Part shown: piece by piece, positions 1 to 64,000 of the stretch | Numbering within the stretch: the first letter of the stretch is position 1 | Layout: the number at the start of each line of letters is the position of its first letter | Source: Mytilus californianus | Taxonomy: Eukaryota | Length of the DNA: 64,000 nucleotides | Assembly: GCF_021869535.1 (NCBI RefSeq) | Contig: NW_026262668.1 | Location: 77,748,001 to 77,812,000, forward strand | Reading direction: 5' to 3' | The notes under the pieces: generated by a model | What the model was told of the DNA's origin: nothing | The model's input: the letters and a program-made list of their open reading frames with translations, nothing else | The model's database searches: none | Position numbers and translations under genes: made by a program

Positions 1-826
1 CATGGTGCAGTGACTGCTTGAAAAAAAAGATAGTTTTTTTGTCATGTGAATTTTTTCACTTATGAGTAATAGGATAACTATATTTGGCATATGGGTTCCT
101 TGCAACGTCTACATGTCCATCAGACAGGGTTAATCTGACCTCGACCTCAATTTATGGATCAGTGATCAAGGGTAAAGTTACGTGATTAGGTCCGTTTCTC
201 AAATACTACAAGCAGAAGTTCAACTTTATGTGGTGTATGGAATGATTGTAAGGGGTCAGACTGGCAGGTTTCATCTGACCTTGACCTCATTTTCATGGTT
301 CATTGTGTTTTGGTCTGTTTTTCAAGTACTGTAAGCAATAGGTCAACTATATTTGGTGTATGGAATGATTATAAGGTGTACATGTCCGTCAAGCTGGTGT
401 CATCTGACCTTGACATCATTTTAATTGTTCATTGGTCAATGTTAAGTTTTTGTGTTTTTAAAATACTTATTGCAATAGGTCAACTATAATTGGTGTATGG
501 AATGATTGTAAGGTGTACATGTCTGTCTAGCAAGTATCATCTGACCTTGACCTCATTTCTATGGTTCATTGGTTAACATTAAGTTTTTTGTGTTTTGGTC
601 TGTTTTTCAATTACCATAAGCAATGGGTCAACTGTATTTGGTGTATTGAATAATTGTAAGGTGTACATGGCTGTGTGACAGTTTTTATCTGACCTTGACC
701 TCATTGTCATGGATCTTTAAAAATGTTTAGTTTATGTGATACTTGTAGTAAAACCTTTATCTTTAAGACTTTCAACATAAAATCGGTCAGTAAAACAGGC
801 CAGACATTTCAGCGTGTGCACTTTTG
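1..826 (+). mobile_element. 3' part of a Helentron-type non-autonomous element (HINE/DINE-like) with ~120-130-bp internal tandem repeats
   Basis: Recurring atctgaccttgacctcatttt / tatttggtgtatggaatgattgtaag units; ends gacatttcagcgtgtgcacttttgtt. Confidence 0.65.
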
Positions 827-1001
827 TTGTATAGGTTTATTACGGCTTGTACGCAAGCTTTGGCAAAACTACAAAATCAAACATCCACGATTTTTTTTTT
901 TTTTTTTTTCCTCAATCCCCAAAAATTGGTACCCACGAATCCATGTATTTAACGTGCCTATTGTAAAATTTTAAGGCTAAAAAATCATAAACTGAATTCA
1001 A

Positions 1002-2272
1002 TTTTTATACGACCGCAAAAAAAATTTTGTGGTCGTATATTGGTATGACGTCGTCGTCGTCTTCCGAAGACACATTAGTTTTCGTACTCTAACTTTAGTT
1101 TAAGTGAATGGATCTCAATGAAATTTTACCATAAGGTTCAATACCACAAAAGGAAGGTGGGGATTGATTTTGGGGGTTATGGTACCAACAGTTAAGGAAT
1201 AAGGGGCCAAAAATAAGCATTTTTGTAACTTCCAGACATAACTTGTGTGTAAGTGTATGGATCTCTCTGGCATTGTACCACAAGGTTCCATATCACAAAG
1301 GGAATGCAGGGATTGATTTTGGGGGTAATTGCCTCCAAATTTTAGGAATTAGGGGCCAAAAAGGGGCAAAAAACAAGCATTTTTCTAGTTTCATGACAAT
1401 AACTGGTGTGTATGTGTACGGATCTCTCTGACATTGTACCACAAGGTTCCATATCACAAAGGGAATGCTGGGATTGATGTTGGGGGTAATTGCCTTCAAA
1501 TTTTAGGAATTAGGGGCAAAAAACAAGCATTTTTCTAGTTTCATGACAATAACTTGTGTGTAAGAGTATGGATCTTTATGAAATTGTAATACAAGGTTCC
1601 ATATCACAAAGGGAAAGCTGGAATTGAGTTTGGGGGTAATTGACCAAAAAGCTTAGGAAGAAGGGGCCAAAAATAAGCATTTTTCTAGTTTCCAGACAAT
1701 AATTTGTGTTCAAGTGTATGGATCTCTCTAAAATTGTACTGCAAGGTACCATACCACAAAGGGAAGGCTGGGTTGATTTTGGGGGTAATTCCCTCAAAAT
1801 TTTAGGAATTAGGGGCCATAAACGGGCAAAAAAACAAGCATTTTTCTAGTTTCCAGACAATAACTTGTGTTCAAGTGTATGGATCTCTCTGAAATTGTAC
1901 TGCAAGGTACCATACCACAAAGGGAAGGCTGGGATTGAGTTTGGGAGTGGTGAATCATAAGGGGGTTCAAAAAATTTGGGGAGGGATTTTTTTTTCCTTT
2001 TTTTTCTTTAGAATTTTCCATTTTAAATTGGTTATTTCTGATTTGTATATAAAAGCAAATAATAATGATATGGTTTGAATAGGTAAATTAAAATTTTTTA
2101 AGTTCTTAGACCACTTTCATTTTGTGTCAGAAACCTATGCTGTGTCAAATATTTAATTACAATCCAAATTCAGTGCTGTATCAAGCTTGAATGTTGTGTC
2201 CATACTTGCCCCAACTGTTCAGGGTTCGACCTCTGCGGTCGTATCAAGCTGCGCCCCAGCGAAGCATTTTAT
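1002..2272 (+). mobile_element. HINE family A copy (subTIR ATACGACCGCA)
   Basis: T-run start; 5' subTIR with adjacent inverted copy; (GTC)n; internal tandem repeats; 3' TGCGGTCGTAT plus a small hairpin; T-rich flanks. Confidence 0.85.
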
Positions 2273-2852
2273 TTTATGCCTTATCACAAGAAAAGAACAA
2301 GGCTTCTTAACGACATCATGTCACTATGAAATAATTATAATTTCATTTAAAGGGAAACCTGAATGAAAATATAAAAACATTTTTTTTTTGAAATACCAAA
2401 TAGTCATTCAGCCAAAAAGGCTTATAATGCACTTATAATATTAGTCTATTCTAAATCATTGAGATTGAGTTGTGAAATCAAATTATGTCATATTACTATA
2501 ACATACATTTGTCATCCTTGAGTGACTGGTTAATTTTGCATTGATGTCAATTTCTGAAAAACCTATTGTAATAAGATCAGTAATATTTGTAGCTACATAT
2601 GTCTACATACATATGTAGCTCAGCACTGTTTAGCTGATTTTGCCTCACTATGACATACATTTCAATTTTTTTGATAATGTCCATGTTTTCCGAAGGCTTT
2701 CAGTGTAACCAGTAGTCATCTTGTATTGTCTAAGACTGTTCATAGTAATGATGCATAATCTGTCTGGTATTGAAATTTATTATAAAATTCTTATTTTTGG
2801 TTCAATTGCTCATCCAGAATAAGAAAACTTGCAAAATTATAAGTTACAACAG

Positions 2853-4664
2853 CAGAGTTCGTGAAAACTTATTTTGACCCGTCGGTCCGACAAAGCATGA
2901 TTATTTGTCAGTCCTACAAAATTTTTGCCAGTCTTACAAAATCTGTCAATTTTATCCTGAAATAAAATTAATAACATATTTCAGTGTTCCAGCTTGAATC
3001 TCAGGGCAGAAGGGTGCTAGTTGTCTGAAAGGGCACTTTAGCGTTATAACCCAGATTTTAAGGGCAATGTTGGACAGTGTATAAATTACCTTGAATATTG
3101 CTAGGCTCAGCTGGAGAACATTAGTTGTATTTAAACCATATTCAGAAATTAATGTGTTCTTGATATTGGTTCCAGTAAGAATTTTTTCCATCAAATTATC
3201 ATACCATGAAGCAAAGCATATCATTTTGATGTTAATCTAAACAAGCTTGTACATTTGGTATGGAAAATAATCATCAGGAATTTCAATGTTTTATAATTTA
3301 TACCAAAATAAACAAGTAGTTTTGAAAGATGGAGTTATACATTCAAAATTGAATGTTGAATGTAATTAAATTATCTACATTTAAATTACTTGTTCAAACA
3401 TATAGTATATATATTATTGAGAGTTATTTATTATCATTTGAATTGTTACAAAAAATTATTTTTAAGTGCACACCAAAGTGCTCCTCAGTAAGGAGTTTTA
3501 TAAATATAACAGGTGAGACAGGAGATAATCATATTTTATATTGATGCAATTATATATTGCAGAAGGTATAAACAGTTACTTTTTTCTCCATCATTGTTAA
3601 AGATAACTTTGTTGAGTGTTCCTATGTCAGGAGGATTATAAAATACAAGAAGTATTAAAAACAGGAAGTGAATCTTGTTATGTTCAAAGTACAAATTTCT
3701 TTGATTCCTCTTTAAATTTCATACTCATGGTTATGAAACAAAAATTTTTTTACCAATTAAGTCAAAACTATGTATGCCTTTAAAATTGTTTAAGATTTTA
3801 TTTTTTATGTTATGCCTACTGAGATAAATTTTTTCAGGTGTACATGCTGTACATAAACATTACAAATGGATAACATGTGGACATTTCATTCTGTATTAAA
3901 TATCTAGTTCAATTATCTTAAATCCACTAATTAGCAGTAAACAATCATTAACAAAGGTGATAAAACTGCCGAAGCACTAGGTATTTAACTTAATCCCATT
4001 GTCAGTTAATTAGTGTTACACAATCAGGTAACAATTTTACCGGAAACGCCGGTAGGCATGAAATTTGAAAATTTTATTTTTTTGAAAAGGCAGAGGGGTG
4101 CATTCTTTTACTTTGGAGGGCAGAAGGGCGGGGGTAAGGGCACCAAGGGCGGGCCGCCCTTCTATTTAGGGCAGGCGGGAACACTGTATTTTATCGAAAA
4201 ATAACTTTATTAATATTAGTTTTATTCTTCGCACCCACAGGCAAATTAACAATGAAGGACCAGTTCAGGTCTTCTGATTGTTCTTATTTAAAGTCATCTT
4301 CACTATCCATTTCATCATCTGAATCACTTTCTCGGCTGTTACAGTATTTGTTTGCTCCATTGTAGGGTTCAACGCGGATTGTTTGCCAGGGATGGCTCTA
4401 TGAACAAATTTAGTAGGCCACGTGTAAATCGCCACTTTGGTTTGTTTATAATAAATCCGGAAATTGTCAGCGGGTACATCTGATAACCGATGTAAACACT
4501 TATTGGAAACAGTTGCGGTACATCTAATAACCGATGTAAAAAAGTGCCGAAATATGCACTACAATGGCCGTTTTCACATCAGTCATCGGGACCGGCACTA
4601 GCCTTCAAAATACTGGTCCGAGCCTCATTTTGACCGACAGGACAGACCATTTTCGCAAACTCTG
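2853..4664. mobile_element. Non-autonomous hAT-like element, 6-bp TSD
   Basis: TIR CAGAGTTCGTGAAAA / reverse complement CAGAGTTTGCGAAAA (13/15); CAACAG at 2847-2852 and 4665-4670. Confidence 0.6.
2982..4186. mobile_element. Nested non-autonomous hAT-like element, 5-bp TSD
   Basis: TIR CAGTGTTCC.GC.TG (13/15); TATTT at 2977-2981 and 4187-4191. Confidence 0.55.
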
Positions 4665-4838
4665 CAACAGTATAAAAAAACTTGAAATTAAAACAAAATA
4701 TATATATATATATCTTATGAGGACTTTTGTGGCACACACATGTATCGGTATACTGTAAAAGGAAACTAAATAAATGATTATTTTATTTATTAGTGGTTGC
4801 AAGCAGCAAACTAATTTAATGAATATTTTCCTTAATAG

Positions 4839-5061
4839 TGCTTGCAAGCAGCAGATGCAGGATATCATTGCCAGAGGACAGAGTGGTAATGGAATGGAGA
4901 TGATGGGAGGAGGAGGAGGGGTTGGTGGTGGTGGTGGTGGTGGTAGTGTTGGCAATGGTGGAATGTATGGGGACATGCAAACTGTTGTAGAAATGTTGAT
5001 TCCAGGAAACAAGGTCGGACTCATTATTGGAAAAGGAGGAGAGACCATCAAAGTCTTGCAG
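4839..5061 (+). CDS. FUBP1: FUBP-like exon: end of KH1, Gly-rich linker, start of KH2
   Basis: ttaatag|t GCT TGC AAG...; ACKQQMQDIIARGQ...VEMLIPGNKVGLIIGKGGETIKVLQ; donor cag|gtaaaa at 5062. Confidence 0.93.
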
Positions 5062-8000
5062 GTAAAAATTGACTTCATTACATTATCGAATGGTACTGGA
5101 TTCCTTTGTGTTGCAGAGTGAGGTATTAAGATTTTCCTGTTTATCTGTCTGGTACACCAATGTAGCCCCTGATTTTTACAGTCTCAGTGCTATGTTTGGG
5201 GAAGCAAATTTTTTCAACCTGGTCTATATATGAGATAGCAAACTTGTCTATAAAACTTGAATTTAATATTTTAAAATTTGAATTGCAACATGCACCATTG
5301 AGCAGTTGCTGTAATGGGTCATAGTGATAATTTGTATCTATACTCTTGGAATGACATTGATATTTATTTATTTTAGGAAAGGGCAGGTGTTAAAATGGTT
5401 ATGATACAAGACAGCAATATTCAAACAGCCCATGAAAAACCTTTGAGAATTACAGGAGATCCTCAGAACTGTCAGGTATGATAATATCCCTCTTTCAACT
5501 AAAATATATAGAGGTATTAGAAAGTATAGATTACTATGTTGAATTCCATAAAAGGGATGGAATGAAATAGTTACTATTGTGTATGGTTGTCCATAGCTGA
5601 AAAATATATGTAGAAGGGAAACTTAGACACCATTCATGCATTTAGTTTTAAAACTTTGCAACATTTAACAATGTAAATCAAGTTAGTTCCTTATATCATG
5701 TTTTACTGCAACAATTATTGTACAGAAATTGTAATCATGTGAAGGTTGTTTGTCAATAAGTTTCTCAAAGTGTTCGGGGAGCCGAGAGAACCTAATAAAG
5801 ACTATGCAGCTTTCTGGTTTTTCAGCATAATGATATTTTAAAATGAGAGGTTTGAATACAGTATATTTCTGCTTCGTTTTTCTCTTGTTTGTTTTCTGTT
5901 ATATACGTATAGAAAATGTTTTTGATAATCTAAATGAAGGGCAAGTGAAAATCTCACAAAAAGTGGTGCACATCATAATAATATTCAGGAATTGCTTACA
6001 TCCATATCGAAACAAACTTTTCAAGTTTTTTTCATGTTTGCCAATGCTTAAGTGTTTGGGTTTTTTTTCCATTTGTAGAGAGCAAAAGAAATGGTCATGG
6101 ATTTATTAGCAGAGAAGGAAATGGAAGTAAGTATTGATGTTAAAAAAAAAATACATATTAACTCATTAAGTAGTTAGATTCCATAGCAAGTTCAGATTGA
6201 ATGTACTTGTAATATGTCGTGAAAATATACCATGAAAAACAAACTACACTATTGGTATAAAAAATTCGTAAGGGTTCCAGGGAACCCAGTGTGTCGCCTA
6301 TTTTTTCTGTTAATCGCAGGCTCAACAAAAATGAGGAAGTAAATCAATAAAAATATTCCTCTTGATACTATCTTTTGATTGTAAGAAGCTTCTGTCCAAG
6401 TTTGGTAAAAATCCAGGATAGTTTATGAATCTAATAAATGTTTAAATACTTTAACTGCAGACTGAATGTAATGTTAACTGGAAGAAAACAAAATTTCTTT
6501 CTAGATACTAGCATTTGATCATAAACAAGCTTCTGTCCAAGTTTGGTACAAATCCAAAATAGTATAAGAAAGTTATTAAAATTTTAAAAACTTTAACCAC
6601 AGAGTGAATGTGTTGTTTCCTGGCAGAAAATCCAAGTCCATTTAAAAGTAAAAAATGGAAAAAATGGATTTATTTTTTTTACAAAATTTCCTTCTGGATA
6701 CTATCTTGATCATAAACAAGCTTCTGTCCAAGTTTGGTACAAACCCAGGATAGTTTAAGAAAGTTATTAAAATTTTAAAAACTTAAACCACAGAGTGAAT
6801 GTAATATTTCCCAGCAGAAAAACTAAGAAAATTTATAAGTAAAATACTGAAAAAATGGAATTTTATTTTTACAAAATTTACTTCTGGATACTATCTTATG
6901 ATCATAAACAAGCTTCTGTCCAAGTTTGGTAGAAATCAAGGATAGTTTAAGAAAGTTATTAAAATTTCAAAAACTTTAACCACAGAGTGAATATTTGTGG
7001 ACGCCGCCGACGGAATGTAGGATCGCTATGTCTCGCTTTTTCGACTAAAGTCGAAGGCTCGACAAAAATGATGTTGGAAATCACACAGGCTTCCACTGAT
7101 TACTTTTTTGGTTTTGGTTGTTGACAATGCACATAATTAGAGCCCATATGACCATTGTTTTGTCAGATGGGTGTCGTCATGTGCTACATCAATGTAAGAT
7201 TTCGCTAACACCATTAGGATGTGTATACATTCTGTGAATGGGGTTTGATAGTAGACCTTACAACACTTTATCCAAAAATAATGATAAAACTAAGGAAGCA
7301 TATGTATTGATAGAATCTAGTAATTAGACCCCTACCGACGAAGTCGAAGAGGACTTTAGGTTTGCACTCCGTCCATCAGTCCGGCAAATCAGTTTTCCAC
7401 ACTTTTATTCTTCATGCTTTAAGATTCGATATTTGGTGTATTGTTTTATCATGACAAGTTCAAATTTTGTTCCGGTCTGATGATTTTGTGCAGAGTTGTG
7501 GTCCTTGGACTTAAATAATTCACTTAAATAATCAGTTTTCAACACTTTTTTTCGTCATGCTTGCAGATATTGACTTGATATTTGTTATATAGTTTACACC
7601 ATGACAAGTTATAAATCAAGTTAGCATATTGTTCCAGTACAATTAATTTTTAACCGGTAGGGGACTATGTATTGCCATGCAATACTCTCAGAATGCTTGT
7701 TTTTTTTACTAATAGATGTCAATGACTTTTAAGACTATAATATACAGGCCAAATTTGATGGTTTAGACATTGTTTCTAGATGACAACAGATTTGACATTT
7801 ACTGGTCTAGAGTTCTGCCCCTAAATTTTCTTTGAACATAGTTTGTTTTAATTTTATTTCCTGGATGATAGTTAATCTCTACTTTACAAAACCTTTTGGA
7901 TTTTGAAGAGAGTGGACATTTTTTGTTTAAGAGTTATGCTGTAATAGAGGGTATGTGATCACTAGGTTTAGCAAATATGATATTTTAGTGTATAACATTT

Positions 8001-11000
8001 TTTTAAATGATTAATTGTTCCTCTATAGAGTTTCTGTATTTGTGTACATTATACCAAAGTTTCCCCAAGTTTCCTTGTTTGTCAATTAACAATTTTCTTA
8101 GAGAACTAAATGTAATGTAGTATTGCTTGGACTCTTTAACAATATTTACTCTAATTAAGGATTGTGTGTATATGATCATATCGCAATTTCTTGTGAACTG
8201 CAGAGGTGGTTTTTTTTTAGGGGGTTGGGAGGGGGCATTCTCCTAAATTTTGAAAATTGTTTTGAGAGCTAATTCTCCTGTACTTATATAAAATAGAATT
8301 CTACCAATTAAGATAATTGCATCCCTTTAATTCATCATTTCCAAACAGTCAAAACACTTAACATAAGAAATAGTAGAAAATGCACATAATTAGAGCCCAT
8401 GTGATCATTACTTTGTCAGATGGGTGTCGTCATGTGCTACATAAATGCAATGTTTCGCTAACACCATTAGGATGTGTATACATTCTGTGAATGGGGTTTT
8501 AATAGTAGACCTTGCAACACTATCCAAAAACAGTTCTAAAATGAAGATGCATATGTTTTCAGATGAAGTAGTAATTTTTCCCAATAGAAATTAATATTGA
8601 TGACTTATTATGCCCATGCCCTGTCTTGAAGAGGTGGGCTTATATAGCACAATCAGTTCTTCTTCCTATTTGAAAGACCTTTTGGGATCCCCTCTGTGGG
8701 AAAAGTGATGACACAGGAAGAAAAGGAAACATAATTAATTTTAGTATTATAGTTTAACAGTTGGTAACCATACTGATTGAAAGTAATTTGAAGAAATAAT
8801 CTTCAAACTATGTAATTTAAAATATACATGCAAATACACAACGTTTTATTATCATTATTTATTGAGATAATTGCATTAGAAGCTTGGAACCCGGGAATTT
8901 AATAAAATTGTTGATCTTTGCTGCATATTAATAAAAAAAAAATATGCAAAATTGATGGATACAAAATCTAAAGCTCTTTCCAGTTGGCAATTTTCAGAAT
9001 GTTCCGTATAGTCCTTAACATGACACAATTTCCCAATATACTTATTTTCTACAACTAAGTTTTCAAGCATGCTTGTCTGCTCATTCACTGGAACATTCAA
9101 TATGAATGTTTGAATATACCTGAAATGTTTAAAAAGTTAAGAGCCTTAATTACTAAGAAACTTCAATGATTGGCATATGAATTAGTAGGAAATGCACATA
9201 ATTAGAGCCCATATGACCATTGTTTTGTCAGATGGGTGTCGTCATGTGCTACATCAATGTAAGATTTCGCTAACACCATTAGGATGTGTATACATTCTGT
9301 GAATGGGGTTTGATAGTAGACCTTACAACAACCACAACTCTCACTATTAAACAAACCTAGTGGAAAAATTCAAATAAATGGGTACAACTTATGATCAGCT
9401 ATTGAACAAAACCCAGCGGAATTGTTATCTGATGGGTTAAGTTTTGAAGGTCTACGATGGAAAGCTAACACTTTTATACCATTCTCTGGTGTTTAATGTG
9501 TCTTTGGATCTAGAATCGTTTCAAACAAGTCATACAAATTTGTCAAGTAACATGGTTTTTAATAGATTTTTTTTTTCAAATTTAATTCCAGTTATTGTTT
9601 GAGGGTTGTACAGAATGCTGGTAACTAGCTCCAATTGTTTCTGTGCATTTACTTGTGAATAAGTTCGCTGATGCTTTTCAAACCTTGCTATGTTGTTACA
9701 GATGACAAAATGGAAGTCAAATGATTTTCACTGTTGTTCAGGATTAATGGTCCTTGCAATTGGTTGACTGGAAAGCTGCATTTCTGTCAGTTCTGTGCAA
9801 TTCAGTTGAAAACTATTTTAACCAATTAGAAAAGTTTCTATTTATATGTTGTTACTGATAAACAAAAATGGAGGTACAGTACATTCTAAAATTCTAGTGG
9901 GTCATTTTTGCGGTTGAGTTATCTTCATTGCTTTAACAATGACGCTAATAATGTAATAAAAACACAATATGCTGTCATTTTGACAGCTTCTTGTTTAGCT
10001 TCATAAGGAGACCAATTTAAGACCATAGATGATAGTGAGGGCTATTCCATTAAAAAGTATGTGGAAGGGTAGGAAGGGAAGTTTAATTATTGAATGTGGG
10101 TCATGGGTCTTTTTTCAGTATGCATCTATTACCATTATACAAAATTATCTAAATAATGGTTCTTGGTTGTAGGGATATTTTGAAAGTCCCTTCCTACCCT
10201 CCCACATACATTTTAATGGAATAGCCCTGATAGAGGATGTCAGTTATTTCATGGTAAACCAGATTCACAGCCAGCAATGTTAAATGCATAACTTTTTATG
10301 TAATTTGATAACTGAAAGTTTGCAGGACCCAGTTATTTATAGATTAATAACTAAAGTCATTGATGGTTACTTTAGTTGACTTATTATTGAATCTTCTGAT
10401 AACAACAGTTAAAAAAGAAACCAAATGCACATAATTAGAGCCCATATGACCATTGTTTTGTCAGATGGGTGTCGTCATGTGCTACATCAATGTAAGATTT
10501 CGCTAACACCATTAGGATGTGTATACATTCTGTGAATGGGGTTTGATAGTAGACCTTACAACACTTGTTCAAATATGATTATATCTACACTTAAAGTTTT
10601 AATTGTAGGATTATTTTAGTATGAAGGTGAGCATTGCCCAGTTGTACAAAAGTAAATCCCACAATAGGGGTTTGGTTTATTGAGGGTTTAACAACTATTT
10701 TTGTACGACCGCCAAAAATTTTTTGCTGTCATATATTGGTATGATGTTGGCGTCGTCGTCCGAAGACACATTGGTTTTCGCACAATAACTTTAGTTTAAG
10801 TGAATGGATCTCTATGAAATTTTACCATAAGGTTCAATACCACAAACGGAAGATTGGTATTGATTTTGGTGGTTATGGTACCAACAGTTAAGGAATTGGG
10901 GCCAACAATAAGCATTTTTGTAACTTCCAGACAATAACTTGTGTTTAAGTGTATGGATCTCTCTAAAATTATATTACAAGTTTCCATACCACAAAGGGAT

Positions 11001-14000
11001 GGTTAGGATTGGCTTTGGGGGGTTATTGCTCAAACTGTTTAGGAATTAGGGGCAAAAAAGGGGAAAAAACAAGGGTTACTGGTTAATAGACAATTAAAAA
11101 GCAATGTAAGGGAGGTAATCCAAAAACAAAATTGTATAATGTTGGGGGAGGGGGGGGGGGGGGAATTTTTTTTTTCATTTCAGATTTCAGAAATTAAAAA
11201 GAAAATTTCTTCAAATATTTTTTTTTGGAAAGAAAAAGGGGGTGGGGGGGATGGTAAAAACAAATTTTTTTTTGGGGGGGGGGGGGGGGTCAATACGCAA
11301 CAGCATAGTGTATTTCACAAAAGCAAAAAAAAAAGTGAGGGTACATTTTTGGGGGGGGGGTCAATTCGCAACAGCATAGTGTATTGCAAAAAATTGTATA
11401 TAAATTCAAATCATATAACCAATTCTAAGTTCTTTGACTACAGTTATTCGGTGTCAGAAACCTATTATGTGTCAAATATTTAATTACAATCCAAATTCAG
11501 ACCTGTATCAAGCGCGAATATTGTGTCCATTTTCGCCCCAACTGTTCAGGGTTGGACCTCTGCGGTCGTATCCAGCTGCGCTCAGCAAAGCATTTTATTG
11601 ATAATTATAATTCAACAACATACTTGCATGTAGATATTTGTGTATGAAACTAACTGATTATGATTAATTTCAGTCTATGGGAGGTGGATATGGCAATTTT
11701 GGTGGTCAGAATTCTAGTGGATCAGAGGTAAGTTGTAAAGTGAATTTTCTGTTTTGAACTTTTATCACTACATGCACACAGTTGGCTTAAGTTTAATTCA
11801 ACTTTAAAGAAAGTGTTTAATTACTATAGACTTTAACCTGGCTATAAACCACTCGTATTCAGTGAAAAAAGTCTTAGTTCTTATGGTCAGGTTAAACATG
11901 CAGATGAAAGCAGAAAAAAGAAGACTACAGTTCTTGACATAACTAATTGAATACTGGTAATCAAAAGTATGTCAAAGAATAGGATAATTTATCCAAAATC
12001 AATCAGGACCATTTCATGAACCAGACACTTAAGATATTTATACCAGTTCGTCTTTAGAAATGTAATCTTAAGATTGCAACGAATCATTTGTCCTTGGGAC
12101 TTGCTATTAGATTAGACCTGTTTCATTGAAGTTTTTGGACCAGTTCATAGTTTAACCTTGAACGGAAAAGACATGAAATTACATATGTGCAAGGAAGTTA
12201 CTTGTACATCATAAACAGGGTTTCCCCTTGGTCAATTTCTTTTTTAGCCAACTCAAATAAACATGTTTTTGATTAGAACTTGTTTTCCTTCTTGCTCACA
12301 AAAAAAATTCTGTTTGTTGCATTGTTGTCTCATTTATTATAATTTTACATATCTTTATATTCATATTCAGTTCTTGACATAACTAAATGCATTATTTCAA
12401 GTTCATTGTAACATATAAGAACAAAAAATTCTTGAACTTTTTTAAAGGTACTAAAATTTGACTTCTGGGAACATGGGGTTCATCATCAATCATGTTATTG
12501 GATACTTCCTGTCTAAAAGGATCAAGAAAAAAAACCGAGATTTTTCTTACTTTTGAACCCTTTCTTCAAACTATTGTTTTCTTTTCCAAACCATCTTTAA
12601 AGTAAAAGTTCAGACGTATATTATGCTTAAAACAGGTGCGCTGCTAAAAGGATTGTGAAGTACACATTGCTATCAAATGCAATCAGCTGATTATTGATTT
12701 TCTGACAAAATTGATACGTGTGACGAGTTCTTCAAGTTGAAATCCTAGTAGTCTGATAAGGGAAAAAGTCTTGAGAAACCTGTAACAAAATTAACAAGAT
12801 GGACAAAGTCGAAATGTTATATCTCTTTCATCAATTATGATTTTTAATCTCCACAATTATACTTTTTTTGCAAAATGTGAAACTGGCGACCACCAGCGGA
12901 AACCCTGATCATGAATAAGTTTACATGTGTTTAGCTTAAATAATTCACTTTTAAAGGATATGCATATATGGATTTTTTTCTTCTTCTGCAGATTCAAGTT
13001 CCTAGAAGTGCAGTAGGGATTGTTATTGGAAAGAATGGAGATATGATCAAAAAAATCCAATCAGAGACTGGTGCTAAGGTTCAATTTAAACCAGGTTTGT
13101 TGAGATTAGAAGAGGTGAAAATAGAGATGTAATCAGATACAAAAATCTTATCTGAAAAGTTGATGCTAAGGTTCAGTTTTAAGATCAATTAAAGCTAATT
13201 TCCTAATGCTTGTAGACTTTGGTTGGCTTGCTTTCTTTGTTTGTATAAACGTTTGCTCAAGCATTGTAATTTAGATTGACATCTGCAAACAATATAAGTA
13301 GACAGAGTTAAGATTTGAATATTTGGTAAAGTCCAATCAAATCTAAATATAATGTATACACTTTTAACTCCACCTATTTATATTGTTTGCAGATGTCAAT
13401 CTTATTTCCTAATACCAATGCTTGAGCAAACCTTTATACAAACAAAGCAAGCAAGCCAACCAAAGTCTTAATCTACAAGTATTAGGAAATAAGCTTTAAA
13501 CTATCAATCATTTTAGATTTGGATGTTGGCATGCATGATCACCAAATTTCCCCAAACAATTTTTTATAACAGTATAGTGAAGGATGTAGATGTAACAACT
13601 TATGTTAATATTTGGTTTAATCAACTTCATTCTGTCTAATTGGTTGTCCCATGTAAGAGTGCTCTCCTGATTTAATCCCTAGATAGGTCAATAAGAAGAT
13701 TTGAAAATTGCTTCCTGCCTCTTTGCTATACATTTAATTTGGAGATTGGATTTAGTCCTTGTTAGACCTATGTTCCTGTGTAAACTTGATATAAAGGAGG
13801 TTGTTGGTATAAGATAATGAGCAGCAACTCATTTTGCACATTTATAATCTTACTTTATTACTACGCTGGATGTATTTTTCCTGAATGTGTTAATTGTTCC
13901 CCTAAATTTTCAGCATCCATCCATGATGTTTGTTCAGCAATGAACCTTATAAAAGAAGTTGGATACAATAAAGTAGAAATGTTTGATTATCAGGTAAAAA

Positions 14001-17000
14001 AATTGAATTTTGCAGATGATGGTAGAACAGATAACAGAGTATGTACTATTAGTGGTGCTTCAGATAAAGTTCAAGCTGCTATCCAGATGATTCAGAGGTT
14101 ATTACCCGACGAGGTCAGTATCTCCATTATTGAAATTATATTTTTAAAACTAGATCAAGTGTGTTGTCAGTTTGTAATTGACAACTAGTATAAATTTATC
14201 TTGACAACCATCTTATATATTTTACTATAAAAATGCCATAAAACAGAAATTTTCAACATATTTTTTATGCCCCCGCTGAAGCGAAGGGGGCATTAAGTTT
14301 TACCCTTGTCCGTCTGTCCGTACATCCCAAAATTGGTTTCCATTCTCTAACTTAAGTTTGCCTCAACCAAATGTTATCAAACTTATACACAATGCTTATT
14401 ACCACAAAACACAGATCAAGTTTGAATTTTGGTGGCATCACTTTAACAATTCTAGAGTTATGCCCCTTTATAAATGGAAAAATTGCAAAATTTTTAGTTT
14501 CCGTTCTCTAACTTTAGTTTGCCTCAACCAAATGTTATAAAACATATACACAACCGTTCTAGAGTTATGCGTGTTTACAAATAGAAAAGTTGCTGAATTT
14601 TTTGTTTCTGTTCTCTTCTTAAGTTAGCCTCAACCAAATGTTATGAGACTTACACACAATGCTTATTACCACAAAACTCAGATCAAGTTCAAATTTGGGT
14701 AGCGTCACTTTTACCGTTCTTCAGTTATGCCCCAATATAACTATATATGTTTTTGGTCAAGGTAGTTTTTGATGAATTTGAAGTCCAATCAACTTGAAAC
14801 TTAGTACACATGTTCCCTATGATATGATCTTTATTAGAGTTTTGACCCCAATTTCAAGGTCCACTGAACATAGAAAATGATAGTACGAGTGGACATCCGT
14901 GTACTATGGACACATTCTTGTTTAATTATAATCAAAAAGCATAAACAGAATTTGAATGTTAACTGTTTGCCGTCAACAGTAGCAGGATACCAAGTGGCGA
15001 TATAGAAAACATACTGTACAGATATTGCTAAGGTTTAACTACACCTGTATTTGTATATAATAAAAAGTTGATAAATACAAATCATGCCTACTCGCACACT
15101 TAATTGGTAACTTTTTTCAATTTAAAAAAAAAAAATGATCATATTCATGATGCACATTTCAAGAAGTGTTTTTGCAGTTATTTTAGCATTTGTTTAATCT
15201 CTCTTTTCTCTCTTTTAGGATGGGGATTTTCCTTTTCAGAGTGGTGGAATGGGTCGAGGATTTGGACGTGGTAGAGGGGGTCCTGGAGGGGGAAGAGGTG
15301 GATTTGGGCCAGGTGGGGGCAGAGGAAGAGGAGGTGGAGGAGGAGGCATGGGTGGTTTTAATGATGAAAACTTCTTCCCTGTACCAGCAGACAAATGTGG
15401 CCTGGTTATTGGAAAAGGTATGACTTATTCTAAATAAATTTGCTAAATTTTAGGAGTACTAGTAATATCAGTATTTTAAGGATACTTTAAAGTCCTCACT
15501 TGCTTTTTATTATTTTTAAGAAATTGGAAAAACTTTTTAGCAATTTATGAAAAATGGGATTTTAAGTCAATACAAAACAAAGATAACTGGAAATCACAAA
15601 TGCTTTCAACATAGTTAAATTTTCGGGAATAATCTTTTTAATATCAAGAAGAATTTTTTTTCTCACTGTTGGAATAGTGATGAAATTGTGTGACATTTGT
15701 TTTGAACAAGTGAATGTAAGAAAAGAGAGACAAATAAATAAGTCAACTCAGCCATGCCATTGATACCAGGGAAGTATTAAGTTATCAAGATGGAGGTATA
15801 TAGAAACAACTCACTTTTTCTGATTCCTGTAGATGCCATTGTTACGGAAAGTAAATATGTATTAAAAACTTTTACTGATAGATATTTATTATTGTATTAG
15901 GTGGAGAAACAATCAGACAGATCAATCAACAGTCAGGGGCCCATGTTGAATTGCAGAGAAACCCAGGTCCAAATCCTAATGAGAAGGTGTTTGTAGTCCG
16001 TGGTAACCCACAACAAGTTCAACAGGCTGTTCAAATGATAGCAGAGAAAGCTGGAGTTCCAGTGGTATGTTCTATGGTTATAATTTCTGAACTCTTGAAA
16101 TTTTTTATATGTTGTATTTCATTTGTAAACAAAAAAGTATCTGTGTAGTAACTTTTTTCTAGCTAAACCTCCCAAAAGTTGGAACAGAATAATCCTAGTA
16201 ATCTTGTCCCTATCCATTTCAAAACAAGGACCTAAGTCCAAATATGGAATTTTCAGATGTAAATTAAAGAAAAAAAATCCATGATAAATTTTTGTCTAGG
16301 TAGTGTCCCGCTCAATTAGTTTGAATTTGCCTTTTTGAGCCTTAAATGAAAACTGAAACTCTAAAAATATTATTCTGAATGTATGTATGACCTGGATGCT
16401 GACACTGTTGAACCACTGTATATATGAAACTTGTTAATAATGCTTTAGTAATTAATTTATGAACTAGCAACTCAGCAAAAGATTTATTTGTTCCAGGGTC
16501 CAGGTGGTCCTGGAGGACCTGGTCCAGGTGGTCCCCATGGTGGTATGGGTGGACCCGGTGGTGGTCCAGGAGGGTATGGAGATCAGTTTGGTGGAAATGG
16601 AGGTCCAAGTCCAGGAGATCAAGGCCAGTTTGGTGGTCCTGGGTAAGCAACTAACAAGTTCAGTTTCTATGATGAAATTTGTACATTTTTTTCTCTCACA
16701 TGAGCTTGAACCAAAGTTTTGTGATATAAGTTTGCTGCAATTAACAAAATTATAGTTAAAATAACGTTAAAGATGAATGATAGAAATCTTTTTTGAAATT
16801 TATTAATTTTTTTGGACAGACATAAATAATATTGCCAAATTTTGTTCACAGAATTCTGTTTTAAGGATTCTTGTACTTTTTTTTCGAAATCTATGGTCAA
16901 AATATTGAAAACCTCCAAAATGGTTCATGTTGGCATTACTGAATCATAATTTTGTGGAATTTTTGCCAGGCCAAATGATGGAGGGAATAGTCCTTATGGT

Positions 17001-20000
17001 GACCATTATGGTCAGTCTGGGTAAGTCCTTGTTCAGTTGATCACAGTTTTTTTCTTTAGATATGTTTTGACTAACACACTGTAACTTTAAATAGATAATA
17101 TGGTATCTTGTATCAAGTACTTGAAGAATTGGTCTTCAAAAGTTTTATTATAAATAGGGGGGGGGGGAAGCTGGAAGTGTTTCACTGGATTTTAATTTTT
17201 ATAGCTTTTTACTAACCTTTGCTTGAAAAGTCCTTAAAGGAATATTTACGTGTGAAAAGTAAATTTAGATTGAAGTTTTTCTTTTCATATCTTATTATGA
17301 GCTCAATAATCTAGTTTGTAGGATGTGAACGTGTAAAAAAAGCTCTGTACATATGTGGATTTAATGGTTTGAAAATTGTTTCAGGTTGCAACAAATTAAC
17401 TTATTTTTATTTTAAAATGTAACACACATGGCTCTTTAAGATTATCCCTTATCCCTGGATATTTATGTCAAAAATAATTTCATAATGAAGTAAAAACATA
17501 GTAAAAGTCACTACCAGTTCTGTAATTTTCAATTGATATGTATGATATAAGTGGAAGAATATTTGATTTTGGGATTTAACTATCTATTTTCTATAATATA
17601 TACCGGTAGCTCAATTTTGGGTTGGGGATAACTGGTATTTCTTTTTTAAAACATTAGTAAATATTAATAAGATGAACATATTACTACAGTTGCTTTTGTG
17701 TTTAATCACTTTATTTGAAGTGTCTTCCTTGGTTCTGTAGAATAGTGCTATAAAAAAAACTAAATATGAAATCACGATAATGAATTTTTATTTGTTGGTA
17801 ACCTGCTTTAAAACTAAAACAAACCCTACCTTGTTGAGGATTTGTTGTGAAAACACTGTTATAGTTTGCAAGGATTTTATGATTGTCTAAGTCACATTTT
17901 TCATTCTATACATTTTCTGTCTGAGTGATGATAAACAATACTTTGAAACTAGTTTTCAGAGTGCTTTAACACACTTGACCATCTTGTTGAACTAGTATGT
18001 TTTAATAGAAACCTTTCAAATTGTCTTTGTGACATGACCACATGAACTTTTCAATTCAATTTCAAAAAGTTATTTTATTGAAAAATGTATACAATTGAAT
18101 ATATATATATTTTGTTTTGATGTTGATATAATTCTATCAAATTATAGAGGTTCAATATTATAGAATATGTTGAAATTGAATTACATTTTGCTTTAACAGT
18201 GGAGGTCAACCCCCTCAACAATATGGTGGACCTCAGGGTGGACAAGGAGGCTGGGGAGGTGGTGGTGGTGGTGGAGGAGGAGCAGGAGGAGGTTGGGGTG
18301 GTAACAGTTATGGAGGACCTCAGGGTGGTCCAGGATATCAACAGCCTCAACCTCAACCATCTGGAGATCCAAATCAGAGTGAGTAAATAGAAACATGAAA
18401 ATAGTTTTGTATAACTATATAGAATTTAGTATGACTAGTAATTCCAATGATGTTGCAGGTTTGAGATATAACAACCAGATAACAAGTATGATGGGGAATG
18501 TCTACACTCTTTAAAACGACATTTATTAGTCCCCTATCGAAGGGGACTTTCGGTTTGTCAGTCTGGCAAATCAGTTTTCCACACTTTTTTTTCTTCGTGC
18601 TTGAAGATGTTGATTTGATATTTGGTATTTAGTTTTATCATGACAAGTTACAGAACAAGTTCAAATTATGTTCCGGTCTCATGATTTTGTCCAGAGTTAT
18701 GGTCCTTGGACTTGGAAAATTCACCCAAATAATCAGATTTCCGCCCTTTTTTTTCTGATGCTTGAAGATGTTGATTTGATAATTGGTGTATAATTTTGTC
18801 ATGACAAGTTACAGAATGAGCTCGAATTTTGTTCCGGTCTGATGAATTTGTGCAGAGTAAAGGTCCTTTGACTTGGAAAATTCAGTTGATAATCAGTTTT
18901 CAACACCTTTTTCCGTCATGCTTGATGATACTGACTTGATATTTGTTATATAGTTTACACCATGACAAGTTATAGATCAAGTTAGCATTTTCCAGTACAA
19001 TGAATTTTTAACAGGTAGGGGACACTGTATTGCCATGCAATACTCTCAGAATGCTTATTTTATACTGAATTTTTCTGAACTTGTTGAGAACATGGATCCA
19101 GTTGAGTGATACAGGATCTTTAGAGCCTTTAGTTAACAGGAAGTATAGATTTAATAGGGCTTTTCTTGCCATTTGATTTAGTGCCAACTATAGGACCAGG
19201 TTAAAATAATAAATTGTGTCCTTATTATTTTTAAAAACTATCACTAAAAATTGCTAAAAACATGTCCAAATCCTTAGTTTAGGAGATCCCCTCTTGGAGG
19301 AGGGTATACTATATTACATGACTACTAAGTTTCAACCTGATGTCAACACAATTTCATGGTGAACTTCCTTAAACTAAAACTTTATCTTGTCTGGGGAGAG
19401 GGGAGGGGGAAATAAAACAAAATAATGGTTTAAGAATTTTGCATATTGTTTCCTGGTCTGTTCAGTCCCTTTAATAGTTGATCTCATATCAGGTTAAAAG
19501 TTTTGGTTTAAGATCGTATAATTTAATTTTAGATGTAACACTCTTCTGATTGACCGAAAGTGATTTGTCTATCAGCTCATAGACATAATTTTGTCATGGG
19601 ACTGTGACGTCTCCAGCGTTTTTTAAAAATTTACTCCTTAAAAATGGAATTTAGAATTAAATTATAAGGAATGACTAATACTTTTCTGTCTATTCGAAAT
19701 AACCTAAAAAAATGTGGTGCGCACTTTTAAATAACCCATGTAGGGTTTTTCAGTGCGCACCAGATTTTTTTAGGTTATTTCTTCATAGACAGAAAAAATA
19801 GTACAGACATTCCTTAATTACCATAAAATTGTGGTCACATCAGCTTGAAACTTTGTAAGCATGTTTATTATAATGTGAACTTTCTAAAATGTATGCCAAA
19901 TTAAGGACACATATTCTGGTTTCATTTTTGTTAAAAAATAAATGCAAATTCCCAATTTAGTATGTATGTCAAATCCAAAATATGTGAAGAAAATTCCTGT

Positions 20001-21184
20001 TCCTTGTCTTTATCATCTTAGTCGAGATTTAGAATTAATATACATTAATGTCTACATAAAAAAAAGTGAAGTAAGGAATGATAGCTGTGTTAACACATTC
20101 TGTACATTAAAGCTAATTAAATTTAAGTACTAGTACATTATAAGGTAGAATCAGTCTAAAAAATTTGTGGAAAAAAAATGCAACAAAAAATGGTTTAAGA
20201 ATTTTGTTTTGTACTTCAGAATTGTAATGCCTTTCTTGAAATTTTGTTTATTTGCTTGAGCTTTAATTTACTAGTAGTTGTACTTTTGACCTTCGACCGA
20301 CCAGAAGAGGAAATTGCATTGCTTTAAAATAAATACTATATGTAACAGGTAAACAGGCTCAAGATAATGCTGCAGCATGGGCTGCTTACTATGCCCAGTT
20401 CTACAACCAGACTCCGTATGCTCAGTATGGTGGACAGCAGTATCCTGCAGGACAACAACCCCAGCAGCAGCAACCTGTTCAACAGCCACAACAGCCAGCT
20501 TCTCAACAACCTTGTTAGTGGAACATGCTCACTTTCAATATTTATCTTCTTTTATGTTGTAAAAAGTTAAAACTAAATATACCCATTTTTTTCACACTTT
20601 GATTGATTGTACCACAAATACAGTAGGACTTCAATTTCTAAAACACTAGATTTTTGGAACAAATTTTTTTTTCTTACATGTTTTAGCATTGATTTCAGGG
20701 GTGGTTCTATATGGCTTTTGAGGGGATTTTTGCTATTGTCACTTCTGATTTATCAGTAACAATTTCTAGATTATACATGTTGATTGGCGTCCGGTACAGC
20801 CATTTCCACATTTTATTTCCATGAGCAAAATCATTCCTGATCATTTGTATACACTTTTTGGCATGCACCATTTTACTAAGTTTGTATAATTACTATAGAA
20901 TACCGGGTAGATTAAGTAAAAACCAACTGGAAAATTCCCCAAAATATACCCTAGATTGTCTTCAAAACTTTGAGAGATAATTAGTTGGTGCAAAAATACT
21001 TGAATGTAATATTTTTTTTACAGCAGCCATCAACCCACAAACTGGCCAGCCAGATTACAGCCAAGCATGGGCAGAGTATTACAGACAGCAAGGAATGTTT
21101 ACGCAGGCTCAGATGGTCTTGCAACAAGCTGCAGCCTTACAAGCAGGGGCAGGTGGTCATCAGCCTACACAGCCTCCTCAGTAA
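4839..21184 (+). CDS. FUBP1: Far upstream element-binding protein (FUBP1/KHSRP/Drosophila Psi family), 5'-incomplete, 13 coding exons in window
   Basis: GT-AG exons 4839-5061, 5377-5475, 6079-6126, 11674-11727, 12992-13094, 14016-14113, 15219-15417, 15901-16064, 16497-16642, 16970-17020, 18200-18378, 20349-20513, 21024-21184 join with consistent phases (1690 nt) into the end of KH1, KH2 (GLIIGKGGETIK), KH3 (GIVIGKNGDMIK), an RGG linker, KH4 (GLVIGKGGETIR), a Gly/Pro/Gln-rich tail and two Tyr-rich motifs (AAAWAAYYAQF; DYSQAWAEYYRQQG). FUBP1 vs KHSRP vs FUBP3 orthology cannot be resolved by eye. Confidence 0.96.
5377..5475 (+). CDS. FUBP1: FUBP-like exon (KH2)
   Basis: ttttag|ERAGVKMVMIQDSNIQTAHEKPLRITGDPQNCQ|gtatga; closely resembles the FUBP KH2 segment ERAGVKMVMIQD...KPLRITGDP. 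Confidence 0.96.
6079..6126 (+). CDS. FUBP1: FUBP-like exon (end of KH2)
   Basis: ttgtag|RAKEMVMDLLAEKEME|gtaagt, 48 nt, phase 0/0. Confidence 0.93.
6238..7068 (-). mobile_element. HINE-type element (minus-strand 5' end tttttgtcgagccttcgactttagtcgaa)
   Basis: 5' palindrome, (GGC/GTC) microsatellite, tandem repeats of aagcttctgtccaagtttggta units. Confidence 0.75.
7128..7268 (+). ncRNA. SNORA62: Box H/ACA snoRNA, SNORA6/SNORA62 (E2) family, copy 1
   Basis: Hairpin (gcacat/atgtgc; gcccat/atgggt) - H box ACATCA - hairpin (tgtaag/cttaca) - ACA + 3 nt. Motifs GTGCTACAT, TTTCGCTAACACCA and GTTTGATAGTA match my recollection of human E2/ACA6. Both pockets are complementary to conserved 28S rRNA segments. 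Confidence 0.9.
7323..7702 (+). mobile_element. HINE family B copy (subTIR CCCCTACCG)
   Basis: cccctaccgacg...ccggtaggggactatgtattgccatgcaatactctcagaatgcttgtt; tccgtcc motif. Confidence 0.8.
8381..8522 (+). ncRNA. SNORA62: Box H/ACA snoRNA, SNORA6/SNORA62 family, copy 2 (diverged)
   Basis: Same architecture; H box ACATAA; compensatory stem change tgcaa/ttgca; guide elements unchanged. Confidence 0.88.
9193..9333 (+). ncRNA. SNORA62: Box H/ACA snoRNA, SNORA6/SNORA62 family, copy 3
   Basis: Identical by eye to copy 1 over 138 nt up to the ACA box. Confidence 0.9.
10038..10228. mobile_element. MITE (fold-back)
   Basis: agggctattccattaaaa.gtatgtgg...ccacatac.ttttaatggaatagccct. Confidence 0.75.
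10426..10566 (+). ncRNA. SNORA62: Box H/ACA snoRNA, SNORA6/SNORA62 family, copy 4
   Basis: Identical by eye to copies 1 and 3 up to the ACA box. Confidence 0.9.
10698..11598 (+). mobile_element. HINE family A copy
   Basis: Same termini and internal units as 1002-2272; G-run-rich middle. Confidence 0.85.
11674..11727 (+). CDS. FUBP1: FUBP-like exon (KH2-KH3 linker)
   Basis: tttcag|SMGGGYGNFGGQNSSGSE|gtaagt, 54 nt, phase 0/0. Confidence 0.88.
12992..13094 (+). CDS. FUBP1: FUBP-like exon (KH3 first half)
   Basis: ctgcag|IQVPRSAVGIVIGKNGDMIKKIQSETGAKVQFKP+G|gtttgt. Confidence 0.96.
13189..13499. mobile_element. Fold-back MITE, ~310 bp
   Basis: Arms ttaaagct.atttcctaat.cttgtaga...gactttggttggcttgct...gacatctgcaaacaatata and their reverse complement. 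Confidence 0.8.
14016..14113 (+). CDS. FUBP1: FUBP-like exon (KH3 second half)
   Basis: ttgcag|(D)DGRTDNRVCTISGASDKVQAAIQMIQRLLPDE|gtcagt. Confidence 0.94.
14262..14923 (+). mobile_element. HINE-type element (ttttatgcccccgc...)
   Basis: gtccgtctgtccg microsatellite near the 5' end, internal tandem units, end ggacacattcttgttt. Confidence 0.75.
15219..15417 (+). CDS. FUBP1: FUBP-like exon (RGG-rich linker, start of KH4)
   Basis: ctcttttag|DGDFPFQSGGMGRGFGRGRGGPGGGRGG...FPVPADKCGLVIGK+G|gtatga; a second in-frame acceptor is possible at 15240. Confidence 0.93.
15901..16064 (+). CDS. FUBP1: FUBP-like exon (KH4)
   Basis: gtattag|(G)GETIRQINQQSGAHVELQRNPGPNPNEKVFVVRGNPQQVQQAVQMIAEKAGVPV|gtatgt. 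Confidence 0.96.
16497..16642 (+). CDS. FUBP1: FUBP-like exon (Gly/Pro-rich)
   Basis: ttccag|GPGGPGGPGPGGPHGGMGG...DQGQFGGP+GG|gtaagc. Confidence 0.9.
16970..17020 (+). CDS. FUBP1: FUBP-like small exon
   Basis: ttgccag|g PNDGGNSPYGDHYGQS+GG|gtaagt, 51 nt, phase 2/2 (could be a cassette exon). Confidence 0.85.
18200..18378 (+). CDS. FUBP1: FUBP-like exon (Gly/Gln-rich)
   Basis: ttaacag|t GGQPPQQYGGPQGGQGGWGG...QPQPQPSGDPNQ+A|gtgagt. Confidence 0.9.
18522..19060 (+). mobile_element. HINE family B copy
   Basis: Homologous to 7323-7702 with additional internal units. Confidence 0.8.
19665..19816. mobile_element. Short palindromic MITE
   Basis: taaggaatg...ctgtctat...aaataacctaaaaaaat.tggtgcgcac / reverse complement. 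Confidence 0.7.
20349..20513 (+). CDS. FUBP1: FUBP-like exon (first Tyr-rich motif)
   Basis: gtaacag|(S)KQAQDNAAAWAAYYAQFYNQTPYAQYGGQQ...ASQQP+T|gttagt. Confidence 0.93.
21024..21184 (+). CDS. FUBP1: FUBP-like last coding exon (second Tyr-rich motif, stop)
   Basis: ttttacag|(S)AINPQTGQPDYSQAWAEYYRQQGMFTQAQMVLQQAAALQAGAGGHQPTQPPQ TAA (21182-21184); tandem CAGCAG acceptor. Confidence 0.92.
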
Positions 21185-23641
21185 ATTACTAGTAACAGGT
21201 ACAGCCTCCATAACACTTCTTTGATTATAAGAAAAAATAATTTTTCCCATTTTATTCATTCTTTCCACACTTAAGCATTGTAGCTCACAGTGTCTATGGC
21301 TGAGAGTCGCAACATATGTTGCTTTTCCAATGTGTCGTGGTTGGTTTGAGACACAGTTATGAAAATAATAAACATCGATTATTTCAAACTGAAGCATCTG
21401 ACTCGGAAAATGTTATAGATATGTCCAGGAGGATGCCAAATAATGTTAAGTTAAAACAACTGATTGAAATAACACCAACTAAGTTATTCTAAGCCTATAA
21501 ACTACCAATGTGTTGTTTAAACACAAAATGTTGATGTTCATAACAAAATGAATCTCCCAAGATTGAATGAGCACAGATGCTTATTACAATAAGATTGAAA
21601 ACATTTATTCTCATGTTAAGATCTGAGCAGATGGGGATAATGCATAACCTTTTTTTTCTTCTTTTTTTTTCAATCGCCCTTATCTGTTATTTATCTGAAA
21701 ATACAGATGCAAACATTTACAAAATATGGTGACAAACCATTTTATTGTTCATCATCTGTAGATCATTTAGCATGTAACCATATTTTCATTTCTTCTGCAC
21801 ATCTATTTATGGCTCTTGTTATATGGATTGATTTATAAAATTGTGCAGGAATATATTGAAAATATAGAAAAATTGCAAGATAAGGAGGACTGTTTATTGT
21901 AAATGATACATTTTCTTTCTTTTCAGGAATCGAATGGCAATATTTTGGTCAAGACTTTTATATAAGACTGTTGTGAAAGAATCATCATATTTAACATCCA
22001 CACAGAAGACATAGGCTACTATTGAAAAGTGCTCATCTTGACAATGAACATTTAATTAAGACTTTTGCATTGGGGTATTCTTTAATTTGTTAAAATTGTA
22101 AGTGCATTTTTTCTATATAAAGTTGTTTTCTTATTGATAAAAGTATATGTTTATTGCCATTTCATGTTGCAAATTGTGATTCATTATTTTATGTAAAGAA
22201 GAGTATTTTATTATCATTGATGATCATTTTATCTTGATGCCCTTGTATTGTATATGATATAAAACATTTCTGTACTTCAGTGCCAAATTTGAGTAAATTT
22301 AGAATACCCCAAAGCAACTCTCTCTTTTTTTCATTGTCAGGGATTATTTTTTTTTGTCTGTCATAAAATATAGTTGTAGGACATAGTTTGTTTTATACTT
22401 TTTAGACAATACATTCCAAATGGTAAATGCTTATTTTTTTGTTTCTTGAAAATATTGCAATTTATTCACTGTTATTTATATTATGTATTCTTGAAAATTA
22501 TTTTGCATTGCAATCAAAACTCTTAATATTGATCGTGAAAGACTTATTCTTTTTTATTTTGTGTTAGTTGTAGTTTTTCAGAGAAAGACACATGTTTAAT
22601 TTTAATGAAAATAATGTGCATTGAATTTATTGCTGTTAAAAGATTTCATATTGATATCATGTTTTACTTGAAATGTTAAAAGTATTTTAAAGAAGATAAT
22701 GCCTTTTGAAATGATAGAGATATATAATTTCATTATTTTGTTGAAATGACTTTTTGAATTGTTTTTTACATGATAAATTTGCATTGCATATGATATAAAT
22801 GAAAACTTTTTCGTATTGATATATTTTCCATTGCATATTGGTCGTAATGATTATTTTAGTTTCACTTGAACAATGAATTTTTAAACATTTGAAATATTGA
22901 TATTTTTTTGCCATGTCTTATTGAAGTTCAAAATGTATGTTTCTAGTATTATTATATGATGCATTGAAAAAACATGTCCAGGAGGGGTAACCTCCCTTAA
23001 CTAAGTGAGATTACCTCTCTTTCTTTGCTTAAAATGATGATTATATCCAACTATATTATTGATGTCTGTTAAATTGATGATGATGATACCCATGTGTTGA
23101 TGATGAGAATTCTATTATGCATTGCGTTGTTCATATATATTGAGATCGTCGATTCTTGTTGCCATAGAAGCTGGTCCCCCAAAGCTACCTGCCCATTGGT
23201 CATCGTTGTACATAGTGTGTTGTATATCCCATACTTATTCAGGTTTTCCTTTATTGGACCTTGCGCCAAGATATTGTTTATGTATGAGCTGTTGGTGTTA
23301 TATAATTATTAGTATATTCTATCTAGGTGATTTGACCATTAATCTTTACATAGTTCTTAGCCATTTTTTCTTGATATTTGCTTGGTATATGTTGTTTTTA
23401 ATTTGTAATTGGTATTCACAGATACACACAATCATCCATGTTACCTTAACTGATTGATCACATTGAATGTCTTTTTTATATAGAGTAATGATAAAAGCAT
23501 TTTAATAAATAACTATGTAAACCCAGTGATAACTATCTCACATGTATTTCTTTTGTGCTGTGTATATGTATACTTTTTTTTACCCTCAGAGGGTTACACA
23601 TGTCTACCCGAGAACGGGTATGGTTATGTGACAAAAATAAA
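21185..23641 (+). other. Probable long AU/U-rich 3'UTR of the FUBP-like gene, with a possible intron 21199-21926
   Basis: Donor-like cag|gtacag at 21199; strong acceptor ttttctttcttttcag| at 21926; repeat-free U-rich tract; AATAAA at 23504 and 23636 followed by U/GU-rich sequence. Confidence 0.5.
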
Positions 23642-26111
23642 TATGTTTTAAAATGAACTTGCTTTTATGTGATTGCTATGGTTAATTTGCCTCTATTTAT
23701 GTAGATGGGGACAGAAATTGGTGTTGGCAGAGGCTGTAATGGAGAGAGAAAATTTGAGGTGGCAGCAAATTGATACTAGTCCTGACCGAAACGGCTTTTG
23801 ATTGGAGAAAATTATGGACATAAAAATATTTATGCATGAAATTGAATATCTATGGCATATTTGTTACTTGCTTTAAATTCATTGAAAATTTTTGTGAATG
23901 ATTGTTGAATGATGCCTTATTCAGACTGTTTTGTGCCATATTTTGCAATCTCGTTTGTTAATTGACATTCTTATGAAATTTGATATTTGCATTGACACAA
24001 CTGTATGTTGCTTTTAATATGACAAAATCATCACTGCCATAATTTTATATATAATGACATATGCCACTTTTAGACCAATTTTAAATGCCTTTTTATATGC
24101 TCATTTCTGAATGATATCTTGCAAATATTTATTTATTATATGCAAAATGTCCATACAAATACTGCATAATTGAGAAAAATATAGATATTTTTATACACAT
24201 GATTTTGTTCCTTTCAAAAGGTAATGCTCACTTGAGTTCATTGTTGATAGGATTTAACATCAGTTCAGTTACTCAGACATGAATAGATTTTACTTATTGC
24301 CTGAGTAACAGCTATAATGATAATCTTATCTCCAAGAGAAGAATTCGGTTTCCTGAAGAGAAAAGTAGTCATTGAACAGAGGCGACTATATCCTTACAAA
24401 GTCGAGGGTAATCTGCTATGGCCTTGTCATTTCTTCCATCTGTTAGTTCTTACATGTTACATAATACATGCTTCTGAATTGAGTATGACTTCACTGAAGT
24501 TTTCTAGGCTTGTATGGAATGGAATTACTACATGCTTGTTCACAAGATTAATAATGAGTTACTGTATAAGCAATTTTATACCTGCCAGGCAGCTATTTCT
24601 TGTTTAGTGAGTGTGATGTACATGGCACAACATTGTGTGCAACTTATTAATCCCAGAACATACCTGTTCAAATGCTTGATTTAAATAGGGTCATACAACC
24701 TGTACAACCAACTTCTATACCGAGTTATTTTACTAAAGATATCGGCTATTCCTTAGAAAAAGTGTCTTAATTGATAAACAGTCTTAAATTATAGCCCAAC
24801 TTGTATTGCATTCACCTGGTCTACCTTTGTCCAACTAATATTTCAGTCCCAATTTTCTTGGTTACTACTGAATAGGACTAGTTCATGTTTGTTCAGTAGT
24901 TTGACAGTGATTGTAATGTGTGAGTACTAATCTGATTATAATCTGTCGGACACCTACTTACTGTTTGCCACAACTTTGGAAATGATTTTAGAAGGAATTT
25001 TATTCATCTATAGACTGGAATCTGGGTCTATAAAAAATTACAATAATTGTTTTACAAGTATCAATAAAATCACTATGGATTAATGGATTAATCCAGGCTA
25101 CTCCCCTTTTCGTTCTTTGGATTCAAAATGAGCAATAGGGGAGATTTTATTCTGGCAAAGATGTTTATTGATAAGCTTTTGTTTCTGATCCTCAGTTTTA
25201 CGTCAATATGTCTCCCATGCAATTTTGGCAGGAACTACAAATCTGAACTTCCTGAAATTTGGTATATGACTTTGTCATGTGAATATGCTATACCTTGCTA
25301 TAGCTCAAATTACAACTTGTTAATGATGAAATTGGAGACGGACGTCTCTTCACTGTAAAGTCATTTTGTCACTCCAATAACTAGATTGGGTCTTAACCTC
25401 AGTAACTACATATGTCGGCAATATTTGGTATAGGGAATCATTCTGAAGCCAAAACAGATGTTGATGGCTTTGCCATCTTCAGTTGCTTGTGTTCCAGGTT
25501 AAGGTGTTGGGCTAGAACTGTGTATCAATATATTATATGCCACTAATATTTTGCAAGTGAACTCCCTGTTATGTAAACATGTTCTGACTGGTTTTTACGG
25601 CTACAATGTTCACCTCCCCTTGCATCTGTTATTGTACATTTTTCTTTTCAAAAAAATCCTCCTGCAACCAAAGTTAGTCTGCTCCATCAATAAGTGTCTA
25701 CTAAGAAGTTTGTGGTTTTCGTCTAGGTTGGTCAACCAACATGGCCACCGTGGCTAAAATTGTACATAGGGTAGAACTGCAGGGTTTTGCTAATCTGTCG
25801 AAATATTAGCCATTAGACAAAAACTATCATGGTAATAATGTACAAGCTGTGTTTACCCTAAAAAGTTTTGATAATTTGTTGACATGCAATGTAGTTCTTG
25901 CCCCAGAAATATTGATCTTTTACTTTTTTGGCAGTTCTTTTCTATTGTTCGGGCTATAGAAAGTAGGAAAGAAGTGTGAACTGAAAAATTTTCAAGATTG
26001 CAAGTTCTAACTCCCTTCATATATTCCAGGAAATTATGAATACCCCATTTGGAGTTACTGCCCTTGAAATTTAAGGTTTGTATTATGACCTTGCCCTCGC
26101 AGAAAGAGCGT

Positions 26112-26374
26112 CTCGATCTCGGTGGCCTAGTGGTTTAAGTAGTTGAACTACTGTATCACTAGCCTGTCAACACTGAGGTTGCGAGTTCGAATCCCACACA
26201 TGGCAGGTGCGCTCAACTCCCAATATCTTAATTTACTATGATTGTCAGTTTTCCTACAGATGGTCGGCGGTTCTCTTTGGTCACTCTGGCTTCCTCCCAA
26301 CAATAAAAATCGACTTCCACGATATAGCACAATAGTGCTGAATGTAGCGTTAAACACAAATCAATCAATCAATC
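26112..26374 (+). mobile_element. tRNA-derived SINE with Nin-like central domain and (CAAT)n tail
   Basis: A box ggtggcctagtgg (26121), B box gagttcgaatccc (26183), ggcggttctct...ggcttcctcc...ccacgatatagc...gcgttaaacac, tail aatcaatcaatc. Confidence 0.8.
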
Positions 26375-26586
26375 TTGATCAAATAATGTACAGTAGTATA
26401 CCGATATCGTTCAAATGTGGGAATAAAACAAATATCTCGGGGTCTATTTTCCTAGAATGTGCATATGGGTTGCAACTATTGAAAGTATTGTGCACATGGT
26501 TTGTCACATTTTATTTTTGTGGCCCTTGATTTCAAAAATCAAGAATCACCATCCTTCAGATTTTCATAATTTCTGTCAAATATCTG

Positions 26587-27271
26587 TTTTTGACGCGCCT
26601 GCGACGAAAGTTGCGGAAAGCGAGACGTAGAGATTGCTTTGACAGCGACGGCGTCAACAATTGTAATGCACCAGGTCCAGTGACTTTGAATTAATTAGCC
26701 ATTTTCAATGTTAAATTTTTTGCTTAAATTAGCTTGATAGGAACTACTTGTGATAGATCAATGATATTTTGTATGAAGTTGCATTACTATCAGTACATAT
26801 CAGTTTGGCGAATATTTTGAGGCCCTGCCCCCTAGGCCATGGTTCAGTGACTTTCAATTAATTAGCAATTTTCAATGATAAGTTTTCTGCTTAAATTAGT
26901 TTGATATGAACTACTTGCGATAGATCAATGATATTTTCTATAAAGTTGCATTATTATCAGTACATATCAGTTTGATGACTATTTCAAGGCCCTGCCCCCT
27001 TGGTCATTGTCCAGTAACTTTCATTCAATTAACAATTTTCAATGTTAAGTTTTCTGATTAAGGTAGTTTGATAGGAACTACTTACAATAGACAATATTTT
27101 CTATAAAGTTGCATTACTGTCTGTACATCTCATTTTGTCAACCATTTCGAGGCCCTACCCACTAGTTAGTCCAGCGACTTTGAATTAATTAGCATGTTGC
27201 TGTCCATCAGATTGTCTTGATCTGAATTTTATTCCGACAGGCGAGACATATTTCTGTGTCAACAGTTTATT
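26587..27271 (+). mobile_element. HINE-type element (ttttgacgcgcctgcgac...ggcgagacatatttctgtg)
   Basis: subTIR-like GCGAGAC near both ends; three internal tandem units. Confidence 0.7.
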
Positions 27272-27590
27272 ATATTTTGGAATTTTGTCGTACATATTAG
27301 CATTAGGGCTTGAAAATTCTTACAATTTTGTGCACACAGCAAAAACTGCCGAAGTAGCCTCATTTTGAGATCTTATTAAATTACTACGATATGAGTATCA
27401 GCTTTGCTCAAAAAGACATACAAATTGTATTTTACAAAGATGTTAATGTGGGCAAGATATATTTTTGGGTCGAGCTGTTACTAATACATATTTTAACCAA
27501 AAGTATGCGTGAAAGGGCCATTTTAGATCAAATACGAAAATTTGAAATGTTTTATCATCACGTGACTTCTGCACTTAAATAAATTTACTA

Positions 27591-28665
27591 TTTTTATACG
27601 ACCGCAAAAATTAAAAAAAATTTGGTCGTATATTGGTATCACGTTGTCGTCGTCCGGCGTCTGTCACAAGGTTTATAACCACTAAAGGAAGGTTGGGATT
27701 TATTTTGGGGGTTATGATCCCAACTGTTTAGGAATTAGGGGCCAAAAAAGGGGCCCAAATAAGCATTTTTGTAGTTTCCAGACAATAACTTGTGTTAAAG
27801 TGTATGAATCTCTCTGAAATTATACCACAAACTTCCATACAACAAAGGGATGGTAAGAATTGACTTTGGGGGGTTATGGCTCAAATTAGGTGCAAAAAAA
27901 AGGGAAAAACAAGGGTTTTTCTGGAGAAAGGACAATTGAGACAATTTAAAAGCAGTGTAAGGGAGGCAATCCAATTCAAATTAAAGAACACTGTTTTATT
28001 ACCTCCCTTACACTGTTTGTAAATTATATATTAAGAAATGATGATTGTCTTGAGGTGATTAGCTGTCAATTTATTTTTAGCAGTTACTATTAATTAATAT
28101 TAATTTTAGCCATGACTATGTATGTCATTTTATATTTTAAAACTTTTATGATGTATTTAAATGGGTAATTTTGGTTGCAAACTGCATTAGAAATTTTAAT
28201 TGAGATACTGACCATATCTTGAGGGAAAGAATTATTTTGGGGAATAAGGGAAAGGGGGGAGGTGAAAAAAATTGGAGGGGGGACAATTTTTCTCATTTCA
28301 GAAATTAAAAGAAAATTTCTTCAAATATTTTTTTTGGGGGGTTAATATTCAACAGCATAGTGTATTGCACAAAAGCGAAAAACCAGGGTAAAATAATTTT
28401 TTTTTTGGTAGGGGGGGGGGTCAATTTGCAACAGCATAGTGTATTGCACAAAAGCAATAAATAGAATATAAATTCAAATCATATAACCAATTTGAAGTTC
28501 TTTAACTTCAGTTATTCTGTGTCAGAAACCTATTATGTGTCAAAAATTTAGTTACAATCCAAATTCAGACCTGTATCAAGCGTGAATATTGTGTCCATTT
28601 TGGCCCAACTTTTCAGGGTTGGACATCTGCGGTCGTATCCAGCTGCGCTCAGCGAAGCAATTTAT
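27591..28665 (+). mobile_element. HINE family A copy
   Basis: tttttatacgaccgca...ctgcggtcgtatccagctgcgctcagcgaagca. Confidence 0.85.
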
Positions 28666-29034
28666 TGCAAATTCAGGGGCCCTTACCATTCCACCTCTTT
28701 TACATACTATTCCTTGTTTAAGTAAGCCAAATTGCAATATTGCCTTGTATTTTAAGCATTTCAAAAATTTGGTAAAAAGAGGTCATTAATGCGTACAACA
28801 ATGTAAAAACACATCTACGGGACACTAGACGAGTAGATCATCATGTGGGCTAATTTGTTTATTGTTTCTAAATCTGTAAATTAGATGCAGTTTAAAATGA
28901 TTATCAGCCCGGCAAATAAGTCAAGTTCACCACATTTTACACCACCTGAATAAGCATAAATGTTAGCTTTGGAAATAAGAGATTTGACCCCTGAATAAGC
29001 ATAAATGTTAGCTTTGGAAATAAGAGATTTGACC

Positions 29035-29265
29035 CCATCTGTTTTTTTTTTATGGGGAGGGGGGAAGGGGGCTAGGATGAAATTTGAAAAAAGGCAGGAC
29101 AGGAGTTTTGAGTGAAAAAAGGCAGGATGAGCAACTTTGCAAAAAGGCAGGACCGAATAGAGTGAAAAATAAAAAGGCAGGACAGAGATTACGACTAAAA
29201 AAAATGCAGGACAAAATTTTTCATCCTAGCCCCCCCTCATAAAAATCAAATGGTAGCTCCCTTAA
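29035..29265. mobile_element. MITE with one degenerate end
   Basis: ggggctaggatgaaa...tttcatcctagcccc...aaatcaaatggtagctcccttaa; internal aaaaaggcagga repeats. Confidence 0.55.
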
Positions 29266-29270
29266 AAGGG

Positions 29271-29832
29271 TTTTTAGTCCCCTACCGACGAATCGAAGGG
29301 GACTTTAGGTTTGCACTCCGTCCGTCTGTCAGTCCGGCAAATCAGTTTTCCACACTTTTTCTTCATGCTTGAAGATATTGATTTGATATTTGGTATATTG
29401 TTTTATCATGACAAGTTACAGATCAAGTTCGAATTTTGTTTCGGTCTGATAAACTTGTGCAGAGTTATGGTCCTTGGACTTGGAAAATTCACTTAAATAA
29501 TCAGTTTTCCGCACTTTTTTTCGTCATGCTTGAAGATATTGATTTGATAATTGGTATATAGTTTTATCATGACAAGTTACAGACCAAGTTTGAATTTTGT
29601 TTCGGTTTGATGATTTTTTGCAGAGTAATGGGTCTTGGACTTAGAAAAATCACTTGAATTATCAGTTTTCCGCACTTTTTTTCGTCATGCTTGAAGATAT
29701 TGACTTGATATTTGTTATAAAGTTTACACCATGACAAGTTATAGATCAAGTTAGCATTTTGTTCTAGTACAATTATTTTTTAACCGGTAGGGGACTATGT
29801 ATTGCCATGCAATACACTCAGAATGCTTGTTT
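29271..29832 (+). mobile_element. HINE family B copy
   Basis: Homologous to 7323-7702 and 18522-19060. Confidence 0.8.
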
Positions 29833-30026
29833 AAATCTGTTATTGCTGATTTGCTGCAACCTATATATATATTACGTATGTGGAAAAGTTTAAACAATAG
29901 ACGGATGTGTTTCTGTGTGAGACCGCAATTAACTGCTTGTCAAAGCACAAATGTACGATACAGTAGCTGCTAATTAAACAAAAAGAAGCAATTAATATGA
30001 AAATCGGTATGAACAATTGGCATGTA

Positions 30027-30681
30027 TCTATACTACTAAAATAACGAGGTCCAATTTGTTAGCCGTCATGACGTAAACACGACGAATCAAAGAATTCAAC
30101 TTTATATATAACTAATATAGGACAATGGTGTTGATTAAAAATTACGCCATTCCAGGTCCTTTTTTTTCCACATCCCCATGATAATTAATATTACCAATAA
30201 TTAACAAGTTCCGGGTCGAATCCGAAACCGATACCAATAGTATATGTCACCTGTTACCTAATCTGTACGTTCCGCCTCTGTCAGGTGCACCACCAAACGG
30301 TATATTTGGGATTTGCTATAAACACGGGTCATAGTCAAAACTGAACTTCGTCATTATACAGGGATTGGCACTACGAAATTCAATCATTTTCACATATAGT
30401 TTCCAGTTGTAGTAGAAAACCAGGACGGGTTCAAACAAAGATTTTGAAAGCAGAGAACACTGTGCACCTTATAATCAGCATGACAATACGAATTCTAAAA
30501 ATCCAGGCTAAAAGTAAGGCGTAGGTATTTTAATTCAGTCATGGACCTGCGATATCGCGGGCGTGTTCTAGTATATTTGGAAATGAATTATGGAAAAAAG
30601 CAAGACATATTCAAAAGTATATTGTTTGTAAATGCAAGTGCATGGCGTTAGTTAAACACATCCTAAACTGTTTCTCGCTAG
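30027..30681 (+). mobile_element. Non-autonomous Helitron
   Basis: A|TCTATACTACTAAAAT ... CTCGCTAG|T: canonical TC/CTAG termini in an AT target; subterminal hairpin degenerate. Confidence 0.6.
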
Positions 30682-31017
30682 TCAACTCCCAGCATAAATA
30701 AGTTTATGAATTGAGCTTTTTTGTATGCTTACAAAAAAAACCCTTTTTTATTACATCTGAACATTTTTGAAATAAATAAAAACCAGTTTTTATATAGATA
30801 AAAAGACGAAGTGATAAATCGCTTCTTATTCGTTTTGATATTTCTCTTATATTTTGTGTATGGTCTTTCATTGTCTTAACTGATTTTATGAAGAGCCGTT
30901 CAATTAATTTAATAATGTCCTGTTTTAAAGTTACTTGCTCAAAAGTGCCTTGTATATGTACTATGGTTTTTACACAAATATAGCTGAGTGGAATTCTTTT
31001 TAAAAGACGTACACGAA

Positions 31018-32403
31018 TCATGGCAATATCCAGTCTGTTTTTAAATGATTTTTATATCTAACTAAACGAAATAGTTTAATTGTTCCAAATTCAGAATTGC
31101 TACACCAAATATTTCCATCTATATCAACGGCGACATCTGTCAGTGTTCCAAATCCGTCGGAACAGTTGGCTAAAGCGACACCCTTGATGTTACCATATGG
31201 ATCCAACACGTGCAATGTGCCGTCTGTACAAGATATGATGAAATTCCCCGATGGACTACAACACATTTCGATTGGCTGAAAAATTCCATGTGTTTGAAAT
31301 CCAAAAAGGTTTATTGGTGAGTTAAACATAGCTGTTCCACCATTATAAGTTGTTAGTTCGTCTCCATTTTCATGGTATATAGTTACAAATAATCTTTTCT
31401 GGTCGCTAATTGCGAATGTTTTACTTCGTTTATTAGACACTGCTAAGTGTGGTGAAAGAAAACTACTTTCTGTGTCTTTTTTCTCAATATTTCCAAGTAC
31501 ATCGCCACCAGCCGAATACATTCTGACAATGCCATATATTTCGTCTTCTTTGATATCACCAGGAGTATTTGCATTTGGACCACATATAATAATTTTACCA
31601 TCTGATAATTCAGCGAGTCCATAGGGGAAATAATCCAATGTTGTAGCAAAATGCGACCAACCACCGCAGGTATAGCGCAGTATAAGACGACTACGTCTGA
31701 AAATCCCAAGAAGGTCTCCATTCTGAAGTTCAATTATACAGGTGCAAGGGTCAGGTGTTCTTATTTTCCCTAGTAAGTCTGTATTTGATCCAAACTTTAA
31801 AACAAAGGGTACCGTTTGAGGGAGAACATATGCCCCTCCCTTTCTTGAGGTAATGACAGAGTATACCCAACGCTTTCCTTTGTCGTTGGGTGGAACATCT
31901 AACTGAAAAGTTTTGGTCGGTTCACAAATATATTCAGTTCTGATTCCATCATTGAACATAAAATGGAACGGAAGACGTGGGTCGGGTCGATTATCCTCTG
32001 TTACCTCGCATTTGGTACTTGTCTTTTTTCTATGATCATATTGACGAAAACAAATCTTACACTTATTCTTAAAGCAAGTTGTACAATATGTTGAAATAGT
32101 TTTTTGTACACAAATTTCACAAATATTGGGTGGTCTTGAAATTTGTACGAAGTAATTTGTAAATAAATCTTGAAATCCCATTTTTGGTATACTGCATATG
32201 TTCCGACAAAGAGGGCATATAATTTGATTTTTATCCATTATCGAATCTTTATCTGTAGTAGTTAACTTTTCATTTGAAACAGTTTTTTGTTGATCACAGT
32301 AATCCTTTAAACAACGGAGACAAAAGGTATGTTTGCACGGCAACAGTTTTGGCATTATGAAATTCTCAAAGCATACTGGACAAGAGTCGCGATCTTCCAT
32401 CAT
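31018..32403 (-). CDS. RING-HC / B-box-like / NHL-like beta-propeller protein (TRIM-NHL-like putative E3 ligase), gene 1, 461 aa
   Basis: ORF 31018-32595; the true start is likely MMEDRDSC (32403), just after the acceptor ttcttttctttcag|ga (32406). C3HC4 RING CPVC...CKHTFCLRC...CPLC; CxxC-CxxC-CxxC cluster; propeller-type repeats (FPYGLAELSDG, FAISD, DVAVDIDGNIW). Confidence 0.9.
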   Translation of the reverse strand: MMEDRDSCPVCFENFIMPKLLPCKHTFCLRCLKDYCDQQKTVSNEKLTTTDKDSIMDKNQIICPLCRNICSIPKMGFQDLFTNYFVQISRPPNICEICVQKTISTYCTTCFKNKCKICFRQYDHRKKTSTKCEVTEDNRPDPRLPFHFMFNDGIRTEYICEPTKTFQLDVPPNDKGKRWVYSVITSRKGGAYVLPQTVPFVLKFGSNTDLLGKIRTPDPCTCIIELQNGDLLGIFRRSRLILRYTCGGWSHFATTLDYFPYGLAELSDGKIIICGPNANTPGDIKEDEIYGIVRMYSAGGDVLGNIEKKDTESSFLSPHLAVSNKRSKTFAISDQKRLFVTIYHENGDELTTYNGGTAMFNSPINLFGFQTHGIFQPIEMCCSPSGNFIISCTDGTLHVLDPYGNIKGVALANCSDGFGTLTDVAVDIDGNIWCSNSEFGTIKLFRLVRYKNHLKTDWILP

Positions 32404-33384
32404 TCCTGAAAGAAAAGAAAAATGTGTTAATGAATTAAAGGACATGTTCAAGGTAACGTTCTGTTTATCGATATCCCAGTCCGTTGATCTACGTTTGTAT
32501 GAAGTTTCATAGGAGAAAATCCGTTGATTGATTAGTCTACTGGTCCATAGAGAGTAATTTGTAAAAAGTTGATACAAGGTTTGTAGAATTCTCAATTTCT
32601 AAATTTCTCAGTAACATGGTTCATCATTACGAAAAGAATATCGATGAATTCAAGTGTTACGTGTTTGTTATCTCTGAATTGAAATGAATGGCGACAAGAG
32701 ACTCCTTCATATCTGCATTACAGTCCTTTCGACAATAAAAAAAAAAATTGAAGAGAAAAGAAAAAAAATGAAATGTGCACCAAAATATGACAATAGTACT
32801 GAAAAAAACCTAACGAAGTTGATGCATGATAAATGTTTCCTGTGCAAAGAATGCAAAATGCAATATATTTTCATAAAATTACAATTAAGATCCGTTGATG
32901 AATAATATACATCTAACTCACGGTTCGTTGACAATTTGTAATTATCAAACGTTCGAGAATTTAATACACCTATCTTTTTCTTTCATTTTTAAAGTGATTA
33001 AGTCGGTCTATATCATGAAAAACACATACAGACATAACTGCAAGGAAGTCTGTTAGTTTGACTTGGGTTTCCAAGTAAATTGTCAATCTCTAATTCCTTT
33101 ATGAAGCAGTTAATGTAAATTAAATAAATAAATGTAATTAACTTGGACTGAATCCATTGGTATTTTGACAAGTCTTGTTTCCAATTTATGGATTTAGGCT
33201 CACGGTATATTTTTGGTCATTTGGTTAACATTGCACTTTTGTTAAAAACGTTCAGTTAAACTGATTTTAAATTTCAATGAAATTTTTGCCAATAATTGCG
33301 TAAGATCTTATTTAAGTTTGGATTGAAAGCACAAATGGATTCATGATTCTTTTGTCCACTCGTTTCTCCCTTTTTCACCTCGTG

Positions 33385-33545
33385 AGTTACCTGTTGCATC
33401 TGCCGTACAAATAACCGGAGCGTTGCCTATTGCATCTGCCGTACAAATAGCCGGTTTGTTACCTGTTGCATCTGTCATACAAATAGCCGGTATGTAACCT
33501 TTTGCATCTGCCGTGCATTAGCCGGTGTATTACCTATTGCATATG
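33385..33545. repeat. 36-bp minisatellite, ~4.5 copies
   Basis: gttacctgttgcatctgccgtacaaatagccgg... units. Confidence 0.85.
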
Positions 33546-33568
33546 CCACAAAAAAAGGCAATACTTAC

Positions 33569-33596
33569 AGTACAGTGCATTGTTTTGATAAAAACT
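33569..33596 (-). other. Possible 28-nt non-coding 5'UTR exon of RING gene 1
   Basis: Minus strand: atctttttcag|agttttatcaaaacaatgcactgtact|gtaagt. Confidence 0.4.
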
Positions 33597-34112
33597 CTGA
33601 AAAAGATTTTGGTGTTTGTCATTAGTAACAGTTAGATGTACTGCCCTAAGCGTCTGTGTGTCGATGTAGAGAGCATCGGGTTATAACACGCGCTTCATAT
33701 GTAACACAGAGTCCACGTATTTTGAGTCCGGATCCCACCTATGGAGCTCGAAGTCCTATAAAGGGAGCCTTATGGTTGGAGCCAGAAGCCCAACTTGGCA
33801 CACTGCTTAAAAGAGCCCGGGTCCATACTGTGGAGCCCGGAGCCAATAAAATATGAAACAGGAGCCAACGCAGACCCCGTGTTATCCCCTAAATAGCCAT
33901 TTGAATGAAAGTTTGTAAAAATAAAGGTCAAAATGTAGCCGTTTGTATTTTTATGAAATAAATACAATTAGAATAACAAATCATAGGGAATGACTTCCAT
34001 TTGAACACCCCTGTTTTAAACAGTAAGCAAAATATACAGGTAAAAAATGGGGGTGGGGGTCATAGTCCAGTCTAGCTACTAAGTGTAAACGAATCGAATC
34101 CGAAATACTTAC

Positions 34113-34374
34113 CAAATAAGTTTAAAACTGAAACCAAAACAAGGTGATTGGAATTTCCAAGTTAGATAACCCCTGTTGTAATTAGATTAACCTTTAATGT
34201 GTCTTATTTAATGCAAACAAAAATGCATACAGTTTTTTTTATTTTATTCGAATTTAATTCAAAAATACCATCTTTACAAATGGACATTATGAAAACATAT
34301 TATTTCTTTTTTTCGAATCAATGATGTCATATTTCTATATTTGATATTTATTTTTACTTCCTTCTACTTAAAAG
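34113..34374. promoter_or_regulatory. Putative compact bidirectional promoter / non-coding first exons of RING genes 1 and 2
   Basis: Minus-strand donor ttg|gtaagt at 34113/34112; plus-strand donor aag|gtatgg at 34374/34375. Between them: AAAACTGAAACC (34124, IRF/ISRE-like), GGAATTTCC (34150, kB-like), AGATAA (34164, GATA), TGATGTCA (34322), ACTTCC (34356, ETS-like). The block is conserved upstream of gene 3. Confidence 0.6.
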
Positions 34375-34838
34375 GTATGGTTTCAACGACAGTAGTACAG
34401 TAAAACTTTCACGAAACTTTTTACTAAAAATCAGATTTTTTTTCACTGTTTGTCGCTCGTGAAAAGATCTTATTTTAATCAGATTGGTCATGTATAAAGT
34501 AGCCTAGTCACTGAGCTTGAAACAAGAATAGCCTTAGAAACATGATTATTTACTATGATTAGCTGGCTTTGAACTAGATTTCAGTACTTGTGAGTAATCT
34601 GTGTCTTCAATATTATTTTTAGTTGTTTTTGTGCTTTGTGTCTGTCCCAAGTCAGAAGCCTGTAACTCAGTGGTTGTCGTTGTTTTTTGTATATCATATT
34701 TTTTTTGCCTATTGTTTTTAACAAAAAATAGGCCGTTGGTTTTCTCGATTGAATTATATTTTTTCATTTCAAGGTCTGTTATCTTTTTGCCCTTATCCTT
34801 TATACAGTATGGGTTTTAATCATTGTTGATGACCTTTA

Positions 34839-36539
34839 GGGACTTATCATTTTTTACCTGGGAGGGGGCTGGTCATTTGGAAATCAAACATATAAAATTT
34901 TCTTGCCCCCCCCTAATATTTCACTATTTTTATTTGATCCCCCCTTAAAACATTTAAAAAAAATGTGATCCCCCCTCTATTATACCAGGAACATACATAT
35001 ATATTAGATATTCTGTTCCCAGATTAAACATCCCAACATTTTGAAATGGAAAACACTTGTCATGTTATTTCACGGAAATATTGCAAACATGAAATATTCT
35101 CAGTGGAATGAGTCTCAAAAAATATTTTTGAGGGAAAATTGCCTTGAAATAGGGCTCTTTCCAAGAAAAATTAGTAGGTGCTTCAATGGGATGCTTTTTC
35201 TGACTTTTTTTCTAGTTCCCTATATTGGGCTAAATAAGAAAACTTGTTCATCAGTATATATTTTGTAAAAAAATATACAGTAAAAAGTAAATGTTTTTTT
35301 TGAAACAGTAACAACACTTTATTTAGTAAAAGGGATCTGCATGTGTTTAATATATGCCCTTCTATTGAACGCTGCGTAAAATTAAGTTTACGTGAGGCCT
35401 TATTGAAAACTCCATTTAGTCGATAAACTTTTATATGGATAATTCATTCAGCTTGAACAATTCAATTACATATTTATTGTCACATATCTCACATTTCTTC
35501 TGGTGTTAGTAACCCCAAAATTTTGATGTAGCCTAAAATGTACAACTTTTGATGGAATGAGAGCTATAATTGGACCCAAAAGGATCTAAGTATAATGAAA
35601 ACAAAAAGGTACATAAGTGGTTTTTATCAACTTAGAATAATCTTTTGTATCATATTCATTTGTAACTATTTTTATGCAGATAAGTTGAATATTTGATCAT
35701 TCATTGGTGGATTTATTGGTCAACACTATATTTTTTCATGATGCAGCGTGATTTGGATTTTTTGGAACAAATTTTGCACAAATCGTTGTAGATTTCGTTT
35801 TAATTTATTCTAAATTTCTCTTTAAACTATTAAGCTGGGTGATTATAACAAAACATGGCTGTAATGCTTGAAATAACCAGTCAAATATAGAATCAAGGTG
35901 GAAGAATAGTTATCAAAAGGGCTTGAATCAATTCGACCAAGAAAGGAATTAATGTTAAAAAAAACTCTCTGCTTTTGATTTTTTTTTTAAACGGGAGCAG
36001 TTTAGATGGTGAAGAATTTTTACAATAAAAAATCCAAGTCTTCCATGCCAAAATCTAATGCGCTTGAAAAGTCAGATGAAAATCAAAATCAAGCAGAATC
36101 AGACTCTTATGAAGCTCTTGAAATGCAAGGTACAGGAGATGACGCTTGAAATAGAATCTTCAGGCCATTTGACATTATAACTGTTAAGCTTTTAGGTCCT
36201 GAGGGTTATGTTTATGTGTGATCACTAAGTGAACTAGATTTTATCAGTTACATATACAGTACACAAATTATTATTTATATATGGTTATGAAATAAATTTG
36301 ATCAATGATGGTAAAAGTATATTCTCATTTGACTGTTGTAATGTTCTTCTAAACATTTTGTCCCTTGACATGTTTGAAGCATGCAAACTACTTATTTCCA
36401 TGTGCAAAAAAATTTGACCCCCCCACTTTGAATTTATAAAAAAATTGAACCCCCCTTTTCAACTTACAGAAAAAAACTTGACCCCCCCCCCCCTACATTT
36501 TGACCAGCCCCCCTTCCCAGGTAAAAAATGATAAGTCCC
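34839..36539. mobile_element. 1.7-kb non-autonomous TIR element in intron 1 of RING gene 2
   Basis: ~37-bp near-perfect TIR GGGACTTATCATTTTTTACCTGGGA..GGGGGCTGGTCA flanked by TA; no transposase ORF. Confidence 0.8.
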
Positions 36540-37215
36540 TAATAGTTGCTTACATCTAAGTTATTTGACCTCTGAATGGTGGATAGTTGTCTCTTCTTAT
36601 TTTTATATACGTTTCGCACTATAACAGACAAATGTTTACACTATGTGATAAGCTTTAATCAACCCGGGCCTAGAAAAGCTATCAATAAATTTAACAGAGA
36701 ACATCAAATATATCCCATCATACAACAGTTACACAACATCTTAACTGATAAAAATATACTACCGAAGAGAACCACTGGAGATTCCTGACATTGGAAAGAC
36801 ACAAACATGTGATGGGGTTTAATGAGTTTTTCTTCAGATCTCAACCCCTCTTTGTTTAAAAAAAATGAACTGTTAATATACATGTATATATAGTTCCATA
36901 TATTTCTACGCCTTGCTATATACCTTTACGTCTTGTTCTGTCGTTTTCGTTTTTGTTTTTGTATTATATTACTTTGTTTCCTTGTGCTTTTCAATTATTT
37001 ATAAGTAATATAAGTACTTGTGTTTATGTCACTTTGTTTTTTTTCTTGTGTTTTTGTTTGTCTGTTATGTATAGGATGGGCTGTCGAAGCTTTATGCTAA
37101 CGAAGTATCCGTTTTGCGGATATGGGATCACACGTCCGTTAAATGGTTTTTACTTATTCCTGTGTAACTATAGTATACAGTTGTTATTTTTTTCGTTGTA
37201 GGTAATGGCAATATA

Positions 37216-38625
37216 ATGAGTGACGAAAATGTATGTTCAGTGTGCTATGATACATTCAAATTTCCCAAAATGCTACCATGCAAACATTCATTTTGTATAT
37301 CATGTCTTCACGAATTTTTGGGAGGTTTACAAGATCAGTCAAACTTAATATGTCCGTTATGCAGGGAACCTTGTTATGTACCAGAAAAGGGATTTACCGA
37401 CTTCCCAACTAATAACTTTGTTCCAGTCGAGAAACCACCCAAAGTGTGTCAAGAATGCCATAAACTACCCGTGTACCAAAATTGTTTTTTATGCAGTACA
37501 GTTCTGTGCAAAAAATGTAATCGAATGCATTCGCATACTAAACATGCAACCGAACGAATACGCGGTGACGACAGTGACGACGAAAACATCGTCAGTCTTC
37601 CTCCACATTTACATTGGCATCTTATGCATCAAAATATGAAGACTGAGTTTTTATGCAAACAAAATTCTATGTTTGTCGGCGAGTTTCTTCCTATTGAAGA
37701 AATCAGAAAAACTGTCCGATCTATGGCATTTTCAAGAAATGGTGGCGTTTTTGTCAGACTGGATAAGAACGAATTTCTCTTAAAGTACGACAAACATGGG
37801 AAAATAATGGACAGAATTCCGTTGCCAGCAGAAGCATCAACTGTACTGGAAATAAAGAATGGATGTATTTTGCTCGCACATATAGGGGCTAAGGTTGTTG
37901 GTTGTTACAATCCACCCAAATTTCAAGTCTTTGCAAGAACGCCAACTTTTCATCCGATTGGTTTAGCGGAACTTCAAAATGAAAACATTGCGGTCAGTGG
38001 ACCAACACATCTATGCAATGCAGAGTGTAAAGATGGTGACTGTGAGTTGTCAAATAGTAGTCCTGGTGTTCTGCACATTTATACAACACAAGGAAAGCTA
38101 CTGCAAGAAATATCCAAAGACGCAATGGAGTATATCTTTAAGTGCCCGACTCAAATGGCTTCCAGTTATAAGGCTGGAACCATTGCTGTATGTGACACTA
38201 AATTTCATAAAGTTATAGTACTGGATTACGACGGAAAAGTGAGAGGATTGTATAAAGGCTGGAGAAAATTGCCGTTCTCTCTATTTACGGACGGAGAACC
38301 ATTCCTTCCTCTCTCCGTTTGCACAACTGCAGACGGAAATTTTATCGTGGCTGATATTTATAAAGAATGTTTACATGTCCTTAGTCCGCTTGGAAAATTT
38401 ATAGGCATTATGCGCGGTGAGGAAGGTGACTCTTTAATAGAGAGCAGTGCTTTATGTGTCGATTCCGAACAAAACATTTGGGTTGGTCACCATTCCCAAG
38501 GAACAATTACAGTTCTTAAGCCTAGTCGTCTGAATAATATTTTTGATCAGAGGCACTTTCCCTTCCTTCATGGTGAAGAACTCCGATTACCATTGTTTCC
38601 TGAACTTAATCTTGACGGGAACTAG
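37216..38625 (+). CDS. RING-HC / B-box-like / NHL-like beta-propeller protein, gene 2, 469 aa
   Basis: Single-exon ORF after the acceptor tttcgttgtag| (37201). RING CSVC...CKHSFCISC...CPLC; B-box-like CQEC-CFLC-CKKC-HSH; repeats HPIGLAEL, IAVCD, FIVAD, ALCVDSEQNIWVG. Confidence 0.93.
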   Translation: MSDENVCSVCYDTFKFPKMLPCKHSFCISCLHEFLGGLQDQSNLICPLCREPCYVPEKGFTDFPTNNFVPVEKPPKVCQECHKLPVYQNCFLCSTVLCKKCNRMHSHTKHATERIRGDDSDDENIVSLPPHLHWHLMHQNMKTEFLCKQNSMFVGEFLPIEEIRKTVRSMAFSRNGGVFVRLDKNEFLLKYDKHGKIMDRIPLPAEASTVLEIKNGCILLAHIGAKVVGCYNPPKFQVFARTPTFHPIGLAELQNENIAVSGPTHLCNAECKDGDCELSNSSPGVLHIYTTQGKLLQEISKDAMEYIFKCPTQMASSYKAGTIAVCDTKFHKVIVLDYDGKVRGLYKGWRKLPFSLFTDGEPFLPLSVCTTADGNFIVADIYKECLHVLSPLGKFIGIMRGEEGDSLIESSALCVDSEQNIWVGHHSQGTITVLKPSRLNNIFDQRHFPFLHGEELRLPLFPELNLDGN

Positions 38626-40927
38626 ATGACATGTCTTGGTTTTGACTCTACAATAATTAGCCCAAACAAGTAATTGTGTACATGTACTTAAATATGTTCA
38701 TAGAGACATATATTTCATTCATTTTTTGTTGTTCTATGCGATAAAGTAATGTTGTTGTAGATGAATCAAGTATATATTTATATATTGAAAAGTTATAAAA
38801 TTTGTCCACGCTGTGCATAAAACAGGACAAAAATAAGACTGAAAAAAGATTTTTTTCCTATATAAATATATATTTAAGTTAAAAACTTCCATTTAAGCCC
38901 GACCAGCCGTTCATCCGTGGCTCTTTCCCCCCCCCCCCCCCCACCCCCCCCCCCCCCCCCCCCCCCCCCGATCAGTTTGTTTTCTGCAGCTCCTCCTCAA
39001 TATATAAGATATGTGGTTAGATTTGATTTATAACTTTATAGTTATGTCTAAAGTATTGTGATTTTAGTTAAGAAAACGCCGGGTATACGCCAATGAGACA
39101 GACACCCAACAAAGCAATCAACAGATAAGACATTTCAACAAATGGCCATCAACAATAGACAAGTGTCTATACCTCATGTCAAGCTATAAATCATCCAGAG
39201 TCTATAAATTCTGTTGTTGAAGTCATGTGATGTACTATTACTCTAGTCAGTAAGTTGTTTGATATAGCAATGCTATAATGTTTGATGCAATGTTGTTTTA
39301 TTTGAAGTAAGTATGCTGAATTGTTATACTGTATCCAACACTACGAAGAAGCGGGATAAGATATATATTTTTTGCCCCGTTCGTTCGTCAGTCATCTTGG
39401 TTGTAGGAGATGAAACAAATACTTTTAAATCGGATTGCAACCTTACTTGGATGTAGTCACATATGATGAGGAAAATCCCTATTATTTTGAGGTCACATCA
39501 TCTAAGGTAAAGGTTAGAGTGGGTAAGATTTACTAAATATATATTGGATTGCAACCTTACTTGTATAAATTGTAACATGTAACAAACGAAATATCCCTAC
39601 TGATTCTGAGGTAAATTCAAAATACTCTGAAACCCGTGAAGGAAAGTATAAATTTGGAACCTTGCATCTTTAATTTTATTGCAAAACATGATATATAATC
39701 ACATATAATGAGTGGAAGACGCCCATTAATTTTAATATAACTGCGCGCAAGGTGATAGTCATTTAAATAATACTGAAGAATGCAATGAGACATGTATAAT
39801 GAGAGGATAATCCCTTTTAATTTTGAGACCCTTACGCCCAAGGTAAAGATCACAGTTACAAAAACTAAGACTGGTTTTCAGATAATAGACCTAAACCCAT
39901 CGTGTGTATCCAAATTTGCATGGTTTCAAATAACGAGAGGAAGATCCTTTATGATTCTGAGGTTATACGCCATGGTCATAGGTATAAAAAATAAGTGGTT
40001 TCCTTGATGGTAAATGTAAATCTTGCATTTTATTGGAACAAAACGTGAATATATGGTAAAATAAAAGAGCGAGATTACTATTGGTTTTTATGTATTCATC
40101 CAAATATTAAAAAAGAGATGCAGTATGATTGCAAATAAGACAACTATCCATCTGAGACTAAAAGGAAGTGGATGTCAGCAACTATAATATAAGGTCACAA
40201 AATGACCTTCAACAATGAGTAAAACCCATACCGTATAGTAAGATTAAAAAGACCCTTGCATGATAAAACGTGAAGAAAAAAACTAAATCGAAAACCAAGT
40301 AGAAATCCAAACTAGATTTATGCTAAAACAATAAGCAAAAAAAAAAAAATATGACGGGCAGCAACGAAAGACAATTACATGTTTTTGAGCGATTAGCCAT
40401 TCCCTAACCCGCGACAGTGATTGTAACAGCACGACATAAGATTTGTTTGAAAGGGCTTGACTCATCACGAAGCAAACACACCTTACAAATAGACAAAAGA
40501 CTCATTGTACCGATCTAAGAGAATTCACAGTCACTGAAAACTAGTTCAATGCCATTTACAAATAATAAATAAATCATGTTTCCCAGACTAAAAAATCATT
40601 CAATTCAACGGATTTAGTGTAAAAACGTCATAAGCTAAACAGTATGAGAAAAGCATGACCTTTTACAATGACAAAGTATATGTATATTTGATAGACAAGA
40701 TGTAGGACCATAAGTTTTCATATAACTGTATAGCAATACATATCTAGACTAGTTATGTTTTATCATATTAAATACAAAGCCTTTGTCAGTACCAATGAAA
40801 TCAATGTTACATGTAGTACCGATAAAAACAATATTCAAAAATCTTTCTTCGGTGTTAAAAACATAACTTTAAGAATAGGTTTTTCAAAATTGTGCACTTC
40901 CTCAATAAGGTTCTTAGATTTTTGTTA

Positions 40928-41225
40928 CAAGGTGTGTTACACTGTTATTGTTGCACGGTGTGTTACATTGTTATTGTTGTACGGTGTGTTACACTGTTAT
41001 TGATGTAAGGTGTGTTACACTGTTATTGATGTAAGGTGTGCTGCACTGTTATGCATGTAAGGTGTGCTGCAATGTCACTGATGTAAGGTGTGCTGCACTG
41101 TTATTGATGTAAGGTGTGCTGCACTGTTATTGTTCTAAGGTGAGCTGCACTGTTATTGTTGTAAGGTGTTGTTTTATAAATTGCACTGTGTACTAATGGT
41201 TTCGTAAGGTGTGTTGAACTTTGGT
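40928..41225. repeat. 26-bp GT-rich minisatellite
   Basis: gtaaggtgtg(t/c)t(a/g)cactgttattgat units. Confidence 0.85.
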
Positions 41226-41348
41226 TTTTGTTATGTTTAGGTCTTGTGTTTAAACTGCTGGATGTTTTATGAAGTTATGCCGCAGTGTTGTTTGAGTAAA
41301 TTAAAAGTATTCTTGCAAGGCAATAGTTTTGGCATTGTTAAAATTCTC

Positions 41349-41937
41349 TATAAAAAAGAAGTTGTGGTATGATTGCCAATGAGACAACTCTCCACAAGAG
41401 ACCAAATGACACAGAAATTAACAATTATAGGTCACCGTACGCCCATCAACAATGAGCAAAGCCCATACCGCACAGTCAGCTATTAAAAGGCCCCGAAATG
41501 ACAATGTAAAACAATTCAAACGAGAAAACTAACGGCCTAATTTATGTACAAAAAATGAACGAAAAACAAATTTGTTACACATAAACAAACGACAACCACT
41601 GAATAACAGGCTCCTGACTTGGGACAGGCACATACATAAAGAATGTGGCGGGGTTAAACATGTTAGCGGGATCCCAACCCTCCCCCTAACCTGGGACAGT
41701 GGCGTAACAGTACAACATAAGAACGAACTATAAAAATCAGTTGAAAGAGGCTTAACTCATCAGATGGATAAAATACAAATACTACAAATACAAGTGGACG
41801 TGGCCGGGTACTTGTACATCCAAACAACAAAAAGACACTAAGTACAGATCTGAGAGTACTCGCAGTTACTGACAGCTAGTTCAAAGCCACTAACAACTAA
41901 TAAAACAATCATGCATCCAAGACTAAATTATCTAATC
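41349..41937. repeat. High-copy interspersed repeat (taaaaaagaag.tgtggtatgattgccaatgagacaac family), truncated at the right end
   Basis: Related copies at ~40108-40700, 45093-45845 (inverted), 34530-34825 (inverted), 59640-59770 (inverted). Confidence 0.75.
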
Positions 41938-42097
41938 TACTACTGGACAAGAGTCGCGATCTTCCATTATCAATTTATAAAATGTAAAAAAGGGCACAGT
42001 GCTCAGTTTTTTTTCCATGTTAACCCATACATTGATGCTTTACAAAATTCCTAGATGAATATGTACAATGATTTTTGAAGATCATACTGGAATTATC

Positions 42098-42098
<1 letters not shown>

Positions 42099-42148
<50 letters not shown>

Positions 42149-43071
42149 TCTAAATTGAAAACAACGTTCAAACCTATGATTGCGTTGGATAAAAACCGCA
42201 ATTTTTATACGTGTGCATGCAAAACAAATTTCTTGGTAGAGGGTTCTAAATACAGCACAAACAACATTTTCCAAAAGACCAAATGAGTGAACAAGTATAT
42301 TTTAACAAAACGCATTTGACTAGCAGGTCGAACAACTGATGTTCTTAAACCCTGCTGACTGCCATTGGCGATTGCCAAATAAACGTATCACAAGATGTAA
42401 CAAAATAGATCTTATTATTAATTTATTACCAAACAGAAAACAATAAAAACTTGCGGAAAAGATGGTATACCGCAAACATGAGGTGCAAAAATTTGTACAC
42501 CATATCCGGATTTCGACAATTAATGTCTCTTCAGTGATGTTAGGAATCGAAACGGTATTTGGAAGGCCATATAATTTACCTCAATTTAGGATAGACTCTT
42601 GAATTTTGAAAGAGTCAAAATAGGATGAACGGATCATATAAACCCGAAGGCAAATATAATACAAGCCCAAACGAAAAAATATAAACAAGTCTAAATTGAA
42701 AACAACGTTCAAACCTATGATTACGTTGGATAAAATCCGCAATTTTTATACGTGTGCATGCAAAACAAATTTCTTGGTAGAGGGGTCTAAATACAGCACA
42801 AACAACATTTTCCAAAAGACCAAAAAAGTGAAAAAGTATATTTCAACAAAACGCATTTGACTAACAGGTCGAACAACAGATGTTCTTAAACCCTGCTTAC
42901 TGCCATTGGCGATTGCCAAATAAACGGATCACCAGATGTAACAAAATGGATCTTAACTATTAATTTAATACCAAACAGAAAACAATAAACTTGCGGAAAA
43001 GATGGTATACCGCAAACAAAAGGTGCAAAAATTAGTACACCATATCCAGATTATATATATATATATATATA
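42099..43071. repeat. Unclassified element: two ~365-bp direct repeats (period 541 bp) bracketed by (TA)n
   Basis: aagtctaaattgaaaacaacgttcaaacctatgat starts at 42146 and 42687; (TA)n at both ends. Confidence 0.75.
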
Positions 43072-43109
43072 AAGGTAACATCCGGCCACCGAAAGCTTTA
43101 TTATTATAG

Positions 43110-43275
43110 AGCCTAGGTGGTCGAGTGGTCTAGCGCGTTGGGCATAGTGCAAGGCGATTTAGTGCCACGATATCTCAGTAGCATGAGTTCGAATCCCGGC
43201 CAGGGAAGAACAAAAAATTTGCTTCCGCAAATTTACAGATCTAACATTGTTGGGCTGTTGTTTAGACGTATTATA
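43110..43275 (+). mobile_element. tRNA-derived SINE
   Basis: A box ggtggtcgagtggtctagcgcg, B box gagttcgaatccc, no cloverleaf, AT-rich tail. Confidence 0.75.
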
Positions 43276-44210
43276 TACATATCGTGTATCTATGTGTAAG
43301 AGAATATTTCACCGGCAACATGATTCTATCTAGTCTTGAGCAAATAAACTCGATTTATCATCGGAGTTCTCTCTTTATACTTTAAAATATGTGATATCAA
43401 ACTAACAAGTTTAACATGTTCTATATATATATATTTGGCGTGTACCGTTTAACATTTGATGCTGACAGACGATGCATTCAAATATACCGGGGTAGTTTGC
43501 TAAACAACCAGTGGAAAATATTTCAGCATATTTAGAAGTTCAGACCCTGTTATTAGTTGTGATTACATATTTATTTACATCAGATCAGGAGAAATTGACT
43601 TTCCTACCGAACTTCCTACGAACTTCCAGAAAAGTCTCGTATTTTTAGGTTTTAGTTGTAATATTGCTGACGGATCACCACTGATGCCAGGGGCTCCCGA
43701 GTGGTACAATGGTCATTTTGAAAGAAATGTTATATATTTGCATTAGTCCTACCTAGCTCTGATTCAGAAAATGGTCAAGATTAAAATCTCAAAACATGAT
43801 CATACTCTGATCTCGGACAATAAAATGATATGGGTTAGATTTAAAAGACTGATGTTAATAATTTGATCCTTTCTTCAAAATTTAACCTAAATAACGCGGC
43901 ACTAACAAATACATTTTGTAATTAACAAATACCGAAAAAAAAGATTTACACAAAGGCACTTGTCTCTGAACAAAATTTACCTATATACCTGTATATATCG
44001 GTATTTTGTTTTCAGAGACAAGTGCCTGCGAAAACAAGTTAGGGTAGGGGATGCAGTATGCTTTGAAATAGCCTGGGACCCTGGCTCGATCACTGCATGC
44101 TCGGCGGTTCGTTAATATGATATTTGAATGATGCATCGTGGTATATATATAGCGTCATTTCTTGACACATGGCGAAGTATAAGATTGGGTCAGGATGACA
44201 GGCTAGTTTT

Positions 44211-44221
44211 GAAACTGAAAC
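44211..44221. promoter_or_regulatory. Canonical ISRE/IRF-like site, displaced half of the gene 3 promoter module
   Basis: GAAACTGAAAC immediately left of the TIR element; context agtttt-gaaactgaaac parallels agttta-aaactgaaac at 34119. Confidence 0.55.
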
Positions 44222-45092
44222 TAGGGGCGTGTTTTATTGGTCTCTTCTGCACATCTCCAGAATGTCTTCTGGTGAAGAGTCCAAAAAAAATGAATCTGGA
44301 CCTCTTCTGGAGATATTCTACTGAAGATCAATAAAACAAAAATTCAATTTGCCGTCGAATATAGCAGATTTTTGTTATGTTGGATGACATAAATGAAGTT
44401 TACGATGATTTTATAGAAAATTAAAATACGTCCGGTAGACATGACTGTAAAAGTGTGCTCTGTTCGTGACATTTTTCTTTGTTCTTTCCTCTAACTCAAT
44501 TTTGCTAGACAAATCTGGCTTAAACCCCCACTATTTGATTTTTAAGAATAATCTTAAACTGCACAAAAATTCGTCAATGTTTTTCTCGAATATGATCAAA
44601 AAGGACATCTTGTCTATCCAATTTTTTTAAAGTAACCAAACTGGATTATTTTTGTATAAAGCAAAGATATCGGAAAGTTCTCGAAATCATTTTTCTCTGG
44701 TGGTCCTTGAAGAAAATCTTCTGGTCCTAACTATTATTTCTATTGCAAAATTTCGATGGTCAAAATCTTCGGACCACCACTTTTCAAAAAAATTCATTGT
44801 ATATGTATCAATATGCAAGTATATATACAATGTATACCAGACATTTCTCAGACTGTTTTTTTTTTCTTTTTCTTTTTAATAAATCCGTTGGTTGTGTACT
44901 GATTGATACTTCAGTCTGGGAGAACAAGATTTATTTCAACATAAGTTGTTATTAGCTTTGAACAAACTTCCAGTAATTGCAAATACTCTTATTTCGGTGC
45001 TTTGTGTCTATTGTCTTAATGTAAGATTTTTATTTTATTTTTTTTTTTTGTGTCTCGTACCGATCTTTTGAGTTAATCTAATTGCAATTGAT

Positions 45093-45845
45093 TTGTGCAG
45101 GTTGTTCTTATATTGTACTGTTACACCACTGTCCCAGCTTCGGGAAGGGTTGAGCGCTCACAAACATGTTCTTGTACTGTTACAGCACTGTCCCAGGTTA
45201 GGGGGCGGGTTGGGCCGGATCTCGCTAACATGTTTAACCCCGCCACATTCTGTATGTATGTGCCTGTCCCAAGTCAGGAGCCTGTAATTTAATGGTTGTC
45301 GTTTGTTGCTGTGTTACATATTTGTTTTTCGTTCATTTTTTTGTACATTAATCAGACCATTAGTTTTCTCGTTTGAATTGTTTTACATTTGTGATTGCGG
45401 GGCCTTTTATATCTGACTATGCGGTATGGGCTTTGCTTATTGTTGAAGGCCGTACGGTGACCTATAGATGTTTATTGCTTTGTCATTTGGTCTCTTGTCT
45501 CATTGGCAATCTTCGTTTTTATATCAACCCTGCCATATTCTTTGTGTGCCTATCCCAAGTCAGGAGCCTATAGTTTAGTGGTTGTCGTTGGTTCATGCCT
45601 CGACTCATATTTGATATTTTGTAAATTATTTTGTTATGTATAATTAGGCCGTTAGTTTTTTCGTTTGAATTGTTTCTCACACTTTTCATGTCGGGCCTTT
45701 TATAGACGACTTTTAATACAGTATCGGGTTTTGTCATTGTTGAAGGCCTTAATTACGGTTGCCTATAATTTCTTACATCCACTTCATAATTGAACTCCGG
45801 TGGATAGTTGCCTCATAAGCAATCATACATCTCTTCGTTTTTATA
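45093..45845. repeat. Inverted, partly tandem-duplicated copy of the same interspersed repeat
   Basis: Reverse complement of 41349-41937 motifs; cccaagtcaggagcct occurs twice. Confidence 0.75.
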
Positions 45846-46569
45846 TTATATACTTGACTTTTAAACTCGTGTTTTCCTGAACCGAGTCCTGAACAGGCAT
45901 GACATATTTGTCACTGGGCGTTAAAAATTAGCAACAAACAATCAATCAATTTAAACTTGTGTTAAATAAGAAGAAAAACCATTTGATATTTATTCATTTA
46001 TTGGGGTGGGGGGCAGGTGGATTTCATATATGAATATGGTTGCCTGGTAAGAGCTGAAAAATAGTCATAATTAGCGACAGATTAAAAAGTTAATAATGCC
46101 CTATTCCCTTCCCCATCCTTCATCTATAAATTTAAACTGACCATAGCCCAACTTAGTGTTGAATGTAGCGTTTAACACCAATCAATCAAAATCCCTTCCC
46201 TAGAATATCAAATAGTCGTCCCTGAACTGTTATTGTCCGTGTAGTTCTTATATTTATCCAGCTTATCGTCCTACAGGGATGTCCTACTAAGACTGTCATA
46301 CCATAAGAACGTTTCTCTAATTCTTCGTCAATTATCCCTTTCTGCACCCATTGTATAAAAAAAATTTAATCAACGTGTGGTTCGTTTGATCTCAGTTCTT
46401 CATTGGTTAAAATCCGATTATGACGTCGAATTTTCTTGCTTTCCTCTGAATTTCCTATTGTGACGGCATGAAAAAAGGCGACCATGCCTGATGACGTCAC
46501 ATAGAAAGAACACATCTTTTTGCAGATCATTCGAAAAGAAGGAATAAATTTGCCTGCGTATTGTTTGAA

Positions 46570-46748
46570 AATCATTAGAGAAACAGATTCCACCACCAAA
46601 TCTCGTGTAATACGATATTTATCCACTCTCGACAGTTAAATTTTAAATATTTAAAACGCTCGGCGAGCCTCGCGTTTTAAATTTGAAAATTTAACTGTCT
46701 CGAGTGGATAAATATCGTATCACACTCGATGCAGTGGTAGAATCTATA
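46570..46748. repeat. Palindromic element end nested in the Harbinger-like element
   Basis: agattccaccac...acgatatttatccactc.cgacagttaaattt / reverse complement ...gtggtagaatct. Confidence 0.6.
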
Positions 46749-46904
46749 TTTATAACACAGCTCACATTCTAATATATCTGCATTCATAAATTTATTAATG
46801 TCATTTAGACTAAACGACGCCATGTTTGTTATGTGCCTCTGCCGTCTAAACTACCTAACAAAAAAGAAGAGGTGGAAGAGAGCCAGAAGATATTCCCTAT
46901 TCAA

Positions 46905-49572
46905 AATAAAATGCTTCGCTGGGCGCAGCTTGATACGACCGCAGAGGTCGAACCCTGAACAGTTGGGGCAAGTATGGACACAACATTCAAGCTTGATACA
47001 GCTCTGAATTTGGATTGTGATTAAATATTTGACACAGCATAGGTTTCTGACACAGAAAGAATGTGGTCTAAGAACTTCAATTTTTTTAATTTACCTATTA
47101 TGGTCCAATGTCCAAAATCAAAATACATGGTTAGATTCAGCATATCAAAGAACCCCATATATTCAATTTTTGTTGAAATCAAACAAAGTTTAATTTTGGA
47201 CCCCAACTTGGACAAACTTGAAAACTGGTCCCATAATCAAAAATCTAAACACATGTTTAGATTCAGCATATCAAAGTACCCGAAGAATTCAATTTTTGTT
47301 AAAATCAAACTAAGTTTAATTTTGGACCCTTTGGACCTTAATGTAGACCAATTTAAAAAACAGGACCCAAAATTAAAAATCTAAATACATGGTAAGATTC
47401 AGCATATCAAAGAACCCCATATATTCAATTTTTGTTGAAATCAAACAAAGTTTAATTTTGGACCCCAATTTGGACCAACTTGAAAACTGGGCCAAAAATC
47501 TAAAATCTAAATACATGTTTAGATTCAGCATATCAAAGAACCCCATATATTCAATTTTTGTTGAAATCAAACAAAGTTTAATTTTGGACCCCAACTTGGA
47601 CCAACTTGAAAACTGGTCCCATAATTAAAAATCTAAACACATGTTTAGATTCAGCATATCAAAGAACCCCAAAAATTCAATTTTTGTTAAAATCAAACTA
47701 AGTTTAATTTTGGACCCTTTGGACCTTAATGTAGACCAATTTAAAAAACAGGACCCAAAATTAAAAATCTAAATACACAGTTAGATTTGGCATATCAAAG
47801 AACCCCAATAATTCAATTTTTTATGAAATCAAACAAAGTTTAATTTTGGACCCTTTTGACCTCAATATGAACCAATTTGATAGCAGGCCCACAAATAAAA
47901 AATCTAAATACATGGTAAGATTCAGCATATCAAAGAACCCCATATATTCAATTTTTGTTGAAATCAAACAAAGTTTAATTTTGGACCCCAATTTGGACCA
48001 ACTTGAAAACTGGGCCAAAAATCTAAAATCTAAATACATGTTTAGATTTTGCATATCAAATAACCCCATATATTCAATTTTTGTTGAAATCAAACAAAGT
48101 TTAATTTTGGACCCCAACTTGGACCAACTTGAAAACTGGGCCCATAATCAAAAATCTAAACACATGTTTAGATTCAGCATATCAAAGAACCCCAAGAATT
48201 CAATTTTTGTTAAAATCAAATTAAGTTTAATTTTGGACCCTTTGGACCTTAATGTAGACCAATTTAAAAAACGGGACCCCAAATTAAAAATCTAAATATA
48301 CGGTTAGATTCGGCATATCAAAGAACCCCAATAATTCAATTTTTGATGAAATCAAACAAAGTTAAATTTTGGACCCTTTGGACCTCAATGTGGACCAATT
48401 TAAAAACGGGGCCCAAAATCCAAAAACTTAATACACGGTTAGATTCAGCATATTAAAGAACCCCAAGAATTCAAGAATAAAACCCCATTGAAATTGATCA
48501 AGAAATAAGCAATTTATACGAAGTATCTTCTTTTGCACAACACTGTGCAATTGAATATTTCTTGCTATTGCGCAATACTGTACAATTGACAATTTCTTGC
48601 TATTGCGCAATATTGTGCTATTGGATATTTCTTGCTATTGCGCAATACTGTGCAATTGAAGATTTCTTGCTATTGCGCAATACTGTGCAATTGAAGATTT
48701 CTTGCTATTGTGCAATACTGTGCAATTGAAAATTTCTTGCTATTGCACAATACTTATTATATAATAATTTACACATCCTGTTTGGTGTGTATCTCCTACC
48801 ATATCATTATTATTTGCTTTTAAATATAAATCAGAAATAATCAACTTAAAATGGAAAATTTTAAAAGAAAAAAAAAAGGAAAAAAAGAAAAAAAAAAAAA
48901 AAAAAAATCTCCCCCCCCCAAATTTTTTGAACCCCCTTATGATTCATCACCCCCAAACTCAATCCCAGCCTTCCCTTTGTGGTATGGTACCTTGCAGTAC
49001 AATTTCAGAGAGATCCATACACTTGAACACAAGTTATTGTCTGGAAACTAGAAAAATGCTTATTTTTGGCCCCTTTTTGGCCCCCAATTCCTAAACGTTT
49101 CGGGCAATTACCCCCAAACTCAATTCCAGCTTTCCCTTTGTGATATGGAACCTTGTAGTACAATTTCAGAAATATCCAAACACTTACACACAAGTTATTG
49201 TCATGAAACTAGAAAAATGCTTGTTTTTTGCCCCTTTTTTGGCCCCTAATTCCTAAAATTTTGAGGCAATTACCCCCAAAATCAATTACAGCCTTCCCTT
49301 TGTGATATGGAACCTTGTGGTACAATGTCAGAGAGATCTATACACTTACACACAAGTTATTGTCTGAAAATTACAAAAATGCTTATTTTTGGCCCCTAAT
49401 TCCTTAACTGTTGGTACCATAACCCCCAAAATCAATCCCAACCTTCCTTTCGTGGTATTGAACCTTATGGTGAAATTTCATGGAGATCCATTCACTTAAA
49501 CTAAAGTTAGAGTGCGAAAACCAATGTGTCTTCGGACGACGCCAGACGACGCCGGACGACGACGACGACGAC

Positions 49573-49603
<31 letters not shown>

Positions 49604-49660
49604 CCAACGTCATACCAATATACGACCAAAAAATTTTTAATTTTTGCGGTCGTATAAAAA
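46905..49660 (-). mobile_element. HINE family A copy, expanded (2.75 kb), with several internal arrays
   Basis: Reverse complement of family A termini; (GAC)n at 49536-49605; arrays of 126/136-bp and 35-bp units. Confidence 0.88.
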
Positions 49661-49713
49661 CAGAAGTGGACCTCTTCTGGCTCACTACCGAAGAACAAAA
49701 AAACACGCCCTAG

Positions 49714-49975
49714 AATTACAGTGGAAATTTCCAAGTTAGATAATCCCGTCATAATTTGATAACCTCATGCTTTATATTTATACAGATATATCGTAAACTT
49801 GTTTCTTTCGAATATAATTAACAAATATTAAAACTACGAATTTATATTATGATAACCTATACAAGGTATCTTTTTAAAACTATGATATCAATGATGTTAT
49901 AGTATCAATTATATTATAGTATGTGTCACAATTCTATATTTAGAACTGAATGTTACTTCCTCCTAACAGGATAAG
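49714..49975 (+). promoter_or_regulatory. Putative promoter / non-coding exon 1 of RING gene 3
   Basis: GGAAATTTCCaagttAGATAA (49723), atcaatgatgt (49887), ttctatattt (49932), ttacttcct (49952) and donor aag|gtatgg (49976) occur in the same order as in 34150-34380. Confidence 0.6.
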
Positions 49976-50895
49976 GTATGGAATAGTTTCATTTCTATAT
50001 TACCTCCGTATTAACAATCTTTTAGTGTCAAATGAAATCTTCTATCAGCAGAATTGTGCTTAATATTATGCATGCTGCCTACCACCGTGATACGTATAGT
50101 AAAACCATGTGGTAGTTATGCAGTTGCTTCGTTTACTTTAAATTTGGGCTTGTCATGCTGTAGTTTACTTTTCGTCCCATAAGATTAATTTATTTCTAGT
50201 TGCATATATTTCATGCATGTTGACGAGAACAACTTAACAATAAATCAAAAATGAAGGTTCTGCAAAGTGGGCGGCGTCGACCGATATATGAATTATGTCC
50301 GAAAATTTCGACTGCCCCTAGAAAATACGGGTATTGTTGTAGAGGCAGACATTTTGTTATCACTGCAGGTCACAAAGAGTTGTAGCAAGAGTGATCAAGA
50401 GTTCTTTAACATGCAGAGAGCGTGGCACTTTCCCTACAGAAATCATCGGATTTTATCACACCTTTTCCGATCGTTGGACGTGGCTGAGTAGTTTTGAGGG
50501 TGTGGATGGGGGTTTACAGAATAGAGATTAATGAGGTGCTAAAATATAAAGAATAGAGAAAACTGGGCGAAAAGTATAACAGAATAGAGAAAAATTACCT
50601 AAAAAATTAAAGAATACAGAAATGAAGGACCCTCATACATACCTCATTTATACATCCTGCACAGCCAAACGGACGCACTTATTTACTGCCAGTTGTGAGA
50701 TTCCTCGTCTACTTTCGGGGTTGCTTGCAGTTAGAAAAGGGCTGCAGCTTTTGTAATACCATACAGTCCTTATGAATGTTCATAGGAGTTTTGTCTCTTA
50801 GGCAGGATGCCTTCAGCCTATGCCAACATTCGAAAAATATATAGTCAACATATGCCTATACCAACAAAATGCACTAGGCGTTGTTATAGCAATTT

Positions 50896-52597
50896 AAACT
50901 AGAGGCTCTAAAGAGCCTGTGTCGCTCACCTTGGTCTGTGTGCTGCAGTGCATATTAAACAAAGGACACTACAACATTAAAGACAAGAATAGAATTCATG
51001 ACAAAATTCTCTGTTTTGGTGATGGTGACTTGTTTGTAGATCTTACTTAACTGAACATTCTTGCTGTTTACAGTTATCTCTATCTATAATGAAATTGGCC
51101 CAGTAGTTTCAGAAGAAAAGATTTTTGTAAAAGATAAAAAAATTTACGAAAAATTGTGAAAAATTGACTTTAAAAGGCAATAACTCCTGAAGGGGTCAAT
51201 TGACAATTTTGGTCATGTTGACTTATTTGTAGATCTTACTTTGCTTAACAGTCTTGCTGTTTACAGTTATCTCTATCTATAATGAACATGGCCCAGTAGT
51301 TTCAAAAGAAAAGATTTTTGTAAAAGATAAAAAAAATTACGAAAAATTGTGAAAAAATGACTTTAAAAGGCAATAACTCCTGAAGGGGTCAATTGACAAT
51401 TTTGGTCATGTTGACTTATTTGTAGATCTTACTTTGCTTAACAGTCTTGCTGTTTACAGTTATCTCTATCTATAATGAACTTGGCCCAGTAGTTTCAGAA
51501 GAAAAGATTTTTGTAAAAGATAAAAAAAATTACGAAAAATTGTAAAAAAATGACTTTTAAAGGCAATAACTCCTGAAGGGTCACTTGACAATTTTGGTTG
51601 ACTTATTTGTAGATCTTACTTTGCTGAACATTTTTGCTGTTTACAGTTTATCTCTATCTATTATAATATTCAAGATAATAACCAAAAACTGCGAAAATTT
51701 CCTTAAAATTACCAATTCAGAGGCAGCAACCCAACAACGGGTTGTCTGATGCGTCTGAAAAGTTTGCAGCAGATAGATCTTGACCTGATGAACATATTTA
51801 CCCCATGTCAGATTTGCTCTAAATGCTTCAGTTTCAGAGATATAAGCCAAAAACTGCATTTTACCCCCATGTTCTATTTTTAGCCACGGCGGCCGTCTTG
51901 GTTGATGGACGGGGTCATCGGATATACTTTTTAAACTAGATACCCTAAGGATGATTTAGGTCAAGTTTGGTTTAATTTGGCCGGGTAGTTTCAGAGGAGA
52001 AGATTTTTGTAAAAGATAACAAAAATTTACGAAAATTGAGAGAGAAAAAATGACTTTAAAGGGCAATAACTCTTTATGGGGTCAAATGACAATTTTGGTC
52101 ATGTTGGCTTATTTGTAGATCTTACTTTGCTGAACAATTTTGCTGTTTACAGTTTTCTCTATAATATTCAAGATAATAACCAAAAACTGCAAAATTTCCT
52201 TAAAATTACCAATTCAGAGGCAGCAACCCAACAACAGGTTGTCTGATGCGTCTGTAAATTTTAGGGCCGATAGATCTTAACCTGATGAACATTTTCCCCT
52301 CTCAGATTTGCTCTAAATGCTTTAGTTTCAGAGATATAAGCCAAAAACTGAATTTTACCCCCATGTTCTATTTTTATCCACGGCGGCCATCTTGGTTGAT
52401 GGGCGGGGTCATCGGATATATTTTTTAAACTAGATACCCTAAGGATGATTTAGTTCAAGTTTGGTTTCATTTGGCCCAGTAGTTTCAGAGGAGAAGATTT
52501 TTGTAAAAGTTAACGGACGACGACGACGACGACGGACGACGGACGCAAAGTGATGAGAAAAGCTCACTTGGCACTTTTGGGCCAGGTGAGCTAAAAA
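50896..52597 (-). mobile_element. HINE/Helentron-type element (TTTTAGCTCACCTG family) in intron 1 of RING gene 3
   Basis: Minus-strand 5' end tttttagctcacctggccc...gtgagc, (GTCC/GTC)n, ~190-bp internal tandem repeats, 3' end gagcgacacaggctc...ctagttt. Confidence 0.85.
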
Positions 52598-54074
52598 TTA
52601 TTTGAAAAAAAATAAACCACCAAAATCATTGTCCAATAGCTTAATTTGTAATCTTGGGGTAGAAAATTTGAATTAAAACAAAATTAAGATAGAAAGAATT
52701 GCAGTTTATATATAATGGGAAAAAACTATTTTAGAAACATGTGTCATTAGGTAGGAATACCAATATCTTGTAATTTTATCAATGGAAACATTAACAAAGG
52801 AAACATGCCCTTATATTTATAAACACATATTTGTATGTCAAGATGTGTGTGTCTAGTGTTGTAGACGTGTCATAATGAATCAATGTAAACATATAAGCTT
52901 TGTTATGACTGGTAAGGACAGTTATTTAGTTACTGTTAGTTTTTTCATTAAGACCGACCGAAGGTGTCTCAAAGTTTGCATGTGTAAAACAACCAGTAAT
53001 TCCAAGCGTTGATAAAAAGGTCTAATGTTGGTGAGACTAGGTAGTGTCCGGCTGACATATATGCATCATCGTGTTTGACATGCATAACTGGCAGAATTAA
53101 GTCTACAAGTGCATCACCCCAAGTCTTTGGTGGGGTTCGTGTTGCTCAGTCGTTAGTTTTCTATTTTGTGTTTTGAGCTTTAAAGAACTACCATTCTCAT
53201 TAATTGCTTTCATCACATGTCATACGATTCTCGAATTACATTGCTAAAAAATTCATATGGAGAGATGATTATTCCTATTGAAAGAAAAAAAAACCTTTTC
53301 CTGCTTCTTTAATGCGAATAAAAAAGAGATCAGCTACACCAGAGAAATATAATACTATATTTTTTAAAACTCAATGTTGAATTGCTTTTTTCCCCTAATT
53401 TTAAATGGAAACATACTATTTCTTTCACTTCCTTCTAAAACATTTTCTCAAGAAATTTAGAATCAAACAACTTATTTAAAAAAAAACATACCCACAACAA
53501 AAAATGAATGGTCATTGATTTGTGCGATAATTTCACATGGATATATACCAATTAATTATTTTTTGTCTCATTTTAGGCAATATTGTGGTTCAGCAAAGTC
53601 CTAATTTGTTAGTCACCGAATGGTAGAATTTTGTTTAGACTTCAATATTGAGGATAAATATGTAAATTTAATTCGTTCAATAACAAATGTAACATTCACC
53701 ACCACAGTCTTTATTTCTTCGCTGAAGTCCTTTAGGTAACTGTTAAGCTTAATGTTTGCTTTACGCCAACCTAGCAAACAATGCTAACTAAGATAAAGAA
53801 CGACACAAAGGTGATATTACTTTTATAGAATAATTTCTCTATATTTTATGGGATTTTCATCTCAAGAGCAGTAACCACATGCTTTTCTTATCGCGATTTC
53901 TTCTTTTTTTCTAAAAATTTGACACAACCCAAGCTGTATTTGTCTTGATTTTACACGATCTTATAATTTTCCATACAAATTAATGACACACATTATGTTA
54001 AGATCCAATTTTGATTTTACATAATATATTTTACCAGTAAAATTTTGTTTAATTTCGTTACAGGTTGTGGCAAA

Positions 54075-55484
54075 ATGAGTGACGAAAATGTATGCTCTGT
54101 CTGCTGGGATAATTTTAAATTTCCAAAAATGTTACCATGTAAACATTCATTCTGCATTTCATGTCTTCACGAGTTTCTAGGAGGCCTAACAGACAAGTCA
54201 AACTTAATATGTCCGTTATGCAGGGAGCCTTGTTATGTACCAGACAAAGGATTTACAGACTTCCCAACAAATTACTTTGTTCCAGTCGAGAAAACTCCAA
54301 AACTATGCCAGGAATGCCAAAAATTACCCGTTTACAAGAATTGTTACCTATGTAGCACAATTATTTGCAAACAATGTGATCGTCTTCATTCACATGGTAA
54401 AAAGTCAGACAAGCAAGGTGATGACGACACTGAAAATGGTAGTATCGCTTCCCTTCCTCCTCATTTACATTGGGCTCTCATGCATCAAAATATGAAGACA
54501 GAACTTTTATGTCAACAAATTTCTATGTTTGTTGGAGAGTTTCTTCCCATTGATGATATACGGAAATCCGTTCGTTCTATTGCCGTATCGAGAACTGGGG
54601 GTGCTTATGTAAGATTAAACGAAAATGAATTTCTTCTAAAATACGATAAGCATGGAAAGATAGTCAACAGAATTCCTTTACATGCAGATGCAGCCACAGT
54701 GCTTGAGACGATGGATGGATCACTGTTAATTTCACATTTTGCACTGAAAGCAGTCGTTTGCTATGGAAACGGTTCACCTGACTCAAAACATTTCTATTTT
54801 GTGAAGACACCAACTTTTCATCCAATTGGTATGACTGAATTGCAGAATAGGAATATTGCAGTGAGTGGACCAACACATCTTTGTACCGCCAAGTGTAAAA
54901 ATAATGATTGCGAATTATCCAAGACTAGTCCTGGTGTCCTACACATTTACACTAGACAAGGCACGTTAGTGAAAGAAATTAAACAAGATATAATGGAACC
55001 TATCTTTAATTTTCCAACTGAAATTGCATCTAATAATAGAACCGAAACAATAGCTGTGTGTGACACTCACCTAAACAAAGTAATCATTATAGATTACGAT
55101 GGGAAAGTTCGAGGATTTTTTAAAGGTTGGAAGTTACCGTTTACATTATTTTCAGAAAATTTCCATCCTTCGTCCGTGTGTTCAACTGCCGATGGATATT
55201 TCCTTGTAGCCGATCCTCACAAAGAATGTTTACACATACTCAATCCGTATGGCAAATTTATAGGTATTGTGCGTGGTGAAGATGGTGATAGTTTAGCGGA
55301 TAGCAGTGCTGTATGCGTTGATGCTGAAAACAATATCTGGGTGGGACATCACAGTCAAGGAACCATTACCGTGTTGAAACCAAGCTGTTTTAAGAACAAA
55401 TTTGACCAATTGCGCTTTCCTTTTCTCAATGGTGAAGATCTTCGATTACCGTTCTTCCCCGGACTTCATCTCGATCCGAACTAA
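54075..55484 (+). CDS. RING-HC / B-box-like / NHL-like beta-propeller protein, gene 3 (paralog of gene 2), 469 aa
   Basis: Starts MSDENVC after the acceptor tttcgttacag| (54063). Same length as gene 2 and clearly homologous (6 differences in the first 73 aa). AATAAA at 55540. Confidence 0.93.
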   Translation: MSDENVCSVCWDNFKFPKMLPCKHSFCISCLHEFLGGLTDKSNLICPLCREPCYVPDKGFTDFPTNYFVPVEKTPKLCQECQKLPVYKNCYLCSTIICKQCDRLHSHGKKSDKQGDDDTENGSIASLPPHLHWALMHQNMKTELLCQQISMFVGEFLPIDDIRKSVRSIAVSRTGGAYVRLNENEFLLKYDKHGKIVNRIPLHADAATVLETMDGSLLISHFALKAVVCYGNGSPDSKHFYFVKTPTFHPIGMTELQNRNIAVSGPTHLCTAKCKNNDCELSKTSPGVLHIYTRQGTLVKEIKQDIMEPIFNFPTEIASNNRTETIAVCDTHLNKVIIIDYDGKVRGFFKGWKLPFTLFSENFHPSSVCSTADGYFLVADPHKECLHILNPYGKFIGIVRGEDGDSLADSSAVCVDAENNIWVGHHSQGTITVLKPSCFKNKFDQLRFPFLNGEDLRLPFFPGLHLDPN

Positions 55485-55659
55485 ATACCCCGCTTTGTTA
55501 TTCTTCATGTGGTTTATATTATAATAACGAAATAGATCCAATAAATAAACTGTGTTACATCAGCATCAATCTTTATATGTCATTCATTCTGTAATCTGGA
55601 CTGACAATCGACTATTGTAGTTATATTTGGAGTATTGTTCATTTGCATTGTTGTTATTT

Positions 55660-58330
55660 TATCCAGACGGGATGTTCTGTTGTTGTTTAAATCAGACGGG
55701 ATGTGCTGTTGTTGTTCAAATTAGACCGGATGTGCTGTTGTTGAAGTGAGGTCTGAACAAGTAGTGTTGTCTTCATGTATCGTGTCATATTGTATATTAG
55801 CCACCAGTATTGTTATAGCGAGATGGGATGCACTGTTACTGTAGCCATTTTTAATGTACTGTTGTTGAAATCAGGTTAAATGTCCCGTCTTTTTCAATGT
55901 CTGGTTTATCGTTGATGTAGTCAGGTCTGATTTACCTCACTGCTGTTATAGTCAGGTCAATTGTTGAAGAAATGAGTGATTTGTCGCATTGTTGTAGTCA
56001 TATTATAAGATTTACTTCACTGTTGTTGAGGTAATGATTGATTAACAACACTGTTGTTATAGTCGGGTTAGATTTACAGTTAATGTAAGCAGGTCTGACT
56101 TACCGTTGTAGTAGTCAGGTCATATTTACTGTCAGTGTAGTCTAGTCTGATATACCACACTGTTGTTATAATCAGGTCTGATGTACCGTTGTATAGTCCG
56201 GTCTGAATTACCGCACTATTGTTCTATTCGGGTCTGATTTACCGCGCTGTGGTTGTAGTTGGGTCTGATTAACCGCACAATTGTTGTAATCATGTCTGAA
56301 TTACCACACTGTTGTTATAGTCACGTCTGATGTACCGTTGTTATAGTCAGGTCTAATGTACCGTTGTTGTAGTCCAGTCTGAATTACCTCACTGTTGTTG
56401 TAGTCCGGTCTGATTTACCGTACTGCTGTTTTTGTCGGGTCTAATTTACCGCACTATTGTTATAGTCGGGTATAATTTACCACACTTTTGTTATAATCAG
56501 GTCTGATTTACCGTACTGCTGTTGTTGTCGGGTCTAGTTTGCCGAATATTGTTATAGTCCTGTATAATTAACCACACTTTTGTTGTAGCCAGGTCTGATT
56601 TACCGTACCGTTGTTGTAGTCCGGTTTGATTTACCGTACTGTTGTTATAGTCCGGTCTGATTTACCATACTGCTGTTGTAGTCAGGTCTGATATCCCGCG
56701 TTGTTGTTTTAGTCAGGGTTGAGTTACTGCACTGTTTTTATAGTCATTTCTGATTTACCATTGTTGCAGTCCGGTGTGATTTACTATACTACTGTTGTAG
56801 TCAGGTCTGATATCCCGCCTTGTTGTTTTAGTCAGGATTTAATTACTGCACTACTGTTATAGTCATTTCTGATTTACCATTGTTGTTGTCCGGTCTCATT
56901 TACCGTACTGCTGTTAAATTCAGGTTCGACTTACCGATCTGGTGTTGTCGTCCGGTCATATTAATCGTACTGCTGTTGTAGTAAGGTATGATTTACCGTA
57001 CTTGTGTTGTAGTCCGGTCTGATTTACCATAGTGGTATTGTAGTCCTTTTTGATTTACTGTAGTGGTGTTGTAGTACGTTTGATTTAACCGTAGTGGTGT
57101 TGTAGTCCGGTTTATTTACCGTACTGGTGTTGTAGTCATGCAGTTCTGATTTATCATGTTGGTGTTGTAGTCCGGCCAAATTTACCGTACTGTTATTTTA
57201 ATCAGGTCTGATTTACCGTACTGATGTTATAGTCCGGTCTGATTTATCGTACTGATGTTATAGTCCGGTCTGATTTATCGTACTGGTGTTGAAGTGAAGT
57301 CTGATTTGTCGTAGTGGTGTTGTAGTCCGGTCAGATTTACCGTACTGCTGTTGTAGTCATGTCTGATTTTCCTAGTTGTTGTTTAAGTCAGATTTGAATT
57401 ACCGCACTATTGTTAAAGTCATGTCTGATTTACCATTGTTTTAGTCCGGTCGGATTTACCGCACTATTGTTGTAGTCGGATCTGATTTACCACACTGTTG
57501 TTGTAGTCGAGTATGTTGTACCGTTGTTGTAGTCAGGTCTGCTTAACAACACTGTTGTTAAAGGCAGGTCGGATTTACTATTGTTGTAGTCAGGTATGCT
57601 TTACCCCGCTGTTGAAGTTGGGTCAGATGTATCGTTGTTGTAGTAAGGTTTGATTTACCACACTGTTGTTGTAGAAAAGTCTGATATACCGCACTGTTGT
57701 TGTTAGGTCTGATGTACCAATGTTGTAGTCGGATCTGATTTACCACACTGATGATGTAGACGATTCTGATTTACCGCACTGTTGTTGTAGTCGGATTTTA
57801 TTTACCACGCTGTTGTTCACGGTAGTCGAGTCTGATTAACTGCACTGTTGTTGTAGTCGGGTCTGATGTACTGCACTGTTGTTGTATTTGGGTCTGATTT
57901 ACCACACTGTTGTTATAGTAGGGTATAATTTACAGCATTATTGTTATAATTAGGTATGATTTACCACACTGTTGTTACAGTCGGATCTGATTTACCGCTC
58001 TATGTTTATAGTGAGCTCTGATGTACCGTCGTTGTAGTCATGTTTGAATTTCCGCACTGTTGTTTATAGGTAGGTCTGAATTACTGCACTGTCTAATTTA
58101 TTGCATTATTATTGTAATCAGGTCTGATTAACCGTTGTTGTAGTCAAGTCTGATTTACCTCACAGTTGTTGCAGTCAGGTCTTAACACGACACTGATGAT
58201 TATAGTCAGGTTTGAATTACAATTGTTGTAGTCATATCTGATTTACCTGGCTGTTGTTGAAGTCAGGTCTGATTTATTAGTTATATTCAGGTTTGAAGTA
58301 TGATGATGGGAGTTTTTAACGACCTTGACT
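55660..58330. repeat. Degenerate ~25-32-bp GT-rich minisatellite
   Basis: gttgtagtc(a/c)ggtctgatttaccg(c/t)actgtt units. Confidence 0.9.
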
Positions 58331-58478
58331 GGCTATACAGCCCTCGAACGATCGGTTTGAAGTAGTGCTGTAGTCAGGTCTTATAAATTGATGTAGGGAG
58401 TGAAGTGTTGATGTAGTCAGGTGTGATATTCTGATGTAGTCCAGCCTTATGTTTTGTTGTAGAGTCTGATATAGTTTT

Positions 58479-59610
58479 GTTGTAGTTAGATTGTTTGTCT
58501 TGTTGTAATCAAGTCTAATGGATTGTTGTAGGCAGTATGATTAAGTTTCGTTGTAGTTTAGTTTTTTTTGTCTTGTTGTAATCAAGTCTAATGGATTGTT
58601 GTATGCAGTATGATTAAGTTTCGTTGTAGTTAGATTTTTTGTCCTGCTGTAATCAAGTCTAATGGATTGTTGTATGCAGTATGATTAAGTTTCGTTGTAG
58701 TTAGATTTTTTGTCTTGTTGTAATCAAGTCTTATGGATTGTTGGAGGCAGTATGCTCCAGTTTCGTTGTAGTTAGAATGTTTGTCTTGTTGTAATCAAGT
58801 CTTATGGATTGTTGTAGGCAGTATGATTAAGTTTCGTTGTAGTAAGATTGTTTGTCTTGTTGTAATCAAGTCTAATGGATTGTTGTAGGCAGTATGATTA
58901 AGTTTCGTTGTAGTTAGATTTTTTGTCTTGTTGTAATCAAGTCTAATGGATTGTTGTATGCAGTATGATTAAGTTTCGTTGTAGTTAGATTTTTTGTCTT
59001 GTTGTAATCAAGTCTTATGGATTGTTGGAGGCAGTATGATTCAGATTCGTTGTAGTTAAATTGTTTGTCTTGTTGTAGTCAAGTCTTATTGATTGTTGGA
59101 GGCAGTATGATTCAGTTTCGTTGTAGTTAGATTGTTTGTCTTGTTGTAATCAAGTCTTATGGATTGTTGTAGGCAGTATGATTAAGTTTCGTTGTAGTTA
59201 GATTGTTTGTCTTGTTGTAATCAAGTCTAATGGATTGTTGTAGGCAGTATATTAAGTTTCGTTGTAGTTAGGTTTTTTTTGTCTTGTTGTAATCAAATCT
59301 AAAAGATTGTTGTATGCAGTATGATTAAGTTTCGTTGTAGTTAAATGTTTTGTCTTGTTGTAATCAAGTCTAATGGATTGTTGTGGGCAGTCTGGTAAAG
59401 TTTCGTTGTAATTAGATTTTTTGTCTTGTTGTAGGCAGTATGATTAAGTTTCGTTGTAGTTAGATTTTTAGTCTTGTTGTAATCTAGTCTAATGGATTGT
59501 TGTAGACAGTCTGATATAGTTTTTTTGTAGTCAGATTTTATATCTTGTTGTAGTCCATCCAAATGCATTGTTGTAGGCAGTATGATTAAGTTTCGTTGTA
59601 GTCAGATTTG
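58479..59610. repeat. 71-bp tandem repeat, ~16 copies, built from three gttgta-initiated subunits
   Basis: gttgtagttagattttttgtctt / gttgtaatcaagtctaatggatt / gttgtaggcagtatgattaagtttc. Confidence 0.9.
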
Positions 59611-60419
59611 ATGTCCTAATGTAGTCCAGGCAAATGAATTGTATGGGTTTTCCTCATAGCTGAAGAGGGTATTACGGTGCCCTGAAGCTGCTTACATCCA
59701 CGTCCTTTGGTCTTTCTCGGATAGCTGTCTCAATGGCAACCACACCACATCTTCTTATGCTTATATTATTGACTGGGTCATCGGGCATAATGTTTAATGG
59801 ACCAATCCTTACGGGTCATGTAGGCAAGTTTAGTTATTATTAACCTAGTTGTTTCAGGCGGTAAGATGTTTTTGACGGACGCTTCACTACAGACGAGAAA
59901 CGATGGACGCCAAGTGGTGGAAAAACTCACACTGGCCCTTTGGACTAAGTATGAGCTATTGATATCAAAATGTAGACCATGTCTACACTATACATTATAT
60001 TTCAGTTAAATGTTTGATTAAAATGTATAAAGCGTAATGTTGCATAATGATTACATTGTTTTATTTATATTTTATCAGTCTATATATATATCACTGTATT
60101 GATTTATCACTTTATTGATTTACAAATGAAATACACATTTTTTTTAAGTAGATCTCTTTGACATAACTTATATTTGATAATCAATAAGCTTTTATCTTCC
60201 GTTGTTGATTTTGTGTTTCGAGATATATCGATTAGCTTAATTGGATATAATTAATGTACCAAATAAAAAGATTATAATATTTTTCTCAGGCTTCAAACGA
60301 TATACGACAGGTACAAATTTGTAAATTATTTAAAAGAATGGTTATTTATATAGTAAAGCGTGTAAATCGGCTTTAGAAGTGTTAAATTGCTCTGTGTAAA
60401 ACAGTAATCAGTATCGAAT

Positions 60420-61054
60420 TTCTCTTTGGAGGTCCGTCCTTCAGCAAGAAAAGAAATGAAACCATTTTGGCGGCGTTTTACGGCGTATATGAAGAATTTG
60501 TAAATGGTATCACTTCCTAATCTGGAGTTGAAAAGTCGAGGAGATTATTGAAAAAATGGTGATTGCAGATTCGAGACACAGGTAAGCGCATTGTAGATAT
60601 ATAAAGGTAAATTTAGATAAATAAAAAAGCTCTTTGTGTAGGACGACAATTTACCATTCTAAACACACATACTTGAAGGTGAAATATCATTAAATAACAT
60701 TTTATTTCAATGAATTACTTATCTGGAATAAAAATAAACTGGTATCTTTTAAATAATTTAAAAGAACCATAATAGTTATAAGTTTATCTTTCCACCTTTC
60801 ACCTTATGTTTAGAACAAAGGTCATGCCATACTATTTTAAAGACTTAACTAAATGTTTATTCTGCACTGATCATGACTTAAGTTAGAAAGCTATTCGGTG
60901 TAGGCGCTATTCAGATGTGTCAGGCGATAATGAATAAAAACCGCAAACTCCTTGATTTCCCACCGTATTCTGGCATCTACCCCGAGTACTTGTCGAGATA
61001 TGTGTACACAAAACTGATTTATTCAAATCGGGACAGACGCGGTATCGAAAAAAG
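60420..61054 (+). promoter_or_regulatory. Possible promoter / first exon(s) of a further gene extending beyond the window
   Basis: CpG-richer unique sequence with CCATTTTGGCGG (YY1-like); strong donors cag|gtaagc (60582) and aag|gtaagt (61055); no downstream coding exon recognised. Confidence 0.3.
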
Positions 61055-61424
61055 GTAAGTCTCCATACTTCTGGAATGTTAAAATGAAAATAGAATAGGG
61101 AAACATAGGGTTGCGTTGATATTTAGAGTATTGTGTTTTGTACCTATATGATATAACTTTCTGGTTGCAAAAAGTTAAGATTGACAACCATACGTTTAGT
61201 ATTTTCTTTTAAAATATTATACTATCAAATTTTAGTTCAATATAAAAATGGTGAGATTCGGACTTCGTCTACTTGTATTGTCCGCAAAACACGTAAATAT
61301 CCACGTCAACTACAAATTTAAAAACTTTGATTTGCGATATGTTTCTTTTTAATACTGCCTCATTAGACACAGTACTTCAGATATTTAGTAGTCGCTGAAG
61401 TTCGGATACATAATGGTTGCTTGC

Positions 61425-61530
61425 TTGAATAGTTGGTAGTTTGAATAGTTGATAGCTTAAATAGTTGGTAGCTTAAATAGTTGGTAGCTTGAATAGTTGA
61501 TAGCTTGAATAGTTGGAAGCTTACTGAATA
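61425..61530. repeat. 16-bp minisatellite
   Basis: aatagttg(g/a)tagctt(g/a) units. Confidence 0.8.
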
Positions 61531-64000
61531 GTTATTGGTCGCTAGTTTGAGTCTGATGTACTAACGACCGGCTAACCCAATTTCCAACTTGTAGACAGCT
61601 TTGCTAAGTATTGATCTGGACAATAATTAGGATTCCAATGTTCGGTCATAGTGCGGTATATCATTTTATGGTTATAACTAATTTCTAGAATTATATGGTC
61701 TCTATTGTGAGGGCACATGTGTAGCTAACCGTTTAGACCATTCTTATTCAATTTTTATCAAACAATTTCTTCCGTGTTGGAAATAAAGTATATACGAAAA
61801 ACGTTTAATATTCATCCAGAAATCCAGTGTTCCTAGTGTTGTTTAAAGTTATTTGATTTGCTTTAGATTTTTAGGATTGCGACACAACTAGTTGTTGCGT
61901 TAGATGTAAAAAAAAAAACGATAATAACGAAATACAAATATACTAAACATGTTTTTTTACCTACGAAAACCATTATTTCTTGATTTTCATTTTGAAGACT
62001 ATTATTCACAAAATTCCTGATAAAATGACATACGCCCACCCAAAAACCTTTTAATATATATTTTCAATATGTAATCAAATATAAAGATGTTTTCGATTTT
62101 CTTCCTCGTTGAAGTTGTATAAAATGAACTGAATATTGAATCATAGATATATAAAGGCATATCTATGGCTCTATATAACTATGATTGAATTGATTGAGAC
62201 TAGATTTAATCTCCCAAAATATGTCATATTTTATTGATGGATATAATACATCATGTCAACTTGACTTGGAAAAGATCACGTAAAGTCATAGCATCATCCT
62301 TATGACAAAAATATTTTTTTTAAATACTCAACTAAAACAACGGCTTTATAGATAAGAAGGTGGTCTTCATAAAAATCATATTTTTTTTTTAAATTACACA
62401 TATGGTAAAGTAAATTTTCGAGTAGACTAATGATAAATACGATAAGTTATTACTGGTCCAACCCTGGACTCTTATTACATGAAAAATTATGGACCCCTAT
62501 TGTTTTTATAATATTTATTTTTAATTCTAGTACTCCAGGATCCTGTTTTATTGTTAAGATTAATTACCAATTTCATATAATAGTTTTATTTACCATCATT
62601 TTTCTTCTCAGTCAATTTTTGTAAACCTTGATCATCAATGCTAAAGCGTATCTTCTGTTGTGTTGACGTTTTAGTATTAGACCAAAAGTGATATAATATC
62701 GATATCATGTGTCAGAATTATGGCCAAGATTAATTGGCCAGATCGTCTCCATAATCGGCTTATCTCCATTCCTTTGTGCTAGTGATACAATTCTTCATAA
62801 CTCAGTCACAACTGGAAAGCAAAGAATTATGGGTGCCTGTTATAATAATAAGTAAGTGTTTAGACTTTTTTAGATTGATAATACGTGTACACTTTGTTGA
62901 ATTTTCTGCACATAAGATTAGCGCTTTAATTGGTATGGGGATTGTTTTTAATCTTGTTGTGTCGGTTTCTTTCGAACATTTAAGTTTAACAATTGTCCAT
63001 TTATTGACTTAAATTTTGCAAGCTAAATCTATGACACTTAAACATGAGGCAGGTCAATGATTTTTGAAAGGGGGAGTGATTCCCGAAAACTGAAGATATA
63101 CTGACGAGTATAGGGAGGTAAAAAAATTTTGGACGATTTTATGCCAAATAATGATAATCTTTTTTAAAGGGGACGTATGCCATCTACGCTCCCCTGGATC
63201 CGCCCCTGCATGACAACCACAAAGAGGTTCTCGCCAATATTATACCTGCTTGTTATAGAAATTATTCTTATCTCCAAAATAACCAAAATACCAAAATTTC
63301 AAATAATTTATCCTTAAATGAACCACAAACTACCTAACCGTGCATTTATTCTTAATCATGGCTTTTCTCAAAAAGTGCAGAAAATGGTTAAAAAGCAGGA
63401 CCGTGAAAAGAAAAATGTCATAAAAACAGCAGTCAGTGTTAATTTAGGCACTTAATCAAAAACCTAAAACTCTCAAAACCGCCAAATTATGTAATTTGTA
63501 ATGTCAAAATTTCATCAGTTAATGGCAAGCTTGGCCTATTTCAGTCCTCGACCGACATTTAAAAATCTGCTGTGACATGTGTGAACAGTGTCTTATTTTA
63601 AATTGGTCGCTTTTATGTTTCATTTTGTATTTTACCTTCCTTTTTAATGATCAAATGATCATTTATAGATAAACTATTTTGAATAAAAAAAAATCTGAAC
63701 AAAAAGTTTGTTTCCACTTGTCTGATTTCAATTGAATGTGTGTACTAATGATACGGGTATCATTTCCGTTTGTCCTTATTGAGAATTATGGCGACTCTAG
63801 TGAATCATACGGGTATTTCTGAATTGAATTACTTCACTTTGATCAATTTCGAATGCTATAATTTATTTTTAAATCTCTTTTGAAATGATCAATTCGATAT
63901 AATTGATAAATAAATAAGATCTAGAGAATTTTGTATAATAAAGTATGATTAATTACTTCCCATCCATTTAACATGGCATTTTATTTACGTCAATCCTAAC

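What the first reader, a model, noticed from the sequence alone, without database searches (positions are those of the whole stretch)
34113..34374. Compact bidirectional ISRE-kB-GATA promoter shared by two divergent RING-propeller genes
Seen: a minus-strand donor (TTG|GTAAGT, 34113) and a plus-strand donor (AAG|GTATGG, 34374) lie only ~260 bp apart and point at the acceptors of gene 1 (32406) and gene 2 (37201). Between them are IRF-like, kB-like, GATA, CRE-like and ETS-like motifs. The kB+GATA core is retained in the gene 3 promoter although flanking DNA has diverged. Known: adjacent Rel and GATA sites typify insect immune-inducible genes, and ISREs mark interferon-type responses. Inference: two distantly related E3 ligases are co-induced as a pair, possibly an undescribed bivalve antiviral or immune module.
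Basis: partly seen in the sequence, partly recalled or inferred. Interest (0 to 1): 0.75.

Follow-up and report, generated by a model that had tools for sequence, protein, structure and literature searches.

The report
Conserved two-way promoter of mussel RING genes
A roughly 260-base stretch between two back-to-back mussel RING-finger genes is a real two-way promoter.

Summary
The core of the finding holds. Gene 1 (minus strand, CDS 31018-32403) and gene 2 (plus strand, CDS 37216-38625) are 28% identical RING/B-box-like/NHL-like propeller genes that point away from each other.

- **Gene 1 junction:** a spliced RNA contig confirms 34113>32405 exactly. Its first exon is seen over 34113-34150.
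- **Gene 2 junction:** the predicted donor at 34374 is not used. The contig runs 34380-34589 and splices 34589>37202. The M. trossulus RefSeq isoform also reads through that position.
- **Promoter gap:** the ends of the two divergent transcripts lie at most about 230 bp apart.
- **Conservation:** 34107-34365 is a single-copy island. 176 of 259 columns are invariant in five Mytilus species, against 10-21% in the flanks.
- **Motifs:** A TATA box at 34336-34342 sits 30 bp before the likely gene 2 start.
- **GATA site:** it is lost in M. trossulus.
- **IRF-like element:** it lies inside gene 1's 5' UTR exon.
- **Untested:** factor binding, sharing of elements between the two genes, and immune co-induction.

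The scan has met this before. The paralogous copy in this window is s1-302532, and a similar kB/ISRE block at other TRIM-like genes elsewhere in the genome is s1-342908. This is a new member of a known kind, with TAP1/LMP2 as the closest precedent.

The parts
31018..32405 (-). Gene 1, exon 2. The whole CDS is 32403..31018 including the stop: 461 aa with a RING, a weak B-box and an NHL-like propeller.
   Evidence: ORF. Pfam RING E 5e-8 and B-box E 0.02. Acceptor ...ttctttcag|G gives an exon start at 32405. X1 contig of 1783 nt is identical over 31900-32404.
32406..34112 (-). Gene 1 intron 1 (1707 nt, GT..AG on the minus strand).
   Evidence: Joint 32404/5-34112/3 'skips 1707, CT..AC (cut +1)' in X1, depth 18.1.
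34113..34150 (-). Gene 1 exon 1, non-coding, the part seen in RNA. The true start is at or to the right of 34150.
   Evidence: 38-39 letters lie beyond the joint in the X1 contig. The donor ACTYACC is kept in all five species.
34122..34143 (.). IRF/ISRE-like element TTAAAACYGAAACCAAAACAAG. It contains the IRF core AANNGAAA and is one base short of a full ISRE. It lies inside gene 1 exon 1, about 225-245 bp upstream of the gene 2 start.
   Evidence: 21 of 22 columns are invariant in five species. The paralog at 44211-44222 has the full GAAACTGAAACT.
34149..34158 (.). kB-like site TGGAATTTCC (TGGGAATTCC in the M. edulis complex). Both forms fit NGGNNWTTCC.
   Evidence: The consensus comparison comes from my own knowledge of Rel-site consensus sequences.
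34164..34169 (.). GATA motif AGATAA, 5 bp from the kB-like site, followed by the invariant ATAACCCC.
   Evidence: Kept in 4 of 5 species and in the paralog. M. trossulus reads TATATAA.
34321..34331 (.). bZIP/CRE-like ATGATGTCATA.
   Evidence: Invariant in five species, 10/11 in the paralog.
34333..34342 (+). TATA box of gene 2 (TTCTATATTT, with TATATTT from 34336).
   Evidence: Invariant in five species and 10/10 in the paralog. It lies 30 bp before A34366 and 44 bp before the contig start at 34380.
34354..34365 (+). TTACTTCCTTCT: an ETS-like core, or part of the gene 2 initiator region. Conservation across species stops right after it.
   Evidence: Invariant in five species, 11/12 in the paralog.
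34372..34380 (+). It is not used in the RNA seen.
   Evidence: The X1 contig is colinear from 34380 to 34589. The motif is missing in M. edulis, M. galloprovincialis and M. trossulus. The M. trossulus isoform X1 reads through the homologous place.
34380..34589 (+). Gene 2 exon 1, non-coding, the part seen in RNA. The start is inferred at about 34366. The donor is ACTT|GTGAGT at 34589.
   Evidence: X1 contig of 375 nt with 0 differences covers 34380-34589 joined to 37202-37366. The joint 'skips 2612, GT..AG'. The donor is kept in M. coruscus.
34590..37201 (+). Gene 2 intron 1. It holds a high-copy repeat (34637-34854) and a 1.7-kb insertion bounded by inverted repeats (34836-36542).
37202..38625 (+). 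Gene 2 exon 2. The CDS is 37216-38625: 469 aa with a RING, a weak B-box and an NHL-like propeller.
   Evidence: Stranded raw RNA reads (X21) lie on the expected strand.
49713..49990 (+). Paralogous promoter block of gene 3. Its left end, with a full ISRE, is at 44170-44222, separated by a 5.5-kb transposon.

Best explanation
The interval is the shared divergent promoter region of two old paralogs, both RING/B-box-like/NHL-like ligase genes, in the California mussel.

Shown:
- Gene 1 transcripts run leftwards through a short non-coding exon (34113 to at least 34150) and splice 34113>32405.
- Gene 2 transcripts run rightwards through a non-coding exon (seen over 34380-34589) and splice 34589>37202.
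- The two transcript ends are at most about 230 bp apart.
- The DNA from the gene 1 donor to just before the gene 2 start (34107-34365) is single-copy and is the only strongly conserved stretch between the two coding exons in five Mytilus species.

Inferred:
- Gene 2 starts about 34366, 30 bp after the invariant TATA box.
- Gene 1 starts without a TATA box at or just right of the kB-like site.
- The invariant blocks are transcription-factor sites: IRF-like, kB-like, GATA/ATAACCCC, bZIP/CRE-like and TTACTTCC. At this spacing they can act on both core promoters, making the pair signal-dependent. Immune or stress induction through Rel and IRF factors is the most likely mode.

The IRF-like element is downstream of gene 1's start and far upstream of gene 2's. 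If it works as DNA, it is an intragenic element for gene 1 and a distal one for gene 2.
For: - **Junctions and exon extents:** (X1 contigs with 0 differences from the window). Raw stranded RNA (X21) places gene 1 on the minus strand and gene 2 on the plus strand.
- **Independent gene model:** the M. trossulus RefSeq isoform X1 (480 aa) starts at an ATG about 73 nt after the homologous TATA+30 position. It uses a donor 91 nt after that position, and the 11 extra residues fit exactly.
- **Conservation island:** 176/259 invariant columns in the block, against 10/47 on the left and 27/275 on the right.
- **Identity to M. trossulus:** 80% in the block, against 23% and 29% in the flanks. In M. trossulus, BLAST aligns only 34107-34367 of the whole 4.8-kb spacer.
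39/43 invariant against 137/216 in the rest of the block, Fisher p=2.7e-4.
- **Paralog:** the block upstream of gene 3 keeps the TATA box, the bZIP-like site, TTACTTCC, kB+GATA and a full ISRE. It has lost the gene 1-type donor. This argues that the IRF element is kept as DNA for the plus-strand gene and not as gene 1 UTR.
- **Copy number:** single copy.
- **Not an RNA gene:** no Rfam match and no fold beyond shuffles.
- **Background:** bivalve IRFs bind ISRE (PMC13524488).
Against: - Each junction rests on one assembled contig from one run.
- The raw-read RNA run showed no reads at all on 34067-34460, at a CDS depth of only 1-6x.
- Contig ends are not transcription starts. No CAGE or 5' RACE data were available.
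- The five species amount to about two or three independent lineages.
- The IRF-like element misses the first G of the ISRE consensus and lies in a transcribed exon.
- The GATA site is lost in M. trossulus.
- A more distant relative keeps the divergent gene pair but has no recognisable block and no kB or ISRE match in its spacer.
- ISRE+kB composites are not enriched genome-wide: 7 hits against 4 control hits.
- Nothing shows induction, factor binding, or that any element serves both genes.
Confidence: 0.75

Rival explanations
1. These are two independent core promoters that merely sit back to back. The left elements (IRF-like, kB-like, GATA) serve gene 1 only. The right elements (bZIP-like, TATA, TTACTTCC) serve gene 2 only. 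There would then be no shared control and no paired induction.
For: - The motifs fall into two groups, each next to one transcript end.
- Gene 2 has its own TATA box.
Against: - The gene 3 paralog has no gene 1-type partner or donor, yet it keeps the left group (ISRE, kB, GATA) about 230 bp upstream. The left group is therefore kept for the plus-strand gene as well.
- At 230 bp, factor sites normally reach both core promoters, as in TAP1/LMP2 (PMC2191963).
Confidence: 0.25
2. The promoter is real, but it is not an immune or interferon-type module. On this view, other factors read the motifs for tissue-specific, developmental or general stress expression, and the resemblance to ISRE, kB and insect Rel-GATA pairs is coincidental.
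For: - The ISRE match is imperfect, the GATA site is dispensable in M. trossulus, and no module was seen in a more distant relative.
- Both genes are expressed at a low, similar level in three unselected RNA-type runs.
- The TRIM-NHL proteins of model animals are mostly developmental or RNA regulators (my own knowledge).
Against: - The kB-like decamer fits Rel consensus in both of its conserved forms.
- The paralog carries a perfect ISRE next to it.
- A TRIM56-annotated ligase and IRF2 rise after poly I:C in M. galloprovincialis hemocytes (PMC7773633). Whether that transcript is one of these genes is unknown.
Confidence: 0.4
3. The left part of the block is conserved because it is gene 1's 5' UTR and splice donor, that is, an RNA-level function rather than a protein-binding DNA element.
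For: The IRF-like element lies wholly inside the transcribed exon 34113-34150.
Against: - The paralog keeps and even improves the element while the donor next to it is gone.
- There is no stable fold.
- Conservation runs on without a break for 200 bp past the seen end of the exon.
Confidence: 0.1
4. The motifs and donors are chance matches in AT-rich spacer DNA, and there is no promoter here.
For: Single motifs are common. GGAATTTCC with up to one mismatch occurs at the chance rate: 17 seen against 18.4 expected. There are 193 GATA sites in the window.
Against: Spliced contigs start or end here in both directions. There is also the conservation island and the uniqueness of the cluster.
Confidence: 0.03

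Closest known systems
Human TAP1/LMP2 (PSMB9) shared bidirectional promoter (Wright et al. 1995, PMC2191963)
   Same: - Two divergently transcribed, functionally linked genes separated by a few hundred bp.
- An NF-kB element sits near one gene. In that system it drives induction in both directions.
- Transcripts of the two genes do not overlap.
   Different: - The human promoter is 593 bp, GC-box rich and has no TATA box at either end.
- The mussel block is about 230 bp, AT-rich and has no GC boxes. It has a TATA box on the gene 2 side.
- The mussel genes are paralogs of each other.
- Function is shown for TAP1/LMP2 and only inferred here.
Insect immune-gene promoters with closely spaced Rel (kB) and GATA sites (my own knowledge of the Drosophila literature; not checked in a paper here)
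   Same: A kB-like decamer and a WGATAR motif lie 5 bp apart. They are kept together in four Mytilus species and in the paralogous promoter.
   Different: - The GATA motif is lost in M. trossulus while the rest is kept.
- No mussel Rel or GATA factor has been tested on it, and inducibility is unknown.
ISRE/IRF-E elements of interferon-stimulated genes; bivalve IRFs that bind ISRE (PMC13524488)
   Same: - The element has GAAAC cores with the spacing AANNGAAA.
- The paralog carries the full GAAACTGAAACT.
- Oyster and scallop IRFs are reported to bind ISRE.
   Different: - In this promoter the first half-site is AAAAC, not GAAAC.
- The element sits in gene 1's 5' UTR exon.
- No interferon-type cytokine or induction has been tied to these genes.
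TRIM-NHL E3 ligases (TRIM2/3/32/71, Drosophila Thin/Brat)
   Same: The RING is closest to the TRIM2/TRIM3/TRIM56 RINGs (E 6e-12 to 4e-10). There is a weak B-box and weak NHL-repeat matches to TRIM2/3/71 and Thin.
   Different: - Only about 40-50 residues separate the B-box from the propeller, so a TRIM-type coiled coil seems absent.
- The B-box is below the Pfam cut-off.
- Each gene has a single coding exon.
- The family is a local cluster of seven genes on one chromosome.

Membership tests
Bidirectional promoter (divergent gene pair with starts less than 1 kb apart) | Two genes on opposite strands, transcribed away from each other | tested here: met
   Gene 1 is on the minus strand and gene 2 on the plus strand. 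Stranded reads in X21 agree.
Bidirectional promoter (divergent gene pair with starts less than 1 kb apart) | Transcription starts less than 1 kb apart | tested here: met
   The spliced contig ends lie at 34150 and 34380. These are minimal extents, so the gap is at most about 230 bp. The exact starts are not mapped.
Bidirectional promoter (divergent gene pair with starts less than 1 kb apart) | The fragment drives expression in both directions, and shared elements are needed for both | not testable with these tools
   This needs a two-way reporter and site mutants.
ISRE / IRF-E | Sequence fits GAAANNGAAAC(T/C) | tested here: inconclusive
   Here the sequence is AAAACTGAAACC: one mismatch, with the IRF core AANNGAAA present. 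M. edulis has AAAACCGAAACC. The paralog has the perfect GAAACTGAAACT.
ISRE / IRF-E | Bound by an IRF and confers induction | not testable with these tools
   There is only literature showing that bivalve IRFs bind ISRE.
NF-kB/Rel site | Decamer fits a Rel consensus (HGGARNYYCC / NGGNNWTTCC) | tested here: met
   TGGAATTTCC (M. californianus, M. coruscus) and TGGGAATTCC (M. edulis, M. galloprovincialis, M. trossulus) both fit NGGNNWTTCC. The consensus is taken from my own knowledge.
NF-kB/Rel site | Bound by a Rel protein | not testable with these tools
   No binding data.
Insect-type Rel+GATA immune module | kB and GATA sites close together and conserved | tested here: inconclusive
   They are 5 bp apart and kept in 4 of 5 species plus the paralog. 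GATA is replaced by TATATAA in M. trossulus.
Insect-type Rel+GATA immune module | Gene induced by infection | not tested
TRIM-NHL proteins | N-terminal RING | tested here: met
   Pfam RING families above cut-off in both proteins. PDB TRIM2 RING E 6e-12.
TRIM-NHL proteins | B-box | tested here: inconclusive
   PF00643 at E 0.005 and 0.02, 15-17 bits against a cut-off of 24.
TRIM-NHL proteins | Coiled coil between the B-box and the C-terminal domain | not tested
   No coiled-coil predictor was run. Only about 40-50 residues lie between the B-box match and the start of propeller-wide similarity, which is too short for a TRIM coiled coil.
TRIM-NHL proteins | C-terminal NHL beta-propeller | tested here: inconclusive
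   PF01436 at 21 bits against a cut-off of 20 in gene 2 only. There are weak PDB matches to the TRIM2/3/71 and Thin NHL domains (E 1.5e-5 to 4e-3). No structure was predicted.

The most novel reading that the evidence does not exclude
The block is a Mytilus-specific composite IRF + Rel (+GATA, +bZIP) enhancer-promoter. It would switch on a pair of divergent TRIM-NHL-like ligases together after viral or microbial challenge. That would make it an invertebrate counterpart of an interferon-stimulated gene pair. It was duplicated as a unit to give the gene 3 promoter. It would offer a defined cis-regulatory handle on antiviral signalling in an animal without a known interferon.
Probability: 0.2. 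Interest if true: 0.6.

Novelty: new member of a known kind. Interest (0 to 1): 0.4.

Why it matters
Almost nothing is known about cis-regulatory logic in bivalves, whose immune gene families are hugely expanded. This case offers a compact promoter whose position is supported by spliced RNA and whose candidate NF-kB-like and IRF-like sites are footprinted by five-species conservation. It also has a natural paralogous copy that a transposon has split. That makes a simple experiment possible: a two-way reporter with site mutants and challenge RNA-seq. Such an experiment would ask whether mussels run an ISG-like, Rel/IRF-driven programme. It would also ask whether paired ligase genes are co-controlled. 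If the motifs prove inert, this remains an ordinary bidirectional promoter of a paralog pair.

Tried and rejected
- **Exact-protein look-ups:** both window proteins returned nothing.
- **Logan contigs with orthologs:** six public contigs (L034, L035, L046, L047, L048 and the P0048-P0051 set) were fetched in the hope of 5' UTRs. All are colinear with the M. edulis genome, introns included. They are genomic or unspliced and say nothing about first exons.
- **Whole-block DNA search of the genome:** it found only the block itself.
- **kB+GATA 20-mer with 2 mismatches:** hits were below the control count.
- **ISRE+kB composite pattern:** 7 hits against 4 control hits, none next to a RING-propeller gene. 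This is not a widespread module at that stringency.
- **Distant relative (L038):** the divergent gene pair is kept, but no block, kB or ISRE is found in the 3.8-kb spacer.
- **Non-coding RNA reading:** rejected. There is no Rfam match and the fold z-score is +0.79.
- **GATA/TTATCT as gene 1's TATA box:** considered because M. trossulus has TATATAA there. Set aside because the gene 1 contig reaches 34150, only 13-20 nt from it.
- **Literature searches:** searches on Mytilus ISRE promoters, bivalve TRIM-NHL and mollusc bidirectional promoters found nothing on this locus.
- **Joined sequences:** One local script read exon 1 and the start of exon 2 in series only to list upstream ATGs. Two local alignments placed the two flanks of the transposon at the paralog side by side.

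Full report
**What is there**

The window is AT-rich animal DNA (GC 0.29-0.40). Earlier notes of this scan call the genome the California mussel. That fits the orthologs I found in four other Mytilus genomes at 82-94% DNA identity.

Around the finding lie two long single-exon ORFs that point away from each other:
- Gene 1 is on the minus strand (CDS 32403..31018, 461 aa).
- Gene 2 is on the plus strand (CDS 37216..38625, 469 aa).

Both have a clear N-terminal RING, a sub-threshold B-box and weak NHL/propeller matches. The RING is closest to the solved TRIM2, TRIM3 and TRIM56 RINGs, and the C-terminus matches the NHL domains of TRIM2/3/71 and Thin weakly. The two proteins are 28% identical over their full length, so 'distantly related RING-propeller genes' is correct. 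They belong to a local cluster of seven such genes within 130 kb of the chromosome. Gene 3 (54045-55484, plus strand) is a 72% (DNA) paralog of gene 2.

**Checking the observation**

- TTG|GTAAGT on the minus strand, with the exon ending at 34113.
- AAG|GTATGG on the plus strand at 34374.
- Acceptors that give exon starts at 32405 and 37202.
- The IRF-like (34124-34135), kB-like (34149-34158), GATA (34164-34169), CRE-like (34322-34329) and ETS-like (34356-34361) motifs.

Single motifs are at chance frequency. GGAATTTCC with up to one mismatch occurs 17 times against 18.4 expected. The combination is not at chance frequency. All five motif classes fall within 262 bp only here in the 64-kb window, and in none of 100 Markov-1 simulations (the definitions were made after the fact). 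The kB+GATA 20-mer occurs exactly only twice in the 1.65-Gb genome, here and at 49724 in front of gene 3.

**RNA evidence**

I had one read-laying run and used it on 31900-37800 with four runs.

Run X1 has contigs that lack introns and are identical to the window, so it is cDNA of the same species.
- One contig (1783 nt, depth 18) joins 32404/5 to 34112/3 and skips 1707 bases, with GT..AG on the minus strand. This is exactly the predicted gene 1 junction. It continues for 38-39 letters to about 34150 and then ends.
- A second contig (375 nt, depth 7.8, no differences) covers 34380-34589 without a break and joins 34589 to 37202 (GT..AG, skips 2612).

Its donor is ACTT|GTGAGT at 34589, not AAG|GTATGG at 34374.

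The raw-read stranded RNA run X21 places gene 1 on the minus strand and gene 2 on the plus strand, at 1-6x depth. It gave no reads on 34067-34460 and no joints. At that depth this neither supports nor refutes the first exons.

The two contig ends leave 34151-34379, about 230 bp, as the largest possible untranscribed gap.

**Independent support from another species**

The M. trossulus RefSeq set has a 480-aa isoform X1 of the gene 2 ortholog beside the 469-aa form. Its coding range in L037 starts at 9092. That base is the A of an ATG which lies about 73 nt after the position 30 bp downstream of the conserved TATA box. Six codons and one base later there is a donor, CAAG|GTACGA. Joined to the exon 2 start, this gives exactly the 11 extra residues. 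In that species too, the first exon therefore starts at the right edge of the conserved block and reads through the place homologous to 34374.

**Conservation**

I fetched the orthologous loci of M. edulis (L032), M. coruscus (L033), M. galloprovincialis (L036) and M. trossulus (L037) through the gene 1 orthologs. All keep the divergent arrangement.
- In M. trossulus, the only part of the 4.8-kb spacer that BLAST aligns is 34107-34367 (78%).
- In M. edulis and M. galloprovincialis it is 33576-34365.
- The closer M. coruscus aligns more widely.

In a five-species alignment, 176 of 259 columns are invariant in 34107-34365. The figures are 10 of 47 to the left and 27 of 275 to the right. Identity to M. 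trossulus is 80% in the block and 23% and 29% in the flanks.

The invariant runs of six or more bases are:
- TTAAAAC and GAAACCAAAACAAG (the IRF-like element).
- TTCCAA (the 3' half of the kB-like site).
- ATAACCCC (overlapping the GATA motif).
- TCTTATTT, AAAAATG and TCGAAT.
- ATGATGTCATA (bZIP/CRE-like).
- TTACTTCCTTCT.

The five species amount to only two or three independent lineages, so these numbers overstate the evidence somewhat.

Three details change the picture:
- The kB-like site exists in two forms, TGGAATTTCC and TGGGAATTCC, and both fit NGGNNWTTCC.
- The GATA motif is TATATAA in M. trossulus.

A more distant relative (L038, proteins 57-59% identical) keeps the divergent pair, but I found no block and no kB or ISRE match in its spacer.

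**The paralogous copy**

The gene 3 promoter is split by a 5.5-kb transposon, which was the subject of the earlier finding s1-302532. With the transposon set aside it aligns with this block over its whole length (73% pairwise). It keeps a perfect GAAACTGAAACT, the kB+GATA core, the bZIP-like site (one change), the TATA box (10/10) and TTACTTCC (11/12).

It has lost the gene 1-type donor. Only a 30-bp remnant of a gene 1-like start lies upstream, at 41941-41970 (M. coruscus has an 81-bp remnant at the matching place). This suggests that the whole divergent unit was once duplicated and the second gene 1 copy decayed. It also shows that the left-hand elements are kept for the plus-strand gene and not merely as gene 1's UTR.

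**How it most likely works**

Shown:
- Two divergent transcripts leave this interval.
- The interval is single-copy.
- It is not an RNA gene.
- It is under constraint.

Inferred:
- Gene 2 initiates about 34366, 30 bp after T34336 of the TATA box. This is 14 nt before the contig start and exactly where cross-species conservation stops.
- Its 5' UTR of about 224 nt carries several short upstream ORFs.
- Gene 1 initiates without a TATA box at or right of 34150, next to the kB-like site.
- The invariant blocks are factor sites that, at this spacing, can serve both core promoters.

The closest worked example is the human TAP1/LMP2 promoter, where one NF-kB site near TAP1 controls TNF induction in both directions (PMC2191963). 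Bivalve IRFs are reported to bind ISRE (PMC13524488). In M. galloprovincialis hemocytes, poly I:C raises IRF2 and a TRIM56-annotated ligase (PMC7773633). Whether that transcript is one of these genes is unknown.

The immune reading therefore remains an inference, and I put it at roughly 35-40%. The plain statement that this is a real, conserved bidirectional promoter I put at about 75-80%.

**What is new**

Bidirectional promoters of paralog pairs and NF-kB/IRF composite promoters are well known. The mussel case is a new member, and it is well delimited. This scan had already noted the paralogous copy (s1-302532) and a similar kB/ISRE block at another TRIM-like family elsewhere in the genome (s1-342908; I did not test that one).

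The specific ISRE+kB composite is not a common genome-wide module: 7 hits against 4 control hits, none at a RING-propeller gene.

**Limits**

- Each junction rests on one contig of one run.
- Transcription starts are not mapped.
- No expression series was examined.
- Motif-to-factor assignments rest on consensus sequences recalled from the literature.
- Public contigs fetched for 5' UTRs turned out to be unspliced genomic DNA.
A local script read the two exons in series only to list upstream ATGs.

Noticed in passing
window 34836-36542: A 1.7-kb insertion in gene 2's intron 1 is bounded by 40-42-bp inverted repeats (34836-34875 and 36501-36542, 95% identical). It is absent from the M. coruscus ortholog. 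One contig of run X20 skips it (joint 34826>36544). It is probably a young non-autonomous DNA transposon, perhaps polymorphic.
   Followed up: partly
window 34637-34854: A very high-copy short repeat reaches word depth of 42,000-59,000 in a DNA-type run and is abundant in RNA runs. Other copies lie at 41484-41632 and 45259-45750. It begins only 48 bp after the gene 2 exon 1 donor.
   Followed up: no
window 33382-33557: A tandem repeat of about 72 bp sits in gene 1's intron, with two overlapping copies here. It is expanded to at least six or seven copies in M. coruscus (L033 9993-10492).
   Followed up: no
window 41941-41970 (and perhaps 41282-41335): A 30-bp copy (97%) of gene 1's first codons, in gene 1's orientation, lies 2.2 kb upstream of the gene 3 promoter. 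M. coruscus has an 81-bp remnant at the matching place (L033 488-566). This fits a duplication of the whole divergent unit followed by loss of the second gene 1 copy.
   Followed up: partly
L033 4227-8538 (M. coruscus): The M. coruscus assembly carries two tandem copies of the gene 2 ortholog, one of them truncated. Each is preceded by the same repeat. This may be a real duplication or a haplotype artefact.
   Followed up: no
L037 9380-9371 (M. trossulus): The GATA motif of the block reads TATATAA in M. trossulus, while the neighbouring kB-like site and ATAACCCC are unchanged. This could be a species-specific rewiring or just one assembly's allele.
   Followed up: no
G000 contig C88, 77.67-77.80 Mb (window plus 75 kb upstream): Seven RING-propeller paralogs (31-37% identical to gene 1) lie within 130 kb. 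Genes 1 and 2 are the only adjacent divergent pair among them.
   Followed up: partly
L038 4772-11377 (ENA metagenome-type contig, unknown mytilid-like organism): A more distant relative keeps the same divergent gene 1-like/gene 2-like pair with a 3.8-kb spacer, but no recognisable promoter block.
   Followed up: partly
window 37206-37217: A three-codon upstream ORF (ATG GCA ATA TAA) in exon 2 overlaps the gene 2 start codon by two bases. At least four more upstream ATGs lie in exon 1 (34377, 34490, 34542, 34555). Translation of gene 2 may be held down by upstream ORFs.
   Followed up: no

What the first reader, a model, noticed from the sequence alone, without database searches (positions are those of the whole stretch)
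44205..49745. A 5.5-kb transposon has split a paralog's ISRE from its NF-kB/GATA sites; the empty site rebuilds the intact module
Seen: removing 44225-49710 and one TAG copy gives agttttGAAACTGAAAC-tagaattacagt-GGAAATTTCCaagttAGATAAtccc. This parallels the intact module upstream of gene 2: agtttaAAACTGAAAC-caaaacaaggtgatt-GGAATTTCCaagttAGATAAcccc (34119-34173). Four more blocks downstream are conserved in the same order, ending at the exon-1 donor. Known: closely spaced IRF and Rel sites cooperate in innate-immune enhancers, and bivalves have IRF and Rel factors. Inference: the insertion removed the IRF input from gene 3 while leaving kB/GATA, so the two ~469-aa paralogs may now respond to different stimuli. 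This would be transposon-driven regulatory subfunctionalisation.
Basis: partly seen in the sequence, partly recalled or inferred. Interest (0 to 1): 0.82.

Follow-up and report, generated by a model that had tools for sequence, protein, structure and literature searches.

The report
Transposon splits conserved mussel immune-type promoter
A young mobile DNA element has landed inside a short promoter that five mussel species keep upstream of a RING-finger gene, parting a candidate interferon-factor site from a candidate NF-kB site, but it seems not to be fixed in the species and no effect on expression has been shown.

Summary
Window 44225-49710 is a transposon with terminal inverted repeats and a TAG target duplication. 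Removing it rebuilds a GAAACTGAAAC / kB-like / AGATAA module like the one upstream of gene 2.

Decisive evidence: the orthologous gene-3 promoter is uninterrupted in M. coruscus, M. galloprovincialis, M. edulis and M. trossulus. M. coruscus reads exactly as the predicted rejoin, with a single TAG.

Spliced M. coruscus RNA contigs confirm the exon-1 donor. They place the start of transcription about 30 nt after a conserved TATA-like box, so the module lies at roughly -190 to -240.

The 5.5-kb insert is composite. It is a ~2.3-kb non-autonomous PIF/Harbinger-like element (3-bp target duplications, about 350 genomic copies) carrying two nested repeats of 434 bp and 2.75 kb.

Within the species (assembly statistics match M. 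californianus) the insertion looks polymorphic. One other individual shows the junction, and two show contigs that leave the transposon exactly at the empty-site position.

The functional reading is untested. Subfunctionalisation does not fit, because gene 2 keeps all motifs, the paralogs are far older than the insertion, and the allele seems unfixed. This is a well-documented example of a known kind and a usable natural experiment.

The parts
44211..44221 (+). IRF/ISRE-type element GAAACTGAAAC of gene 3. With the next T it reads GAAANNGAAACT. It now lies 5.5 kb from the rest of the promoter.
   Evidence: Conserved in the orthologs of four species, and as AAAACTGAAAC / AAAACCGAAAC in gene 2.
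44222..44224 (.). Left copy of the 3-bp target-site duplication, TAG.
   Evidence: M. coruscus has a single TAG here.
44225..49710 (+). Composite insert of 5,486 bp. The host is a non-autonomous PIF/Harbinger-like transposon with terminal inverted repeats (host parts 44225-46314, 46749-46904 and 49656-49710).
   Evidence: Inverted repeat. Copies of 2.2-2.6 kb elsewhere in the genome match these parts. 354 left ends in the genome against 0 in the control. No ORF of 150 aa or more.
46315..46748 (.). Nested 434-bp insert, absent from the other copies. It contains an 81-nt inverted repeat (46575-46655 / 46675-46755).
   Evidence: a joint at 46306-46749 appears.
46905..49655 (.). Nested 2.75-kb element that carries tandem repeats: 126-bp units x10, 35-bp x6.6, ~160-bp x2.8, a (GAC)n run and a terminal hairpin.
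   Evidence: The joint 46904->49656 (skips 2751) in all runs comes from canonical copies without it. The junction is unique to this locus, while the element itself has at least 947 candidate copies at 96-100% identity.
49711..49713 (.). Right copy of the target-site duplication, TAG.
49723..49732 (+). kB-like site GGAAATTTCC. The orthologs read GGGAATTTCC or GGGAATTCCC.
49738..49743 (+). GATA-type AGATAA, inside the block AAGTTAGATAA.
49935..49943 (+). Conserved TATA-like box TATATTTAG.
   Evidence: Invariant in all seven aligned sequences. It lies about 30 nt before the 5' ends of the RNA contigs in M. coruscus.
49965..49975 (+). Inferred non-coding exon 1 of gene 3, about 11 nt here because of a 14-nt deletion relative to the other species. 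The GT donor is at 49976-49977.
   Evidence: By homology to M. coruscus exon 1, which four RNA-derived contigs show spliced to exon 2. Not shown by RNA of this species.
54064..55484 (+). Exon 2 of gene 3. The acceptor AG is at 54062-54063 and the CDS is 54075-55484 (469 aa, RING / B-box / propeller-like).
   Evidence: dN/dS against M. coruscus is 0.26.
34124..34169 (+). Uninterrupted module of gene 2: AAAACTGAAAC (34124-34134), GGAATTTCC (34150-34158), AGATAA (34164-34169).
37216..38625 (+). CDS of gene 2 (469 aa).

Best explanation
Shown: a ~2.3-kb non-autonomous cut-and-paste DNA transposon of PIF/Harbinger type inserted at a TAG 12 bp upstream of the kB-like site. The site lies in the proximal promoter (about -225) of a TRIM-like RING/B-box/propeller gene. 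The same copy carries two nested repeats, which bring the insert to 5,486 bp. This happened in the lineage of this species (assembly statistics match Mytilus californianus) after its split from M. coruscus. The insertion moved a conserved IRF-type GAAACTGAAAC element 5.5 kb away from the conserved kB-like / GATA / TATA core.

Probable: the allele is still polymorphic in the species.

Inferred:
- Mobilisation was in trans, by one of the many Harbinger transposases in the genome.
- The module is a real cis-regulatory unit; I put the GAAACTGAAAC element being a working IRF site at about 55-60%.
- On haplotypes that carry the insert, gene 3 has probably lost proximal IRF-Rel cooperation while keeping its core promoter. 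Overall I put this at about 25-30%.

The most likely population-genetic status is a young, neutral or mildly deleterious promoter variant, not a resolved division of labour between the paralogs.
For: Inverted repeats and TAG duplication. 3-bp duplications of YWR type in 9 of 12 copies including this one. 354 left ends in the genome, first 200 bp 97-99% alike. This copy is 1.8% from the family majority, against dS 0.053 to M. coruscus.

Uninterrupted orthologous sites in M. coruscus, M. galloprovincialis, M. edulis and M. trossulus, with collinear flanks in M. coruscus (83% on the left, 88% on the right).

The module and five further blocks are conserved across two paralogs whose other non-coding DNA is unalignable. 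Exon 1, donor and approximate start of transcription come from four spliced M. coruscus RNA contigs.

Polymorphism: the X5 contig starts inside the transposon end at 49684. The X6 and X8 contigs carry nearly all the local depth (41.8 of 48.3; 43.1 of 45.2). They match only from 49710 on, with 26 and 271 unmatched letters upstream. Junction words are held by X5, X7 and X25-27 but not by X6 or X8.

The CDS is intact, with dN/dS 0.26. Oyster IRF2 and IRF8 activate canonical ISRE reporters (PMC5557890). More than 2,000 DDE_Tnp_4 candidates, many with open frames, are in the genome.
Against: No binding or expression data exist for any motif. The spacing between the IRF-type and kB-like sites varies from 8 to about 25 nt among species, which argues against a rigid enhanceosome.

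The empty allele in X6 and X8 is inferred from where contigs stop matching. The joint 44224->49714 itself was hidden among 2,024 unlisted joints. The junction-word search rested on only 2 words, and two runs of one sample disagreed (X7 holds them, X3 does not).

A site 5.5 kb away can still act by looping. No autonomous partner with the same inverted repeats was found. M. galloprovincialis and M. edulis RefSeq models begin their CDS upstream of the TATA-like box, so another start of transcription may exist.
Confidence: 0.8

Rival explanations
1. One reading: transposon-driven regulatory subfunctionalisation. The insertion removed IRF input from gene 3 while leaving kB/GATA input, so the two paralogs now respond to different stimuli.
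For: The IRF-type site is physically separated from the rest of a conserved module. Gene 2 keeps the contiguous module. The gene 3 CDS is intact and under purifying selection.
Against: There is no complementary loss, since gene 2 keeps all motifs. The paralogs share 70% amino-acid identity and both exist in M. trossulus, so the duplication is far older than the 1.8%-diverged insertion. The insertion is limited to one species and apparently not fixed. No expression data are available.
Confidence: 0.08
2. A functionally silent insertion. Either the conserved blocks are core-promoter or unrelated factor sites rather than IRF/Rel sites, or the displaced site still works at a distance. The insertion is then an ordinary neutral transposon polymorphism of a repeat-rich mussel genome.
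For: The family has hundreds of young copies. Motif spacing is flexible among species, and M. coruscus and the M. trossulus gene 2 have each lost the GATA core. The CDS remains constrained. The allele has reached several individuals.
Against: An exact ISRE consensus and a consensus kB site are kept across five species and two old paralogs, while the surrounding DNA is unalignable. Proximal sites in TATA promoters are usually sensitive to distance (general knowledge).
Confidence: 0.45
3. An assembly artefact: the 5.5-kb repeat block was misplaced into this promoter by the assembler.
For: The insert consists wholly of high-copy repeats.
Against: The ends are precise, with a perfect 3-bp duplication and inverted repeats. 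An independent short-read contig of another sample (X5) reads from the transposon end into the unique flank with no mismatches. Junction words occur in five runs from two studies.
Confidence: 0.02

Closest known systems
Non-autonomous PIF/Harbinger elements (Tourist-like)
   Same: Terminal inverted repeats beginning GGGC...GTTT, 3-bp target duplications at TWA/CWG-like (YWR) targets, no coding capacity, and hundreds of near-identical copies. Many DDE_Tnp_4 transposase genes are present in the same genome.
   Different: At 2.3 kb it is much longer than a typical MITE. The target here is TAG. No autonomous partner sharing the inverted repeats was identified. The resemblance of the repeats to PIF/Tourist comes from memory, not from a database match.
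Vertebrate composite IRF + NF-kB promoters (IFN-beta PRDI/PRDII; ISRE-plus-kB genes such as CXCL10)
   Same: A GAAANNGAAACT element lies 8-25 nt from a GGGAATTTCC-type site, within about 250 bp of a TATA box.
   Different: This is an invertebrate gene with no binding or induction data. The spacing is not fixed. A GATA-type site directly abuts the kB-like site.
Transposon insertions as cis-regulatory alleles (Accord at Drosophila Cyp6g1, Hopscotch at maize tb1)
   Same: A segregating transposon insertion in the regulatory DNA of a gene, recognisable by empty sites in relatives.
   Different: In those cases an expression and phenotypic effect is demonstrated. Here none is, and the expected effect is separation of existing sites, not donation of new ones.
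TRIM-NHL-type E3 ligases (TRIM2/3/71-like), expanded in bivalves
   Same: An N-terminal C3HC4 RING, a B-box-like zinc finger and a C-terminal NHL/SGL-like propeller signal. The genes sit in a local cluster of RING genes.
   Different: The B-box and NHL matches fall below Pfam cut-offs. A coiled coil was not tested. The protein is short, at 469 aa.

Membership tests
PIF/Harbinger DNA transposon (non-autonomous) | 3-bp target-site duplication | tested here: met
   TAG/TAG at this copy. 9 of the 12 copies examined have perfect 3-bp duplications: CTA, CTG x3, CAG x2, TAA, TTA and TAG.
PIF/Harbinger DNA transposon (non-autonomous) | Terminal inverted repeats | tested here: met
   11 of 11 nt exact, about 17 of 19 extended. 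The same ends occur in 11 other copies.
PIF/Harbinger DNA transposon (non-autonomous) | A DDE_Tnp_4 transposase (and Myb-like ORF) in an autonomous relative with the same ends | tested here: inconclusive
   The element has no ORF of 150 aa or more. The genome holds more than 2,000 DDE_Tnp_4 candidates, but the 10 loci fetched lack these repeats within 1.5-kb flanks.
ISRE / IRF-binding element | Sequence GAAANNGAAA(CT) | tested here: met
   GAAACTGAAACT at 44211-44222. Only 6 GAAANNGAAA matches occur in the 64-kb window.
ISRE / IRF-binding element | Binding by an IRF and stimulus-dependent activation | not testable with these tools
   Indirect only: oyster IRF2 and IRF8 activate mammalian ISRE reporters (PMC5557890).
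NF-kB/Rel site | GGGRNWYYCC | tested here: inconclusive
   The window's gene 3 matches 9 of 10 positions (GGAAATTTCC). [quoted passage not shown] Gene 2 has the 9-bp GGAATTTCC. Binding was not tested.
Subfunctionalisation of duplicates (DDC model) | Complementary loss of regulatory elements in both copies, fixed in the species | tested here: not met
   Gene 2 keeps all motifs. The insertion appears unfixed and is absent from four other species.
TRIM (RING / B-box / coiled-coil) with NHL propeller | RING, B-box and NHL repeats | tested here: inconclusive
   RING is above the cut-off. B-box gives E 0.005 in gene 2 only. NHL and SGL fall below their cut-offs. A coiled coil was not tested.

The most novel reading that the evidence does not exclude
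The conserved GAAACTGAAAC / GGGAATTTCC / AGATAA block is a native IRF + Rel + GATA promoter of a lophotrochozoan antiviral-type E3 ligase pair. The segregating insertion then gives a natural within-species pair of alleles, contiguous versus split. Allele-specific expression in heterozygous mussels could test directly whether proximal IRF-NF-kB cooperation, known from vertebrate interferon-type genes, already operates in molluscs.
Probability: 0.25. Interest if true: 0.6.

Novelty: new member of a known kind. Interest (0 to 1): 0.4.

Why it matters
Native invertebrate promoters with both an exact ISRE and a consensus kB site, conserved across species and paralogs, are rarely documented. Most evidence for bivalve IRF and Rel activity uses mammalian reporter constructs.

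If the module is functional, this locus offers a ready natural allele pair, with the module contiguous or split by 5.5 kb. That pair could be used to measure how much proximity of the two sites matters in a mollusc, inside single heterozygous animals.

Otherwise it is one more of the many young transposon insertion polymorphisms of mussel genomes. It should not be cited as subfunctionalisation.

Tried and rejected
- **Alternative haplotig:** searches with both flanks found only the locus itself plus short unrelated repeats.
- **Exact-protein look-ups:** the window's gene 3 protein and M. edulis isoform X2 were not on record. The orthologs of the other species were reached through cluster members instead.
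- **RNA of this species:** run X21 gave about zero depth on 49871-50050. This is uninformative, because exon 1 is only about 11 nt here and just 6% of the run was read. I draw no conclusion about expression.
- **The joint 44224->49714:** it was not among the listed joints, because reads from other copies of the repeats swamped the table.
- **Junction-word search:** the 60-nt query had only 2 sampled words, and two runs of the same sample disagreed. It counts only as weak support.
- **Target duplication length:** my first reading of 2 bp was an off-by-one error. Proper end mapping corrected it to 3 bp.
- **Rfam:** no match on 44000-50200.
- **Other loci with the module:** no third locus has the kB/GATA 17-mer exactly. 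A search with gene 2's 34100-34400 found only itself.
- **Autonomous partner:** none found among the top 10 DDE_Tnp_4 loci.
- **Logan contigs L061-L064:** these proved to be genomic DNA of M. galloprovincialis type. They do not reach the promoter.
Full report
**1. The observation**

At 44211-44235 it is GAAACTGAAAC, then TAG, then GGGCGTGTTTT. At 49700-49743 it is AAAACACGCCC, then TAG, then AATTACAGT, GGAAATTTCC and AAGTTAGATAA.

The 11-nt terminal inverted repeat occurs exactly at these two places in the window.

I joined 44224 to 49714 in a script and compared the result with the 4.6 kb upstream of gene 2.
- The best blastn hit spans the junction: 34121-34193 against 44208..49765, 77% over 74 nt, E 1e-6.
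- Two further collinear hits follow.
- Everything else in these non-coding stretches is unalignable.

The 17-mer ATTTCCAAGTTAGATAA occurs exactly only at these two promoters in the whole 1.65-Gb genome.

**2. The genes**

Gene 2 (37216-38625) and gene 3 (ATG at 54075, stop at 55484) each encode 469 aa and share 70% identity. Both have a C3HC4 RING above the Pfam cut-off. B-box and NHL/SGL propeller signals are weak. They are therefore TRIM-like E3 ligases. A third RING gene lies at 31018-32595 on the minus strand.

**3. The insert**

The first 200 bp of the insert have at least 530 candidate matches in the genome at 97-99% identity. The 31-nt left end occurs 354 times with up to two mismatches, against 0 for the reversed control.

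Eleven other copies were fetched.
- They are 2.2-2.6 kb long, or 3.4-3.5 kb with insertions of their own.
- They match insert positions 1-2090, 2525-2685 and the last 51 nt.

The window's copy is therefore a ~2.3-kb element with two nested additions.
- A 434-bp palindromic piece lies at about 46315-46748.
- A 2.75-kb repeat that carries tandem arrays lies at 46905-49655.
- The joint 46904->49656 seen in every run comes from canonical copies elsewhere.
- The nested junction itself is unique to this locus, while the nested element has at least 947 candidate copies at 96-100% identity.

Target duplications are 3 bp and perfect in 9 of 12 copies. All are of the form YWR: CTG, CAG, TAG, CTA, TAA, TTA.

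The element has no ORF of 150 aa or more and no Rfam match.

From established knowledge of DNA transposon superfamilies, 3-bp TWA/CWG-type duplications with GGGC...GTTT inverted repeats indicate PIF/Harbinger. The genome holds more than 2,000 DDE_Tnp_4 candidates, many with open frames. No partner with the same ends was found in ten loci.

**4. The decisive test: empty sites in relatives**

The word search found the gene 3 ortholog cluster in M. edulis, M. galloprovincialis, M. trossulus and M. coruscus. Their genomic loci were fetched with 10-kb flanks.

All four have the promoter uninterrupted.
- M. coruscus reads GTTTGAAACTGAAAC, TAG, AATTACAGT, GGGAATTTCC, AAGTTAGAC. This is the predicted rejoin with a single TAG. 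Its collinear flanks are 83% identical on the left and 88% on the right.
- M. galloprovincialis and M. edulis read GAAACTGAAAC, then 8-11 nt, then GGGAATTTCC and AAGTTAGATAA.
- M. trossulus has three GAAA units (GAAACTGAAAGTGAAAC) and GGGAATTCCC.

The window's CDS is 97.8% identical to M. coruscus at the nucleotide level, with dS 0.053 and dN/dS 0.26. The transposon copy differs from the family majority at 1.8% of sites. This fits an insertion after the split from M. coruscus.

The assembly has 175 contigs, 1.65 Gb and a largest scaffold of 142.4 Mb. These figures match the published M. californianus reference, which the paper describes as 176 scaffolds (PMC9710001). This identification is an inference.

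**5. Promoter anatomy**

Four RNA-derived Logan contigs of M. coruscus show exon 1 (ending ...ATAAG) spliced to exon 2, 10 nt before the ATG. The longest three (L059, L065, L066) have 5' ends at AACAGG or CAGG; L067 starts nearer the donor. L059 has adapter sequence directly in front.

These ends lie about 30 nt after TATATTTAG, which is invariant in all seven aligned sequences.

In window coordinates:

| Feature | Position |
|---|---|
| TATA-like box | 49935-49943 |
| Start of transcription (approximate) | about 49965 |
| Donor GT | 49976-49977 |
| kB-like site | 49723-49732 (about -240) |
| Transposon insertion point | about -255 |

The start and donor are placed by homology with M. coruscus, not by RNA of this species.

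Blocks conserved between the paralogs and among species:
- the IRF-type element;
- the kB-like plus GATA block;
- TTCGAAT.TAA;
- TTATGA.A;
- the TATA block;
- TTACTTCCT.CTA.

Caveats:
- The window's exon 1 carries a 14-nt deletion relative to the other species.
- RefSeq models of M. galloprovincialis and M. edulis start their CDS at an ATG 45 nt before the TATA-like box, so an upstream start may also exist.
- Gene 2's exon-1 donor is not verified. The M. trossulus ortholog has a longer annotated exon 1.

**6. Is the insertion fixed?**

Runs of the same organism label were found for the right flank, and three DNA runs plus one RNA run were laid on 44100-50050.

| Run | Contig depth / local depth | Where it matches | Reading |
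|---|---|---|---|
| X5 | 4.84 / 6.06 | its first letter lies on 49684, inside the transposon end; 0 mismatches into the flank | insertion allele |
| X6 | 41.8 / 48.3 | only from 49710 on, with 26 unmatched letters upstream | no transposon end |
| X8 | 43.1 / 45.2 | only from 49710 on, with 271 unmatched letters upstream | no transposon end |

Position 49710 is the C before TAG. An empty allele (...GAAAC TAG AATT...) would start to match exactly there, whereas a canonical transposon end would match from about 49660.

A 60-nt query made only of junction-spanning words was held by X5, X7 and X25-27 (two studies) and not by X6 or X8.

Weak points:
- The junction query had only 2 sampled words.
- X3 and X7, two runs of one sample, disagree.
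- The joint itself was hidden among 2,024 unlisted joints.

I put the probability that the insertion is polymorphic at about 75-80%.

**7. Function**

Nothing here measures binding or expression. Points in favour of a functional module:
- The exact ISRE consensus GAAANNGAAACT and a consensus kB site are kept in five species and, in variant form, in a paralog whose surrounding DNA has diverged beyond alignment.
- Only 6 GAAANNGAAA matches occur in the 64-kb window.
- Oyster IRF2 and IRF8 activate canonical ISRE reporters (PMC5557890).

Points against a strict enhanceosome:
- The spacing between the two sites ranges from 8 to about 25 nt.
- The GATA core is lost in M. coruscus and in the M. trossulus gene 2.

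The transposon supplies no replacement near the promoter. Its only GAAANNGAAA match is at 44863 on the minus strand, and it has no kB-type match.

My estimates:
- the element is a working IRF site: 55-60%;
- the insert allele has altered inducibility: 25-30% overall.

**8. Why it is not subfunctionalisation**

- Gene 2 keeps all motifs, so no complementary loss has occurred.
- The duplication predates the divergence of these species. Both paralogs stand side by side in M. trossulus.
- The insertion is young, confined to one species and probably unfixed.

The fitting description is a segregating promoter-insertion allele in one paralog.

**9. Verdict**

This is a new member of a known kind. Its interest is moderate, mainly as a natural experiment.

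Noticed in passing
window 46905-49655; also window 1000-2300 (reverse strand) and 10697-11073: A very abundant, very young repeat: at least 947 candidate copies at 96-100% identity. It carries internal tandem arrays (126-bp, 35-bp and ~160-bp units), a (GAC)n run and a terminal hairpin (TATACGACC...GGTCGTATA). RNA run X21 covers it heavily and almost only in one read direction (up to 2,884 against 55). These reads come from all genomic copies. From memory it resembles the tandem-repeat-bearing Helitron/Helentron-associated elements described in bivalves; this was not tested.
   Followed up: partly
window 46315-46748: A 434-bp insertion private to this transposon copy, built around an 81-nt inverted repeat (46575-46655 / 46675-46755, 79% complementary). 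It looks like a small palindromic MITE.
   Followed up: no
window 49965-49977 versus L058:1680-1706: Exon 1 of the window's gene 3 has a 14-nt deletion relative to the other four species (ATTTCACCACAAAA in M. coruscus; one base shorter in the other three), leaving an exon of about 11 nt. The kB-like site also has G>A at its third base. Contigs of X5, X6 and X8 show no differences at these positions, so both changes seem species-wide and not linked to the transposon.
   Followed up: partly
L057:8290-8400, L058:1440-1460: Lineage-specific changes in the module. M. trossulus has a third GAAA unit and about 13 extra nt between the IRF-type and kB-like sites. M. coruscus has a 3-nt insertion that destroys the GATA core (AGACATTAA). 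The M. trossulus gene 2 reads AGTTATATAA.
   Followed up: no
L060:10001-10078, L068:10001: RefSeq models of M. galloprovincialis and M. edulis extend the protein by 30 aa (MIFNVCHNSIF...) from an ATG 45 nt upstream of the TATA-like box. In the window the equivalent frame stops after four codons (ATG ATG TTA TAG). The extension is probably a model artefact or an upstream ORF. M. edulis isoform X2 uses a different first exon.
   Followed up: partly
window 44108-44180: The left flank just upstream of the IRF-type site is itself a short dispersed repeat. It has many genomic matches at about 80% identity. This inflated the depths in the first bin of the read table.
   Followed up: no
window 55847-59642 and 51014-52514: Large tandem-repeat arrays lie directly downstream of gene 3 (about 3.7 kb, units of roughly 70 bp and multiples) and inside its intron (about 190-500-bp units at 88-94% identity).
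   Followed up: no
G000 genome-wide (e.g. L074-L076): More than 2,000 candidate DDE_Tnp_4 (Harbinger-type) transposase matches, many with uninterrupted frames of 500-570 aa and identical scores at several loci. This suggests recently active autonomous PIF/Harbinger elements.
   Followed up: partly
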